From positions 1 through 64,000 of the forward strand of contig JBCBZT010000041.1 in the NCBI GenBank assembly GCA_039815185.1: 64,000 nucleotides of DNA, written 5' to 3'. Made by a program: the position numbers and the translations under genes. Of this stretch, positions 1 through 64,000 are shown in pieces. Positions within the stretch are counted from its first letter, which is position 1. Every line of letters starts with the position of its first letter. Origin of the DNA: Cyanobacteria bacterium P01_A01_bin.123. Its GTDB lineage: Bacteria > Cyanobacteriota > Cyanobacteriia > Phormidesmidales > Phormidesmidaceae. The notes beneath the pieces are model-generated. The model saw only the letters and a program-made list of their open reading frames with translations. It was not told the origin of the DNA and searched no databases.

Positions 1-5
1 AACGC

Positions 6-539
6 TTGCTGCATCTAAGCGTGTCACCGCTGAAACAGCACAAAGACTTTGCCAAGGTCGAATCAAATTTGAATTGGATTCTGACCGAAGATGGCGCGGC
101 CGTCTTTGGGTGGACGCGCCTCAAGCCAGGATATTATGGCTTACTGCACTACGATGCACGTCCTGAGATTACGGGCATGAGTGAAGATCGTTCTGTATGC
201 TGGCGAGATCAGTCGCGCGTTCTCGTGATCCGGGTGCGCCCACGAAAAAGCTATTATCTCGATTCCATGGAAACACATCTGGTGCATTTGATGAGAACGA
301 GACCTGAGGGCTTCATAGAGCTCCAACAGTCTGTGCGAATGTTTGGTAAGCTATGGCCGCAAACTTTGCTGGGGTTTAGATATTTCGAGCACTTCGAACC
401 AATAGGTGGCATGTGGTTTCTGCCAGATTTATCAAACCCGGAAAGACTTTGCGCCATTGAGCCGGCGTTTCAGCACGAGGGTACTGGACGCAATAAGTTC
501 GTTCTGCCTGAACCATGGCTGCCCGCTTTAACGGAATAG
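6..539 (+). CDS. Hypothetical protein, probably 5'-truncated by the window edge
   Basis: 177-aa ORF directly upstream of ftsB in the same orientation; no motif recognised. Confidence 0.5.
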   Translation: MLHLSVSPLKQHKDFAKVESNLNWILTEDGAAVFGWTRLKPGYYGLLHYDARPEITGMSEDRSVCWRDQSRVLVIRVRPRKSYYLDSMETHLVHLMRTRPEGFIELQQSVRMFGKLWPQTLLGFRYFEHFEPIGGMWFLPDLSNPERLCAIEPAFQHEGTGRNKFVLPEPWLPALTE

Positions 540-585
540 TAACTACGCGTCAGTGATTCTTAAGCCAAGTTCGGAGCTGAAACTG

Positions 586-924
586 ATGACGTCTAAATGG
601 GCTGCTGGGGCCTTATCTTTGACAGTGGCTTATTTTGCTTACCACGCTTTTGCGGGAGAGCAGGGGCTTGGTAAATGGACGGACAAACAGTCAGAGCTGG
701 CAGACAAAAAGGCCGTGCTAGCGCAACTGAATGAGGAAAATGCTGCGCTGCAAAAAGACATAGCTCGACTGACTCCAGGGCAAATTGACCCCGATTTGGT
801 AGAATACCTCGCAAGGCGCGATCTCGGCTTCGTGTATCCAAGTGAACTCGTGTTGGTTGACCGCGCTGTCAAGCATGCGGCTGTGCCTCACTTTGCAGAC
901 CCAATTGCTCGTTCAGCACATTGA
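586..924 (+). CDS. ftsB: Septum formation initiator FtsB/DivIC family, alphaproteobacterial type; 3' end after ~880 probably runs across a junction
   Basis: TM segment YFAYHAFAGEQGL, coiled coil, then DPDLVEYLARRDLGFVYPSE motif. Confidence 0.8.
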   Translation: MTSKWAAGALSLTVAYFAYHAFAGEQGLGKWTDKQSELADKKAVLAQLNEENAALQKDIARLTPGQIDPDLVEYLARRDLGFVYPSELVLVDRAVKHAAVPHFADPIARSAH

Positions 925-1180
925 TGCTGGCATCGCACAGGACGCCCGATGTGTCGGCCTCGGTGGATGCAATGGGTTCCCCTAAGTCACCTTCTGGCCG
1001 ATCGCCACCCGGCCGGCCTGCGGGTGAACCGCCTGCGGGTGGGCCACCTTCTGGCCTGACTTGGGCAACATCTTGAGTCACGCTTTCGTGACCTTGCTGG
1101 GCCATCGGACTATGTAATCCGAATGCCAGCACCGCGATCGCAACGCCCAATGCGAGAACGATTAATCCTACTTTTTTCAT
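869..1180 (-). CDS. N-terminal fragment of a secreted YHYH-type protein, cut at ~881
   Basis: Signal peptide MKKVGLIVLALG, GGPP-rich linker, DTSGVLCD segment resembling YHYH-protein N-termini, then an abrupt end; GGAG RBS upstream of 1180. Confidence 0.55.
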   Translation of the reverse strand: MKKVGLIVLALGVAIAVLAFGLHSPMAQQGHESVTQDVAQVRPEGGPPAGGSPAGRPGGDRPEGDLGEPIASTEADTSGVLCDASINVLNEQLGLQSEAQPHA

Positions 1181-1272
1181 TGATATAGCTCCAGTCAAAG
1201 AGAAAGCTAAATAGCACGAGTAAGCTGGTGTTTTATCAGCGATCGCTGACCCACTTTATTACGGCGAAAAGA

Positions 1273-2295
1273 TTACTGAACGGTTTTTCTGGCCAGAACT
1301 AAATTATCCAAAACTAGATTAGAAGACCAGATAAACTCAGCATTAGCGCCGATAAAAACGTCAGAAAAATTGGTGTAGCTACGCTTGTTGTTGACACCGA
1401 CTGTTTCATTGGAATAGGTCACGGCCTCAGGCCAACCAGCATCATCAAAACTCTCTGAAAACCAGTCTTCAGGAACTGGATAATGCAGGGCATAGCAAGA
1501 TTCATCACAGTTCGGACTTTCTGCATTAGCATCAGAAGAATCGCGCACATTACCGTCTTCTCTGACGCTTTGTGGATTCTCCAGCGGCGCAATATAAAAG
1601 GTCTGGGCTCGCCAGCTAGCATCGGTGACAGTACCGTCGCTAAAGCTAGCCACAAAACCGCCATCACCCGGATGATAATCTGACCCTTGATTGCTTTCTG
1701 TTCCCAACCCCAAATTCTCTTCCCAATCGATTAGCTTAACGGCATAGGTGATGGGCTTTTTCACTCTGAAACGAACGATACTAGAATTAAAGGGCGTAAA
1801 GGGTACCGGATCGACAGCAACCAGCTCTCCATTGACGTAAAGTTCAAAGTAATTATCTGCAAAAATATAGCCGGTAATGATTTCACCATCCGGATCAATT
1901 TCCGCAACAGGAATCGATTCTAAATCGACCTCTTGAACGCTGTTGTAGGTAATTTGAAGGCACTCGTTATACAGATCAGCCGCTTTAGGGCCTGCTTCAA
2001 AGTTGTTTTCTGCAGGCACAATCCAATCCGTACCATCGGCTGCCGTAATGGTGCCCACAGCACTGATGCGTGCTCCGGACATAGAACAATTGAGTAAATT
2101 TTCTATGATTATGATCGGGGCCCGCCCCTGAGTAGTAGAACCGAGTGGACTAGGTACTTGTGATATCGGATCTGATACATCAGCAGCTGTGGGTGGCGTG
2201 TCTTGCACCCCCTCAAGCGGCGAAGTTAGCGTACAAGAGAAGGATATTAAAAGGACAGTGATAACAAAACTTAGAGTCGCCAGCTTTGGAGACAT
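1273..2295 (-). CDS. Secreted/lipoprotein with lectin-like beta-sandwich domain
   Basis: Lipobox-like LLISFSC; ADNYFELYVNG and FDDAGWPEA motifs; several Cys. Confidence 0.65.
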   Translation of the reverse strand: MSPKLATLSFVITVLLISFSCTLTSPLEGVQDTPPTAADVSDPISQVPSPLGSTTQGRAPIIIIENLLNCSMSGARISAVGTITAADGTDWIVPAENNFEAGPKAADLYNECLQITYNSVQEVDLESIPVAEIDPDGEIITGYIFADNYFELYVNGELVAVDPVPFTPFNSSIVRFRVKKPITYAVKLIDWEENLGLGTESNQGSDYHPGDGGFVASFSDGTVTDASWRAQTFYIAPLENPQSVREDGNVRDSSDANAESPNCDESCYALHYPVPEDWFSESFDDAGWPEAVTYSNETVGVNNKRSYTNFSDVFIGANAEFIWSSNLVLDNLVLARKTVQ

Positions 2296-2391
2296 GGCAG
2301 TTATTAGGGCAAGAATAGAGATTCCTGCCCCATGATTTTGTCAGGTACTTTACGGACGATTTGACAGGGCGATTAAAATTGCAACCTGTTG

Positions 2392-2658
2392 TTATCCTAT
2401 GGTTATCGTGAGTCTGGCAGGTGACCTCGGTTCCGGTTCCTGAGCGGGTTGTGGTGCGGGTTGCGGCGCTGGCTGTGGTGCGGGTTGCGGTGCGGGTTGT
2501 GGTACTGACCTCTCCACTCTCTGGGCAACAGTATGATGAGGCCTCTCCTCCACTTCATAGGCTTGTGCACTCGCGGCTGTAGCTGTGATCAAGCCTGCGC
2601 AAGAAACACTTGCCAACGTTGTGGTCACAAAACCTTTGACCTTTCGATTTAGTTTCAT
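2392..2658 (-). CDS. Small secreted protein with PQPA repeats
   Basis: AGGAG RBS; signal peptide ending ASA-QA; tandem PQPA units. Confidence 0.6.
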   Translation of the reverse strand: MKLNRKVKGFVTTTLASVSCAGLITATAASAQAYEVEERPHHTVAQRVERSVPQPAPQPAPQPAPQPAPQPAQEPEPRSPARLTITIG

Positions 2659-2793
2659 TTTACGGCTCCTAAAATCTAAAGAGTAGTGATGATTGGAACC
2701 TCTCATTGCAAGTTTTTTTTTAACACCCGCAACTCAAGATTTACACAACGCTTGACTACATAAACAATAGAAAAAATGCCAATAGAAAACATC

Positions 2794-2860
2794 AGTCATA
2801 AGTCACGATCAACCTATAGTCATAAGTCACGATCAACCTATGTCTAAAGTCACGATAAAT
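2794..2860. promoter_or_regulatory. Tandem 24-bp direct repeats containing candidate NarL/LuxR-type boxes
   Basis: AGTCATAAGTCACGATCAACCTAT x2 (2794, 2818) plus a degenerate third copy GTCTAAAGTCACGAT (2842), upstream of the 2658 gene. Confidence 0.6.
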
Positions 2861-2929
2861 TAATCAGAAAGGCGATCGCGGTTAAGAGGTTGCTTTAAAG
2901 GTGATTGACTATGCCATTAAGCACTGCAT

Positions 2930-3005
2930 GATCTCCTCTACCTCCCTTAAAAAAGGGGGAAACAACCTCTTAATCCCCCTTTTCAAGGGGGATTAAGGGG
3001 GATCT
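2930..3005. repeat. Cyanobacterial short dispersed repeat (double hairpin)
   Basis: CTCCCTTAAAAAAGGGGG and TAATCCCCCTTTTCAAGGGGGATTA inverted repeats. Confidence 0.7.
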
Positions 3006-3155
3006 CAAGCATTTTGCTACCAAAATTAAGACCTTTAAAGCAGTCTCTAACTGATATCCCCCTCAACGCCTATCTCAAAGGCTTGATTCTCAGCATGATC
3101 GAAGAGAGAATACCGCGCTCTGCAGTCAACGCGCGCGCGTTGTGGCCAGCTTACC

Positions 3156-4724
3156 TTAGTTTCCGGCGATATTCGATAAGAGGCTTGTTAAGACTGCCTC
3201 AGTTCCCAACGCATACAGCTGTTGTACGTACTTGGTGACAGACGCTGTAAAGTGCGCAGACTTAGACAAATCACCAAAGAGATTCTGCATATTGAGTAGT
3301 TGGGTTGGGTCATGTCCCCCAGACTGAGCTTTTTCGATCAGCGTGTCTGCCATCGGATCGTCAATCGGTAGCGGCTGCCCCTGTTCATCTTCACCATTTA
3401 AGTAGCGGCACCAAGCGGCGATGGTAAAGCTGAGAAATTCTATGGAGCCACCTTGTTTGAGCTTGTCTCGCAGGCTGCCGAGAAGAAACTTAGGCAGCTT
3501 ATCTGAGCTGTTGAGACACAGGCGAGATAGTTGGTCGCGAATTTTGGGATTGGAAAATCGTTCGATGAGGGTGTGTTGGTAGTCATCAAGGTTAATGCCT
3601 GGCAGCGGCGGTAGGGTCGGGATGACTTCTGCTATCAAGCACTGAGTCGCGGTTCGAATCAGTTCGTCGGCCATTGCCTCAGAGGTGTAGGTGTAGCCCC
3701 GCAGCGATCCCAGGTAGCCGATTAGCAAATGGCTGGCATTGAGCAACCGGATCTTCATCATCTCGTAGGGATGAACATCGTCCGTCATTTGAACCCCGAC
3801 AGATTCCCAAGCGGGTCGCCCCGCACAAAAGCGATCTTCAACCACCCATTGGATAAACGGTTCTGCAACGACAGGCCAGACATCTTCAATGCCAAACTGG
3901 TCACTCACCATTTGAATATCGGCAGGGGTGATTGCTGGGGTAATTCGATCCACCATGCTGTTGGGAAAGGTGACATGCTCAGCAATCCACTGGCCTAAAT
4001 CTGGATTTTGCAGATTGGCAAAGGTCGTCAGCATTTTGCCCGCAACGTTGCCGTTACCCTGGATGTTGTCACAAGACAAGACCGTAAAAGGGGGCAAACC
4101 ATTTTGTCGTCGTTGATTCAGCGCAGCGGTGAGAAAACCGTAAACTCCGATCGGCTGATTGGGATGCTGCAAGTCATGCTGGATGGTGGGATGGTGGGCA
4201 TCGAACTCGCCAGTGCCTTCGATTACGAAGTAGCCGCCTTCTGTGATCGTCAGTGTGACAATGCGGCATTGCGCACTGGCAAGGGTATCAATGACAGCCT
4301 GTGGGTTATCTGGCGCGAATAAATACCGGGTGATTGCACCAATAATCCGGGCCGTGTCTTTTTGGGGAGACCGTTCTATCAACGTGTACAAACAGTCTTG
4401 GGCATGCAAAGCCACTCGCATTTTTTCGTCATATTTCAGCAAGCCAACGCCGCAAATGCCCCAATGATCACCCGGCTCACTGTTTGAGTGCTGTGCCTGC
4501 TCTATATAGTTGTCCAGATAGAGGGCTTGATGGGCCCGATGGAATCCACCTACGCCGATATGGACAATGCCATTTGTGACGGCCTGACGGTCATACCGGG
4601 GAGTACGAACTTGCTCGGACTGTTGTAAGAGTGATTTGTCACTCAGCGGGATGGTGTTTTTTATGGGCTGTCTGCTGGGGTTTGGATTGCTGGACGGGTT
4701 GGATAGATTGGGGCTGCTGCTCAT
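3156..4724 (-). CDS. mtlK: Mannitol 2-dehydrogenase (long-chain polyol dehydrogenase family)
   Basis: IVHIGVGGFHRAHQA, LTITEGGY, LSCDN, FPNSMVDRITP, KIRLLNASH motifs; symbol follows Rhodobacter nomenclature. Confidence 0.92.
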   Translation of the reverse strand: MSSSPNLSNPSSNPNPSRQPIKNTIPLSDKSLLQQSEQVRTPRYDRQAVTNGIVHIGVGGFHRAHQALYLDNYIEQAQHSNSEPGDHWGICGVGLLKYDEKMRVALHAQDCLYTLIERSPQKDTARIIGAITRYLFAPDNPQAVIDTLASAQCRIVTLTITEGGYFVIEGTGEFDAHHPTIQHDLQHPNQPIGVYGFLTAALNQRRQNGLPPFTVLSCDNIQGNGNVAGKMLTTFANLQNPDLGQWIAEHVTFPNSMVDRITPAITPADIQMVSDQFGIEDVWPVVAEPFIQWVVEDRFCAGRPAWESVGVQMTDDVHPYEMMKIRLLNASHLLIGYLGSLRGYTYTSEAMADELIRTATQCLIAEVIPTLPPLPGINLDDYQHTLIERFSNPKIRDQLSRLCLNSSDKLPKFLLGSLRDKLKQGGSIEFLSFTIAAWCRYLNGEDEQGQPLPIDDPMADTLIEKAQSGGHDPTQLLNMQNLFGDLSKSAHFTASVTKYVQQLYALGTEAVLTSLLSNIAGN

Positions 4725-5838
4725 GCGGTTTTTCTAAGGTGAGGTGATGTCGTTGGGCTTTGGGAATTGCAATGCCCTCAGCATCGAATAGGTGACATAG
4801 GTTGCCATCAATATGAATGGGAACTTGATCCCGAATCGCGATCGGTCTGTCGCCATTGGTTTGGATGATCAATGTATCGCCACCGGCCACTTTGACATAG
4901 AGATAAGTGACATCCCCCAGATGCTCAACGACGAGTACTTCGCCCATCAGGGTAGGTTGCTCAGCGTCAATGTAAAGGTGTTCGGGGCGAATGCCGAGGG
5001 TGGCGCGATCGCCCACCATTAGCGTTTTCGGCTGCACAGGTACGGTTACCGCTGCATCGCCGGGCAGTCTAAGCGTCGTCCCTGAGTCTTGGACGCTCGT
5101 GGTCATCACCGGCAGAAAGTTCATCTTAGGCGAGCCGATAAATCCGGCCACAAATTGATTGCGGGGATGGTGGTATAGCTCCATGGGTGTTCCCACCTGC
5201 TCGATGACACCCTTTTGCAAAACAACAATTTTGTTGGCTAGGGTCATGGCTTCAACCTGATCGTGGGTGACGTAGATCATGGTCGCCCCCAGGCTGTTGT
5301 GGAGGTTCGCCAACTCCAGCCGCATATCGCCTCTTAGAGTTGCATCTAGGTTTGACAATGGCTCGTCCAATAAAAACACTTTGGGGTTACGAACCAGGGC
5401 TCGCCCGATGGCGACCCGCTGCCGTTGCCCGCCGGATAGGGCTTTGGGTTTACGGTTTAAGAGCGGCTCCAGCTGCAAAATTCGTCCGACGTCCCGCGCC
5501 CGTTCATAGCGTTGAGCTTTGGGTACACCGGCTAACCGTAGGCTAAAGGCCATGTTTTCAGCGACCGTCATGTGGGGGTAGAGGGCGTAGGTTTGAAACA
5601 CCATTGCAAACCCCCGCTGATCGGGTGGTATATCGTTCATGCGCTGGCCATCCATCATCAGATCGCCAGCGGTAATGTCCTCCAGACCAGCAATCATTCT
5701 CAGGAGTGTAGATTTACCACAGCCCGATGGCCCGACAAACACAACAAATTCACCATCTTGAATGTCAAGATCTATGCCCTTGATAATTTCGGTATCAGTG
5801 TAGGTTTTGTGGATGTCTCTGAGGGTGACAGTTGACAT
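4639..5838 (-). CDS. smoK: Polyol ABC transporter ATP-binding subunit (MalK family)
   Basis: GPSGCGKST, LSGGQRQRVA, LLDEP, C-terminal TOBE region. Confidence 0.92.
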   Translation of the reverse strand: MSTVTLRDIHKTYTDTEIIKGIDLDIQDGEFVVFVGPSGCGKSTLLRMIAGLEDITAGDLMMDGQRMNDIPPDQRGFAMVFQTYALYPHMTVAENMAFSLRLAGVPKAQRYERARDVGRILQLEPLLNRKPKALSGGQRQRVAIGRALVRNPKVFLLDEPLSNLDATLRGDMRLELANLHNSLGATMIYVTHDQVEAMTLANKIVVLQKGVIEQVGTPMELYHHPRNQFVAGFIGSPKMNFLPVMTTSVQDSGTTLRLPGDAAVTVPVQPKTLMVGDRATLGIRPEHLYIDAEQPTLMGEVLVVEHLGDVTYLYVKVAGGDTLIIQTNGDRPIAIRDQVPIHIDGNLCHLFDAEGIAIPKAQRHHLTLEKPHEQQPQSIQPVQQSKPQQTAHKKHHPAE

Positions 5839-5880
5839 AATTAACTCGCTTTACTAAATGAATGTGAGCCTAAACATAGC

Positions 5881-5946
5881 GCTGGCCAGATTGCTTAGTG
5901 CACCAAGTATCGCTGGGATGCTGAGTCTACAGGCAATCTGGCTCGC
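5881..5946 (-). repeat. Intergenic hairpin element, copy 1
   Basis: GCCAGATTGC...GCAATCTGGC terminal inverted repeat; near reverse complement of 10413-10478. Confidence 0.8.
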
Positions 5947-6012
5947 AGTCTTGTCCTAATCGGACTGGCGACTGCTATAAATCCAAATGACAGCGTGGCA
6001 GCAACAGTGCGT

Positions 6013-6834
6013 TTACTTAACGGCTCCAAAGGTAAGCCCGCGGACCAGCTGTTTTTGACTCATCCAACCCAGTAGGAGAATAGGGGCGATCGCCATGGTT
6101 GAAGCAGCCGACAGTTTGGCCCAGAAAAGGCCCTGGGGACTTGAGAACGAGGCAATAAATGCGGTCAATGGCGCGGCATTGAAGGTAGTCAAATTCAAAC
6201 TCCAAAATGCTTCGTTCCAGGACAAAATGATGGACAGTAGGGCTGTGGAGGCGATGCCGGGTAGCGCCAATGGCAACAGCACATGGACGACTTCTTGATA
6301 GGTTGTGGCACCATCCATCCGGTCTGCTTCTAGAATTTCTTTCGGTACTTCTTTGAAAAAGCTGTAGATCATCCAGATTACAATCGGCAAATTAATCAGG
6401 GTGTAAATGATAATCAGACCGATGCGGGTGTCTAACAGGCCAGACTCACGGCCCAAAATATAAATGGGAACCAACACCCCAACCGGCGGCAACATTTTGG
6501 TCGAAAGCATCCATAGCAGGGTGCCTTTCGTTCGTTTGGTTGGGAAAAAAGACATGGCATAGGCTGCGGGCACGCCCAACACCAGGGCTAAAACCGTAGC
6601 GCCAACCGAGACGATTATGCTGTTCCAGGCATAGTTGAAGTAGGCGGCCCGATCCTGAACCGCCGCGTAGTTCTCAAGCGTCGGCTGAAAGAAAATTTGA
6701 GGCGGTGTCGCAACGGCAGCCACTTCTGTTTTAAAGCTGGTGATAAACATCCAAAAGATGGGAAAGAACAAAAGGCTAGCGACCAGCCAAGCCAACAGCC
6801 CCACCAGCCATTGATTAGATTTGTTCGTTTTCAT
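6013..6834 (-). CDS. smoG: Polyol ABC transporter permease (MalG-like)
   Basis: Six TM segments, EADRMDGA loop, ends RGLTFGAVK. Confidence 0.9.
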   Translation of the reverse strand: MKTNKSNQWLVGLLAWLVASLLFFPIFWMFITSFKTEVAAVATPPQIFFQPTLENYAAVQDRAAYFNYAWNSIIVSVGATVLALVLGVPAAYAMSFFPTKRTKGTLLWMLSTKMLPPVGVLVPIYILGRESGLLDTRIGLIIIYTLINLPIVIWMIYSFFKEVPKEILEADRMDGATTYQEVVHVLLPLALPGIASTALLSIILSWNEAFWSLNLTTFNAAPLTAFIASFSSPQGLFWAKLSAASTMAIAPILLLGWMSQKQLVRGLTFGAVK

Positions 6835-6835
6835 A

Positions 6836-7753
6836 TTAAGCATCCAAATTGCGAGCAACACTACGCACTAAAAAGATGGCGACGATGTTAGCCAGGACAA
6901 CGGCGATCAAACCGCCTGCAGAAGCGCCACCGACATCGAACTCTAGCAATGCCTTTAGATAGATGTAATAGGCCAGGTTGGTGGTGGCCAGACCTGGGCC
7001 ACCCCCGGTCGTGACGAAAATCTCGGCAAAAATCGTCAGAAAGAAGATGGTTTCGATCATCGCCACAATGGCGATCGCCCGGTGTAAGTGAGGCAGCACC
7101 ACAAACCGAAACAAGGCAACCGGCTTGGCACCATCCATCCGAGCAGCTTCAAGCTGTGCCGTATCGAGGGACTGAATAGCCGTCAGCAAAATCAGCAGTG
7201 CAAAGGGTAGCCATTGCCAGGACACGATGATGACAATAGACAGCAGTGGCAGATCGGCAAACCAGTCAATCGCGCCTAGACCTAGAGCCTGAGTAATCTG
7301 AGCAAACAGCCCGTTAGCCGGGTGCATCAGCATATTTTTCCAGATCAGGGCGCTAACGGTCGGCATCACAAAGAAGGGTGAAATCGCTAGCACTCTGGCG
7401 ATACCTCGTCCTGGAAATTCCTGATTAAACAGCACCGCCAGCAGCGTCCCTAAGCTAATCGTGATCACTAGCACGGACGCCACCAAAACCAGCGTGATGC
7501 CAATGGAAATCCACAGCGCCGGATCGGTGAGAATGAAGATAAAGTTGTTGATCCCAACGAATCCACGATTATCAGGAATCAGCAGATTGTAGCGCTGGAA
7601 GGCGAACCAAACCGCCATTGCCAAGGGCACCAGCATCCATAGGAGCAGCACAATCACTGACGGGGCTAATAACGCTAAACTGGGCACCTTTCGAGATCGC
7701 GCCCGAGAGGCAGACGGTGGTGTTGGCTGTAATTTTGCGATGGAAGATGTCAT
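6836..7753 (-). CDS. smoF: Polyol ABC transporter permease (MalF-like)
   Basis: EAARMDGA loop, multiple TM segments. Confidence 0.9.
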   Translation of the reverse strand: MTSSIAKLQPTPPSASRARSRKVPSLALLAPSVIVLLLWMLVPLAMAVWFAFQRYNLLIPDNRGFVGINNFIFILTDPALWISIGITLVLVASVLVITISLGTLLAVLFNQEFPGRGIARVLAISPFFVMPTVSALIWKNMLMHPANGLFAQITQALGLGAIDWFADLPLLSIVIIVSWQWLPFALLILLTAIQSLDTAQLEAARMDGAKPVALFRFVVLPHLHRAIAIVAMIETIFFLTIFAEIFVTTGGGPGLATTNLAYYIYLKALLEFDVGGASAGGLIAVVLANIVAIFLVRSVARNLDA

Positions 7754-7765
7754 AATCGCTTGCTC

Positions 7766-9115
7766 CTAATCGATATATCCGGTGTGGCGCATAAACCGTT
7801 CAGCGACCGCCTGCGATCGCGCCAGCGCCTGATCAACCGAGACTTTATCCGCTAATGCCGCAGCCATCCGCTGTCCGACCTGGGTACCAATGGCCTGAAA
7901 TTCTGGAATATCGACGTACTGAACCCCCTTATAGGGCGTCGGAGAGGCCGCAGGACTTTCAATATCAGCAGACTCAATGGAACTCAACACCGTCTTGGCA
8001 AAGGGAGCGACTTCTTGATAGTTAGGGTTTTCGTAAGTCGAGGTGCGCGTGCCCGGTGGCACAGAAACCCACCCTGATTCATCCGCTACTAACTGAATGT
8101 ATGCTTTAGACGTGGCCCAGGTAATAAATCGCTGGGCAGCCTCGGGCGATCGCGACGTTTCAGGAATTGCCAAAGCCCAAGACCAGAGCCAATTTGAACC
8201 ATTGGGGTAAGACTCAACCGGGGCCCGCGCAAAACCGACTTTATCCGCGACTTGCGACAGATCAGGATTAGACAATAACCCCGCTGCAACCGTGGCATCA
8301 ATCCACATGCCGCATTTGCCCGTGGAGAACAACGCCAGGTTCTCATTAAAGCCATTAGAACTGGCACCGGGTGGGCCGTAATTATTCAGCACGTCCACAT
8401 AGAAATTGACCGCGTTTTTCCATTCCGGTGTGTTGAGTTGGGGTTGCCAGTCCATATCAAACCACTGTCCCCCAAACGTATTCACCAGCGTGGTTAAAAA
8501 CGCCATGTTCTCACCCCAGCCGGGTTTACCACGCAAACACATACCGTAAACTTCATTCTCCGGATCGTTTACCTGGCTGGCCCACGATTCCACCTGTGCA
8601 TAGGTCGGATTTTCGGGTACCTTAATCCCTGCTTGCTCAAACAGATCGCGGCGGTAATACAGCATCGAACTTTCCCCGTAGAACGGCAGTGCATAGAGCG
8701 TACCGTCTTGGGAAAGTCCCTGCCGGATCGGATCAATCAGGTCGTCAACATCGTATTCGGCGGGTAGCCGATCGAGTGGCTTTAGCCAACCCCGTTTTGC
8801 CCAAATCGGCGTTTCGTAAGCGCCAATCGTCAACACATCAAACTGACCGCCCTGACTCGCCACGTCAGTCGTCGTGCGCTGACGCAGAATATTCTCTTCG
8901 AGCATCACCCATTGCAGTTCAATGTCAGGGTTGTCAGCTTCAAACTGACGAGAGAGACCCTGCATCACCACCATATCGCCGTTGTTGACGGTGGCAATGG
9001 TTACCCGTGCCGTTTCAGTTGCTTGTGGTCTAGCGCCACAGGCATGCAGCAGCTGTATCAGCATGACGCCTACGAGGAACGTCGCTACCACCTTGGCGAA
9101 GCGAAATATGCGCAC
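7766..9115 (-). CDS. smoE: Sorbitol/mannitol ABC transporter substrate-binding lipoprotein
   Basis: Lipobox LLHAC; IATVNNGDM, CLRGKPGWGEN and WLWSWAL motifs of SmoE/MtlE. Confidence 0.9.
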   Translation of the reverse strand: MRIFRFAKVVATFLVGVMLIQLLHACGARPQATETARVTIATVNNGDMVVMQGLSRQFEADNPDIELQWVMLEENILRQRTTTDVASQGGQFDVLTIGAYETPIWAKRGWLKPLDRLPAEYDVDDLIDPIRQGLSQDGTLYALPFYGESSMLYYRRDLFEQAGIKVPENPTYAQVESWASQVNDPENEVYGMCLRGKPGWGENMAFLTTLVNTFGGQWFDMDWQPQLNTPEWKNAVNFYVDVLNNYGPPGASSNGFNENLALFSTGKCGMWIDATVAAGLLSNPDLSQVADKVGFARAPVESYPNGSNWLWSWALAIPETSRSPEAAQRFITWATSKAYIQLVADESGWVSVPPGTRTSTYENPNYQEVAPFAKTVLSSIESADIESPAASPTPYKGVQYVDIPEFQAIGTQVGQRMAAALADKVSVDQALARSQAVAERFMRHTGYID

Positions 9116-9155
9116 CGCTCGACTCCTTATCGGTTGTATTTCAAAAAAGAATTAT

Positions 9156-9190
9156 TTGACCTTATGCTTAAGTCTTGAGCAAAAGCTCAT
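9156..9190. promoter_or_regulatory. Paired palindromic operator upstream of smoE (candidate SorC/SmoC sites)
   Basis: TTGACCTTATGCTTAA (9156) and TTGAGCAAAAGCTCAT (9175), 19 bp apart. Confidence 0.65.
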
Positions 9191-9381
9191 TAATGAAATA
9201 GTACTGGCGGCATTGAAAATTATGAGAGCAGCGATATAATTTGCAACAATTCTTGCTTTAGGATTTATAAAATACCTATTTTGGTAGAAAAATAAGCGTG
9301 GAAAGTTTTATGGCGATTTTAATCGCTGATGTCGATGACACAAGGATTGATGGAACTGAGCTAACTAGTTATAAGTAATTT

Positions 9382-9416
9382 TTGAGCATCAATCCAAATA
9401 TTGAGCATATACTCAA
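9382..9416. promoter_or_regulatory. Paired palindromic operator upstream of the ROK kinase gene
   Basis: TTGAGCATCAATCCAA (9382) and TTGAGCATATACTCAA (9401), 19 bp apart. Confidence 0.65.
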
Positions 9417-9493
9417 AGCATCTGGCAGATTTTAGTCCCGCTTTCCGCTTGGGAGGGGCTGATCTCGAACTTGAATACTATGAGAGAACTGTA

Positions 9494-10384
9494 ATGGCAC
9501 TTTTTGGCGCAATAGAAGCAGGGGGAACAAAGTTTGTCTGTGCAGTAGGGACGGGCTTCGACGACCTGCGGGCAGAGGTTCGCATCCCAACGACCACCCC
9601 CGCAGAAACCATTTCTCAGGTGATCGATTTTTTTCGTCAACAGATCCAGCAAGAAGGAGAACTCGATGCCATCGGCATCGGCGCTTTTGGCCCGGTCGAT
9701 GTACGGGCAGGCTCTCCTAAGTTTGGCTGGTTTTTAAACACGCCAAAGCCGGGCTGGCAGCAGATTGATTTTGCTGGTGTGATTGAGCGGGAGCTAAACG
9801 TACCGATTGATTTTGATACTGACGTCAATGCTGCCGCCTTGGGAGAACATCGATGGGGCAATGCTCAAGGCTTAGATACCTTTATCTATTTGACCGTTGG
9901 CACGGGGATTGGCGGTGGCGGTATGGTGGGGGGGCACCCAATTCACGGGCTGCTTCACCCAGAAATGGGCCATATCTTGATTCCGCACGATTTATCTACC
10001 GATCCTTTCGGTGGGGCGTGCCCGTTTCATCAAAACTGTCTGGAAGGATTGGCCTCGGGATTTGCCATGGAAAAACGGTGGCAGCAAAAAGCAGCGTCTC
10101 TACCGGCTGACCATCCGGCTTGGGCCTTGGAAGCGCACTACCTGGCTACGGGATTAATCAACTTCATTCTCATGCTCTCGCCTGAGCGGGTTATCCTTGG
10201 CGGTGGCGTTATGGAACAACCGCAGCTTTTTCCCCTGGTTCGTTCTCAAGTGCGTGAACGATTAAGCCCTTACTTGGCAGTGCCCAAAATCATGACTGAC
10301 ATTGACGACTATATTCTGCCGCCAAAGCTAGGCAGCAAGGCCGGCATTATGGGTGCTTTTGCTCTTGCCCAGCAGGCAGTATAA
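9494..10384 (+). CDS. ROK-family fructokinase
   Basis: GAIEAGGTKFVCA, DTDVNAAALGE, HPEMGH, CPFHQNCLEGLASG; start ATG at 9494. Confidence 0.9.
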   Translation: MALFGAIEAGGTKFVCAVGTGFDDLRAEVRIPTTTPAETISQVIDFFRQQIQQEGELDAIGIGAFGPVDVRAGSPKFGWFLNTPKPGWQQIDFAGVIERELNVPIDFDTDVNAAALGEHRWGNAQGLDTFIYLTVGTGIGGGGMVGGHPIHGLLHPEMGHILIPHDLSTDPFGGACPFHQNCLEGLASGFAMEKRWQQKAASLPADHPAWALEAHYLATGLINFILMLSPERVILGGGVMEQPQLFPLVRSQVRERLSPYLAVPKIMTDIDDYILPPKLGSKAGIMGAFALAQQAV

Positions 10385-10412
10385 CCGTAGCCACAAAGCT
10401 TTGTACGCTACG

Positions 10413-10478
10413 GCGAGCCAGATTGCTTGTGTGCTGAGCATCCCAGCGATACTCGGTGCATTAAGCAATCTGGCCAGC
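10413..10478 (+). repeat. Intergenic hairpin element, copy 2
   Basis: Long stem GCCAGATTGCTT...AAGCAATCTGGC with CCAGC loop; preceded by a second hairpin at 10385-10413. Confidence 0.8.
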
Positions 10479-10553
10479 ATTATAAAAGCGAATTTTGGTC
10501 GTTTGTAGACATTTAAAGTAGCCTATTTAGAACCAAAGAGACTAAACGAAAAT

Positions 10554-11558
10554 ATGGGAGATTCTCGTTCTGAGCGGCGCGAACTAACAGGTCAGCGCTC
10601 ACGCGACACGGCAAGTCGTCACTCACGTGGACGCAAACTCGATTTGGCCGCCCGCGCCGCCTGGCTTTACTACATTGCAGACAATACTCAAGAAGAGATC
10701 GCCACTAAGCTAGAAGTATCACGGCAAGCTGCCCAGCGATTAGTCGCGTTAGCCGTGAGTGAAAAGCTGATTACATTTCGGCTCAATCATCCGCTCAGTA
10801 ACTGTATTGCGATCGCTGAAGCCTTACGCGATCAGTTTGCCCTGTCTACCTGTGAGGTGGTTCCCCATAGTGCAGACAATTTGCGCACCGGGCTGGGGAT
10901 TTGTGCTGCCAACTATCTGGAGACTTATTTGGTCGCTAAAGCGCCCACTATCGTAGCGTTTTCTTCGGGTCGGACGCTGCGGGCGATGGTTGAACAGGTC
11001 CCCTCGATGGATCAGCCCCAGCATAAAATTGTATCGATTGTGGGCAATATGTCGCACTATGGCCGAGCCGGTCGTCATGAGGTCGTCATGCATCTTTGTG
11101 AGCGCACCGGGGCAGCGGCCTATCCCGTGCCAACGCCGGTCGTCGCCACCAGTGTTGAAGAGCGAAAACTGCTGCAAACACAGCGATCGTTTATTGCCGT
11201 TAAAGCTTTAGTCGAGCAGGCTAAAGTCACCTTTGTTGGGATTGGTGACATTGCCTGGAATGCCCCCCTCCACGAAAGTGGTTTTATCAACGATCAGGAA
11301 ATCACTGAACTCATCGAGCTGGGTGCGGTGGGAGAAATTGCCGGATGGGCCTACGATCAACAGGGCATGTTGCTACCAACAGGAACCAATCAACGGCTGG
11401 CTGGCGTGCCACTCCAACAGCCCGTTGATCGCTTGACGATTGGCGTGGCAGGCGGATTACACAAAACAGAGGCTATCTTAGCAGCACTCAAAGGCAAGCT
11501 CATTAACGGGCTGATTACGGATGAATCCGCCGCTGAAGCCATGCTTCAAATCGCATAA
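10554..11558 (+). CDS. smoC: SorC/DeoR-family sugar-binding transcriptional regulator
   Basis: AARAAWLYY..TQEEIA..L..SR HTH, sugar-binding domain, GAVGEIAG, LITDE. Confidence 0.88.
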   Translation: MGDSRSERRELTGQRSRDTASRHSRGRKLDLAARAAWLYYIADNTQEEIATKLEVSRQAAQRLVALAVSEKLITFRLNHPLSNCIAIAEALRDQFALSTCEVVPHSADNLRTGLGICAANYLETYLVAKAPTIVAFSSGRTLRAMVEQVPSMDQPQHKIVSIVGNMSHYGRAGRHEVVMHLCERTGAAAYPVPTPVVATSVEERKLLQTQRSFIAVKALVEQAKVTFVGIGDIAWNAPLHESGFINDQEITELIELGAVGEIAGWAYDQQGMLLPTGTNQRLAGVPLQQPVDRLTIGVAGGLHKTEAILAALKGKLINGLITDESAAEAMLQIA

Positions 11559-11570
11559 GCAGTAGAAAAG

Positions 11571-11939
11571 CTATGGGGTTATCCCTGCGGGGGTGGCCCG
11601 GGTTGCTGCTGGGGCGGTGATGGTGCCTGGACACCACGGCCCTGGTTCATGATCAGTGGGGATGGAGGTAACGATAATGCGATAACACATGGTTTCAGTG
11701 CCACCCGACAAGGTGCAGGGTTCTTCTGTAATACCGCTGACCAATGCATCTTCTAGAAACAAGGATGAGGGGTTGGGGGTCGCAGCTACTTCTGTGGATG
11801 ACTCGTCTGAAACTGTTGGGGTTGACGCTTCAGACCCAGGATCTCCGGCAGTGTTCTCATTGCAAGCCGATACGAGAAAAATAATGACAATTAAGCCCAA
11901 AAAAGATGGCCTAATTCTGGAGTCTTTGCAGTAGGCCAT
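11571..11939 (-). pseudogene. YHYH-family lipoprotein pseudogene (internal deletion with frameshift)
   Basis: Lipobox LVSAC; EEPCTLSGGTETMCYRI...DHEPGPWCP N-terminus; shifted frame then reads PSPPQQQPGPPPQG* (stop at 11579). Confidence 0.6.
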
Positions 11940-12591
11940 CTTGAACATGGATAATACGACGGGTTTGTGCTGCGATATCAGGTTCGTGGGTGACGATCAC
12001 CACCGTAATGCCCTGACTGTTGAGTTCGGTGAGCAGTGCCATGACTTCGTGAGAGGTTTGGGTATCTAGTGCACCTGTGGGTTCATCTGCAAGCACTAAA
12101 GCTGGACGGTTGACTAAGGCACGAGCGATCGCGACCCGCTGCTGCTGTCCGCCAGAGAGTTGGTTGGGTCGGTTGGCCATGCGATCGCTCAATCCCACCC
12201 GCACCAACGCTGCTGCGGCCTGCTTTCGGCGCTGGTTCCGGCTCGCACCGGCATAAACCATAGGCAGCATGACGTTTTCTAACGCCGTTGACCGAGGCAG
12301 CAGATTAAACTGCTGAAACACAAAGCCAATGCGCCGATTGCGAATGTAGGCGAGGCCTTCATTGTTCAACGTGGTCAGGTTGCGCCCTTCCAGGACATAG
12401 TGGCCAGCCGAGGGGCGATCGAGACAGCCAATAATGTTCATCAGCGTCGATTTGCCTGATCCTGAAGCGCCCATAATCGCGACATAGTCGCCTTCTTCAA
12501 TGGTCAGATCAATGCCCTTCAGCACGGGCACATCGACTTCACCCAAACGATAGGTTTTGCGGATGTCTTCCATCCAAATCATGGCTGCCAT
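11911..12591 (-). CDS. MacB/LolD-type ABC ATP-binding protein
   Basis: [33 protein letters not shown]. Confidence 0.92.
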
Positions 12592-12602
12592 AGTGAATCC
12601 TG

Positions 12603-13892
12603 CTAGTCACTTCTTAAGGCAATAATCGGATCTAATTTGGCGGCGCTGCGGGCGGGAATCACCCCTGCTACGATGCCAATCACAAAAGACAGGCCTACCC
12701 CTAAGGCGATCGCCCAAAGTGCAATCACAAAGGGAAAGTCGAATAGTGTGGCTGAAATCCGAGCGATCGCCACCCCTAGCCCCACCCCAAATAAGCCCCC
12801 AGCGGCGGAAATGGCGATCGCTTCGGCCAAAAACTGACTTAAGACCGCCTGATTCGTCGCCCCAACGGCCTTACGAATGCCAATCTCGCGGGTTCGCTCG
12901 ACCACCGAGACCAGCATGATATTGGCAATGCCAATGCCGCCGACGATTAGGGAGATGCCTGCGATCGCCGCCACCATAATGGTGAAAAGTCCCACCGTGC
13001 TGGTGAGAGTCTCAACCAGATCAGCCGCGCTCACGATCTCAAAATCATCTTCATCGCCTTTGGCGGGATGGATATCGTGGCGCACACGCAGTAAATTCGT
13101 CATCTGAAAATCAGCCGCCTCTAAATCGGCCTGCTCAGTCACTTTCACCGCAATCCCTTGAACGGCAATGCCGCTCAGCGCATTGTTACCCACTAACCGG
13201 GCTGACATATTCGTGAGGGGGACATAAATCTGTTCATCCGGATTTTCTCGTCCCTGGCTCCCTTTCTCATTGGCTACCCCTAGCACACTGTAGCGCTGCC
13301 CCTGAATGCGAATATTTGCACCAATCGCCTCACCATCTGTACCGAATAAATCATCTCTCACAGTTGATCCCAAGATGGCCACCGCCTGCGCTTCTGTGAG
13401 TTCCTCCTCGGTAAAATAACGTCCCGATTGCAATGTGATGTTATTAACCGCTAGGTAATCAGTATCCGTCCCTAAAATCGTTGTAGATGTGTTGTTTTCT
13501 CCATAAACCACCTGGGCCGTATGCTCTAGGTAGGCCGTTACCGTATCGGCGACTGTCACCTGAGATGCAATTGCCTGGGCATCGCTCCAGATCAGTGTAG
13601 TTGCACTCCCACGGCCTTGGTTGATATTGCCGCTATTGGCGGCCCCTGCCCTAATTTGCAAAACATCTGCGCCTAAGTTCTGCAAATTCGCTTCGGTAGC
13701 AGACTGTACCCCTTGCCCGACTGAGGTAACCGCAATCACAGCCGTAATCCCAATGATCACGCCCAGCATGGTGAGAGCGGTGCGTAGCTTATTGCTCCAC
13801 AGCGCTATGATCGCCATCGCCAAAATCTCCACAATAGAGATTGATGGCGGCTGAATAGAGGCTAGAGGCTTTTTAGAACTAATCTTAACCAC
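12603..13892 (-). CDS. MacB-type ABC permease (MacB_PCD + FtsX)
   Basis: LTMLGVIIG, GGIGIANIMLVSVVERTREIGIRKAVGA; likely GTG start at 13892 after AAGGAGG. Confidence 0.9.
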   Translation of the reverse strand: MVKISSKKPLASIQPPSISIVEILAMAIIALWSNKLRTALTMLGVIIGITAVIAVTSVGQGVQSATEANLQNLGADVLQIRAGAANSGNINQGRGSATTLIWSDAQAIASQVTVADTVTAYLEHTAQVVYGENNTSTTILGTDTDYLAVNNITLQSGRYFTEEELTEAQAVAILGSTVRDDLFGTDGEAIGANIRIQGQRYSVLGVANEKGSQGRENPDEQIYVPLTNMSARLVGNNALSGIAVQGIAVKVTEQADLEAADFQMTNLLRVRHDIHPAKGDEDDFEIVSAADLVETLTSTVGLFTIMVAAIAGISLIVGGIGIANIMLVSVVERTREIGIRKAVGATNQAVLSQFLAEAIAISAAGGLFGVGLGVAIARISATLFDFPFVIALWAIALGVGLSFVIGIVAGVIPARSAAKLDPIIALRSD

Positions 13893-15336
13893 CAGGCCCC
13901 CCTCCTTGTGGAGGACCGCCGCCGTCAGGCGGACCGTTACCGCCACCGCCACCGCCTGGAATGAAAGACGGCCCCCCTCGGTTTTGTAGATTTTCAGGCA
14001 GCCCCTGAGCCGCGCTTAAAACGATTTGTTCATCACCTTCAAGTCCCGAAATCACCTCTGTTTTATCGTCAACTGTCAGCCCCGTCTCAATCGAGAGAAA
14101 TTGAGGCGTACCGTCGCGACCCATTACCAAGACCCCTTCTCCTTGTTCCTCTCGCATAATTGCAACGGTTGGCACGACCAGTACATCGGTCAGTTCACCA
14201 GCTTGAAATTCTACATCTACGTTCATCCCCGGTCGGAGTTGTGACTGGACCGCTTCAGAAAGATTGACTCGAACCTCAAAACTGGTCACGTCAGAATCGA
14301 CCGTTGCCTGTTCAGCAACCTGAGCCACGGTTCCTTCAAACTCTCTATCCGGAAAGGCATCGGCTTGGATGCTGACCGCTTGCCCCGCCTGAATCTGAGC
14401 GATGTCTGTTTCCGCCACATTGGCAACCACCTGATAATTCGACGCTAAGGAGAGAATAGAAGAAGAAGAAGAAGAAGACGTGTCGCTGGCAGCCGTTGAA
14501 GGCGATACAAAATCGCCTGGATCAGCATAGCGGGCCGTCACAACCCCGCTAAAAGGAGCCCGAATCACCGTCGCTTCAATTAGTGTTTCAATCGTGGTTA
14601 AGGCACCTTCCGCTTGTATCACCTCGGCTTCGGCTTGGGCGATTTCTTCCTCACGACTGCCTGATTGACTTAGATTGAGCGCCTGTTGTGCACTCCTTAC
14701 TTCGGCCTGGGCCGTATCGCGGACTGTCCGATAGGTCGTCGTTTCTTGAGCAGAAATCGCCCCTTGGGCATAAAGTGCCTCATAGCGGCGCAAGTCTTCT
14801 TCAGCCTGGCTTAAACTGGCTTCCGCACTGGCTAGGGTGGCCTCGGCTTGGGCAATCTCCTGGGGGCGGTTCCCGGCGACAAGCATGGCCAAATTTGCAC
14901 GGGCCGACGCAAGTTGCCCCTGCGCCTCAATCAATTGCCCCTGCAAATCAGAATCATCCATATAGGCCAAAATCTGGCCTGCTTCGACAGCATCGCCCTC
15001 TACAACAGTCACTCGCTCCAAACGTTCTGAGGTTTTGGGGCTGACGTTTGTCAGCTGCTCAGGTTCAACAGTCCCGTTAGCCGCAACGGTAATCGGTAGG
15101 GTTGTGGTTTCGACCCCAACCGTTTGCGTTTGGGCTTGTTCTTGCTGCTGTGGCAGCAGAACAAACTGCCGATAAAGCAGATAACTGCCACCTGTGAGGA
15201 GGCTTAAAAGGAAGAGGCCAGCGATCCCTTGAACGAGGCGGTGTTTAGCTGGGTACTTAAAAGCGATTTTGACCTGTGATGTAGAAACTCTTTCAGCTGT
15301 TTGCAACAATGGCAAATGAGTAGAATTTGTATCCAT
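13885..15336 (-). CDS. MacA/HlyD-family periplasmic adaptor subunit
   Basis: N-terminal TM, lipoyl-like halves around a coiled coil, IRAPFSGVV, LRPGMNV, Gly/Pro-rich tail. Confidence 0.9.
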   Translation of the reverse strand: MDTNSTHLPLLQTAERVSTSQVKIAFKYPAKHRLVQGIAGLFLLSLLTGGSYLLYRQFVLLPQQQEQAQTQTVGVETTTLPITVAANGTVEPEQLTNVSPKTSERLERVTVVEGDAVEAGQILAYMDDSDLQGQLIEAQGQLASARANLAMLVAGNRPQEIAQAEATLASAEASLSQAEEDLRRYEALYAQGAISAQETTTYRTVRDTAQAEVRSAQQALNLSQSGSREEEIAQAEAEVIQAEGALTTIETLIEATVIRAPFSGVVTARYADPGDFVSPSTAASDTSSSSSSSILSLASNYQVVANVAETDIAQIQAGQAVSIQADAFPDREFEGTVAQVAEQATVDSDVTSFEVRVNLSEAVQSQLRPGMNVDVEFQAGELTDVLVVPTVAIMREEQGEGVLVMGRDGTPQFLSIETGLTVDDKTEVISGLEGDEQIVLSAAQGLPENLQNRGGPSFIPGGGGGGNGPPDGGGPPQGGGPGG

Positions 15337-15391
15337 AGAACACCTCTTTACTTAACAAAGGAAGGATTGGGTGTACCCATAAAACACCTGA

Positions 15392-15613
15392 TTATCCGCC
15401 GTCGTCGGGTTCCCTATCTTCAGGGGGTGGTTCGCCTTCACCCGGGCCACCTGGCGGTGGAGCGGTGCCGTCTATGCCCTCACATTCTTGGGGACGATCC
15501 GGCGCATCAGCAGGGGGGCAATCTGCGCGATCGCGGCTATTGGTGCAACCGCTAACCATCCCTAGCATGATTAACAACAAGGTCGAACAGAGTTTTATAC
15601 GCATAGCTCTCAA
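15392..15613 (-). CDS. Small Pro/Gly-rich lipoprotein
   Basis: Lipobox MVSGC; CPPADAPDRPQEC; PPPGGPG; same strand as, and upstream of, the exporter genes. Confidence 0.6.
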   Translation of the reverse strand: MRAMRIKLCSTLLLIMLGMVSGCTNSRDRADCPPADAPDRPQECEGIDGTAPPPGGPGEGEPPPEDREPDDGG

Positions 15614-15756
15614 TTTTTACAACCTGCAAAAAAAATGTCGGCACTTTAACTGAAATCTATTGGCTTAACAATTAGGCATCCTATTTTCGTCACTATCTGC
15701 TTTGGGGTCTCAATTGTTGAGTACATCCCACTTTTGTAAATTGTCGTTTCCGCCTT

Positions 15757-15850
15757 GCCCCTCATCCCCTAGCCCCTTCTCTCCTCGGGAGAAGGGGAAC
15801 TTGATATCAAAGTCCTTCTCCCGCCGGGAGAGGGATTTAGAGTGAGGGCC
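15757..15850. repeat. Cyanobacterial short dispersed repeat (double hairpin)
   Basis: CCCCTTCTCTCCTCGGGAGAAGGGG and CCTTCTCCCGCCGGGAGAGGG; outer ends CCCTCA/TGAGGG. Confidence 0.7.
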
Positions 15851-15915
15851 GCAAACTGGGATGCACCCCAATTATTCTCGCCGCGCGGTTTGCTGCCATC
15901 GGCGTTGTGTCTGGG

Positions 15916-16956
15916 TTATTCACTACTGCCAACCTTACGAAAAGACTCGTCAGGTGTACCGCGAAAGCATCCAAGGGCATAGGGATAGCTGTCAGTAATG
16001 TAATACCCATAAACGCCGTCAACCGTCATTCCGTTACACTCATCGAGGTCACCAGAGCCTTCGATATATTCATAATCATCATTAAATTCTCCGTCGTAGG
16101 TGCCACCTGGACTTCCTTCACCCGAAGGCCGTTCTCCACTTTTCAGCTGATAGCTTGATAGCGCTTTGCGAATGCTACCGTTGTCATCAAAATAAGATCC
16201 AAAAATGGGAAAACCATCGGCAGCAAACCCAATTACAGGCGAAATGCGGCTGTTATCCCTGTCATCAAATAAGGCATGAGGATTGCCGTGATAGTGATAC
16301 TCACCATTCGGCTGAGTATGAGCATTATGAGAATCTGTTTTCAAAAAACTCACGGGCGACATCGCGTTGTATCGCCACGGTATGGTTTCGTCACGACACC
16401 CCAAGCGCATCGTAAAGCAACCACCCGACAACAAGTCAATTTTGACGCCATTCAGCAAAATGGCATTGTCATACTGTGGACTGATAGCCGTTGTCTGGCT
16501 ATTGTGCTGTGGGTTTTTGGTAACGCGATAAACTTTACTCTGTTCTGAAACAGGTGTAGCAAACGTATTTGCATCGTTCATGTCGTGGTTTGGGATGCCG
16601 TTAGAGGTAAAAATGCAGGTGTCATCCTCAACGCTCACAGTCAGTATGCCGACGAAAACAGTGTTGCTTGAAACCTCTAATGCCTCTCCGCTGTAGGAAG
16701 CGACATAGTCAGCACAGTTACTACTTGAGGTGGTCAGTATTGCACTCGTAATATCAATGACCTGAGCATCGCTAACACCTTCAGTGCTAACATCCCTGAT
16801 GCCCACTACGACGCCAATGACGTTGGGGGGTGATGATGCGTGGGTACAGGCTGCAATCGTGACCAGAAACAGGAGTATTGAAAAATTCTCAATCGTCTTC
16901 CCAAGCACCCCTTGTTTTATGGCTGAATTGAAAGTTGAAAGGAATTTTTTAATCAT
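15916..16956 (-). CDS. YHYH domain protein (probable lipoprotein)
   Basis: SNGIPNH, HTQPNGEYHYHG, IGFAADGFPIFG, GDLDECNG, YGYYITDSYPY. Confidence 0.88.
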   Translation of the reverse strand: MIKKFLSTFNSAIKQGVLGKTIENFSILLFLVTIAACTHASSPPNVIGVVVGIRDVSTEGVSDAQVIDITSAILTTSSSNCADYVASYSGEALEVSSNTVFVGILTVSVEDDTCIFTSNGIPNHDMNDANTFATPVSEQSKVYRVTKNPQHNSQTTAISPQYDNAILLNGVKIDLLSGGCFTMRLGCRDETIPWRYNAMSPVSFLKTDSHNAHTQPNGEYHYHGNPHALFDDRDNSRISPVIGFAADGFPIFGSYFDDNGSIRKALSSYQLKSGERPSGEGSPGGTYDGEFNDDYEYIEGSGDLDECNGMTVDGVYGYYITDSYPYALGCFRGTPDESFRKVGSSE

Positions 16957-17184
16957 TTCGGTGTATCGTGATCGTTTTCATTGTTAGATATCTTGAACAA
17001 GTGAACGATGACTCGAAATACAATTGATAACGACATGGAGACAGAGTCTTTTTTGAAACTTGGAGTTTTAGCATCAGGAAAGACTGTGGGTCTGGATGTG
17101 GACGCGGTTTAAACAGCTGCTGCAATCCGTCAAAACTACATATGATTGAGCATATAAAAAGCTTTGTAGGCTGCCATGTGCCAA

Positions 17185-17228
17185 ACGACCAAAGCTCTCG
17201 TGGCCAAAAGTCATGTGTCCAATGGCTA
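17185..17228. promoter_or_regulatory. Candidate NarL-type boxes in the divergent promoter
   Basis: ACGACCAAAGCTCT (17185) and TGGCCAAAAGTCAT (17201) resemble the 2794-2853 motifs. Confidence 0.45.
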
Positions 17229-17306
17229 ACACTGCTAAGCATCGGATGAGGTGTTATTCTTTACCGTTAATTTTGATAGGGTTAAGTTGCGCTCAGGTTT
17301 TCTCCC

Positions 17307-18674
17307 ATGGCTCAGGCATTGAACCTCCTTTATCAGCGTTACCGCTTGATTGCCTTATCGGTGTATGCAGCCGTGCTTCTGGCAGGGCTTGTAGACTGGA
17401 TGTACGGCGGTATTGGGCCGAGATCTGTCGTAGATGCACCCGCGACCTATCGTTTCTTGCTTTTCGTGGCAATCGTACTTGTGCTGATAGGACTAGAGCT
17501 GCGGGCCGTGGGTAAAGCTAATTTTGTACATTCAAATAAGGTTGAATTCATTCCCTTTTTCGTTAGGGTATTTCTCTTTATCTGCGCTTGCTTAGTCACC
17601 GACCTTTCCTACTCGCAAATTCTTTTTTTACCCCTCCTTTTGTATAGCTACTTAGCCATCAATAAACGCCTGAGCTATTTCATCGCTATCTTGGGGGTCA
17701 CAGCCCTTTTGGGCTTGAGGCTGTCTGGCTTTGGGGGCATGAGGGTGCCACCGCCGCCCTTAATCAATGGCGCACCTCATGTTGAGATCCCCAATGGCAT
17801 ATCTAACAATGGCCGATTACGGGGAAGCAGACCCATTGATGAAGGCATGGGCTCGCTGATTACGCTATTTTTCACGCTGCTGTTAGCCCGAGCCATGTCC
17901 CAAGCTATTCAGGCCCAGCAAAAACTCACTGGATTACTTGCTTCACTCGAAGCCTCCCATCAGCAGTTGAAACAGTATTCCACTCGTGTTGCTGATTTAG
18001 CCGCCACTGAAGAACGTAATCGGTTGGCACGCGACATCCATGACAGTCTTGGGCATCATTTGGCGGCGATTAATATTCAGTTGGCAAAGGCCAACGCCTA
18101 TCGAGAACGCGATCCAAACCGCGCCTATGAAGCAGTAAAGTACGCGCAACGCACTGTACAAGATGCTTTAAAGGATGTGCGTGCATCGGTCAGTAGTTTA
18201 CGGCAAGGCAGTGAACCCTTTTTATTCCAGGAGGCGCTCGACGATTTACTGCAGCGAATGCGCCACGGTGAACTTGAGCTAACGCTCCATCAAACAGGAG
18301 ACAGCTCACGCTACAGCAAGCTTAAGCTGATGAGCTTGTACCGGGTGATTCAAGAAGGGCTGACCAATGTGCACAAGCATGCCAATGCTAGCCGAGCGAC
18401 CATAAAGTTAGATTTTGGGTCTCAAAAAGCCACGCTAGAACTGGTAGACGATGGTTCTGGTTTTGATGTGGCCGCGTGGAAATCGAGGGCAAATGCACAA
18501 ACGACCCAGGGATTAATCGGCTTACAGGAACGGCTGAGTTTGGTGGGCGGCACCCTTGACATCAACAGCCAGTTCCGAGAGACCAAGCTGACGATCAGGA
18601 TTCCTCAGGCCCATTCTCAGCCCCAATTTCTGGCTCAATTTCTGGCTAGTTCAAATACGGAGTCAATAACATGA
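17307..18674 (+). CDS. Membrane sensor histidine kinase, HisKA_3 type
   Basis: Multiple TMs; ERNRLARDIHDSLGH; QEGLTNVHKHA, DDGSGF, GLIGLQER. Confidence 0.92.
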   Translation: MAQALNLLYQRYRLIALSVYAAVLLAGLVDWMYGGIGPRSVVDAPATYRFLLFVAIVLVLIGLELRAVGKANFVHSNKVEFIPFFVRVFLFICACLVTDLSYSQILFLPLLLYSYLAINKRLSYFIAILGVTALLGLRLSGFGGMRVPPPPLINGAPHVEIPNGISNNGRLRGSRPIDEGMGSLITLFFTLLLARAMSQAIQAQQKLTGLLASLEASHQQLKQYSTRVADLAATEERNRLARDIHDSLGHHLAAINIQLAKANAYRERDPNRAYEAVKYAQRTVQDALKDVRASVSSLRQGSEPFLFQEALDDLLQRMRHGELELTLHQTGDSSRYSKLKLMSLYRVIQEGLTNVHKHANASRATIKLDFGSQKATLELVDDGSGFDVAAWKSRANAQTTQGLIGLQERLSLVGGTLDINSQFRETKLTIRIPQAHSQPQFLAQFLASSNTESIT

Positions 18675-19324
18675 CAATAAAAATCCGCATTTTGCTGGTT
18701 GATGATCAGTACCTGATTCGAGAAGGGATTGCCTCTTTACTAGAACTTGAAGAGGTCGTTGAGGTGGTGGGTATAGCAGCCAATGGCAAAGACGCGATCG
18801 CAAAAGCCCTTGAGCTAAAGCCTCATATTACGCTCATGGACGTGCGCATGCCTGAAATGAATGGGGTTGAAGCAACCGCAAAAATTAGACAAGCCGTGCC
18901 CACTTGCCAAGTGATTATGCTGACCACTTTTGACGATGAAGAGTTTATTGTGCAGTCACTCCTGGCGGGTGCATGCGGTTATCTGATGAAGGACATTCCC
19001 CCTCAAGATCTGATACAGGCGATCAAGCTTGCCCATGCGGGTGTGTTTCAGTTAGCACCTGAAGTCGCAGGCAAGCTCATTGGCGCGCTAAAAGACAAAC
19101 AAGCGTCTGTCAGCTCCAAGCCTCAAGTTGAGACGCCGCTAACCGCGAGAGAGCTGGAGGTGCTGAAATTAATCGCCAAAGGAACCCCTAATAAAGGCAT
19201 TGCCCAAGTACTCAATGTGAGTGAAGGCACGGTCAAAAATCACGTTTCTAATATTTTGATGCGGCTTGAACTAAAAGATCGAACCCAGGCCGCTATCTAT
19301 GCGGTGGAAAATGGTTTGAGCTAA
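18671..19324 (+). CDS. NarL/LuxR-family response regulator
   Basis: LVDD, LMDVRMP, LTARELEVL..NK.IA..L..SEGTVKNH; ATGA overlap with the kinase. Confidence 0.93.
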   Translation: MTIKIRILLVDDQYLIREGIASLLELEEVVEVVGIAANGKDAIAKALELKPHITLMDVRMPEMNGVEATAKIRQAVPTCQVIMLTTFDDEEFIVQSLLAGACGYLMKDIPPQDLIQAIKLAHAGVFQLAPEVAGKLIGALKDKQASVSSKPQVETPLTARELEVLKLIAKGTPNKGIAQVLNVSEGTVKNHVSNILMRLELKDRTQAAIYAVENGLS

Positions 19325-19442
19325 GAAATACTCATTGATTTAAGGCTTGAGAAGCCTGTTGGAATGCGTGATTGAGCGAGAAAATTTCTACTGGGCAAAG
19401 TGACCAAAGTTACAAGTGGAAGGTTAACCTTCATTGATGAGA

Positions 19443-20327
19443 TCAGTCAGCTTCTGGAGTGAAGGGACAATATTCGATCCGGTTTTTGCCGCTGCGTTTG
19501 ACTGTTTTCATTAACTGGTAGGCTTGCTCTAAAATCTGGATTGCTTGCTCCGGGGTGTGATGCTCAAAACTCTCTTCTGGCGGGCAGTTAAAGCTAAGCA
19601 ACCCAATGCTGAAGCCCACACGCCAGTCGGCCTGTTGACTCAGGGCGCACAGATCTCGATAGATACGAACCATGACGGCTTTGGCGGCGTTTTGGTCGCT
19701 GTGGGGCATGAGGATGGCGAACTCGTCGCCGCCAAGGCGAGCCAGCACATCGGTATTGCGCAAGGCAGTTTGAATGCTGTGGGCGATTTGTTGCAACACG
19801 CGATCGCCAAAGGCATGACCACCGCGCTCATTGAGGGCTTTGAAGTTGTCTAGGGCAATGTAGGCCAAAGCTAGAGGATAGCCATACCGACGCGATCGCT
19901 CCTCCTCTTGAGTCAGCGATGCCAAGAAAAATCGACGATTTGCCACCCCCGTTAGCCTATCGGTACGCGACTCATGATTTTCTCGCTCATGGGCAGTTTT
20001 CAAAGCTGCCAAGCTGGCACTGACGACCCCAAACACACCGAGTCGCATCACTGCATTCCAAAGGTGAAATCCAAGTGCAATCTGGGGTTTCGAGGCCAGA
20101 TCAGACGACATCCAGACCAGGATAGACAACAGTGACAGGACAGTCCCCATTTGCCCATTGATAAACCATGCAGCAAGGCTAATGGGCAGCAAATAGAAGA
20201 ATGCGAGTGAGAGGTCAGGCGTGAGGATGTAGTCAACCATCCCCACCAGCACCACTAACATCAGACTTAGCCCAACGATGCAACCGTTAGGCTGTCTTTC
20301 CAGCCCGCGCAACAGCCAATGCTTCAT
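19443..20327 (-). CDS. Membrane GGDEF-domain protein (DUF4118-like N-terminus)
   Basis: Four TM segments, DRLTGVANRR, RLGGDEF; IALDNFK where IDLDNFK is expected. Confidence 0.88.
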   Translation of the reverse strand: MKHWLLRGLERQPNGCIVGLSLMLVVLVGMVDYILTPDLSLAFFYLLPISLAAWFINGQMGTVLSLLSILVWMSSDLASKPQIALGFHLWNAVMRLGVFGVVSASLAALKTAHERENHESRTDRLTGVANRRFFLASLTQEEERSRRYGYPLALAYIALDNFKALNERGGHAFGDRVLQQIAHSIQTALRNTDVLARLGGDEFAILMPHSDQNAAKAVMVRIYRDLCALSQQADWRVGFSIGLLSFNCPPEESFEHHTPEQAIQILEQAYQLMKTVKRSGKNRIEYCPFTPEAD

Positions 20328-20365
20328 ACCGCGATCGCCCCTGAGGTCATCCAGTTAAGATTTTC

Positions 20366-23300
20366 TCACTCAGGGCGACTTTGCTGCTGTAATGACTCCT
20401 CTTGTTGTTTGATTGCAGCCAGCAACTCGGCATTTTGAATAATCACGCCGACTTGGGTATTGAAAATTTTCAAACACTTGCGATCGCCATCGTCAAAGCT
20501 AGTGCGAAAGATATCGGGCACTTCTCCCGGTTGCAAGCTTTGATAGTTGGGTCGATCTGACGATTTTTTCTTGTTGATTAACTGGGTTACCCCAATCAGC
20601 TCCCCATCTGAATCCACGATCGGCATACATAGCAGGCTACAGGTGCGGTAACCCGTGCGGCGGTCAGTGGCTTTCGACTGAACAGCATCAGGGTGGTCGT
20701 AGAGATCAAAGGGAATATTCAAGACTGCTCCCGTCGCGGCAACGCGTCCGGCAAATCCTTGCCCAATCGGCAGCCGAAATTCTTGGAAGTGACCCTGCTC
20801 AACCATAATTTTGGTGCGCAGTTCTTGGTTCTGGGCGTCCAACAGCCACAAACTGCCCCGATCGGCCTGCATCAGATCCTTGGCAGCTTCAATCACCCGA
20901 TCTAAGAGTTCGGCGGGGTCGACATTGGCTTTATCCAGCGATCGAGTGGCGGCCATCAACGCTGCGGCCACCCGCTGACCCCGAGCGGTTTTATGGTAAG
21001 CGCAGAAACTCTCCAACACCAACTGTATGGATGCTGCATCTGCCGTCAGTTTGGCCACATCCGCTGAGGTAAATCCGGCAGGATCAATGCGTGCCGCCAA
21101 CGGCGCATCGGGCGGGCAGTTGGGTTTTTGCTTATTCAGCAACTGCACCACGGCCACCAGTTTATGATCAGGATTGGTCATCGGCAGGGCCAGCATGGTG
21201 TAAGTCCGATAACCATTTTTGGCATCCTGCTGTTTGGCAGTTACCGAACGGGCATCATCATAAAAATCGTAGGGAATGTTGATCAAGGCTTTGGTTGCGG
21301 CGACTTCACCCACAATGCCTTGATCCATGGGTACCCGGATCTCCAATGACGTTTTGCTATCGCCCGCTTCGGCAATGATCGTCCAAAATTCTTGGCGTTC
21401 TTCATCCAGCAAAAAGATCGACGTGCGATCGGCTCCGACGGCCCGCTTTAGCTTTTGTGTAATCGAGTTGAGGGTGGTATCAAGGATTTCGTCAAAGCCC
21501 TGGGTATCCATGACTTGATTGAGCAGGGCCAAGGTGCGACTGACTACGGTTTGGGGATGGTCAGTGGCTTGGGCCTTGAGGGCGGCAAACTGTTTGGCAT
21601 TGTGCAACGCTACCCCCACTTGGGAATTAAACACCGCCATGTGTTGCTGGCTGCCGGGGTCAAAACTGGCTCTAAAGCACTCCGGGGCTTGGGGCCATTG
21701 CGTTGAGTCATAGGGCGGCAAGTTGCCCAATCGTCGCTTATTAACCAGCTGGGTCACCCCGAGCAGTTCATCGTTGGGGCTGAACACGGGCATACACAGT
21801 AAACTACACGTCCGGTAGCCTGTGCGCTGATCGGTTTCGTAGGCCGTTTTGGAATCGGGATGTTCGTGGAGATCAAAGGGAATATTCAGCGGTTCTCGGG
21901 TTTGGGCCACTTGTCCGGCATAGCCCTGGCCCACTTTCAGCCGAATCTCTTGGGGTTGGCCCTGTTCGTTAACCAATTTGGTCCACAGTTCAGTGCCATC
22001 TTCGTTGAGCAACCACAGGGTACTGCGGTCGGCATTCATCAGTTTCTTGGCCGAATCCATCACCCGATAAATAATTTCGTCAGGATCGAGGCTGCTTTGG
22101 GATAGGGAGTTAGCGGCTTCATTCAGGGCTTCTGAAGCTTGTAATCGCTGAGTCAATTGATAGCAATATTGACATCGTTTGAGCACTCGTCGAATGGGTT
22201 CAGCATACTGGTGAAATTGCTGTTCGTCAGCTGGGGTAAACCCTTGGGGATTGAGCTTTTCCTGCAGCGGACTATCGGCTGGATAGGTCGGCTGAATTTT
22301 GTTAGCCAGGTGGACAAACGCGACGGTAACACCATCTTGATCGAGCAGGGGTAAAAATCGTTCATCGTAAATCGGATAGTCTGCTTCCTCGGACTGGATT
22401 TGGGCAGCAGCGCCGGGGCTAACCCACTGCTTAAAGCCTTGCTGACCCTGGGCAGGGGCACTGTTGAGAATGTGAATTTTGGGATAGGTTTTGATGCCGT
22501 TTTCGGCCACGATTGACCAGAGTTCGTTTTTGATCTGATCCACATAAAAAATTGAGACCCGATCTACGCTGAGCATTTCCCCCAGCTTGAGCACAATCTC
22601 ACTCAAGACTTCATTGAGAATGTAATCTAAGCCTTGCCCTTCCATCAGGCTGAGCATCGACAACAGCTTTTGCTCTTGCCGTTCCACAATCCGCATAAAG
22701 TCTGAACGCAGACTGACTAGGGCCCGCTGGGCCCAACCCAGGTTAAACACGGTGGCGTAGATGCGGTTATAGACCTGTAAGCGGCTGTCGCGTTTAACGA
22801 CAATACCCGCCATTTGCAGCTCAATTTGTTCGCTAGAGATGGTCGCAGGCACAGATCCCTGGGCTAAGATTTCCTGGTATAGCCGCAGCATTGATCCAGT
22901 TTTTTCCCGCAGCAGCAGCAAGCGATCGCGGATGACTTTTAGATGGGGGGGTTCGTCTTGGGCCTCCCAATTGTTGATCACCTCAGTCTGTACCAGTTGA
23001 TCAATCCAGGCTACGGTATCTTGAGGGGGGGAAGCCGTTTGGCTGACGACAAATTGGCACAGCTTTTGGGTCAAAAAGGGCTGGCCTCCGGTCCAGTCGA
23101 GAATGGCAGCTAGGGCAGTTTGGGGATCGTTGACCTTATCTGCGAGTCCTTTGGCCAGGGGTTGGGCTTCTTGCCACTGGAAGCCCTGTAAATCGATCGG
23201 ACGCCCTACGTTGAATGGGGTCGTGTCTGCCGATTGAATCAGTTCTGCTGGGGTGGCGACACCCAGTAAGGCAAAGGTGAGCCGTTCGTAGTCATCGCAG

Positions 23301-23797
23301 GCGCGAATGAAGACAAAGAAATCGTCCAGACAAAAGGGCAGACTACGGGCGGCGTCAATTTCGTCAATAAAGATCACGATGGGCGATCGCACCGTTTTGA
23401 GCAAAACGGTTTCAATCAGCTCGCTGAGCCGCTCTACCGGGGGCAAAAACTGCCGCTCTTGTAGCCACAGGCGCAACTGAATAGGGAGCTGAAAGCTCGT
23501 CACCAATCGTCGCATCACCCCGGCATACCACTGGTCGCGGGTAATGTCTTGACTACCGATTTTAGTGAGATCGATGGCGGCACACTTGACCCCCTTTCGC
23601 CGCAGGCGATCCATGGTGCGCACCCGCAGACTGGTTTTGCCCATTTGCCGAGAATTTAAGACGTAACAAAATTCTCCGGCTTTGAGCGCAGTATACAGTT
23701 CATGATCCGCTTGACGCACAACATAGCTGGGATCATGGAGGGGGAGATGGCCCCCCACTTTATAGCGATAGGTAGACACAAGGGGAGACAAGATCAT
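20366..23797 (-). CDS. AAA_35 ATPase fused to four CyaB-type GAF domains
   Basis: [45 protein letters not shown] motifs [25 protein letters not shown]. Confidence 0.88.
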
Positions 23798-25761
23798 AGA
23801 CAGCTAGCCGCTAAGGGTGGATCCGACGTCTTAGGAGGATGGGCCTGGAGGCGATCGCGAAAGTAGTGACGATACAGATTAAAACTCGGAACCACACCAT
23901 TGCCCTGCAAGCGCACCAGGCCTAAACTTTGAAGCTTAAAGGTGCATTCTGAATCTAGGGATAAGGGGCCCAACGCTTGTAAAACGGCGCTGTAGGCCTG
24001 AGCCAAATCGGGGTGTTGCTCCAAAAACCACAGGTGACGGCGTAAATGGTCGCCGTAAATCCCGGCCTCTGTCGGTGCTGTTTGACACAGATCGCTCAGT
24101 GTAATTTGGTTTTGCACCACAGAATACAGGGCCAGCCGAATCAAATAAGGATGCCCGCCTACCAGCGTCGTCAAGGTTTCCACCTGTTGGGGAGTCCAGT
24201 CTAAACCGTGGCGATGGGCCAAATCAGTTACCTGCGATGCCGTAAAGGCCAACAGTTCGATCGGTAGCCCGACATTAAAAGGAGACTGATTTACGTCTAG
24301 GGGCAAATAAACCTCGGTCGAATGCACCACGACCAGCCGTAGCTTTTCCCAAAGTTCACTGTCATCACTGCCATAGCTAGCCTCTTCATACCAAGCCCGC
24401 AGCAAGCCAAAGAAATCATCGGCAATTTGGGGATACTGAAACACTGCATCCACTTCATCCAGGCCCAGCACCAAAGGGCTGTCTATTTCGGGGAGGAGGT
24501 AATCTTCAAAATAAGTGGTGCAGTTGTCTTTACTCCCATAGGTATCCACCCAATACTCATCTAAGCGCGGGGGGAGGTGGAGCTTACGGGCCACCTTCGT
24601 GCAAAACCATTGCAATAAACTGCCCAGATTTTCAAATACGGCTCGATCCGCATGTTGAAAACTGATGGGAATTGCCTGATAGCCTTTTTCACGCGCTTGA
24701 TGGAGAATCCGTGCCATCAGCGAGGTTTTGCCCATTTGGCGCGGTGCTTTGAGCCGAATTAATGCCCCAGGGCGGCCAATTGCCTCATAACATTGGGCTT
24801 CATAAGGCACTCGATCCACGTAAAAAGCAGACGCTAAGCGAACCTGGCCCCGAGGGATTTCAGGTTCCGCCGCGGGGAGTGGATAGGCGGGGGAGGAGAT
24901 GGGCTCGGGGCAAGTCTCAGGGCGGTTGGCTTCAAATGGGAGAGCGGCAGGTTGAGCTGCATCGGTGGGTGCAGTCGGCGCTGGAACCTCAGGGCCAAAT
25001 TGTAAAGTTTCTAGAGTGACTGGCGGGGGATAGACGGTCCCTAGGGGGATCCCCAACTGTTGTTGAATCTCATGAACTAACGGTTGGATCGCTTGACCGA
25101 GTTGCCATCGCCACACCAATGCATCCGTCAGGTAATGGCGCAAATCGTGACTCAGCAGCAAATCTTGGGGACAATCCACCAAAATCACCACCAGTAAAGG
25201 ATCATCAGTGTCGTCTTCATGCCGTCCCTGCCGTAACCGTTGCAGTTGCTCCACCGCCATTTCACTCACGGCAGTTTGGGCAGACAACAACAGCACAAAG
25301 CAGTCACAGTGCTTCAGGGCCAGATCGATTGCCGTGCAGTCTGCGCCATCGGGCTGTTGTTGCTCCCCGGTTGAGGGCAATGACGCGATCGCATCTAAAT
25401 TACTCGCAAAGGAGACATGACCTGCTAACTGCATCGCACCACTCAGACCATCAGCTAAATCGCAGTCGGGGGGATGCCCACGATAGCTGATGAAAATATG
25501 CTTTTGCCGCTTTAGCAATCGCTCTAGGGCACCCTTAACTCGCTTCTTAGTGACCTTCTCGCCCAAGGTGTCAGAAAGCTTTTGCCAAAGTCGATAGCCA
25601 ACAGTTTTCTCGACGTACTCAGGATTGTGCGGATAAATTTTCTCGTAGGTCAGATTGTTCCAAGAGCCGACAAAAACTTGACGTTCAAGATCATTCAAGT
25701 GCTTATCAGTATTGGCGTAGACCAGCTGATCAACTAAGTGTAGTGCTTCGTAAACATCCAT
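23794..25761 (-). CDS. HTH-TIR-like-AAA_35 ATPase
   Basis: N-terminal [39 protein letters not shown]...[41 protein letters not shown]. Confidence 0.85.
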
Positions 25762-26368
25762 TGCGTTGGACAGGTAGAAAGAATTAGTCAACGTGAGTTG
25801 GGCAAGTTGATCACTCAACTCAAAACCAAACCTTAAGCACACCCTTCCGTCTGTGATAACACTGATCTCAAGATTAAAACAACCACATTTTATCCTTCCT
25901 TCGTCTTAATTTACTGAAAAGCAAATCTTGCCACAGCTCGGTCATTTGCCACAGTCAACCATCAGTCACGACTGGTAGAGGTTTTGACCTTTGATCTTCA
26001 ACCCCAACCAATTTTAAAATTTGTGCCAGGGGGCAGGCTTCATACTCCCATAAGGAAAAACTATCGTTCTGGATGCAAAAAGGTTGATCAGAGATTTTAT
26101 TAGGTTTTATGAGTAACGATGATCTTGCTTAAGGCATAGTCATTGTGGAAACAGATAGAAATAGACAGGAATTAGCGCTGCGATCGCGATGCTGATTCAA
26201 TTCATAGGCGAAGACTATCCTTATCTATGCTCAAGTCAGTTATTTGGGATCAAAAAACTAATTCCACTGAGGTTTTATGGTTGTCAGAGGATAGCTTATC
26301 CGTAAGGATAGACAACATATTCAGCTTATACGAAATCGTCACTAGTTTACATAGAATAAACCGCTACG

Positions 26369-26390
26369 AACAAGGGGTTAAGCCCCCTTG
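26369..26390. repeat. Short palindromic repeat/hairpin
   Basis: ACAAGGGGTTAAGCCCCCTTGT. Confidence 0.5.
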
Positions 26391-26551
26391 TCTCCTGTGG
26401 CTTCGCTGGAGGCAAGCATTAAGTGAAAGCACTGAATTATCGTTTGAAATAGTTCTCAGAATTGAAAGTTGAGAGGATGCTAAATCATTAGGTCATCATC
26501 CTTTTCTGGTTGAACTAAAATCTCATGTGAAATTATCGAGGAGTCATCATC

Positions 26552-26755
26552 ATGGTCAGAATAGCCTCAGTTTTTTCCTTCATTAAAGACTTCTGTTCGG
26601 TGCCTACAAAAGGTACTCAACAATGGGTTCAATCATCATCCCTATGCTCAGGCTCAGGCACAGAATCAGCTTACGATGTCGTGTTTACACCAAATGAATT
26701 TTTGGCTGCTCATTTACTGCTTGAAAATCAACCTCGGCCACATTCAAATTTGTAG
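26552..26755 (+). CDS. Small hypothetical protein (67 aa)
   Basis: GAGGAG RBS 8 nt upstream; same orientation as, and upstream of, the NfeD-like gene. Confidence 0.55.
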   Translation: MVRIASVFSFIKDFCSVPTKGTQQWVQSSSLCSGSGTESAYDVVFTPNEFLAAHLLLENQPRPHSNL

Positions 26756-26762
26756 TTTTCCT

Positions 26763-26791
26763 GTAGGGATGCAGCACCAGGCATCCCCTAC
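26763..26791. repeat. GTAG-type REP-like hairpin
   Basis: GTAGGGATGC-AGCACCAG-GCATCCCCTAC just after a stop codon. Confidence 0.55.
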
Positions 26792-26842
26792 TCAAGCGTT
26801 CGAACTGGATGGAGTTTCGTAACAAATTTTGGAGTTAAGGTT

Positions 26843-27064
26843 ATGAGTCGCAATCCTATTTTTCCCGTGACGCCTTTTAAAGTCCCTGCGATGGGGTTGA
26901 TCGATCGCCCGGTTCAGAGCGACGGCCAAAGGGGTCGTATCCGATACGATGGTACAACCTGGTTTGCTCAATCGTATCGGGTAGGGTTGACGTTTTCCAT
27001 CGGGCAATCTGTTTCTATTGTGGCCCGACAGGGAAATACGCTGCTGGTTTTACCTAGCACATAA
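26843..27064 (+). CDS. Stand-alone NfeD C-terminal OB-fold protein
   Basis: GRIRYDGTTWFA ... GQSVSIVARQGNTLLV; no TM segment. Confidence 0.8.
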   Translation: MSRNPIFPVTPFKVPAMGLIDRPVQSDGQRGRIRYDGTTWFAQSYRVGLTFSIGQSVSIVARQGNTLLVLPST

Positions 27065-27127
27065 CGATTTACATTAGATGTGGTTTAGACTCTTTGGAGC
27101 AAGCCCAATTCAGGCTAAACCTCTGAG

Positions 27128-27874
27128 CTATTCAGATAGGTTTTCGCCATCACCGAAGATATCGGTGACCACTTCTGAAGAGGGAAAAAATCGAATCTGC
27201 GCATAGCTTGTATCACTCGTTTCTTCTAGCGTATCAAGGACAGCTTCAAGGGATAGCAGGGTAACCGAGACCTGATCGGCTAGGCCTTGACTTTCTAGGC
27301 GATCTAACAAGGGCTGCATATCTTGCAATTGGAAGAACATGGGAATAATCGCCTCTTCTTCATTGCTAACATTAACGGTGAGTAGCGTCTGATCATCATT
27401 GAAGCGCACAACAAACAACGGTACACCTTCAAAATTTTCGTCAAATTCGACCGCAATGCGCTGTTGACTAAATGACGGGATGTAGACAAAGTCCAAACTC
27501 AACTCTCGATCTGCCGTCCCATTTTCCCGGTTCTGAATTTCGTCAGTGGTTTGGCTGTACAAATCTCCGAGCCAAATCACTGCAATTTGGGCATCGTCAG
27601 AAAACTCACTGTTGCCTTCTTCTTCGGCAGCCGCAATGAAGGCTTCAGCGCCTTGGCGTTCCATAAAAACGAGTGGTGTTTCTTGATTTTCATCAGAGGC
27701 CAGCAGCGGATTTCCCGTTTCATCCACCAAGATAAAGACAGGTACCGTTGACAATTGCTCAACGACCACTGCGGTGTCTAAGGCCAATGCCCGCTGTACG
27801 TTAACAGCCATGGATCCGACTAAAACACTCCCTAATACACTGAGGGCGGCAACCCCACGGAATAAGAATTTCAT
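27128..27874 (-). CDS. Tic22-like periplasmic protein
   Basis: Signal peptide ending ALAL; LSTVPVFILVDETGNPL; FEGVPLF; IPMFF. Confidence 0.8.
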   Translation of the reverse strand: MKFLFRGVAALSVLGSVLVGSMAVNVQRALALDTAVVVEQLSTVPVFILVDETGNPLLASDENQETPLVFMERQGAEAFIAAAEEEGNSEFSDDAQIAVIWLGDLYSQTTDEIQNRENGTADRELSLDFVYIPSFSQQRIAVEFDENFEGVPLFVVRFNDDQTLLTVNVSNEEEAIIPMFFQLQDMQPLLDRLESQGLADQVSVTLLSLEAVLDTLEETSDTSYAQIRFFPSSEVVTDIFGDGENLSE

Positions 27875-27945
27875 AGGCCTAGAAAAGACTCGTTGACAAC
27901 GTTGAACATTACTATCATATTTTGACCCACCCTAGCCTCGTGCGA

Positions 27946-28698
27946 TTACGCCGATGCAGCCATTAAAGGCATGGGTTCACGAGTAGCATTGAGACCGCTC
28001 AATGCCTGGTGTAAATCTTGGGTTAATTGGCGGGCGTTATCTTTTGTACATCCTGCTTTGTAACGGACTACCTTAAGCGGTTTGCCAATCACAATCTCAA
28101 CGTCTGTTCCCCAAGCGGGACAAGATTGGTTGTAATGAAGACTAACGGGTATGATGCTTACCCCGAGATCAAGGCTAGAGGCTTCAGCTTGAAGAGCCAT
28201 TCGGGCTAATCCCGGTTTTAGCGATCGCACTTCTTCCCCTCTAAAAATGCCGCCTTCTGGAAAAATGACGATCATTTCTCCTTGGCGCAATAGATCGACC
28301 CCGTGACGCAGGGTGGCAATCGAAGGGCGATGAACATTAACGGCAAAGCCCCCCAAACGACGAATAAACCACCCTTGAACCCCCTTAACTTCGTCAGCAG
28401 TAACCATAAAGCGCAGGTCTCGACCCGAGACGTGGCGACCTGTGGCATAAGGCAACAATAGGGCATCCCAACGGGAACGATGGGTGGGGGCTAAGATGAC
28501 TGGCCCCTCAGTGGGAATATACCCCTGACCGGTGATGGTAATTTTGCCAAAAAAGTTGGGAACCACCATCCGACGCCCCAGGAAATAGGCTAACGGCGTC
28601 AACCAGGGCGATAGGCGGGACTCAACGGGTTGAAAGCGGTAAATAGATTTCTCCTGAATGGACTTGTTATGCATGACGGACGACAAGGTCATTACCAT
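27946..28698 (-). CDS. plsC: 1-acyl-sn-glycerol-3-phosphate acyltransferase
   Basis: PTHRSRWD (HX4D), IFPEG. Confidence 0.85.
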   Translation of the reverse strand: MVMTLSSVMHNKSIQEKSIYRFQPVESRLSPWLTPLAYFLGRRMVVPNFFGKITITGQGYIPTEGPVILAPTHRSRWDALLLPYATGRHVSGRDLRFMVTADEVKGVQGWFIRRLGGFAVNVHRPSIATLRHGVDLLRQGEMIVIFPEGGIFRGEEVRSLKPGLARMALQAEASSLDLGVSIIPVSLHYNQSCPAWGTDVEIVIGKPLKVVRYKAGCTKDNARQLTQDLHQALSGLNATREPMPLMAASA

Positions 28699-28837
28699 AG
28701 TGACGACAACAACAGCGAGGCAGCAACAGGGGTTACAGGCTTTAGAGTAAGGGGTTTGCCCCCATCAGTCATCCAGATGAGGACAGTTTTGTTGTTGTCA
28801 TCCCATTAGAGCCTGACAACCTGCCCTCAATTTTGCC

Positions 28838-29353
28838 TTAAGGAGACTGAAGTATGCTAGCCCGACGGTGGGCAAACCATTGCTGCAACTGTTGCCGACA
28901 GCTCTCTTCTAGGATGCCCCCGATGACGGGAAGACGATGATTGGAGCAGGGGCTATCAGGCAAATTCATCACAGTGCGCACAGCTCCTGTCTTTAAGTCA
29001 TCGGCACCATAAACCAATAGCCCTAACCGAGCCAAAATCAAAGCCCCAGCACACATCGGACAGGGCTCTAGGGTGACATAGAGGGTGCAGCGATTCAAAT
29101 GCCAGGTTGCTAACCGCTGTCCGGCTTGACGTAAGGCTAGGACTTCAGCGTGGGCTGTCGGGTCGTGGTCTCGCTGACGGCGATTGGCAGCTTCTGCAAT
29201 GATTTCATTTTCGGCATCCACAACCACTGCACCAACGGGCACTTCCCCAGCATTGCCCGCCGCTTCCGCTAGGGTGAGGGCATGCTGCATCCAGTGGCGA
29301 TGGCGCAAATAGACTTCGTTCTGGATAGGGGGGGGCGGTATTTCAAATGGCAT
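28838..29353 (-). CDS. tadA: tRNA adenosine(34) deaminase
   Basis: EVPVGAV, DPTAHAE, TLEPCPMC. Confidence 0.93.
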   Translation of the reverse strand: MPFEIPPPPIQNEVYLRHRHWMQHALTLAEAAGNAGEVPVGAVVVDAENEIIAEAANRRQRDHDPTAHAEVLALRQAGQRLATWHLNRCTLYVTLEPCPMCAGALILARLGLLVYGADDLKTGAVRTVMNLPDSPCSNHRLPVIGGILEESCRQQLQQWFAHRRASILQSP

Positions 29354-29367
29354 AGGCGTTTGGAGGG

Positions 29368-30669
29368 TTAGCTCGATTGGCGCAAGGAGGTTTTCATCAT
29401 CTTTAGGGCTAAGGCTAAGTTGGCCTGAGTCCAGAGTAGAGGGACGCTGTCGTTGGGGACATAGTGCCCGTGCTCTAGGTAGTACAGTTCTGGGCAGTGA
29501 TAGGGGAGTGCTGAGCTTTGTTCTCCCGTAATTTGGCCTAGGGCGCGGTTAAGATATTGGGTTTGCTGGATCAAGTCTTCAGGGTTGCCCTGGTGCTGAA
29601 ACTTTTGGCCGAAAATGGTAGATACGATGGGGTCAAACAGGCACCACTGGGCTTCTTCGCCAGGTTTCAGCAGGCGATCGCGCTCCTGTATCGTCTCACT
29701 AAAATCTGCCGTGCGGGTTTCTGCCGCGAGTTTTTGCTTATAGTTTGCACACCAGTAAGAATCGCCTGGGTAGCGTTTAATGCCGTGGGGGCCTTTGAGT
29801 TGTGTCAGTACGTTCTGGAGGATGATATCGGCTAAAGCCCCGCTAACCACCTGGAGAGGATAAATCAAAAACAGCAGGGCACTGTCGTAGGGCCGATGAG
29901 GATGATGCGACTCGGCAGGTAAAATCTGGTGCAGTCCTGTGGTGCCGCGATTGATCAACGCTTGAATTTGATCGGTATCGAACTGTTGCGCGATCGCGGT
30001 GGTTTCCAGTGTTAAACCGGCTAACCAGGCTTGTAGCGATCGCAGTCCAGCCAGCACCGTCCCGATGCTGGAGGCTTCGACTTTGGGGGCTTCTTCCCAG
30101 TGGCCATGGTCGGCATCTCGCCAGTACTCAATGGTTTGAAAATAGGGCGGAAATAGAGACAGGGTAGACAGGGCATCCGGTTGTAGGGTGATATGTCCCA
30201 ACCGCAATAGCTCACAGTAAAACCACAAAAAATAGCCCAAGGCGTCGTTTTGGGCATGGGGCCAAGGGTCGGGTAACGGGGCTAACGTTTCACCTATGAA
30301 TTTAATCGCGGGACGTTGGTACAAGTCGGTTGGGCTAACGGCTCCCATGAGAATGGCGTTAAACCGCGATCGCTGGCGATTAAAATGAACCATCACGGTT
30401 GTCATCGCCTGCACCGCGATCTCAACCTGTCCCGTTTGATAGTGGGCGTGGGCTACATGCACGGTATCGCGCACCCAGACACAACCGTATCCGGTGTAGG
30501 CCGTTGCCTCAGTTACCGCTGCCGCTGGAAATAACCCGTTAGCCAGGCGCGGAAACGTGAGGGTGCCCCACTGGTGTAGCTGTTGTTCAAGAAGATGGAG
30601 CGTGTCTAGGGTATACCCGGTTTGGATAAAGCCTTTGAGGCGATCGCAGTGAATAACGAGTTCAGCCAT
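29368..30669 (-). CDS. GH15-like / phosphorylase kinase alpha-beta family protein
   Basis: VWVRD, HAQNDALG, DHGHWEE, GIKRYPGDSYW, PLLWTQANL. Confidence 0.8.
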   Translation of the reverse strand: MAELVIHCDRLKGFIQTGYTLDTLHLLEQQLHQWGTLTFPRLANGLFPAAAVTEATAYTGYGCVWVRDTVHVAHAHYQTGQVEIAVQAMTTVMVHFNRQRSRFNAILMGAVSPTDLYQRPAIKFIGETLAPLPDPWPHAQNDALGYFLWFYCELLRLGHITLQPDALSTLSLFPPYFQTIEYWRDADHGHWEEAPKVEASSIGTVLAGLRSLQAWLAGLTLETTAIAQQFDTDQIQALINRGTTGLHQILPAESHHPHRPYDSALLFLIYPLQVVSGALADIILQNVLTQLKGPHGIKRYPGDSYWCANYKQKLAAETRTADFSETIQERDRLLKPGEEAQWCLFDPIVSTIFGQKFQHQGNPEDLIQQTQYLNRALGQITGEQSSALPYHCPELYYLEHGHYVPNDSVPLLWTQANLALALKMMKTSLRQSS

Positions 30670-30693
30670 TTCCCCTCTCTTGAAGCGTTCCGG

Positions 30694-31218
30694 TCAAACA
30701 AATCCACACCGTTCCAAACGCAGCATCAAGGCATCCAGCAAGCCCGGATTAATATAGCCTGCCCCTCGCCCCGTCCCAAAGCCGCCCATCCACAGCGATC
30801 GATTAAATGAGAGCTGCCAATACCAGTGGGCAGGAAACTGCCCTCTAGGCGCATGGCGATCGAATGTGAGGGATCGATAAAACTTGAAGAAACCAACGAC
30901 ATCAATGTCTGAAATCACCCAACCCACCTGTTTTGCAAATTGTAGGGGCTTTTGGGCTACCTCATTTAAGTAAATCTCTTGCTGGGGGGTAAAGCCAAAA
31001 GTGTTATCGCTATAGCGCACCCAGAGTTGATCAAGGGTGGTTAATACACTGCACGGCAATTGAGCGATCGCAGTTTCTTCAAAGAACTGGCTGCTGTAGG
31101 GTTCAACGGCTTGGGCGATCAGCCCAGTGGTGACTCGATCGGCTTGCCGCCAGTCTTCAGCCTGTAGGTAGGCTTCTAAATCGGCGACTGTCCAGGGGAT
31201 AGGGGGTGACGTTACCAT
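30694..31218 (-). CDS. GUN4 domain protein
   Basis: WRQADRVT, LPC..L..LDQLW..YS...FGF..Q, APRGQFP. Confidence 0.82.
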   Translation of the reverse strand: MVTSPPIPWTVADLEAYLQAEDWRQADRVTTGLIAQAVEPYSSQFFEETAIAQLPCSVLTTLDQLWVRYSDNTFGFTPQQEIYLNEVAQKPLQFAKQVGWVISDIDVVGFFKFYRSLTFDRHAPRGQFPAHWYWQLSFNRSLWMGGFGTGRGAGYINPGLLDALMLRLERCGFV

Positions 31219-31232
31219 GGCGGCCAGTTTCC

Positions 31233-32774
31233 TTATGCGTCAATGACTGCCTGTGCCGTGATCGGGGCATACCCGTCGGCCAGGGGAAAATGCTGTGCTA
31301 AGTAGACAAAGAAGCTATCCACAAAATCGGCCCCAATGCTGTAACCGCTCTCTAGACTGGTGCAGGCCCATCGCCAGGTGGGTAAATGGCCGCGCGGAGC
31401 ATCTACACCAAAGCGCAACTCGTGGTAAGCCTTGGTAACTTTGACAAAATCGCCCCAGCCCCAGCCTTCTTGCCAACCCACAGCTTGCAAAAAGGTTGCG
31501 GGTATTTTATCGACGCCTTCATAGACGGTTTGCTGTGCCGTCAAGCCAAAGCGGTTTTGACTGTAGCGCGCCCAAAGCTGATCAATCGTTTTTAAGTCGG
31601 TTTCTGGCAGATAGAGTAGCGTGTCGCGGCTGATGGGACGCATATCTTCACTGGCAATCTGCAAAATCATCCGTTCGGTTTCTTGATCGGCCTCTTGCCA
31701 CTTGCCTTGCCACAGCAACGACCGTAGGCGAGTGTAGTCGGCCCCGCGTTCAGAGGTAATACTGCCGTAACATTCCGCTGCCACTAACCATTCAATCTCG
31801 CGGGCTTCTTCTGGTGAAAGATGCCAATCTCGCCGCGCTTGCTCTAGGCGTCCTTGGTTAAAGTCGCTGATATCCAGGGAATTTTGAAGAATTTGTAAAC
31901 AAACCCCCTGGTAATTTTTGAGATTGGCCAGATGCTGCTGGGCTTCAGTCTCCTCAGTCGATTCCATCTGCACGGAGGCCGATTGCAACGTGGTGGTTTG
32001 ATCTTGTAGGCGGGTCACCTCGGCTTGGAGCTGGGTCACCTTAGCCTCAGCTTCATGGACGGTTAAGAGATATTGGGTCTCGATCGGTTCAATGTCGGCG
32101 TGGGTCAAGTTTAAACTTTCATAAAATCGCTTGAGTTCTGCTTGGGCTTCCTCTGTTAACGGGTAGTGATAAGCCACTTGATCGGCTAAAACCTCACGAT
32201 AGCGCTGGAGTTTTTCTTCGCGGTTGTGATATGGACCAAGGGCTTTGGCAATCATCTCCACCGCCGCGTTGGGTTCAATGTCTAACTGATGCTGCAACAA
32301 ATCGAGGTTAGCCTGAGCGACGGGCGAAATTTCGCCCTCACGGGCATAGTATTCGGCCCAGCCCTGGTATATCAGTGTCGGTGCTATAAGTTTTTCTACC
32401 AGGGGAATGTGGCGGGCAATCACGTCAGCATCGCAGCTATTGACTTGCATGACGCTTTCTCCGTGCTTAACCTGCAGTCGGGTTTGTAGGGGAGCGACCT
32501 TGAGGCGATCGCACAATTGTCCTAACACGGGCCGAATATGGCTGGCGTCCAAGGCGGGGGCATGAATGCCTTGACGGTAGGCGTGTCCTTCTGGGCTGCT
32601 TTGCTTGATGTAGCTCAAGCGGCCCATGCCTTTGAGCGCAAGCAGGCGTTGCGACAAAATTTCAACCTGCTCGGTAATATCAGCAGGATTGAGGTCAGCG
32701 TCGATAAATTGGATGGTGAGGTTGAGGGTGTTTGCCATCCGTTGGAGATCAGGAGCCATTGATATGCAGGCCAA
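31233..32774 (-). CDS. Multidomain protein: EACC1-like N-terminus, helical repeats, C-terminal GUN4 domain
   Basis: SERGADYTRLRSLL..GKWQEADQET, IDQLW..YS..RFG, APRGHLP; start may be slightly downstream. Confidence 0.78.
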   Translation of the reverse strand: MACISMAPDLQRMANTLNLTIQFIDADLNPADITEQVEILSQRLLALKGMGRLSYIKQSSPEGHAYRQGIHAPALDASHIRPVLGQLCDRLKVAPLQTRLQVKHGESVMQVNSCDADVIARHIPLVEKLIAPTLIYQGWAEYYAREGEISPVAQANLDLLQHQLDIEPNAAVEMIAKALGPYHNREEKLQRYREVLADQVAYHYPLTEEAQAELKRFYESLNLTHADIEPIETQYLLTVHEAEAKVTQLQAEVTRLQDQTTTLQSASVQMESTEETEAQQHLANLKNYQGVCLQILQNSLDISDFNQGRLEQARRDWHLSPEEAREIEWLVAAECYGSITSERGADYTRLRSLLWQGKWQEADQETERMILQIASEDMRPISRDTLLYLPETDLKTIDQLWARYSQNRFGLTAQQTVYEGVDKIPATFLQAVGWQEGWGWGDFVKVTKAYHELRFGVDAPRGHLPTWRWACTSLESGYSIGADFVDSFFVYLAQHFPLADGYAPITAQAVIDA

Positions 32775-32857
32775 AGCTGGCTATAGCGCGGATAATGCCC
32801 ACTGTTATACCAGCTATTGGCGATCGCGAACCAACGGGTTTCAGACTGTTTTTCGAG

Positions 32858-34684
32858 TTACCCCTTAATTCGAAATTCGTACTGTTGGCTGTCCATTGGC
32901 CGACCTAAAAAATAACCCTGGGCAAAATCACAGCCTAAAGCTTTGAGTTCGACTAATCCAGCTTCGGTCTCAACCCCTTCTGCGGTGACGGTCATGTCTA
33001 AGCTATGGGCCAGGTTAATGATGGCGCTGACAATTTTGGGGTTGAGGGTGCCTGTCGCTGGGGTGATAAAGGTGCGATCAATTTTCAAGTTTTGTACATT
33101 GAGCAGTTGCAGATAACTCAACGACGAATAGCCCGTGCCAAAGTCGTCAATGCTGACATGGATTTGACGCTGCTTGAGATGGTCTAGCACGTTTAAGACG
33201 AACTGATCTTTTTGCATCAAGCCCTCTTCTGTAATTTCTAGGGCTAAGTTACAACAGTCAGCTTGGGTCTCGCTCAAGATCCGGTCGAGGTGGTCAATGA
33301 AATCGGCTTGGGAAAGCTGTTGCGCAGACAGATTGACGTGTAGCCGAAACGTTTGGTCAATCAATTGACTGGTTTGCCACTGTCTGAGTTGGGTACAGGC
33401 TTGACGCAGCACATAGCGATCGAGGATAACAATTAGCCCGGTTTCTTCAGCAATGGAGATAAACTCCTCTGGCGGGATCACGCCGCGTTGGGGGTGGTGC
33501 CAACGCACTAAAGCTTCCATCGCTTCGATCGTATCTGTCGCTAGGGATTGGAGCGGTTGATAGACCAGACGTAGGTTTTGATTGGCGATCGCGATGTTGA
33601 GTTCATTTTGAATCGCAAAAAAATGCAGGGTGCGGTGGTGCATCGCTGGGTCAAACACCTGAATTTTGCCAGACCCTTTGATCTTGGCTTGCGACAGGGC
33701 CGTAGTGGCATCGCGCAAGAGATATTTGGGGTGCTCATAGGCAGCAGAATTTTGCACCAGACTGATACAAAGGGTGATGTAGATGGGCTGTTCTTCAATT
33801 TCAAAGGGTAAGCGCGTTTCACTTTGAATCGTTTTGGCCAGAGCTAGCGCTGTGGAGAAATCGGTACAGTTTTCTAGCAAGATGGCAAAGGTGTCATTGC
33901 CAAAATGGGCGAGTAAAACTTCCTTGCCTAAGCAGGTTTGCAAGCGACGCATGATAGAGACGATTAGCTGATCGCCAGCGGAATGACCCAGGGAATTATT
34001 GACGAGTCGGAGGTGTTCACACTCAATCATCATGAGGACCAATTTGCTTTTAGATTGGTGCAGCGTCTGGCTGAAAATTTGTCCCAGACGCTGCATCAAG
34101 AAAGCGCGATTGGGTAAATCCGTCAACCGATTGTGCGTGGCAACGTGTAGCAGTTGCTCTTGGGCTTTGAGGCGATCGCCAATTTCTCGCTCTAGCTGCA
34201 TTGTTCGTTGGATCACCCGTTGCTCTAGCTCGGCATTCAGTTGCTGTACCTGGGCCTTGGCTAACCGTAGATTCAGGTGGTTGGTGACCCGCGCAGTCAG
34301 TTCTTTCGCTTGAAAGGGTTTGGGAATATAGTCGATTCCCCCGACGGAAAATGCAGTCACCTTATCTTGAGTTTGGTCTAATGCACTCAGAAAAATAACC
34401 GGAATCTCCTGGGTTAAGGGATCGCTCTTAAGCCGTTGGCAAACCTGATAGCCATCCATATCAGGCATTTTGATATCGAGCAAGATCAAATCTGGCTGAG
34501 CAGCTTTAGCGACTTTGAGCGCAGTTGGACCATTCAGCACACTGCGTACCTTATGGCCCTGTCGGGTCAAAATTTTGGAAAGATATTCGAGGTTTTCAGG
34601 GATGTCATCAACAATCAAGATATCCCCTTGAATAGTCGTGGCCTGAGACGGGTCAACTCGGGAACTCATGGCAGCAGTAGCCAA
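32858..34684 (-). CDS. REC-GGDEF(degenerate)-EAL protein, probable c-di-GMP phosphodiesterase
   Basis: ILIVDD, LLDIKMP; FGNDTF replaces GGDEF; EALVRW, DDFGTGYSS, AEGVE intact. Confidence 0.9.
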   Translation of the reverse strand: MATAAMSSRVDPSQATTIQGDILIVDDIPENLEYLSKILTRQGHKVRSVLNGPTALKVAKAAQPDLILLDIKMPDMDGYQVCQRLKSDPLTQEIPVIFLSALDQTQDKVTAFSVGGIDYIPKPFQAKELTARVTNHLNLRLAKAQVQQLNAELEQRVIQRTMQLEREIGDRLKAQEQLLHVATHNRLTDLPNRAFLMQRLGQIFSQTLHQSKSKLVLMMIECEHLRLVNNSLGHSAGDQLIVSIMRRLQTCLGKEVLLAHFGNDTFAILLENCTDFSTALALAKTIQSETRLPFEIEEQPIYITLCISLVQNSAAYEHPKYLLRDATTALSQAKIKGSGKIQVFDPAMHHRTLHFFAIQNELNIAIANQNLRLVYQPLQSLATDTIEAMEALVRWHHPQRGVIPPEEFISIAEETGLIVILDRYVLRQACTQLRQWQTSQLIDQTFRLHVNLSAQQLSQADFIDHLDRILSETQADCCNLALEITEEGLMQKDQFVLNVLDHLKQRQIHVSIDDFGTGYSSLSYLQLLNVQNLKIDRTFITPATGTLNPKIVSAIINLAHSLDMTVTAEGVETEAGLVELKALGCDFAQGYFLGRPMDSQQYEFRIKG

Positions 34685-34893
34685 TAGGGCTCAGTGGTGG
34701 ATGAGGGCAAATGATGAAAAGGAACATCCTGGTAACATCACTGCGTTTGCGGAACTCAATAGGGAATCACTCAACCAAATAGCATCTCGCTTTGATGCCC
34801 AAAACCCATAGCTGGGATAGCCGTGTCTGGTTTAGTTTGAACCAAAACTCTGCCAAACACAAACTGCCCTAGTATTCCTAATTTTAATAGGTT

Positions 34894-37800
34894 CTAAAGA
34901 TCAGGCGCAGCTGTGTTGGGGTGCTCGGCGATCGCCGTGGCGGCTAATGCTTCAATGCGATCGCAACGGAAGGTCTTGACCAACGCTAACAGCGCTGTCG
35001 TAATCTCAGGATCAGCTTCGTCTAACGCTGCGACCAGTTGACTCACCCAGTCAGCATCAGCCAGAGACGCTGCTTCATGGAGTTGAGTCAGCCAGGGCAA
35101 GGGCAGGGAAACCAGTCGCTGCGCCGTCAGGCGATCGATGGGTTGGCGCGGTGACATCGACGGGACTGGATCGTCATACACATACTCCACGCCCAAATGT
35201 TCTTGCAGCTTGTCAAAAATCACCGTATCTCGAAAGGGCTTATGGACAAAGTCGTTGCACCCGGCTGATAAAATCACATTTCTTTCCTGTTCTAGGGCGC
35301 TGGCAGTGAGGGCAATAATGGCTGGGGCTTGGCCTTTAACATGCCCCCTAATCCGTTGGGTAGCCTCATAGCCGTCCATCACGGGCATGCGCATATCCAT
35401 CCAAATCAGATGGGGTTGCCAGTGCTCCCAGAGTTGAACCGCTTCTTGACCATTTTTTGCTTCGCGCACCTCAAACCCAAGGGGTTCTAGGAGCTTAACC
35501 AACAGGGTACGACTTTCCCATTTATCTTCGACCACGAGGATGCGATAGGCCGGTTGATTGGGGGCTAACTTGCGAACAGTCGGGGCTAGCCGATTCTCAA
35601 CAGCGCCATCTGGCTCAGCTGAGATAGCTGGCAGACTAAAGTAAAACGTACTGCCTTGGCCGAAGTGACTCGTGACCTGTAACTCTCCCCCCATTAACCG
35701 CACATAGGTTTGGCTGATGGTTAAGCCCAATCCCGTACCCGATTGTGACTGTCGCCCCAGCTCAGTTTGATAAAAGGGTTTGAAAAGTTTTTTAAGGCGA
35801 TTCGCTGGGATACCGGGGCCAGTATCAGACACTGTGAAAGACAGTTTTGGGCTTTGGATGTCGGCTGCCAATTGCTGATGCCCCTCTCCGCTCTCCGCGT
35901 TGCTCTCCCCATCCATTTTGACGCCCTTTACCCGTAAAGCAATCTCCCCTACCTGGGTAAATTTGACGGCGTTGCCCAGTAGATTAATCAGCACTTGGCG
36001 CAACTTTGAGGGATCCGTTTTGATATATTGAGGGACACCTGCTTCCCACTCAACGATTAGGGCAATGTCCTTAGCATTAGCTTTGAGGTGGAACATGTCA
36101 TTTAAAGCTTCGAGCAGGGCGTGGAGATCAAAGGGTTGCGGATTGAGCGCCATGTACCCAGCCTCGATCTTGGCCATGTCTAAGATGTCGTTAATCAGTG
36201 CCAGTAAGTGATCGCCGCTGGTTTGAATGACGCCTAAATTGGCGGCGGCATCTTGCTGAAATCTTAAGGAATCTTGATGTAAGTCTCGCTGCATGACTTG
36301 GGCAAAGCCCAAAATGGCGTTGAGCGGGGTGCGTAGTTCGTGACTCATACTTGCCAAAAACTTGCTTTTGACCTGATTGGCCTTCTCCGCAGCTTGTTTA
36401 GCGGCATCTAGATCAGCGTTTTTGCGAGCAAGTTCCTGTTTTTGGGCGAGTTCTTGTTCGAGTAGGTGCGCTTGGGCGATCGCAATTCCAACCTGAGCTG
36501 CCACCGACTCCAGCAGTTCGATCTCGTCCGGGCTCCAGTGACGCTGGCGATCGCATTGATGCAGAGTAATCGTCCCATTGGGGTCACCCCGATAGGAGGT
36601 GCGTACCGCCGCCATCGACCGAATTTGGAGCTGTTCGCACACAGACAGGATAGGGGCTAACTGGGAATCTTGATAAACATCGGAGCAGACGACAGCCCGA
36701 TCAGTCGCTAACACAGTCTGAGCATGGGGGTTTGCTGCTAGGGGGACTGAAATATTCAAGACAGAAGCATAGCTAGAGACACAGTACTCGCTGGCAGGCA
36801 GCAGTTGGGGGGGTGGGCCTGCCTCAAACACGTGTAGTGCAGAACGACTCACCTGCAAAGCTTGGCCCAATAAATCTGCGGTGGTCTGGTAAATCTCTTG
36901 ACTGTCAAGGCTCTGGCGAATTTGGTTGGTAATACTCGTGAGCAACTGCTCTCGGCGAAATTGTTGGTCTAAGACTGCTTCCGCCTGCTTCCGCTCGCTA
37001 ATATCGAGCAACACACCAAATAAGCAGCGGACTTGATTCTGATCGTCTAAAACGATTTCTCCCCGAGATTCAGCGTGGCGAATTTCTCCGCTGGGACGAA
37101 CGAGGCGAAATTCATGGTGGTGAGGCACCCGATGCGCTAAAGATTGATTGACGACATGATCCCAAAGGCGACGGTCATCGGCATGAACCATGGCCATCAA
37201 CCTTTCGTAGGAAGGGGCGGCTTGATTGGGATCGAGCCCAAAGATCCGGAAGGTTTCTGCTGACCAGGTGATTTGTCGAGTCAACACATTGAATTCCCAA
37301 CTGCCAACATGGGCAACGCGTTGGGCAGCCGCCAGGCTCGCTTCACTCTGACGCAGTTTTTCTGCGGCTTGTTTGCGTTCAGTGATGTCTAACCCAGTGC
37401 CAAAGACGCAGATGACCTTGCCTTGCTCATCCCGCAGGCCTTCTCCTCGACCTTCGATATAGCGCATTTCTCCATTGGGTAGCGCTATCCGGAGATCAGC
37501 TTCGTAGGGGGTTCCAGTGGCGATCAGACGCCGAAATAACTTTCTCCATCGTTGATGATCTTCAGGGTGCAGTCGTCGGAATGCCTGGGCATAGCTTGGG
37601 GGAGGATCGTCGAGATCAAACCCAAACATGTGGAGCAGTTCCGCCGACCAAGTCGTCTTTTTTGTCTTGAGGTCGATTGACCAGTTACCGACATGGGCAA
37701 TTCGTTGGGCCGTGGCAAGGCTGGCTCTATTTTGATGCAGTTTTTCCTCAACTCGTTTGCGATCGCTAATATCGGTGTGGGATCCGACAATCCGAACCGG

Positions 37801-39840
37801 GTTGCCCGCGGCGTCCCAAAGTGCTTGTCCCCGATCAAGAATCCATTTGTAGTGACCGTCTTTACAGCGGAGGCGGTATTCGTGACTGAGGTATGGGGTT
37901 TCTTGACGGAGATGGGCTTGAGTCGCCTGCAAAACGCGTTCCAGATCCTCAGGATGAACTCGACTTTGCCATTCATCTCTGAGATTAGCCATTTCATCCT
38001 CGCCATAGCCCAGGATGGCTTTTAATCGAGTGGAGTAAAAGATTTCATTCGTGGCAATATTCCAGTCCCAAATCCCATCGTTATTGCCTTTAAGGGCGAG
38101 TTGCCAGCGTTCTTCACTTTGGCGGAGCTGTTCTTCGGTATGCTTGCGATCGCTGATGTCATTGTTAATTGCGAAAATGCAGGTCTGTCCTTGAATTTGC
38201 AGGACTTCAGCCGAAATCAAGACCGTTTTAATCTCCCCTGAAGCGGTACTCAACTGCCATTCGTGGTTGCGGATCGGCCCAATTTTAAGCTGTTGGAGAT
38301 AATCAGCTCGGGTTGTCGGCCCAGTCCAGAGTCCCAGTTCAGTGCTGGTGCGACCAATAATTTGAGCTTTGGGTCGACCAAATAGCTCTGCGCAGCGATC
38401 GTTGATATTGAGGTATCGCCCCTCTGCGAAGGTGCTAATGGCAACTGCGTTGGGACTGGCTTCGAAGGCTTTGGTAAATTTTTCTTCGGACTGGCGTAAT
38501 TCTTGGGTCCGCTGGTCAACGAGTACTTCAAGCTGCTGGGAATAGGTTTCGAGCTGCGATCGCGATCGGTCCAAATCTGCACCCGTTCGGTTAAAGCTTT
38601 GAACCAGCAGATTAACTTCTCGGATCCAGGATGGCGCAATGGGGACGTGGGTCTCGCGTTGGGCAATGGCCTGACTGGCTTGCCCCAACCGACTTAAAGG
38701 ATGGCTCACCCAATGGGCGGTCAAAATTCCCAGGCCAACCGCAGTGCCTAGGGATAGCAAACATAGCAACAGCGTGTTGCGGTTGTTGGTTTCGATTTGA
38801 GCCGTAAAATCTGACTCAGGAATTACGACCACGAGCAACCAGTCCAAACCATAGGGGTCGGCATAGGGGGTAATTTGGACAAGCCGATGGTCACGATTGT
38901 GCTCAAAGTGCAGTTGATGCACCTGATCAATGGCAGCAAAGCTGCCAAAAGTTGTTTTGATGTCGTTTGCTGTTTCTCGAATTAGGCTTTGATGAATAGA
39001 TAGGACATTTTTTTGCTGATTGCCGATGCCGACAGCGGACTCGCTAAACGAACTGGCAATTAAGTCACCATCGCGTTCGATGATAAAGGCTTTGCCTGTT
39101 TTGCCAATGCTTAACGTGTCCAAATATCCAGAGATGTCCTGCAGTGTAAAGTCTGCCCCCACAACCCCTTGCAGGTTACCCATGGTGTCGTAGTAGGGCT
39201 GCACAAAGCTGAGTCCCAGAGTGGGATAGACGACCGTGAATTCATAAATTTCTGTCCAGACGGGTTTTCCTGATGCAATGGCGGCTTGGTACCAGGGGCG
39301 CTGACGGGGGGCGTAGGGTCGGATCCGCAAAAATTCCCCGGGTTTGCCCTGCTGAGTTAAGCGGTAGTGAACCGTGTCACTGGTATCATCTGCTCGAAAG
39401 GCTATTTTGTAGCGATCGCCGTACTGTTTTTCGAGCTCAACATAGCGACCCTGTTCATCTCCGAAGTAGATGAAGGTAAGGGTGTCGTGGTATTGACTTT
39501 GTCGATAGAAATGTTCGCTCCAGGCTCGCAGGTTGTTGGGGTCGAGCTGCTGGAGGGCAAGGGCGTCTGCGTTGGCTTGCGTAATCCGGGGGGGGACGTC
39601 GGTGTAAGTGTTTAATTCTTGCTTGATGCGATCGCTGGTTTCCCCCAAAAGCTGGGTTGCTAGATCCTGCACCGCCCGTTGACCATTACGATGGGCTAGC
39701 CAACCCGTAGCCGCCACTGCGATCACCACTTGAACCACGAAGGGAGCGATTAACAGCAATCGCAGAGGAACGCCCCATCGAGGCGCATGTCGGCTTGGGG
39801 AAGCTGGGTCTAATAGCTTGGCTTGGGGCGCATCAGGCAT
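34894..39840 (-). CDS. Hybrid histidine kinase (dCache-HAMP-4xPAS-GAF-HisKA-HATPase-REC)
   Basis: FLASMSHELRTPLN, NLLGNAVKF, DTGPGI, GTGLGL, WMDMRMP; PAS/PAC repeats. Confidence 0.93.
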   Translation of the reverse strand: MPDAPQAKLLDPASPSRHAPRWGVPLRLLLIAPFVVQVVIAVAATGWLAHRNGQRAVQDLATQLLGETSDRIKQELNTYTDVPPRITQANADALALQQLDPNNLRAWSEHFYRQSQYHDTLTFIYFGDEQGRYVELEKQYGDRYKIAFRADDTSDTVHYRLTQQGKPGEFLRIRPYAPRQRPWYQAAIASGKPVWTEIYEFTVVYPTLGLSFVQPYYDTMGNLQGVVGADFTLQDISGYLDTLSIGKTGKAFIIERDGDLIASSFSESAVGIGNQQKNVLSIHQSLIRETANDIKTTFGSFAAIDQVHQLHFEHNRDHRLVQITPYADPYGLDWLLVVVIPESDFTAQIETNNRNTLLLCLLSLGTAVGLGILTAHWVSHPLSRLGQASQAIAQRETHVPIAPSWIREVNLLVQSFNRTGADLDRSRSQLETYSQQLEVLVDQRTQELRQSEEKFTKAFEASPNAVAISTFAEGRYLNINDRCAELFGRPKAQIIGRTSTELGLWTGPTTRADYLQQLKIGPIRNHEWQLSTASGEIKTVLISAEVLQIQGQTCIFAINNDISDRKHTEEQLRQSEERWQLALKGNNDGIWDWNIATNEIFYSTRLKAILGYGEDEMANLRDEWQSRVHPEDLERVLQATQAHLRQETPYLSHEYRLRCKDGHYKWILDRGQALWDAAGNPVRIVGSHTDISDRKRVEEKLHQNRASLATAQRIAHVGNWSIDLKTKKTTWSAELLHMFGFDLDDPPPSYAQAFRRLHPEDHQRWRKLFRRLIATGTPYEADLRIALPNGEMRYIEGRGEGLRDEQGKVICVFGTGLDITERKQAAEKLRQSEASLAAAQRVAHVGSWEFNVLTRQITWSAETFRIFGLDPNQAAPSYERLMAMVHADDRRLWDHVVNQSLAHRVPHHHEFRLVRPSGEIRHAESRGEIVLDDQNQVRCLFGVLLDISERKQAEAVLDQQFRREQLLTSITNQIRQSLDSQEIYQTTADLLGQALQVSRSALHVFEAGPPPQLLPASEYCVSSYASVLNISVPLAANPHAQTVLATDRAVVCSDVYQDSQLAPILSVCEQLQIRSMAAVRTSYRGDPNGTITLHQCDRQRHWSPDEIELLESVAAQVGIAIAQAHLLEQELAQKQELARKNADLDAAKQAAEKANQVKSKFLASMSHELRTPLNAILGFAQVMQRDLHQDSLRFQQDAAANLGVIQTSGDHLLALINDILDMAKIEAGYMALNPQPFDLHALLEALNDMFHLKANAKDIALIVEWEAGVPQYIKTDPSKLRQVLINLLGNAVKFTQVGEIALRVKGVKMDGESNAESGEGHQQLAADIQSPKLSFTVSDTGPGIPANRLKKLFKPFYQTELGRQSQSGTGLGLTISQTYVRLMGGELQVTSHFGQGSTFYFSLPAISAEPDGAVENRLAPTVRKLAPNQPAYRILVVEDKWESRTLLVKLLEPLGFEVREAKNGQEAVQLWEHWQPHLIWMDMRMPVMDGYEATQRIRGHVKGQAPAIIALTASALEQERNVILSAGCNDFVHKPFRDTVIFDKLQEHLGVEYVYDDPVPSMSPRQPIDRLTAQRLVSLPLPWLTQLHEAASLADADWVSQLVAALDEADPEITTALLALVKTFRCDRIEALAATAIAEHPNTAAPDL

Positions 39841-39944
39841 GACAACGGCTCAAGAAAGGCTCAAAGTCGTATCTTGTCTGAACCAACTTGGGGAACCACG
39901 CCTTTATTTTGGCACGCTTGACCCAACGCAGCGAAGCAGTGGTT

Positions 39945-40472
39945 TTAGGGGGTCATCGGTTTAGGCCAGAGATAAATTACCCCAGAGACCCAAGTGAGCA
40001 CCACGGCAAACCAAAACAAACCCTGGCTGGGCAGATACCAAACATTAGGCAACGGGGCGATTAACAGGGCGATCGCGGCAATTTGCACCACGGTTTTGGC
40101 TTTGCCCCAAAGGTTTGCCCCCTGAATCCCCGATGTTGCCTGCATCGCCGGGTTAACTCGCCATCCCGCGATCGCCAGTTCGCGAACCAAAATAAAAAAC
40201 ACCCCCCAAGCCGGAATAACCCCGAGTTCCACCAACCCCAACAGGGGGGCAAATACCAATAGCTTGTCTACTAACGGATCCAGAAATTTGCCGAGATCCG
40301 TGACTTGGTTAAGCCGTCGCGCCAGATAGCCATCTAGCCAGTCCGTCCCTGCCGCAACTAGAAAAACTCCCAGGGCAATCCATCGATGGGGCACGCTGGG
40401 GGTAGCTAGGAGATAAAGCACAATCGGTGCCCCCAGCAATCGCGAAACGGTGATCCAGGTAGGCAAATTCAT
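39945..40472 (-). CDS. pgsA: CDP-diacylglycerol--glycerol-3-phosphate 3-phosphatidyltransferase
   Basis: MNLPTWITVSR; DWLDGYLAR..G.FLDPLVDK. Confidence 0.93.
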   Translation of the reverse strand: MNLPTWITVSRLLGAPIVLYLLATPSVPHRWIALGVFLVAAGTDWLDGYLARRLNQVTDLGKFLDPLVDKLLVFAPLLGLVELGVIPAWGVFFILVRELAIAGWRVNPAMQATSGIQGANLWGKAKTVVQIAAIALLIAPLPNVWYLPSQGLFWFAVVLTWVSGVIYLWPKPMTP

Positions 40473-41374
40473 TGATTGGCCCCATAGGTAATAGTGGGTT
40501 CTTTATAGTTTTGAGGTTCGACGTGGATGGTAATGCGAGCAGGGCCATAAGCCCGCTCTAAGGAGGCTTCAACGGTTTCTGTAATGTCGTGGGCCGATTC
40601 TACATCTTTGGGTTCAACGATTAGGTGCATGTCGATAAACACCTGCCGCCCCAGCAATCCCCGTGAGGCAATGTTGTGGCAGTTGATCACCCCAGGTACC
40701 TGCATGACTACGGTGTGAATGGCTTCGGGGGCGATCGCCATTTCATCCACCAGCCAGGGTAAGTTAGCTGACAACACCACCCAACCGCTACGAATCACCA
40801 ACACTGCCACCGGAAACGCTAGCACTACATCGAGCCACTGAACACCACGCCACACCCCGATTAAGCCACCCAGCACGACAATCGTGATCCAGATGTCGCT
40901 CATGGTGTGTTGGGCATCGGCAATCAAAATATTGTTGCGCAGCCGCAGTCCCACCCCCCGCTCATAGAAGGCAACAAAGAGATTTATCCCCAAAACGATC
41001 AGCATGAACCACAACGCGATCGCGCTCATTTCCACCGGCTCACCGCCAAAGATCAGCCGCTCTACGGCCCCTTTGAGAATTTCAAAGCAGGCAATGCCCA
41101 AAAATGCGGCAATTCCTAGTGCTCCCACCGCCTCAAACTTCTGATGCCCATAGGGATGATCGCGATCAGGTTGGGGAGAGGCCAACTGATTGGTCACCAG
41201 GCCCAACACGTTATTAGCACTGTCAGTCACGCTATGCAGGGCATCGGCCATCAGGCTGAGGGAGCCCGTCCACCAGCCCACCCAGCCTTTGAGCAATACC
41301 ACCGTCAAATTGAGCAGCAGCGTAATCACCAGCACTCGCCGCACCGCACCCCGGTGATCGACAATTGCAGCCAT
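40469..41374 (-). CDS. Cation diffusion facilitator family transporter
   Basis: ADALHSVTD, HPYGHQKFE, ADAQHTMSD. Confidence 0.92.
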   Translation of the reverse strand: MAAIVDHRGAVRRVLVITLLLNLTVVLLKGWVGWWTGSLSLMADALHSVTDSANNVLGLVTNQLASPQPDRDHPYGHQKFEAVGALGIAAFLGIACFEILKGAVERLIFGGEPVEMSAIALWFMLIVLGINLFVAFYERGVGLRLRNNILIADAQHTMSDIWITIVVLGGLIGVWRGVQWLDVVLAFPVAVLVIRSGWVVLSANLPWLVDEMAIAPEAIHTVVMQVPGVINCHNIASRGLLGRQVFIDMHLIVEPKDVESAHDITETVEASLERAYGPARITIHVEPQNYKEPTITYGANQ

Positions 41375-41973
41375 ATCCTGAATCACAGCTCTACATCCCC
41401 CGCAACATCCCTCTAGGGGCATTGTAGAAAACCCATGACCAGTGGGCGGGAATTGTTACGGATTGAACTGATTGCGATCACAGATAGTCATCTACGAACT
41501 GCACTGCTGATTTGGCTATACGCGGCGCTATCATTGCCTCTGACTAGGTCTCAGCACTTACACTCTAATTTATCTACCGCCAGAGTCATTGAAGCGCGTT
41601 AGAGAGGAAAGCAGCAAGCAAGATGGGTTTGGTCTGAGCATAAGTCTGATAAAGCATCGGTTTAGCTTCGTTGTCGCATGAGCCAAGGTACGCTCAAAAT
41701 TTTACCCAGGCTCTTGCATCTCTCCATCTAAGCATTCGAGCGCTCAATCACCCATCTGGCTTTGACGACTACAAATCCCGACTTACCTTGAGCTTGTTTT
41801 TCAGTTTTGGAGGGTTTGGCTGAGCGTTCAATGCAAATCTTGTGGTTCATGCCAGGATAAATCACACTCAACGCGGCCCATCAGCCCCAATTCAGATACG
41901 TGGAATAGCTGAGTTAACCGTCTCAAACCACGGGCATTCTAAAGCTAGTTCCCTTTAAAGACTTCTATATTTG

Positions 41974-43725
41974 ATGGCTAGAGCACCTGACATCCAGCTA
42001 GATTTCCAGCTGACTGAAACGCATAAGCCGCGCCAACAGGTTAGCCCCACAGGGCTGCTAATCCAACCGAAGATTATGCTGGGCTACCTTTTAGCTGTAG
42101 GCATCGCAGTTGGCGGAGTGATGACTGGTGTCTATGTCAGCAATGCCCAGCAAGACTATGCCCAGCTTTTAATCGAAGATGTAGAGGAGGAATTAGAACT
42201 ACCCACTCAGATTCAAGAGCAATTGCTGATTGCTGAGGCTAATCAACGACTGCTGCCCTCATTACTCAACGATCCAGAAGCCTTACAGGACTACGTAGAA
42301 CGCTTTGAAACAGCAATTGTCAATGCTAGACAAGCTTGGGATGCCCTCAAAGACTCCTATGAGGAATCCGCAGCAGAAATTGTGGAAACAGATGAAGAAC
42401 TCGAAGCTCTAGAAAGTCTAGTTAAAAAATATGATCCTTTGCTAGAGCATTATCATCGTCGGGTCAGTAAACTGGTCACACAGATAGACCTCGCCCAAGC
42501 CTCTACCCAAGCGCAAGAAGCGTTTCAGGCAGATTTATTAGCAGTTAATAGTAACGCGCTTCGCAAATCCATCGATGGATTTGAAGCAGAACTCAACCAT
42601 CTTCTTGAGGTCGTCTCAGAGGAAACGATTGAAGCCGAGACTGCCTTAGCCCGGGCTAATCAGCTCAGAGAGTGGATAACGCTGGGTAGCCTGACAGCCG
42701 CAGTTCTACTCTCGATCGGGTTAGGTTTTTTGATCAGTCGCACTATTACCCAACCCCTCAAAAATTCGGCCAAAGTTGCCCAGCAAGTGATTGACGACGC
42801 TAACTTTGACCTCCAGGCTCCAGTCACGTCACAAGATGAGGTCGGACAACTCACCCAGGTTCTCAATCTGTTGATTCAGCACGTTAAAACACTGCTAGAA
42901 GAACAGGAAGCGTCTAAAAGCCTGCTGGTACACAATGAAAAAATGTCTAGCTTGGGGCAGCTTGTCGCTGGGGTTGCCCACGAAATCAACAATCCCGTGA
43001 ACTTTATCCACGGCAATTTGAGCCATATTCAGACTTACACCGACGATTTACTGGATCTCATCCAGCACTATCAGCAAGAATATCCCCAGCCGTCACAGAC
43101 GCTCCAGAATACAATCGAGGCAGTAGAGCTAGAGTTTCTGCAAGAAGACTTAGAAAAAATTCTGGCCTCAATGAAGGTGGGGAGCGATCGCATTCGAGAC
43201 ATTGTGCTATCGCTACGCAATTTTTCTCGCCTAGATGAAGCTAGCTTCAAAGCAGTCAATCTGCACGACGGCATTGAAAGCACCCTGATGATTTTGCAGC
43301 ATCGGATCAAGGCTCGCCCCAACTCTCCCGAAATCAAGATTGACAAGCAATATGGTGACACTCTCCCCCGAGTAGAGTGCTATGCCAGCCAGCTCAATCA
43401 GGTCTTCATGAATCTGATCGCCAATGCGATTGATGCCTTGGAAGATCACAGTCCTGAAAATCCAACAGTCACAATCCGCACGGGCACAGTCAGCCCAGAG
43501 CAGGTATTTGTGCAAATCTCCGATAATGGGCCTGGGATACCCACTGCGGTTCAGTCTCAGATATTCGATCCCTTCTTCACCACCAAGCCTGTGGGTAAGG
43601 GAACCGGAATTGGACTTTCCATCAGTCATCAAATTGTCGTTGAAAAGCACAGCGGTCAGATGACCTGCAAATCTGGTGGGGGTGAAGGGACAACCTTCAC
43701 CATTACCCTGCCCGTGCAGCATTAA
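41974..43725 (+). CDS. HAMP sensor histidine kinase with four-helix periplasmic domain
   Basis: EKMSSLGQLVAGVAHEINNP, QVFMNL, DNGPGI, PFFTTK. Confidence 0.92.
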   Translation: MARAPDIQLDFQLTETHKPRQQVSPTGLLIQPKIMLGYLLAVGIAVGGVMTGVYVSNAQQDYAQLLIEDVEEELELPTQIQEQLLIAEANQRLLPSLLNDPEALQDYVERFETAIVNARQAWDALKDSYEESAAEIVETDEELEALESLVKKYDPLLEHYHRRVSKLVTQIDLAQASTQAQEAFQADLLAVNSNALRKSIDGFEAELNHLLEVVSEETIEAETALARANQLREWITLGSLTAAVLLSIGLGFLISRTITQPLKNSAKVAQQVIDDANFDLQAPVTSQDEVGQLTQVLNLLIQHVKTLLEEQEASKSLLVHNEKMSSLGQLVAGVAHEINNPVNFIHGNLSHIQTYTDDLLDLIQHYQQEYPQPSQTLQNTIEAVELEFLQEDLEKILASMKVGSDRIRDIVLSLRNFSRLDEASFKAVNLHDGIESTLMILQHRIKARPNSPEIKIDKQYGDTLPRVECYASQLNQVFMNLIANAIDALEDHSPENPTVTIRTGTVSPEQVFVQISDNGPGIPTAVQSQIFDPFFTTKPVGKGTGIGLSISHQIVVEKHSGQMTCKSGGGEGTTFTITLPVQH

Positions 43726-43932
43726 TGCACCCTCACCCCACTGAAAACGCCAATAGCGTTTGCCATGGGACGGATATGGGAAGACTCCCAAGCCAAAACC
43801 AGAGCGGTTAATGAAGGTCTATCCGCGGTTCGTGACCTGGCTGTTCAATGATCTTTTAGCCGTTGGTAATCGCTAAATGCGTCCAGAACAGTAGCATAGA
43901 AAGTAGCGAGATTGCATTTCTGGGGTGACCCG

Positions 43933-44532
43933 ATGGGTGCTGTGAAGCATTGGAGACGAAGCGCGGTATTGGGTGGGTTGTTGTTACTTTTGTCAGGTTG
44001 TGGTTCATCCACAATTGCACCTGAGGAGTCAACTGAACCAACGCCCCTTTCAACGCCAACCGCGATCGCGTCGAGTTCTAAGGATTCTGCTCAAGATAGC
44101 CCCAATGACTCGCGGGCAGCGTTGCAAACTGAGAGTCCAACAACAACCCCTCCGATAAATGAAAACACCAACTCCACTGGCACAGTTCCAGTGGTCATTT
44201 ATCGCGTCAACAGCACCTGTAACGATTTTGTGGCAGAACCAGCACGGGTTGATGCTGACCAGGCCCTGCAAGGGGCCGTCAGACAAATCCTTTCGGATCA
44301 GATGCAAGCGGAATTTGGTCTGGCCGGGTTTCGCGTTAGTGTCGATGCCGATACCCAGATTGCCACGGTAGATTTTCGTCTCTCCCCGGATTCACTCCGT
44401 CAATTCGTCTCGTTGTCAACCTGTGAGCAGATGGCATTATTTGGTAGCCTGCGCCAAACGCTACTGCAAAATTCCCAGTGGCAGGTGGAGGAGGTTGAAT
44501 TTACTGAACGAGGCGAGGCAATTGCTTTGTAG
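43933..44532 (+). CDS. GerMN-domain lipoprotein
   Basis: Lipobox LLSGC; ATVDF..SLSTCEQMALFGSLRQTL..VEF. Confidence 0.75.
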   Translation: MGAVKHWRRSAVLGGLLLLLSGCGSSTIAPEESTEPTPLSTPTAIASSSKDSAQDSPNDSRAALQTESPTTTPPINENTNSTGTVPVVIYRVNSTCNDFVAEPARVDADQALQGAVRQILSDQMQAEFGLAGFRVSVDADTQIATVDFRLSPDSLRQFVSLSTCEQMALFGSLRQTLLQNSQWQVEEVEFTERGEAIAL

Positions 44533-44694
44533 CGCAAATATTAATAGACACGAACGTTTCGCCATGGTTATTAAATTAGCTTGGTAGGATCAGTGACAAT
44601 CACGGCAGATTTGGATGCTCGTGTAGCGGTTGGCATACTCAAGTGCCCTGTTGTGCTGACTAATGGCTCTATCGTAAATGGTTGGTTAATCTGC

Positions 44695-44817
44695 ATGGAT
44701 ATTAAAATCATTCTGATCGTTCTTTCCGCCGTCTTCACAGTTGCCTGCTTGTTTTTTGGCACCCGCAATGGCTTCTACGATAGCGATAACTATCACGGCA
44801 ACGGGTCTGCCCATTAA
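44695..44817 (+). CDS. ndhP: NDH-1 complex subunit NdhP (40 aa)
   Basis: MDIKIILIVLSAVFTVACLFFGTRNGFYDSDNYHGNGSAH matches the NdhP C-terminal signature. Confidence 0.92.
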   Translation: MDIKIILIVLSAVFTVACLFFGTRNGFYDSDNYHGNGSAH

Positions 44818-44854
44818 AATATTTTTCTAACTGTTAGCGGTTGAATCAAGACAG

Positions 44855-46588
44855 GTGAACGAACTATCCTGCCTCCCCTATGGCACAGGTCATGGGGATG
44901 AGGGGGTTTGTCTAGAAATGCGTATAGGGCAATACCGAGTCTTACTAGACTGCGGTCTAACCGACTGGTCGTTGTCCAACTCTGAACCACGCTCCCAAGA
45001 GCCCGTGGATTTTGTCTTGTGCAGTCACGCCCATGCCGATCACGTACGCGGAATGTTGGCGTTTCATCAACGGTTTCCTCAGATTCCTGTCTACAGTAGT
45101 GAGGTCACTGCCCAGCTTTTGCCACTCAACTGGCTAGGGCAAACCGATGCGGCAGATGCATCCTTTTGTCAGGGATTACCGTGGCGCTCGCAGATTGCCT
45201 TAGCCGACGACTTGAGCGTTCAATTGTGGCCTGCGGGACATCTACCCGGTGCAGCTTGCTTTTTGCTGCGTTATCAAACCCCGGAGCGGACTTATCAAGT
45301 GTTCTACACGGGGGATTTCTTTTTGTCCAACTCCCGTTTAGTAGAAGGGTTACCTCTGGAAGAATTGCGGGGGCTCAACCCTGATGTTTTGCTGCTAGAG
45401 GGGAGTTATGGCACCAGTCGCTATCCCCACCGTCGACAGCAAGAAAATCAGTTGGCCGAACGAATCAACCAAGCTCTAGCGGCCCAAACCAGCGTTATTT
45501 TGCCCACCCCGGCCCTGGGGTTGGGACAAGAGTTGCTGATGTTTTTGCGGAGCCACCACCACTTTACTGGGCGCAAAATCGATATTTGGGTGGACGAAAC
45601 GGTTGCAGCTGGCTGCGATGCCTATCTGGAATTGCTGCCCTACTTCCCCAGCAGCGTGCAGAATTTTGCCCGCCATCAACCCCTGTTTTGGGATGAACGG
45701 GTGCTGCCACGAGTCAAACGGTTACCCCCTGAAGGGCTGGCAGATGTAGGCTCCCCAGCGATTGTCATTGTCCACCGCTCTCCCCAATTAATGCAGTGGT
45801 TGGCAGCCAGTTCGCTCGACTGGGTGGCTTTTTTGCCGGATATTGGCGAGCGGCGAGCGGCCCCTGATCAAAAAGATAAAGGCGTAGAGGATAAAGCAGG
45901 CGCAGGGGATGACGGGGGCGATGATCGCGTGGCGTTATCGCCTACAACCGTTTGGCAGCAGCTCAAGCAACAACTCCAGCATCAAACCGTAGCCATTGAA
46001 CCCTATGTACTCACAACCCATTGTGATGGCGCTGGTACCACCCAGTTAATTCATAACCTGCGCCCTCAACACGTTGTCTTTATCCACGGCACCCGTTCTC
46101 GTCTGGCCGATCTAACCAACTTAGAAGAACTGCAAAGTCGCTACCAATTGCATCTGCCTGCAACGGGACATTTGGTTGAGCTGCCAATCGGGACGACTTT
46201 TTTGCAGCCTGCGGCTCCTGAACTACTTTACGAAGGTGAACTCACAGAAGCGGTAGACGGCGTCAACATTGTGCTACCCCTTGGGCTTAATCAAGCTGGG
46301 CAGTGGTCTACCTTTGGTGATACTGGGGTGATTGAAGCCCGCTGGCAGGGTTCAGAACTGGTGTTACGCGGGTTGAGCCAGGATGAACTGCTGCAACAAG
46401 GGTATCTTGCAGAAGCAGCAGAGGCAGATGTAGAGAACTGTGCTCGATGTACTTACTTGCACAACGCTCGTTGCACTAACCAAGCATCGCCGATGCTGGG
46501 CTTCAAAGTTTCGCTCAATGGCTACTGTCCTGGGTTTGCAGCCAAGGGCGATCAAGACAAGGATTCTGATTCACCAATCTCTGGTTAG
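44855..46588 (+). CDS. MBL-fold/beta-CASP-type metallohydrolase
   Basis: LLDCG, SHAHADH, AGHLPGA, YTGDF, EGSYG, HVVFIHG; Cys-rich C-terminus. Confidence 0.85.
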   Translation: MNELSCLPYGTGHGDEGVCLEMRIGQYRVLLDCGLTDWSLSNSEPRSQEPVDFVLCSHAHADHVRGMLAFHQRFPQIPVYSSEVTAQLLPLNWLGQTDAADASFCQGLPWRSQIALADDLSVQLWPAGHLPGAACFLLRYQTPERTYQVFYTGDFFLSNSRLVEGLPLEELRGLNPDVLLLEGSYGTSRYPHRRQQENQLAERINQALAAQTSVILPTPALGLGQELLMFLRSHHHFTGRKIDIWVDETVAAGCDAYLELLPYFPSSVQNFARHQPLFWDERVLPRVKRLPPEGLADVGSPAIVIVHRSPQLMQWLAASSLDWVAFLPDIGERRAAPDQKDKGVEDKAGAGDDGGDDRVALSPTTVWQQLKQQLQHQTVAIEPYVLTTHCDGAGTTQLIHNLRPQHVVFIHGTRSRLADLTNLEELQSRYQLHLPATGHLVELPIGTTFLQPAAPELLYEGELTEAVDGVNIVLPLGLNQAGQWSTFGDTGVIEARWQGSELVLRGLSQDELLQQGYLAEAAEADVENCARCTYLHNARCTNQASPMLGFKVSLNGYCPGFAAKGDQDKDSDSPISG

Positions 46589-46599
46589 TCAGTGCCCCA

Positions 46600-46911
46600 T
46601 TAATCTGAATTAGATTCGGGGTAATGATCGCGAATTTGCTCAGTTTCAGGACAATCCTCAGAAACGAGTAATTCAAAGTCACCCCGGGGTACGGTCGCTA
46701 ATTTTCGAGTGATCGCGCCAATGCTCTCTAAGCGAACGATATCTTCCCAAGATGAGGTTTCATCTTCTTCTTCGGTTTCGTAGCGCAGAGTGACCAAATC
46801 ACCTTCAATATCTAGGATGCGTGCCCGCTCAAGCCATCGCTGTTGGTCACGTAAAAAAATCCAAACCTCATGTTCATCACAGCACAGTTGATAGATCTTG
46901 CGACGTAGCAT
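46600..46911 (-). CDS. Conserved cyanobacterial protein (DUF6679-like)
   Basis: MLRRKIYQLCC..EVWIFLRDQQRWLERA..GDLVTLRYE. Confidence 0.75.
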   Translation of the reverse strand: MLRRKIYQLCCDEHEVWIFLRDQQRWLERARILDIEGDLVTLRYETEEEDETSSWEDIVRLESIGAITRKLATVPRGDFELLVSEDCPETEQIRDHYPESNSD

Positions 46912-47054
46912 GGGGTTTTTCTCCTCAGCCGGAAACATGTTCATTAAATTACTAAATATCAGGGACAAGCCCACGGTCTAAAACAGCACAGTCTAAAACA
47001 GCTTATACAAGAGAATGGATCGAGGATACCGTCTCCTTCGATGCCGATACTGAA

Positions 47055-47105
47055 TTAGCACTGGGCCTTGAATGAACAAAGCATCTGGTTTTGACAATAA
47101 CCCAA
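47055..47105 (-). CDS. Candidate Cys-rich leader peptide MGYCQNQMLCSFKAQC
   Basis: GGAGG at 47116-47120, TTG start 10 nt downstream, 16 codons, TAA. Confidence 0.4.
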   Translation of the reverse strand: MGYCQNQMLCSFKAQC

Positions 47106-47299
47106 GGTGACTTGACCTCCAAATCAATCATTATCAGAATAGTCTACCGAAAACGGTAAGATTTAACCCGCCTATCGGTCAGAATAGCCCCATTGTAGCA
47201 ATGGGGACTCCAATTGATAATGATTGTGCGTGGCACAGCATTTCCACAGGAGAATCGTCATCCGAGTCTTAACCCCGTTATGTTTACTGGTAAGGAGTC

Positions 47300-48046
47300 A
47301 TGCTTTTACACCTCAACACTTGGCCAGAAGTTGAAGCCTATCTCACCCGGTCGTCTGGCTTGATTTTGCCCATCGGGTCAACTGAGCAGCACGGCCCCAT
47401 AGGCTTGATTGGCACCGATGCAATTTGTGCCGAAGCGATCGCCAAAGGGGTAGGCGAAGCTACCCAAGCACTCGTCGGGCCAACCATTAACGTGGGTATG
47501 GCCTTACACCACACCGCTTTCCCAGGGAGTATTAGCCTACGTCCTAGCACCCTGATTCATCTCATTCAAGATTACTTAAAACCGCTGGTCAGCTATGGCT
47601 TCACTCATTTCTTCTTTATCAACGGTCATGGCGGCAATGTTCACACTCTCAGAGCCGCTTTTTCAGAAACCTATGCTGCCCTTACCGAAGCTAAACTCCC
47701 TAGGGCTGAGCAAGTGCGTTGTCGTGTGGCCAACTGGTATATGAGCCCATCGGTGTATCAACTGGCCCAATCCCTATATGGCGATCAAGAAGGGTCTCAC
47801 GCCACACCTAGTGAAATTGCCCTCACCCAGTATGTCTATCCCGACAGTATTAAGCAGGCAGTGCTAGATCCAGCTGTTGCGCCATCGGGCCACCCAATCT
47901 ACGGAGCAGCCGATTTTCGCCGCCACTATCCCGATGGTCGCATGGGGTCTAATCCTGGTTTGGCGACACCGGAGCATGGCAAACAGCTTTACGAAGCGGC
48001 GGTGAAAGACTTGAGTAAAAGCTATTTGGCTTTTGTAGAAGGCTAA
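47300..48046 (+). CDS. Creatininase family protein
   Basis: PIGSTEQHG, GTD, NGHGGN, HA...E. Confidence 0.88.
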   Translation: MLLHLNTWPEVEAYLTRSSGLILPIGSTEQHGPIGLIGTDAICAEAIAKGVGEATQALVGPTINVGMALHHTAFPGSISLRPSTLIHLIQDYLKPLVSYGFTHFFFINGHGGNVHTLRAAFSETYAALTEAKLPRAEQVRCRVANWYMSPSVYQLAQSLYGDQEGSHATPSEIALTQYVYPDSIKQAVLDPAVAPSGHPIYGAADFRRHYPDGRMGSNPGLATPEHGKQLYEAAVKDLSKSYLAFVEG

Positions 48047-48162
48047 GATTTCATCATTGATTACCATGGGTACACGTTTCACTGTCCTCAGTGGGTAACT
48101 CTGGATGAAGATCAAGCACCAAAGCAACTTCAAAGGCGGTACCCATAGGCTGATTTCCCTAC

Positions 48163-48663
48163 TCAAATCGGATCGCAGCGAATCTCCAACATAAAGCCAT
48201 CAGGATCATAAAAATAAATCCCGCGTCCGGTGGGACGGTTGACCGGGCCGTGGTCAAGGTGCACCTGATAGTGCTGCAATCGCGCTACCGCCGCGTCAAA
48301 CTGCTGGGGGGCAATATCAAACGCGAGATGGTTGGCCCGCGTAAATTGTTGGGTTGGGTCATTGTGAGGAGGACTCAGCGCCGGTTCCCAAAAGAGGTCA
48401 ATCACCGTCCCGTCAGGTAAAACGAAATTTGCCACCTTACCTTCAGCCACTAAGTCTTTGAGCGTGCTGGGGATCTCTGCTCCGGTTAGCTCATGCAACC
48501 CCAGTACAGTGCCGTAGAAATAGCGCGATGTCCCCATGTCTTTGACATTGAAGGCAATGTGGTGAACGCCACGCAACCACTGGGGCCGTAGCGCTGCAGT
48601 GGTAGTTGCACCTGTAACCGCCTGGTTGGCAACGACCTCATTGTTGACATTACGGTTCACCAT
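48163..48663 (-). CDS. VOC/glyoxalase family protein
   Basis: VHHIAFNV, NHLAF, IYFYDPDGFMLE. Confidence 0.88.
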   Translation of the reverse strand: MVNRNVNNEVVANQAVTGATTTAALRPQWLRGVHHIAFNVKDMGTSRYFYGTVLGLHELTGAEIPSTLKDLVAEGKVANFVLPDGTVIDLFWEPALSPPHNDPTQQFTRANHLAFDIAPQQFDAAVARLQHYQVHLDHGPVNRPTGRGIYFYDPDGFMLEIRCDPI

Positions 48664-48784
48664 GGTGGCCTCCCTAAGAAACTGGACGGATCATCCTGAC
48701 ATTAGCTTCACAATAATGAAGAGCGTAGCGGGCATCTCTGAACATACGCCATGGATTCATACCGTAACAGAGGGGAAATGGTCG

Positions 48785-49951
48785 ATGGGCAATAAAGCGC
48801 TACTCATTGGCGTCGATAGTCACGAACTTGATCCAGTTTTATACCCAGCCGACGACATTCAGAGACTGCACTACTTGAAGTCAATCTTATTGGCTGAAAC
48901 TGAAGCGTTTCAAGATCAAGACATTATTGTGTTGCTCAATCCAGATGTCCAGCAAATGCGTCAGGCGATCGCCACTTTTAGCCTCAACGTCACCCACAAG
49001 CAGGATTTGCGGTTACTGTACATTGCCACGGCAGGCATCATTGCCCCTCAAACCCCATTCCCCACCCTCTACCTTGCCGCCTATGGTAGTCAGCCCGACT
49101 GTCTGGGAGACAGTGCGCTATCCCTCGATTTTTTGCGGGGCACGCTCAACAGTAGCCATTCTGATCGGCAAGCCGTTTTGTTTGACTGCAGCTGGGCCAG
49201 TACTGTTACCGATGGCTTCAATGCCCAGCGGCCCAGCCCCGAACTGACTCACCTAGCCTACCTGCCCAGCGCCCATCGCGTGATCTTGAGCCATCAGCCG
49301 CGACGAGCCGCCAGCGTTGAGCTATGGGAGACTGGGGCAACTTATCTGCAGCTCTTAACCGAAGGGCTAACCACCCAAATGGCAGATCTCGATGGAGACG
49401 GGATGATCTCCACCCAAGATTTGCATGGCTATCTTGAATATGAAGCCGCAGACGTACAAGCCCCCTGGCATCCGGTCATTTATGGCGATAACCCCAACGT
49501 GAGTTTAAGCTTATTTAAGCTGCCCAGTTTTGAACCGGCCTTAGAATACCGCCGCAGTGTTGAAGAAGCAGTCACAGAGGATAATGGTCAAATTTCCACC
49601 CTCAGCCGCCAGGTCTTAGATTTTCTGCGGGATAAGCTCAGCTTGGCTGTGGATCAAACCCAAGCCATCGAAGCAGACGTTTTGCGTCCCTATCAAGAAA
49701 AACAGTACAAGCTGCAAGAATATCAAGCGGTTTTTCTAGAAGCGATTCAGATCGAGTCGCCGCCGCGACGGGCGATTCGACGCCGGTTACGTTATCTACA
49801 GCGATTTTTGAACCTCAGCGATCGCGATGTGCAACTAGCCGAGACCCAAGCTCTACGATATCCTCATCGAGAAGAAGGCCTCAATGGTAGTCGCACGACA
49901 CCCTTAAGATTAGAGGCATTCGAACCGATTCAGTCTCCAGAGAGTGCCTAA
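48785..49951 (+). CDS. Caspase-like (C14) domain protein with degenerate active site and helical repeats
   Basis: KALLIGV, LLNPD, LFDCSW, ADLDGDGMIS..DL..Y; YIATAG where YFSGHG is expected. Confidence 0.75.
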   Translation: MGNKALLIGVDSHELDPVLYPADDIQRLHYLKSILLAETEAFQDQDIIVLLNPDVQQMRQAIATFSLNVTHKQDLRLLYIATAGIIAPQTPFPTLYLAAYGSQPDCLGDSALSLDFLRGTLNSSHSDRQAVLFDCSWASTVTDGFNAQRPSPELTHLAYLPSAHRVILSHQPRRAASVELWETGATYLQLLTEGLTTQMADLDGDGMISTQDLHGYLEYEAADVQAPWHPVIYGDNPNVSLSLFKLPSFEPALEYRRSVEEAVTEDNGQISTLSRQVLDFLRDKLSLAVDQTQAIEADVLRPYQEKQYKLQEYQAVFLEAIQIESPPRRAIRRRLRYLQRFLNLSDRDVQLAETQALRYPHREEGLNGSRTTPLRLEAFEPIQSPESA

Positions 49952-50017
49952 TCAGAAGAATTCTGACCGGCTGGGTTCGAAGTTCACTTTTTTGGCTATC
50001 CTTATCAGCACGATGAA

Positions 50018-53000
50018 GTGATAGATAGGCCTGTGTTTATGCTTCGGATTTTTGCCACTCGGCTGCATCCCCTAATGGCGATCGCACTTTTAAGTGTTCT
50101 CCTGCCGCCAGTCGCTGTGATGGGTGTGGGGCAGTCACCGCTGTTAGCCCAAGGCACTGAGCAAACGTCAACGCCAGCCGTCAACGGAGAGGGCGAAACG
50201 GAATCATCTACGCCAGCGGTTCCTGACACCAGTACGCTCAGGATTGCGGTTTCACCCAGCATGCAGGTGATCAGCCGCACCTTAAAGCAGCGATTTGAAG
50301 CTCAGGCAGAGACCTCAACTGAGATCACCCTCGAGTCCATGGGCACCGATGCAGCGCTGCAACAAGTTGCTAATGGGCAAGCCGATCTAGCCGCTATTGG
50401 CCGCCCGTTAACTGAGACTGAATTGGCAGAGGGTTGGCAAGAAGTGCCGATTAGCCGTGAAAAAATTGCCATTATTGTCTCAGCCGACAACCCGTTTCAA
50501 GAAGAGTTGACTTTTGATCAGTTTGCCAACATCTTTCGGGGTGAAATCAACGACTGGTCAAGCCTGGGGGGGCCAGTCGCCCCAATTCGCTTTATTGATC
50601 GCCCAGAGGAGAGTGACACCCGCGTTGCCCTCAGCAACTACACCATTTTTAAGGCGGCTCCCTTTGAAACCGGAGCCAATGCGTTGTCCCTGGAAACTGA
50701 CGATACCGCAGCTCTGGTGCGACAATTGGGCACCGATGGGATTGGCTACGCGATCGCCAGCCAGGTGATCAATCAAAATGAGATTCGCGTCGTGCCCATG
50801 GATGGGGTACTGCCCGATAGCGAACTCTATCCCTATTCCCAACCCCGTAGTTTTGTCTATAAAGGTCAACTCTCACCGCCGCTGCAAGCGTTTTTAGACT
50901 TTTCGACGGGGGGACTCGGTCAAACTGCTGTGGTTCAGGCCCAAGCAACGGAAGCGGCTGATGTTGCGGTTGCTGACATTCCTCGGGGGAAAGTGGTTGT
51001 TAGCCCAGATGGGAATTGGCTGGTTAGTGTCAACGAAGATGGCACGCTGCAATTTTGGGATCAAGCCGGGAATGCCATTGGTGAACCTGTAGACGCCCAC
51101 AATGGCACCATTACAGATGCAACCTTTGACGACTCAGGGGAAACTCTGCTCACGGCTGGTGCAGACGGCACCGTGCAGCAATGGGACGAAGAAGGCCAAC
51201 CGGCTGGCCCCGTCTTGACCTCGGAGCGTGGCCCCGTCACGGCGCTGAGGATGAGTCCTGATGGTCAAACGCTAGTCACTGCAGCGACTGATGGCACGTT
51301 GCAATTTTGGGATGCTGAGGGCAACGCGAAAGGCGATCCGGTGCAAGCCCATCCCGGCTTGATTACAACCCTGGCCTTTAGTCCCGATGGTCAAACTGTG
51401 GCCAGTGGCGGCGAAGATGGCACCGTCAGCTTTTGGACGCCCGAGGGTCAACCCCAAGGGGAGGCCTATGCGGGCCATGACGGCCCAGTTACCGCCGTTG
51501 CCTTTAGTCCGGATGGCGAGCAACTTGTCAGTGCTGGTGCAGATGGGCAATTACGCTATTGGGATCAAGCGGGGAATGTGGTTGGGGATCCGATTCAGGC
51601 CCATAGCGGCGGTGTTGACGCGATCGCATTTAATCCTCAAAATCAGACCCTAGCCTCCACTGGTGCAGACGGCACCGTTAAGCTGTGGGATGCCGAAGGT
51701 AACACTACGGCGACACCCATTAATGATTTAGAGATGCCTGCCAGTTCCCTTGCCTTTAGCCCCGATGGCCAACGGTTGATTATTGGTGATGCTTCGGGAA
51801 CCCCCAAACAGTGGGATCTTGAAGGCAATCCGATCTTGCCCACTGATGGGGAGAGTGACGCAACGGGTGACAACGAGCAAATCGTGATTGAACCTGACCC
51901 GCCTTTAGACCCAGTGGCTGAATCTGATCCCCTAGCAGGGGCAACTGCGTTCTTTCAATCTCTACCCGCCTGGGTTCGGTGGGGACTTTTACCACTATTA
52001 GGCTTGGCCTTAATTATCGGGGCAGCCTTACGCGGTGGCGATGATCGCAAGTCAACCCTAGTCGTGGATGACACCGGGGATGAAACGGATCAGCCTGATG
52101 CAGATCCCATTCCAGACCCGCCCCGCGATTTGACCCCAGGGTCAACCCCGTATCCTTCAAACTTATCTGATGATTGGGCAACTGGTCAGGATCCCTCTCC
52201 TGCGCCAAGCACGGAAGAGCTCAATTGGGACACGCGTTTAGCCGAGGTTAAAGCTGAACTGGCCGAAGGTGCTGAACTGGCAAAAGCGGGTCAGCATGAA
52301 GCCGCCATCGCTCAGGTTCATCGAGCGATTGAAGCGGCTGATTTGGAGCGGATGAAAGCGATCGCGATGGGGGCTAGCGCTTCCGGGGCATTGGCTTTGC
52401 TCGTGCGGGGATTGACCCAGCGCAGCAAGCTATTTAACCAATTGGGCCGCAAAACTGATGCCTTGGGTAGCCTGGATACGGCTCTAAAATTTGACCCTAA
52501 TGACGACGAAGCGATCGCCCTCAAAGGCGAACTGCTGGGGGGTCTCGATGCGGCTAGCAATGCCAACGTCCTCTTTGATCGGGCTAGAGAACTTTACAAT
52601 GACCCCGATGATCCCATTGAGACGCCAGTCGATGGATTAGTTGGCCCAGATCAGGGAGTTAATGGCGCATCTGACGGTATGCCGTTGGACGATAGTCCAG
52701 ATGATGGTCTAGCTGGTGATGAGACTGAGCCAGACACCGCTGATCCGATTTTTCCTGAAACAGGGGAGCTCGGCGATTTAGATAGCCTTGGCGATGCTGC
52801 TGATGTACCACCAGAATTACTCGTCCAGATTGCAGACTTGCCCCAAGAAGCCCAAACCCCACCGTGGATTAGCATGACCGCAGAACCCACTGAAGTTTTG
52901 GCTAAGGCAACGGCTGACGAGGCCGCAGTGGAGCAAGCCGATGATATTCCGGCTGATTTGGCCGCAGAATTTGCGGCTATCCCTACTGAAGAAGCAGTAC

Positions 53001-53698
53001 CTGGTGATGGTTCAGATAGCGATGTCAACCTTGACACAGAGGGCAATATCAATAACGGTGCAGCGGGTATGGAACCACCCCCACTAGACACACCGGTGGA
53101 AGATTGGATGATGGCCGCAGTGGTAGATGTGCCCGATGAAGAGGACTTAGACCAAATCCCATCGGCAACGCCAATGCCCCTTGACTGGCCCGATGCCGAT
53201 CAGGCTGATTCAGAGGATGTGCCTGCGGAACTGCAAGCGGCGCTCCAAGATATCCCGAACGAACCCCAGACTTTGCCTTGGGTAACCATGGTATCGGAAC
53301 CAACAGGGCGCTCGGGCGCGATCGCCGCTGCCAGCACTACAGTCGCTAACTCACAGGCTCCCCAAACGGCCCTGATCGAAAAAAGCCAAATTACCCTGGC
53401 CCCTTGTAATACTCAATGGGCCTATGTCTCGTGGACGGTGGCACAAAAGAAACGAGATGTCTTACAGCAGCAAACCGACGCTCAGCTTGCTGTCAGGCTC
53501 TATGACGTCACCGATGTTGGGGCAGATTACGCCCAATTGCGTGAGTTCCAACAGCATGAATGCTATGACCTAGCCCGTGAATGGTATCTCGCTATTCCGC
53601 AACTCGGGCGCGATTATTTAGTTGAGCTCGGCTATTTCAACGCTGACAAACGGTGGCAACCCATCGTCCATTCAGACATCGTTCATTTCCCGAGCTAG
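50018..53698 (+). CDS. PstS-like binding domain + 7 WD40 repeats + TM + TPR-like + acidic linker + DUF4912-like domain
   Basis: ADLAAIGRPL, IFRGEINDWSSLGG, DRPEESDTR; seven SPDG...DG..xWD repeats; WAYVSW, VRLYDVT, WYL..P..RDY.VELGY. Confidence 0.82.
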   Translation: MIDRPVFMLRIFATRLHPLMAIALLSVLLPPVAVMGVGQSPLLAQGTEQTSTPAVNGEGETESSTPAVPDTSTLRIAVSPSMQVISRTLKQRFEAQAETSTEITLESMGTDAALQQVANGQADLAAIGRPLTETELAEGWQEVPISREKIAIIVSADNPFQEELTFDQFANIFRGEINDWSSLGGPVAPIRFIDRPEESDTRVALSNYTIFKAAPFETGANALSLETDDTAALVRQLGTDGIGYAIASQVINQNEIRVVPMDGVLPDSELYPYSQPRSFVYKGQLSPPLQAFLDFSTGGLGQTAVVQAQATEAADVAVADIPRGKVVVSPDGNWLVSVNEDGTLQFWDQAGNAIGEPVDAHNGTITDATFDDSGETLLTAGADGTVQQWDEEGQPAGPVLTSERGPVTALRMSPDGQTLVTAATDGTLQFWDAEGNAKGDPVQAHPGLITTLAFSPDGQTVASGGEDGTVSFWTPEGQPQGEAYAGHDGPVTAVAFSPDGEQLVSAGADGQLRYWDQAGNVVGDPIQAHSGGVDAIAFNPQNQTLASTGADGTVKLWDAEGNTTATPINDLEMPASSLAFSPDGQRLIIGDASGTPKQWDLEGNPILPTDGESDATGDNEQIVIEPDPPLDPVAESDPLAGATAFFQSLPAWVRWGLLPLLGLALIIGAALRGGDDRKSTLVVDDTGDETDQPDADPIPDPPRDLTPGSTPYPSNLSDDWATGQDPSPAPSTEELNWDTRLAEVKAELAEGAELAKAGQHEAAIAQVHRAIEAADLERMKAIAMGASASGALALLVRGLTQRSKLFNQLGRKTDALGSLDTALKFDPNDDEAIALKGELLGGLDAASNANVLFDRARELYNDPDDPIETPVDGLVGPDQGVNGASDGMPLDDSPDDGLAGDETEPDTADPIFPETGELGDLDSLGDAADVPPELLVQIADLPQEAQTPPWISMTAEPTEVLAKATADEAAVEQADDIPADLAAEFAAIPTEEAVPGDGSDSDVNLDTEGNINNGAAGMEPPPLDTPVEDWMMAAVVDVPDEEDLDQIPSATPMPLDWPDADQADSEDVPAELQAALQDIPNEPQTLPWVTMVSEPTGRSGAIAAASTTVANSQAPQTALIEKSQITLAPCNTQWAYVSWTVAQKKRDVLQQQTDAQLAVRLYDVTDVGADYAQLREFQQHECYDLAREWYLAIPQLGRDYLVELGYFNADKRWQPIVHSDIVHFPS

Positions 53699-53880
53699 AA
53701 GGTGATAACACCCTCAAAAGTGAGGAGGCCGCGCGCATGATCTACCCTATGGAAAACTCGCGTTATCGTAGAGCGTAAGCCGATTGATAAATCTTGCACC
53801 AGGGTTGATGCTAATCTGCTGTTGCGTATTCAATGCAGACTCATGACTTTGCGTAATTTCGCTTCAAGGACATTAAAACG

Positions 53881-54138
53881 GTGAACAACAAACGGCTTCG
53901 AGAATCAGACTATTTTGTCGCATGGCTTTTGTTCTTCCTGGCGGCAACGATTGGCGGCGGTATTGTCGGGTTTATCTTTGGGGCGATCATTGGGGTGATA
54001 TTGGGCATATCTGGCGTCACCGATCCGAATGTCCTTGCCACTGCGGGTGGAATTATCGGATTCATTGTGGGCATCCCGGTTTCCTATTTGTCGTTCCGTT
54101 TCTTTGTGGGCAAATTTATCGTTGATAAAGTGCGGTAA
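53881..54138 (+). CDS. Small membrane protein
   Basis: AAGGA RBS, GTG start, two Gly-rich hydrophobic segments. Confidence 0.65.
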   Translation: MNNKRLRESDYFVAWLLFFLAATIGGGIVGFIFGAIIGVILGISGVTDPNVLATAGGIIGFIVGIPVSYLSFRFFVGKFIVDKVR

Positions 54139-54192
54139 TTAGGCAGCACTGCCCACAGACCAATAGCTGGTTATTTCATCGGGCGGGGAGCT

Positions 54193-55473
54193 ATGGCTGA
54201 ACTCAGACAGGATCCATTGCGGCGATGGTCAAAGACCAGCCCAGGAGGGCGATCGCCAAAGTCAGCTGCAGCCCAGTCGATTAAGGCTGCAATCAGTCAG
54301 GTCATTGCTCAAGAATCCCTCAGAAATGAACGAAAAATTGCCTATGTGCGGGCGATTGTCCTGTTGATTTCAAGCATGTTAGACGTGCTTGTTTTTTTCT
54401 TTCCCCAAACGCTGATTGGACAAGCAGCCGTTTCACCTACGGTTGCTTTAATTGCAATGGCAGCGTGTTTGGTTTCAACTGGATTTCTCATTGTCCTCTT
54501 ACAACCTGCCGCTTGGCGTCGGTTAGCGAGTTTACAGATCGCGATTCCGCTATTTGATGGCGTATTGTTAGCACTTTTCGTTACCAATATTTGGCACGTC
54601 TTGGGTGAGTCTATCCCTCAAATCACCACAAACATTGCCGCCTTGTGTTGTCTATTAGCGGTTTCTGGTGGAATCCGCATCTGGCGTCAGGCTTCAACTT
54701 TAACCACCGGGTTAGCCTTAGTGAACTTCGCCTACGCAGCGATTCTGTTTCAACTCAACCCAATAGTTAGCTTATTTGTCTTGATTACTATTTTGGGCAC
54801 AGGTCTGATGGGTATGCTGATTGCTGGCATTGTGGCGCGACAGGGCAAAAATGAGGCTGGCCGTCTGTTGATGCAGCAATTTTTGCCCGCTAATGTCGTT
54901 GAAGCTGCCTTTGAAGAACCCATTCGTTTGCTTGAAGAACCCAGGGTCTGTGACGTCACTATTGTAGTGAGTGATCTGCGGGGCTTTACTCACTATGCCG
55001 AAAAGCTAGAGCCGGTTAAAGTACTGGAATTTTTGAACCAATGCCAGGGTTTGCTCTCCAAGATTGTGGAACAGCACGGGGGCTGGGTGGATAAATTTAT
55101 GGGAGATGGGATGCTCGCCGTGTTTGGCGCACCCAGAACCTCTGAAAATCATGCAGAGAAGGCCTTACAGGCCGCGCAAGTAATTTTAGACTCAATGCAG
55201 CGTCTAAGTCCGTTGCCGATTGGCATTGGCCTGCACTCCGGTTCCATTGTGGCGGGCTGTTTGGGCACGGGCGGACATTTAGAGTTCACGGTCATTGGCG
55301 ACACTGTCAATGTGGCCGCTCGCCTGGAGGCGTTAACCAAAACAGTTGATACCTCGCTGTTGATCAGTCAAGCCACCCAAAAACGGCTCAAACATCACTC
55401 ACTCAAGTCTTTGGGAGAAATGTCGATTCGCGGTCGCGATGAACGAATCGAGGTATTCACGCTGCTTGAATAA
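54193..55473 (+). CDS. Membrane-bound class III adenylate cyclase
   Basis: About six TM segments; SDLRGFT, VDKFMGDG (Lys for ATP), FTVIGDTVNVAARLE. Confidence 0.9.
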   Translation: MAELRQDPLRRWSKTSPGGRSPKSAAAQSIKAAISQVIAQESLRNERKIAYVRAIVLLISSMLDVLVFFFPQTLIGQAAVSPTVALIAMAACLVSTGFLIVLLQPAAWRRLASLQIAIPLFDGVLLALFVTNIWHVLGESIPQITTNIAALCCLLAVSGGIRIWRQASTLTTGLALVNFAYAAILFQLNPIVSLFVLITILGTGLMGMLIAGIVARQGKNEAGRLLMQQFLPANVVEAAFEEPIRLLEEPRVCDVTIVVSDLRGFTHYAEKLEPVKVLEFLNQCQGLLSKIVEQHGGWVDKFMGDGMLAVFGAPRTSENHAEKALQAAQVILDSMQRLSPLPIGIGLHSGSIVAGCLGTGGHLEFTVIGDTVNVAARLEALTKTVDTSLLISQATQKRLKHHSLKSLGEMSIRGRDERIEVFTLLE

Positions 55474-55480
55474 TGGGGTG

Positions 55481-56038
55481 CTAAACCTGTCGGATTACCC
55501 GGCAGGGATTGCCCACCGCAATGCTATTTGCATCAATGGATTTAGTCACAACGCTGCCTGCACCGATGGCCGTGTTGCTACCAATGGTGACGCCAGGACA
55601 GATGATCGCGCCACCACCAATCCAGACGTTATTGCCGATGGTTACAGGAGCTGCCATTTCTACCCCTGTCATGCGAATGGCTGGGTCGGTGGGATGATAA
55701 GCCGTATAGATCTGCGCATTGGGCGCGATCAGCACGTCATCTCCAAGGGTCACCCAATTACAGTCGAGAATCGTACAGTTGAAGTTGATATAGAGGTTTT
55801 TGCCCGCCCGAATGTGGCAGCCGTAGTCGCAGTAGAACGGCGGGTTGATTTCAAAGTCAGGGCCAAGCTCGCCAAAGAGCGATCGCGCTATATCTTGTCG
55901 TTGCGCAAGATTGTCTGGTGGAAGGGTATTGAATGAGTGCAAAAGACGCTGTGTAGCTTGCCGCATGATCAGCAACTCTGGGTCGTTTGCCAAATAGGGT
56001 TCATTGGCCAGCATCTTTGCCCGTTCTGTTTTGCCCAT
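55481..56038 (-). CDS. maa: Sugar (maltose) O-acetyltransferase
   Basis: PFYCDYG, YTAYHP, IGNNVWIGG hexapeptide repeats, GNPCRV. Confidence 0.9.
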   Translation of the reverse strand: MGKTERAKMLANEPYLANDPELLIMRQATQRLLHSFNTLPPDNLAQRQDIARSLFGELGPDFEINPPFYCDYGCHIRAGKNLYINFNCTILDCNWVTLGDDVLIAPNAQIYTAYHPTDPAIRMTGVEMAAPVTIGNNVWIGGGAIICPGVTIGSNTAIGAGSVVTKSIDANSIAVGNPCRVIRQV

Positions 56039-56116
56039 GGCTTATAACGAAATCAGCCCTCAATTAACCTGTTGATGCGGTTGGGCATAAATTTGGTGCG
56101 ATCGGAGCAGATAGCG

Positions 56117-56152
56117 TTCAAAGGTGAATTGTGTATTGAACACACCTTTGAA
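56117..56152. terminator. Intergenic hairpin, possible terminator or stabiliser
   Basis: TTCAAAGGTG...CACCTTTGAA 10-bp stem; no clear U-tract. Confidence 0.4.
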
Positions 56153-56180
56153 TGACTGCAAGGAGAAGAGCAGTTTTGTC

Positions 56181-56813
56181 CTAAGCTGCCAACCCTGTTC
56201 CAATCAGGCAAGCACCCGTCAAGTTAATCCCGTCGAGGTTAGCCCCTTCAAAATCAGCACAGAGTAAATTTGCCCCAATCAACGATGTCCCCGTCAACGT
56301 GGCGCTGCGCAGGTCAGCTTCTTCTAGATTGGCATCATTGAGCAACGTACCCCGCATCTCAGCCCCGTAGAGATTCGCGCCGTGCAGATTTGTATTGCTC
56401 AGATTCGCCCCGCGCAAATCAGCCCCACTCAAGTCAACCCCTTGAAGATTGACGCCCATCAGGTTCGCCCCATTTAAAAACGCACCCGAGAGGACAGCTC
56501 CGGCCAGTTTGGCTCCCATCAAGTTAACCCCACGCAAATTGGCACCCCGTAAATCGGCACCACTTAAGTCACTTTGCATCAGGTTTGCCCCCCATAGGTT
56601 GGCTCGCAAATCGACACCGATGAGTTTTGCACCCATCAGGTTCGCCCCTTCTAAATGGGCACGAGCCAGATTGCAATGGCTAAAGTTAGTGCCCACTAAG
56701 TGAGCCCCTGCCAACTGAAAGTTCGAGAGATCCAGACTAGAGAGATCTTCATCCTCTAAATCACACCCTGGCAAGTGACGCAGCTTACCGTCTCGAATTG
56801 CCTCAATATCCAT
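56181..56813 (-). CDS. Pentapeptide repeat protein
   Basis: Continuous A(D/N)LxG repeats. Confidence 0.93.
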   Translation of the reverse strand: MDIEAIRDGKLRHLPGCDLEDEDLSSLDLSNFQLAGAHLVGTNFSHCNLARAHLEGANLMGAKLIGVDLRANLWGANLMQSDLSGADLRGANLRGVNLMGAKLAGAVLSGAFLNGANLMGVNLQGVDLSGADLRGANLSNTNLHGANLYGAEMRGTLLNDANLEEADLRSATLTGTSLIGANLLCADFEGANLDGINLTGACLIGTGLAA

Positions 56814-56917
56814 GGTTAACTGTACCGATCTGAGAGAACACCATTATGTAAACCCCATCCGACTTGAAAACTTTAATTTTTGGCTCAGAGAAGCGGGGAT
56901 CCAGATGGAGCCAAAAG

Positions 56918-58315
56918 TTAGAAAGCCCCAGCCGTTTCCGCACTTTGAGCCACATCAGGATTGAGCAAGCCAGTCACGACAGTCATTCGCGTCGGGATGC
57001 TGGGCAAACTTAATCCTTGCTGCAACCCTTGCACGATTAATCCCAAAATTTCAAGTAACTTAGGATCCCACCGGGTTCCCTGACCGCCTCGGCAGCCTTC
57101 CATGGCTTGGGCCAATCCCTGATTGTAGGCATCTGAGCCTAGCGCCGCAGCATGATGCGCCGCTTGATATTCAGCGACAGCTTGCTGAAACGCTGCCACA
57201 AGCCCTAAAATTCGAGACTCTAGGGGAATCTTATCCCCGGCCAACCCGGCGGGTTGACCACTCCCATCCCACCACTCATTTTGATGGGTGACAATTTGAG
57301 CCACCGCTCGCAGCCGGGGCATGCGGCGTAAGACTTGGCCCCCAGGCACCAGCGGACAGCTGGGCCCCGCATCGGCGATTAACTGTTCGGGATCAATCGG
57401 CATTGGAGCAATGCGAAAGAGCAGACTGGCCAACTTTAATCGCTGGAGTTGCCAAGCCGGCAAATCAATCATTTGTCCCATCATCTCGGCTAAAGCAGAC
57501 ACTTCTGTGGAGGCCAACGGATTGACCGAGTCAGCCAGATCAACCAACTGGGCCATTCGCAGAAACGCCTGCATGTTATTGGCAGTCAGGTTTTGCTCTA
57601 AATCTTCGAGAAAACCAAAGTCTCCTTGCGATAGCATCGTCCGACGACTGGACTGAAGATAGTCCACAACTTTACCAACAACCTCACGCACCCCTTCAGC
57701 GGTAGAGCCCTGGTGCTCAGTCGTCGTATTAGCTTCGAGGGTATCGATTTGCTGTTGGAGTTGGGTTTGCAGTGCTGGGTTGTATTGACCTAAGTGGGCG
57801 ATCGCGTGGCCGATCGTCTCTTTAACTAACTCGGGTTCAAAGGTCCAGAAGCCATAAAACTTCCGTTCTAAGTCGTTGTCAGGGACGCCCTGATGACCAT
57901 AGTCGGCAGGTAGCAATTCCTGACATAGCACCATCGCCGTATAGTCTGGTGCCCAAATAATCAGGTGCCATTCTTGGGCTACAGGATCATTGAGGTCTAA
58001 ATCAACCAGGGCCACATTATCTCGTTGGCCAGTGGGATGACTGTGGAACCCTGAATCGGGTGCTGCCATAATCACAATTTGCTGGGCCTTATCCGCGATC
58101 GCACCATAGCGATCTGCCTCTTGCAGATACCACTTACCTTGCTGAAACGCGGTGACGACGATGGGAGACGCGCCAGCATTCAAAATATAGTCTTCTAGGG
58201 CGTGGCATAGGGCAACCAGCGTATTTTTGTAATAGACGCCGATGTTAAGGGGAACTCCTCCCGGCTTCGCCTTTCGACTATCTATCAGCTTTTTTAGAAT
58301 CGATCCCTCAAGCAT
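56918..58315 (-). CDS. DICT sensory domain + degenerate HD-GYP-like domain protein
   Basis: YYKNTLVALCHALED, AFQQGKWY, QEWHL; HQNEWWDGSGQP, IPLESRIL; HD motif absent. Confidence 0.85.
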   Translation of the reverse strand: MLEGSILKKLIDSRKAKPGGVPLNIGVYYKNTLVALCHALEDYILNAGASPIVVTAFQQGKWYLQEADRYGAIADKAQQIVIMAAPDSGFHSHPTGQRDNVALVDLDLNDPVAQEWHLIIWAPDYTAMVLCQELLPADYGHQGVPDNDLERKFYGFWTFEPELVKETIGHAIAHLGQYNPALQTQLQQQIDTLEANTTTEHQGSTAEGVREVVGKVVDYLQSSRRTMLSQGDFGFLEDLEQNLTANNMQAFLRMAQLVDLADSVNPLASTEVSALAEMMGQMIDLPAWQLQRLKLASLLFRIAPMPIDPEQLIADAGPSCPLVPGGQVLRRMPRLRAVAQIVTHQNEWWDGSGQPAGLAGDKIPLESRILGLVAAFQQAVAEYQAAHHAAALGSDAYNQGLAQAMEGCRGGQGTRWDPKLLEILGLIVQGLQQGLSLPSIPTRMTVVTGLLNPDVAQSAETAGAF

Positions 58316-58397
58316 TTCTCCTGCCCTACTCCAGCTGTTGTAACCCGGTGCCCACGCTGAAACGACGCGCGTTTCTAAACGTCAATTGAATGCTGTC

Positions 58398-59972
58398 TCA
58401 AGATAATACCGCGCTTAGCATGCGGGGTTGTTCGGTCAAGGGTGCAGACAAAGCTTCCTCTAAAGCAGCGCACCCTAACTTCGCCTCCAAAATATCCATC
58501 ACTTCTCGCCCAAAATCATTCGGGTTCTGTCGCCAAGCCTGCAAACAGACCTCTCCGAAGAAGGAACCCATGGGTTCTGGATTCCATAACAGCTTACGAG
58601 CTGTCCAGGGCATGACGCTCATGGGATCGTAGCCAGGTTTGAGAATATCCTTTTTGAAAGCGTATTCTTCCAGATGGGTATGGGGTTGTAGACCAATGAA
58701 GAAGATGGCCGGTTCCACTTTGTCTCGCCCGAATACGGCTTCCAAAGCCCGGTGGTAAGCGACGGTTTGGCGGATGGTCTCAGGCCGCTCGTCAATCACG
58801 TTGAAGGAGTAATTGACTGAAACCAAATCGTTAAATCCGGCAGCCTTTAAGTCCTTACAGTTTTGCAGTACGGTGCGCAGGTTGTAGCCCATGCGCATCT
58901 TGCGCACTAACTCTTGGGAGCCGCTGGTGATGCCAATCTCAAAGTAGTTCATCCCCGTGGCCACCATCAGGTCGCACAGTTCTGGTGTCAGGTTGTCGGC
59001 GCGAATGTAAGCAGCCCAGTGGATATCGTCCATGCCTGCGGCCAGAATATTGCGCAACAGTTCCACAGCGTCATCTATGTAACGGCGAGCCGGAATAAAC
59101 TGAGCATCGGTAAACCAAAAATTGCGGATGCCCCGAGCATAGAGCTGTTGCATTTCCTTCACCACTTCATCGGCAGGGTTAATGCGAACTTGTTTACCCT
59201 CGATCACGGTATAGACGCAATAACAGCAGTTATGGGGGCAACCTCGTTTGGTTTGCACGCCGACGTAAAAATCTTGCTCTTGCAAATAATATTCAAACTC
59301 TGGCCAAATCTGCGCAATGTAGTCGTAGTTGCAGGCAGTTTTTTCAATCGAGGCAGGCCATTCATGGATCATGCGATCGCGAGGTTGGGTTTCACCCACC
59401 ACATAACACCGCTCATCCAAAAAATCTTGGCCGCTCAGCAATTTTTGAAGCAGGGCTTCGCCTTCACCCACAGAGATAATGGTTCCCTTAGGCACCATCC
59501 CGCCCAGCTGTTCATAGAACACGCTGACGGCTCCCCCCCCGACTACCGTGCGAACTTGGGTGTTGTGTCGCTGAGCTCGCTTCAGGCCACGCTTGATTAA
59601 ACCCTGATTGCGCCATAGCTCAGAGTAGTAGGCAGTCGTCACTCGCAAGCCGCCTAGCGCCCCCCTCAGCTTAATCAAGGGATTTCGAGCATAGAAGACC
59701 TCGAAGGCATTTTGTAACGGGTTGCCACCCCGTCCCCCCACTGGCGCGTAAATCTGGATGTCGCGCCAAGAAAACACCAGCAGGGTTGGCTTAAACTGAT
59801 CGACGCATCGATCCAGCGCTGCACCATAATCCAAAGGCGGGATCGTCCCCAGGTCAAAAATACGCTGCTCTACCGTTGGCAAAACCTTGTGGATATGGTC
59901 GGCCAGGTAAACCACCCCAACGGGGAATATGGGGTTGCAAGGCAGTCTGACGTATAAAACGCGATCGCTCAT
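58398..59972 (-). CDS. Conserved cyanobacterial B12-binding-like radical SAM protein (PSII high-light acclimation type)
   Basis: KRGCPHNCCYC; RLPCNPIFP N-terminus; likely start MSDRVLYV. Confidence 0.85.
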   Translation of the reverse strand: MSDRVLYVRLPCNPIFPVGVVYLADHIHKVLPTVEQRIFDLGTIPPLDYGAALDRCVDQFKPTLLVFSWRDIQIYAPVGGRGGNPLQNAFEVFYARNPLIKLRGALGGLRVTTAYYSELWRNQGLIKRGLKRAQRHNTQVRTVVGGGAVSVFYEQLGGMVPKGTIISVGEGEALLQKLLSGQDFLDERCYVVGETQPRDRMIHEWPASIEKTACNYDYIAQIWPEFEYYLQEQDFYVGVQTKRGCPHNCCYCVYTVIEGKQVRINPADEVVKEMQQLYARGIRNFWFTDAQFIPARRYIDDAVELLRNILAAGMDDIHWAAYIRADNLTPELCDLMVATGMNYFEIGITSGSQELVRKMRMGYNLRTVLQNCKDLKAAGFNDLVSVNYSFNVIDERPETIRQTVAYHRALEAVFGRDKVEPAIFFIGLQPHTHLEEYAFKKDILKPGYDPMSVMPWTARKLLWNPEPMGSFFGEVCLQAWRQNPNDFGREVMDILEAKLGCAALEEALSAPLTEQPRMLSAVLS

Positions 59973-60389
59973 AGTTGACACATGCATTTCATATATCTTT
60001 ACGATAACATTCATAATCCCAAGATGGACCGATCAAAAATGGAAGATCCCCAAGAAACGGAGCATTGAGAGGATGTTTTTTAGCCAAACACAGCTTGGGA
60101 CTCGTGCTTGCTGCTGCGGGTTACGAAAATCCTCAGGTCTTACAGGGAATGTTGACATCGCACTCCCGTAATCAGGGTGAAAATGTGGTATAAAACTTCT
60201 ATAAAATTTTTGTTTAAATTAAGCCGTGTCCATATTCAGAGTCATCATGCTTGAGCGCTAAAAACGTTCAGGATTTCTTGAGGCAAAAGCATAAGCGCTC
60301 CCTAAGCATAAGGTTTAGGTTCTCCAACGGTGGAGTTTAGCTGCTTGTTCCGTGGCTGGGGGCAATCTTGACCCTCCTTAGTTGAGCTT

Positions 60390-60423
60390 CTAGGTGTCAT
60401 CTCTGACTAGGTGTCATCTCTGA
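60390..60423. repeat. Perfect 17-bp tandem duplication
   Basis: CTAGGTGTCATCTCTGA x2. Confidence 0.85.
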
Positions 60424-60572
60424 TAAGTTTTCAGACTAGCCGACTTGGAGGTTCAACTCGGCTGGTGGTTGACTGTCGTTAACATCGTACTTTGCTGGCT
60501 TTAAGTTCTACGAAGGCCATCGTTAAGCAAAGCAAAGAAATATTTCAGTAAGTCACGCGTTTCTGCGGGTTG

Positions 60573-60615
60573 GTAGTTACCTTTACAGCCTGCTGGGATC
60601 GCGGAGTGTTAGGGT
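60573..60615 (+). promoter_or_regulatory. NtcA-type activated promoter
   Basis: GTA-GTTACCTT-TAC (60573-60586), 23-nt spacer, TAGGGT (TAN3T) at 60610-60615. Confidence 0.65.
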
Positions 60616-60656
60616 GTTTGCAGTAGTGATGCGAATAGTAAGCACCCTATATCCTC

Positions 60657-61067
60657 ATGGCTCAAATTTTAGATCCTCTACCATCGGACGGTTCAGAACA
60701 TGTTCTGTGCTGTTATGTAAACGCGACTAGTAAAATGCAGGTTGCCCGAATTACGAACATCGACAACTGGTACTTCGAACGAGTTGTTTTTCCAGGGCAG
60801 CGGTTGTTATTCGAGGCTTTGCCCGAGGCCCAACTGGAGATTCATACCGGCATGATGGCCAGCTCTATTTTGTCGGATACGATTCCTTGCAAGCGCCTTG
60901 CGGTTAGTGATGATCCCCAGATTCCGCCTCCGGAAATTGCTAAGGAAGCCCCTCAAGTAAAGTCCCAAGTAGCCGCATCATCGAGTAGTATTTTACCTCG
61001 CGCCTTTTCCGGTAAGGCACGCTCAACTCGCACTCCGGCTACTGCATTGACGTTTGCAGTTGAGTAG
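60657..61067 (+). CDS. DUF1830 domain protein
   Basis: LCCYVNATSKMQVARITNI.NWYFERVVFPGQRLLFEA...A.LEIHT. Confidence 0.88.
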   Translation: MAQILDPLPSDGSEHVLCCYVNATSKMQVARITNIDNWYFERVVFPGQRLLFEALPEAQLEIHTGMMASSILSDTIPCKRLAVSDDPQIPPPEIAKEAPQVKSQVAASSSSILPRAFSGKARSTRTPATALTFAVE

Positions 61068-61140
61068 TTAAATCCTGGCCATAGAGAGGTAAGCCAGCGG
61101 GTGCGGTAGGCTAAAGGTAACGTTTGAGTCTGCTGCACCA

Positions 61141-61578
61141 ATGGATTTACCGTCTTTTATCTGGCTTTGGCGGATCGCCGCTTGGTCGATGGGGTTGACC
61201 CTATCGGCCTACTTTTTGTTGATGGTCAGCGGTGGTAGCTTGTCTTGGATGCGGCAAACAAAACGTCCCCGTCCCCAATGGTTGCGTCCTTTACACATTG
61301 GTATCGGTACCACCCTAGTTGGGTTAGTTTTGCTGCTGCTAACCGTTGGCATCGTTGGGACACTCGGCGAGTTTGGCCGATTGGGGCATTCTGCCCATTT
61401 GCCAGCGGGAATCAGCGTTGTCGCCTTGGTTTTAGCTTCCGCTTGGAGTGCCAGCCGCATCAGTCCTGAAAGAGGTTGGGCGCGATCGCTCCATGTCGGC
61501 ATTAATGGCTTGCTATTTGTAGCCCTCCTGTCTGTGAGTTGGAGCGGCTGGACTGTGGTGCAAAAGTATTTGCCTTGA
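61141..61578 (+). CDS. DUF4079-like membrane protein
   Basis: Four TMs with conserved His (LRPLH, HSAH, ARSLH); ends VVQKYLP. Confidence 0.8.
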   Translation: MDLPSFIWLWRIAAWSMGLTLSAYFLLMVSGGSLSWMRQTKRPRPQWLRPLHIGIGTTLVGLVLLLLTVGIVGTLGEFGRLGHSAHLPAGISVVALVLASAWSASRISPERGWARSLHVGINGLLFVALLSVSWSGWTVVQKYLP

Positions 61579-61638
61579 ACAACCCCACCTTGAACGTGAT
61601 CAACCATTAAAATACTTAGCTTTGAGGACACAGTAGCG

Positions 61639-62253
61639 GTGACCCGTTCCCCTTTAGAAACAAGAGAAACAAGCCCGACCTTAGCAAAGCCCAACGAGAA
61701 CACCATTGTCGATCGATTTCCAATCTCTCCCTTAATTCGGGTGACACTGTTAGGGCTATATTTGGCCCTCATTGGGCCGTTGCCATTTTTAGCGGCCGCT
61801 ACCGACGCCCCCATTTCACCTGTGATCTTAAGTATTGGGATTGGCCTAGGGGCGATCGCGCTCTATGGGGCACTGACTGAACGGGTGATCACCGATGAAT
61901 CGGGCATTCGGGTGACCTATCCGACCTGGGTTAGATGGTTATGGCGTCGGGGTTGGTCACTGAATTGGACTGACATCCGGGCCCTCAAACCGCGTTCTAC
62001 AGGACAGGGGGGCATTGTCTATTACTTTGTCAGCCAAGACAATGAGCAAGCCTACTTGCTACCCATGCGGGTGGCAGGATTTGCCCGACTCGTTCGTACC
62101 GTACAGGCCCAAACTGGTATTGACACCCAGGATGTGCGCCCGCTGTCGCAACCCTGGATGTACCTAATTCTGTTGAGTTTTACGCTAGTGCTGCTTGCCA
62201 TTGACGGCTGGACGATTTGGACTGCTGTGACATTGGGTTTGACCACAGGATAA
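61639..62253 (+). CDS. Conserved cyanobacterial membrane protein
   Basis: SPLIRVTL, RSTGQGGIVYYF, LLPMRVAGF, PLSQPWMY. Confidence 0.75.
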   Translation: MTRSPLETRETSPTLAKPNENTIVDRFPISPLIRVTLLGLYLALIGPLPFLAAATDAPISPVILSIGIGLGAIALYGALTERVITDESGIRVTYPTWVRWLWRRGWSLNWTDIRALKPRSTGQGGIVYYFVSQDNEQAYLLPMRVAGFARLVRTVQAQTGIDTQDVRPLSQPWMYLILLSFTLVLLAIDGWTIWTAVTLGLTTG

Positions 62254-62260
62254 GCGTTTG

Positions 62261-62992
62261 ATGCAGCTAAAACTTCAACGGGTGGGGCTCAAAGCCCCAG
62301 TAGGCATCGGTCAGGCAATCGATGATCTATCGTTTGAGGTGGCTAGTGGCGAGCATATCACCATAATTGGCCCCTCGGGTTCGGGGAAGACGGCACTGTT
62401 GCGACTGCTGAGTCGCCTTATCGAACCCAGTAACGGCAAAATTCAGTTTGAGGGGCGCAATTTTCAAGACTGGCCCGTTATCGAGTTGAGACAACACATT
62501 ACTTTTGTGGGCCAAACGCCCCGATTGTTGGGGATGGACGTTCAAACCGCATTGCAGTACCCGCTGCAATTGCAAAAGGTTCCCCTACTAGAACAGCCCC
62601 AGCGGGTTCACACCCTCTGCGAAAAACTAGAGATGCCTAAATCTTGGCTAGATCGCACTGCCCGAGACCTTTCTCCAGGACAGCAGCAAATTGTCGCGAT
62701 CGCGCGATCGCTCATCCTCCGGCCCAAAGTCTTGCTACTCGATGGCCCCCTAGCGACCTTAGATTCGGGGCAGCTATTGAGATTATTGACCGCCCTAAAG
62801 CAGTTTATTCCAGCCATCACAGTGATCTTAACCAGCCACGATCCAGATGGTATGGCAGACTTTAGCGATCGCTATTTGGTATTACACCAGGGCAAACTGC
62901 AGCAAGATACTGTTGCTGCAGTTTGCGATCGCGAAGCCTTAAAACAGTGGCTCAAACAAACTGCCATGCGCGAATCAGAAGCTTGGCAATAG
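62261..62992 (+). CDS. ABC transporter ATP-binding protein
   Basis: GPSGSGKT, LSPGQQQ, LLLDGP, TSH. Confidence 0.85.
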   Translation: MQLKLQRVGLKAPVGIGQAIDDLSFEVASGEHITIIGPSGSGKTALLRLLSRLIEPSNGKIQFEGRNFQDWPVIELRQHITFVGQTPRLLGMDVQTALQYPLQLQKVPLLEQPQRVHTLCEKLEMPKSWLDRTARDLSPGQQQIVAIARSLILRPKVLLLDGPLATLDSGQLLRLLTALKQFIPAITVILTSHDPDGMADFSDRYLVLHQGKLQQDTVAAVCDREALKQWLKQTAMRESEAWQ

Positions 62993-63000
62993 ATCGACCG

Positions 63001-64000
63001 CTAGATCTTTGCAGGCACCTTGGCAATATTGTCTTCCCACTTGCGCGGGGCACTGGCCCGACGAATATTGCGCCAGATCTGGGTTGCTGCCAGGGTGCCA
63101 TCAGCCACGGCAATGGAGACCTGATTCAACCCCTGCTTCAAATCACCCAGGGCAAAAATACGCTCATGGGTCGTTTGAGTCATGTCGTTAGTAATCAGGT
63201 TTTGGCCATCCCAAGTTAAACTTTCAATACCTTTCAAATATTGGTTGTGATAAATCGATCCCATACTCACCAGCCCAGTCGTGGCTTCAACCACCCTGCC
63301 GTCAGCCAATTCAACCCCGCTAAGCTGATGATTTTCACCCAAAAACTTGGCAATGGGTGCTTCGTAAAGGGGATACCCATAATCCGCTAACTTCTGTTTC
63401 ATCGCATCGCTCACCGGAAATCGGCCGTGGGTGAGCACTGAAATATAGGGCGTAAACCAATTCAACACGAACGCTGCATTGATTTGACCCTCAGACCCGG
63501 CAATTAGAACTGCTTTTTGATCCCACATGTCAAAGCCATCGCAAATCATGCAAACATGCAGGGTGTAGCCCGCATAGTCGTAAACGTTTTGCATATTCTC
63601 TAGCTCGGGCAACACATCAATCACCCCAGAGGCAGCAATCAAATATTTAGTGCGAAACACAGGGTAAGTGCTGTCTTTCCGACCCACCTTGACCTTGACT
63701 GCTAATGCATCACCTTCGTCGGTCACCTCTTCAACAAATCCCCGCAGATAATCAGCCCCCCAATCTAGGGATTGTTTCATCCCATGGGTCAAGATGTCTC
63801 GCCCTGGTGTCTCAGGATCAAGGCCCAAATAATTACGCAAATCTTGCATCCAAAGTGAGCGTCCCCGACCTTTTTCAATCACCAGACACTTGAGGCCGTA
63901 GCGGGCTAAGTAGATTGCGGCTGACAGCCCTCCCATCCCGCCACCGACAACAACGGCATCGTAGAGGGTATCAAGGCGAGTATCCAGATTTTTACTAGAG
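63001..64000 (-). CDS. Thioredoxin-reductase-fold flavoprotein (DDOR-like), 5' end outside the window
   Basis: YDAVVVGGGMGGLSAA, CMIC redox motif, FALGD; no GxGxxA NADPH motif; frame stays open to 64000. Confidence 0.8.
   Translation of the reverse strand, partial: SSKNLDTRLDTLYDAVVVGGGMGGLSAAIYLARYGLKCLVIEKGRGRSLWMQDLRNYLGLDPETPGRDILTHGMKQSLDWGADYLRGFVEEVTDEGDALAVKVKVGRKDSTYPVFRTKYLIAASGVIDVLPELENMQNVYDYAGYTLHVCMICDGFDMWDQKAVLIAGSEGQINAAFVLNWFTPYISVLTHGRFPVSDAMKQKLADYGYPLYEAPIAKFLGENHQLSGVELADGRVVEATTGLVSMGSIYHNQYLKGIESLTWDGQNLITNDMTQTTHERIFALGDLKQGLNQVSIAVADGTLAATQIWRNIRRASAPRKWEDNIAKVPAKI

Follow-up and report, generated by a model that had tools for sequence, protein, structure and literature searches.

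MalT-type STAND activators are ligand-gated switches in which a sensor, an NTPase and a C-terminal LuxR HTH are held in one chain. Paired sensor/helper NLRs are encoded by two linked STAND genes, one for a sensor and one for an executor. The Npun2340/2341 family of the MNS clade was reportedly defined by Leipe et al. in 2004, and since its name refers to a pair of neighbouring Nostoc genes, the pairing described below may already have been noted there. The family is also mentioned in the accessible part of PMC8195603. The literature searched yielded no functional study of AAA_35 proteins, and no GAF sensor, HD partner, operator or mechanism for Npun2340/2341-type NTPases. Nor was the A-B-HD module discussed here described in it (subscription papers lay outside the search), and the genes may be listed in the source data of PMC7159879 and PMC8195603 and in the clade tables of the STAND preprint. 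As for cyclic nucleotides, the accessible sections of PMC4411481 give Arg291, Thr293, Ile308, Asp356 and Asn359 as the pocket residues of CyaB2, and slr2100 is the only cyanobacterial cGMP phosphodiesterase named in the accessible portion of the review PMC4284465.

The window, a stretch of 64,000 nucleotides from Cyanobacteria bacterium P01_A01_bin.123, holds two genes on the minus strand that we call A (23794..25761, 655 aa from ATG; the longest frame starts at GTG 25842) and B (20366..23797, 1143 aa). A combines an HTH, a TIR domain and a type-A AAA_35 NTPase and is the predicted output subunit; B combines a type-B AAA_35 NTPase with four GAF domains and is the predicted sensor subunit. ORF calls and Pfam confirm the initial annotation in that the two genes overlap by ATGA and that both carry RQMGKTS, hhhhDE and PFNVG. 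The arrangement is not an assembly artefact, since a contig from a run of another study covers 22500-28884 with 225 differences. A tree of 137 AAA_35 domains separates an A clade from a B clade with support 100 (the partners are 22% identical), and judged by sequence A and B belong to two distinct STAND-like subfamilies. If a STAND protein is taken as a P-loop domain bearing Walker A and Walker B, behind which come helical and winged-helix-like domains, the conserved motifs are present in both A and B, and the model of A shows the fold.

The NTPase domain of A (aa 303-635, 23857..24855, minus strand) contains Walker A, Walker B, an invariant Arg455 and the PFN loop, and matches AAA_35 in Pfam with E 1.4e-144 and 481 bits, the curated cut-off being 27 bits. 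A search of the A sequence against solved structures gave no match under E 0.07; the model of aa 299-636 superimposes on 2qen with Z 17.7 (rmsd 4.0, 305 aligned) and on 2fna with Z 16.4. The fold is closest to archaeal PAB2304 and SSO1545, which we take to be MNS-type, and the MalT-type structure 8bob is also among the matches. Relatives of A are numerous (4455 among 8000 candidates scored), and a metagenome scan with A returned one locus. The N-terminal helical domain (aa 1-86, 25504..25761, minus strand) is HTH_VMAP-M9-like and the predicted reader of the upstream repeats. Its assignment comes from a precomputed match to PF26355 (HTH_VMAP-M9), and the nearest Atlas clusters are of the same family at 0.89, which is a lead only; the local Pfam copy gave no match, PF26355 included. 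In the model, aa 1-86 form helices at pLDDT >90, and the domain is strongly conserved across 21 orthologs. The TIR-fold domain that follows (aa 87-236, 25054..25503, minus strand) is only weakly recognised in the sequence (TIR_2, E 7.6e-5, below the Pfam cut-off) and adopts the TIR fold in the model, with the RPS4/RRS1 TIR at Z 13.4, rmsd 3.0 and 132 aligned. The HTH-TIR-AAA order first proposed for A is retained on these grounds.

We place the catalytic TIR Glu, presumably, in helix C by way of an S-x-W-x-x-x-E-L motif. This Glu is kept in 13 of 21 A orthologs and replaced in 8, and because Gln172 occupies the position in the window, the TIR domain is likely not an NADase in this copy. A paired-NLR-like role in defence or cell death, where B detects a cyclic-nucleotide alarm in infection, A oligomerises, its TIR degrades NAD+ and an HD enzyme sets the threshold, would draw on the orthologs that hold the Glu, but is set back by the 8 that do not and by two GAF-bearing variant loci (L059 and L163) in which A is without a TIR altogether. 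Plant TIR-NLRs (RPP1, WRR4A, RPS4/RRS1) and Avs proteins are found among the fold matches, the genome has sister AAA_35 pairs with caspase-TIR, TPR and WD40, and the accessible part of PMC8195603 cites the AAA_35-type NTPase class in conflict systems. Since five window proteins have no family match in PADLOC (2023 library, E 0.01), and no neighbour other than the HD gene recurs across 23 loci, we regard such a role as rather improbable.

In B, the type-B NTPase domain (aa 10-360, 22718..23770, minus strand) has intact motifs and matches AAA_35 over aa 16-351 with E 3e-24 and 86 bits (Pfam; cut-off 27 bits). The C-terminal part repeats the CyaB2 GAF-A/GAF-B pair twice (1ykd, E 1.3e-133; second tandem, E 6.4e-128), as a first tandem at aa 375-745 (21563..22675, minus strand) and a second at aa 752-1135 (20393..21544, minus strand); the GAF tandem is ~50% identical to a CyaB-type cyclase. 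Pfam finds no catalytic domain in B, and the four-GAF architecture without enzymatic output that had been proposed for it stands. Four intact pockets do not: the first GAF is degenerate, with GAF 1A devoid of the region around the Asp356 equivalent, which leaves three. In GAF 1B and in both pockets of the second tandem (2A and 2B), the equivalents of CyaB2 Arg291 and Asp356 are kept in 35 of 35 B proteins, and Thr/Ser is found at the Thr293 equivalent. The Asn359 equivalent is Thr/Ser in GAF 1B and 2B, i.e., in both GAF-B copies, so that a preference for cAMP over cGMP is not fixed by the B pockets. From its residues, B is likely to bind cAMP through the three CyaB2-type pockets.

In 24 of the 33 loci that could be tested (39 found), A stands upstream of B-4xGAF, and four ORFs (L107, L110, L112 and L118) fuse both AAA_35 types. 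The pair is not unique in this genome, where a type-B neighbour stands beside 5 of 6 type-A genes. When the NTPase domains of A and B were modelled as an A:B complex, predicted binding scored 0.65 against 0.00 for the best of 3 controls; the 0.65 mark is attained by 116 of 157 solved complexes and by 2 of 215 mismatched pairs, counts that are only rough for our own alignments. The model runs share at least 90% of contacts, with partner pLDDT of at least 84. Arg455 and Asn496 of A are among the predicted contacts, as are P-loop and Walker B residues of B, in the manner of head-to-tail AAA+ oligomers, although the score may stem from likeness to solved AAA+/STAND oligomers such as ORC/Cdc6 and resistosomes.

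Five of the 35 B proteins are decayed: their P-loop Arg, DEID motif and PFN loop are all gone. Upstream of four of these five, A is missing over at least 4.5 kb, and in the three genomes examined type A is either absent or present as one distant copy (36-41%); at L072, with A elsewhere in the genome, the B motifs are intact. The decayed genes represent two lineages only, which weakens the argument, and two further observations count against the pairing, namely that 9 of 33 testable loci have B-4xGAF without adjacent A, and that the B motifs of L091 are intact though its genome yielded no cognate A. B could instead be mainly a cyclic-nucleotide buffer or scaffold able to work alone, with A autoregulated and the linkage a matter of co-regulation. 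The persistence of B-4xGAF with conserved GAFs in genomes without cognate A, and the separation of HD-A from B in G151, would suit such a role, but the decay of B motifs where A is missing, the fusions and the predicted interface speak against it, and it is the least probable of the explanations considered here. Because of the conserved linkage, the fusions, the predicted interface, the decay of B without A, and an upstream motif that tracks the HTH of A, we predict that A and B, two different AAA_35 NTPases, act as a coupled pair in which B is the sensor and A binds DNA as the output. The original suggestion that one ATPase senses and the other binds DNA is supported to this extent.

The HD gene (Npun_R2479 family, NF045583) stands in divergent orientation to A at 17 of the 19 loci where this could be tested, and at none of the 34 loci with a B that lacks GAFs. 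When the search was started from HD proteins, 4 of 16 retrieved low-scoring paralogs were found to adjoin A and B-GAF, and a fifth does so across a contig end. Of the 121 genomes of the class, 71 have a member of the family. No remnant of the gene was detected in the window (tblastn, E 1); the HD paralog of this genome is located on another contig, C63 (G000:C63:38524-39447(-)), which kept this partner out of sight of the initial annotation. Three of 6 linked HD proteins scanned exceed the NF045583 cut-off of 400 bits, and the C63 copy reaches 355 at full length. The linked genes form no single supported clade in a quick tree, where the C63 copy groups with L055 and L165, unstarred, and because the linked copies are not separated by it, the tree is not used as proof of orthology.

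The HD protein sequence gave no usable match among solved structures. When the HD protein of L071 (not the C63 copy) was folded, ranks 1-17 were all class I cNMP phosphodiesterases (Z 16.7-14.6, rmsd 3.4-4.9, 225-251 aligned), and the next HD protein followed at Z 13.7; these matches are at 10-14% identity, and an arrangement common to helical models can by itself give Z 13-14. The His and Asp residues of the metal site are invariant in 13 of 13 HD proteins, and also present in the C63 copy. The model is consistent with the HD gene encoding a putative class I-like cyclic-nucleotide phosphodiesterase.

Upstream of A, a motif array with a 10-bp period is conserved, and is kept in the window despite the missing HD gene. 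It comprises two candidate operators: motif 1 (consensus AACCAGAAAANCTCA, 26264..26284, minus strand), the genome top match for a matrix from relatives only, and motif 2 (direct repeats of ~10-bp period, unit CTCATAAAAN, 26085..26115, minus strand), the genome top match for its own matrix. Among A genes whose HTH is like that of the window, 19 of 22 have the CTCA motif upstream; it is found in 1 of 30 other type-A rows, and in 0 of 3 HD-linked loci with a different A N-terminus, which is a Cro/XRE-type HTH in the 2 scanned. The matrix built from 15 relatives puts window position 26284 first in the 8.1-Mb genome, followed at rank 2 by a site 327 bp upstream of the HD gene on C63, oriented as in linked loci; rank 3 (19.2) is inside a coding frame, and the other two HD paralogs of the genome score under 0. 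Column-shuffled matrices top at 18.6-25.0, so that 19-21 bits can be reached by chance genome-wide, and the support therefore lies in the place of ranks 1 and 2 and not in their score. The chance of such a location is 4.3e-5 per top hit and 700-nt strand. These positions point to a split regulon in the window genome, with A-B and the HD gene each holding a copy of motif 1. In G157, on one contig of 5.8 Mb, A-B is without the motif and an HD gene 0.8 Mb off carries both motifs; G156, where A has the motif and neither HD gene does, counts against the model.

The repeats might be read by another transcription factor, with the A-B complex sensing the cyclic nucleotide and controlling the HD enzyme or others by contact, the HTH and TIR serving as surfaces. 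We found no solved DNA-binding relative of the A N-terminal domain, motif and HTH share ancestry, which makes their co-occurrence not independent, and CRP-type boxes with one mismatch, present in 7 of 27 upstream regions, could explain cAMP control without A. This arrangement is unlikely, however, as the motif is absent where A has another N-terminus, and the Cro/XRE HTH at the 2 of those loci that were scanned suggests that a DNA-binding domain is retained even when swapped; furthermore, the two best motif 1 sites are at A and at an HD paralog, and no wide regulon is apparent. A CRP box in the upstream region of the window was rejected, the best site having 2 mismatches and a P of 0.46 against shuffles. 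A generic score for period 10 was no higher in the window (14) than in the best shuffle (14), and a two-unit pattern search was weak alone, with 2 matches in the window, equalled by 13 of 100 shuffles. A matrix mixed from the two motifs was disregarded as being out of register, and the idea that other HTH paralogs have repeats of their own was not clearly borne out by motif counts and is a lead only. The sigma-70 promoter scan gave 2 sites against 3.1 expected, and positions 17000-30000 contain no Rfam match to a structured RNA.

The initial annotation had let the switch act on two divergent genes, a 67-aa ORF and an NfeD gene, and had noted a GGDEF gene behind B. The GGDEF gene does start 38 bp past the B stop, and its protein has Ala at the position of the first metal-binding Asp. 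Profile searches confirmed the NfeD domain (E 2.4e-9), as they did the AAA_35 and CyaB2-type GAF domains; the 67-aa ORF is an open frame, but doubtful as a gene, with no family match in profile searches, one marginal match (E 0.007) in 60 relatives, and its exact sequence absent from a collection of 15 billion. The neighbourhood survey (L052-L130 and L161-L177) upholds the recurrence of the A-B pair and not its association with these genes: no match to NfeD, the small ORF or the GGDEF gene was found beside any ortholog, the one NfeD match being at a locus without AAA genes. Tic22, an acyltransferase and an 81-aa ORF at 26227 were dropped as system members, as they do not recur at orthologs. 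The NfeD gene is unrelated to the HD gene and occupies its usual place, and regulation of the 67-aa ORF and the soluble NfeD by the switch in this lineage, as replacements of the HD gene, would agree with the distance of motif 1 from the ORF (268 bp) and NfeD (559 bp), within or near the 76-417 bp of HD genes, and with the same arrangement in a close strain of another study. The lack of recurrence, the presence of a co-oriented HTH of the A family near only 1 of 29 other NfeD loci, and the ORF being without a credible homolog make it very unlikely.

The explanation that we prefer, and judge to be about evenly balanced between right and wrong, is a feedback loop in which cAMP acts on the B GAFs, the A-B complex switches, and the A HTH controls the phosphodiesterase-like gene. 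The two STAND-like NTPases would join in one complex, with cAMP as the probable ligand of the B pockets. Ligand binding would drive nucleotide exchange and oligomerisation, and several A HTHs could then bind head-to-tail, one helical turn apart, on the 10-bp-period array. Induction of the phosphodiesterase, if control runs in that direction, would lower cAMP, and A-B would be autoregulated from the same array. In the window genome the loop would connect separate contigs, one with A-B and one with the HD gene, through one motif 1 on each. A wider proposal, which we offer as tentative and put somewhat below an even chance, is that heteromeric STAND NTPase pairs of filamentous cyanobacteria may constitute a kinase-free two-component system with exchangeable B sensors (GAF, WD40, TPR) and A outputs (HTH, TIR, caspase, GGDEF, kinase, cyclase), in which the window pair would be a CRP-independent cAMP receptor with feedback via an animal-type class I phosphodiesterase and an operator readable from sequence. 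AAA_35 proteins are abundant in filamentous cyanobacteria, and the A-B member offers a testable circuit with candidate ligand, partner, operator and target. If true, it would provide a cAMP receptor of new build, a class I-like phosphodiesterase named for the HD family, and a bacterial sensor/executor STAND pairing that serves gene regulation; the split regulons, in the window genome and a second in G157, tell the target from mere neighbours.

Compared with the described systems, the AAA_35 pair may belong with the Npun2340/2341 family, with an archaeal PAB2304/SSO1545-like fold in A. B is similar to the adenylate cyclase CyaB2 (1ykd; accessible part of PMC4411481) in its GAF-A/GAF-B tandem with the Arg, Thr/Ser and Asp of the cAMP pocket, but the tandem is doubled and joined to an NTPase, without PAS or cyclase domain, and differs in the degenerate first GAF and in the replacement of Asn359 in both GAF-B copies. 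The HD protein shares the H-x3-H / HD / D metal-site pattern with class I cNMP phosphodiesterases, its top structural matches, but is a protein of ~280 aa at the low identity given above, and the 6 linked proteins have no Pfam match to the PDEase_I signature. In analogy to paired NLRs, A and B are two linked STAND genes with a TIR before an NTPase; unlike NLRs, they have no LRR, the TIR Glu is not conserved, the output is apparently transcriptional, and the signal would be a second messenger. As for MalT-type activators, A-B would be a ligand-gated STAND switch with an HTH output and a predicted oligomer on repeated boxes, but with the sensor and the HTH on two NTPase subunits, the HTH being N-terminal and of another family, and a GAF array as the sensor.

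The arrangement reported in the initial annotation is borne out: gene A (23794–25761, minus strand, 655 aa, HTH-TIR-AAA_35) and gene B (20366–23797, minus strand, 1143 aa, AAA_35 plus four GAF domains) overlap by 4 bp, both contain P-loop motifs, a GGDEF gene follows after 38 bp, and small frames lie divergently. Pfam recovers AAA_35 in both A (E 1.4e-144) and B (E 3e-24); A also has a weak TIR_2 match, B contains GAFs, and the 73-aa gene encodes NfeD. Because a contig from an independent study covers 22500–28884 at ~96.5% identity, the layout is real. All named relatives are cyanobacteria. The membrane GGDEF protein (19443–20327, minus strand; motif at aa 199) has Ala in place of the first metal-binding Asp and, judged from sequence, may be catalytically weak; its gene is not conserved beside the A-B pair. 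A short near-palindrome (25853–25862) lies ~100 bp upstream of the ATG of A, at the same distance in loci L055 and L068. Elsewhere, 50018–53698 (plus strand) encodes an unusual protein in which PBP-like, WD40 and DUF4912 domains are fused, and 31233–39840 (minus strand) is an ordinary signalling cluster comprising a GUN4-domain protein, a receiver-GGDEF-EAL protein and a 1648-aa Cache-PAS-GAF hybrid kinase.

The divergent small ORF and the NfeD gene had been proposed as the target of the switch, which we judge a misassignment. Linkage to these neighbours is not conserved in the related loci. Across L052–L130 and L161–L177, the 67-aa ORF, the membrane part of the GGDEF gene, Tic22 and the acyltransferase have zero matches and NfeD a single one, in a locus without AAA genes; the HTH of A's family occurs near NfeD in 1 of 29 other NfeD loci. 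The 67-aa ORF is absent as a recorded protein and has one marginal match across 60 genomes. That NfeD was captured locally as a target appears improbable to us.

The recurrent partner is instead an HD gene of the NF045583 family. It stands divergently on the upstream side of A in 17 of the 19 loci that could be judged (those with 1.5 kb or more of flank, or with HD seen, a definition that slightly favours the count), and in 0/34 loci with a GAF-less B. When all neighbours in 23 loci were clustered, no other recurrent partner emerged. The family occurs in 71 of 121 genomes; the 30 top-scoring HD loci have no AAA gene within 1.5 kb, and low-scoring paralogs adjoin A and a GAF-bearing B in 4 of 16 hand-picked cases, with a fifth across a contig end. 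The window holds no HD remnant, and this genome has three paralogs, on contigs C15, C94 and C63. In the HD-linked loci L059 (9268–11780), L163 and L169, B contains two GAFs and A bears a Cro/XRE HTH; L059 and L169 have a different upstream motif in common. In a structural model of the HD protein (L071 copy, pLDDT 94), class I phosphodiesterases occupy ranks 1–17 of 48,161 chains (Z 16.7–14.6), the next match has Z 13.7, and the Foldseek list consists of class I phosphodiesterases throughout. With identities of 10–14%, and since helical models can reach Z 13–14 by chance arrangement, this likeness is a fold-level lead.

The regions upstream of 20 A genes have more k-mers in common than shuffled sequences do: AAAACCTC occurs in 15/20 (shuffle maximum 7). 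These k-mers are arranged as motif 1 (in the window at 26264–26284) and repeats of 10-bp period (motif 2, in the window at 26085–26115). Motif 1 is found within one mismatch in 15 of 19 relatives. The CTCA core precedes A in 19/22 cases with this HTH versus 1/30 other type-A rows, and in the three HD-linked loci without CTCA, A has another N-terminus (Cro/XRE HTH in the two scanned). Recognition of the repeats by a factor other than A seems unlikely. With a matrix from these 15 relatives, the best site in the genome is window position 26284 (21.2 bits) and the second best (19.9 bits) lies 327 bp upstream of the HD gene on C63, on the same strand as in linked loci; the window also ranks first for the motif-2 matrix. 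As scores of ~20 bits arise by chance somewhere in 8 Mb, the evidence is the location of the matches. The low-scoring HD paralog on C63 (C63:38524–40040, motif 1 at 39775, CRP-like box at 40023) is the likely relocated target. Two of the 42 HD loci initially taken as unlinked scored above 5 bits on the strand used in linked loci. One, L166, turned out to be linked; the other, L165, is from a genome in which this HTH is absent at E 1e-12. Both motifs accompany an HD gene 0.8 Mb from A-B in genome G157, where A has none; HD-A and B are apart in G151; and motif 1 is at A and at neither HD gene in G156. A strong motif-1 site in G157 (L246:12645, 26.2 bits), with no HD or A gene identified nearby, is a possible further target.

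CRP-type boxes, with the consensus as given in PMC2633013, occur at one mismatch in 7/27 upstream regions, and there is none at this stringency upstream of A in the window. A box-derived pattern, chosen afterwards, has seven matches in the genome, one of them 576 bp upstream of the HD gene on C63. Two others precede a type-A AAA_35-GGDEF gene by 85 bp (C131:7528) and a weak AAA_35-like gene by ~170 bp (C43:198587). Three of seven matches to this post hoc pattern thereby lie ahead of AAA_35 or HD genes.

The tail of B is the GAF-A/GAF-B tandem of CyaB2 in duplicate. Mapping of the CyaB2 residues from PMC4411481 and an alignment, with the offset counted by hand, places the pocket Arg and Asp in GAF 1B, 2A and 2B of 35/35 orthologs, with Thr or Ser at position 293; in both GAF-B copies, Thr or Ser replaces CyaB2 Asn359. 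GAF 1A is degenerate, with a mean identity of 0.42 versus 0.58–0.65. The likely ligand is cAMP, with cGMP as a conceivable alternative.

The NTPase domains of A and B, suggested earlier to form a hetero-oligomer, are indeed predicted to bind, with a score of 0.65 versus 0.00 for the best of three controls; the mark for such scores is reached by 116/157 solved complexes and 2/215 mismatched pairs, counts that are only rough with our own alignments. Contacts are at least 90% consistent between runs, and partner pLDDT is at least 84. Contacts include the invariant Arg455 and Asn496 of A and Thr55 and Glu146 of B, which would fit a head-to-tail contact of A at the nucleotide site of B. The score, which is for the A-B hetero-pair, may reflect likeness to solved AAA+ oligomers. 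A natural test agrees with the predicted binding, namely decay of B where A is missing. After removal of two duplicates there are 39 loci with a four-GAF B, and 33 have enough flank, with A present in 24 and absent in nine. NTPase motifs are decayed in 5/35 aligned B proteins, four of them among the nine loci without A and the fifth without flank; three of their genomes were checked, each with no A or one distant A. In L072 the motifs are intact and the cognate A lies elsewhere in the genome. Against this count L091, with intact motifs and no cognate A found, and the origin of the decayed genes in two lineages. That B acts as a buffer is very improbable.

We consider a regulatory loop the most likely reading, with about even confidence: cAMP would bind B, the A-B complex would change state, the HTHs of A would bind repeats spaced one helical turn, and regulation of the phosphodiesterase-like HD gene would close the loop. 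Less probable, and rather doubtful, is a role in defence driven by the TIR, as the catalytic Glu is replaced in 8/21 orthologs including this copy, PADLOC gives no match, and L059 and L163 lack the TIR.

On sequence grounds, the A-B pairing is a general module. Above the cut-off, AAA_35 has 12 matches in the genome, of which six are strong (type A) and six weak (type B), and 5/6 type-A genes have a type-B gene within ~400 bp. In the remaining pairs, A bears caspase-TIR, GGDEF or HTH, and B bears TPR or WD40. Domains from the fetched loci, 58 of type A and 79 of type B, split into two clades (FastTree, support 100). Partners share 22% identity, and pairwise identity among A correlates with that among B (rho 0.73 over 52 pairs, kin not being independent). 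Four ORFs (L107, L110, L112, L118) contain both types, those of L110 and L118 with their own 10-bp-period repeats upstream. Variants include a locus where two B genes come after A, the one encoding a bare NTPase of 382 aa and the other a protein with WD40 repeats (C35:166433–172833), a kinase-A with B-GAF-GAF-PAS and an upstream FHA-GAF-adenylate cyclase gene (L058:6087–13122), a TIR-A fused to a cyclase (L098), and DUF4058, RusA-like, AHJR-like and GHL10 genes inserted between A and B (L067, L075, L076, L077, L081, L082, L087). Genome G155, flagged unpublished, is the source of L067, L228, L234 and L238; of these, L067 contributes one row to the counts of TIR Glu, CTCA core, A/B clades, B motifs, four-GAF B loci and neighbour clustering. 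More proteins of the N-terminal HTH family of A are encoded on C3, C5, C15, C44, C70, C107, C119, C121 and C124, with GTCGG/GACGG repeats, by eye only, upstream of those on C119 and C124.

The available parts of the literature searched, including PMC11119718, PMC4411481, PMC7159879, PMC8195603, 10.64898/2026.01.04.697583, PMC4284465 and PMC2633013, contain no account of an A-B/HD module. An 'MNS clade (Npun2340/2341 family)' is named in PMC8195603, and the adjacent gene numbers suggest that the pairing was already seen in 2004, provided that this family corresponds to AAA_35. The model of A (pLDDT 84) best matches the fold of archaeal PAB2304 and SSO1545, followed by plant NLRs and Cdc6/ORC, and the module is a variant of STAND signalling that is new, real and testable.
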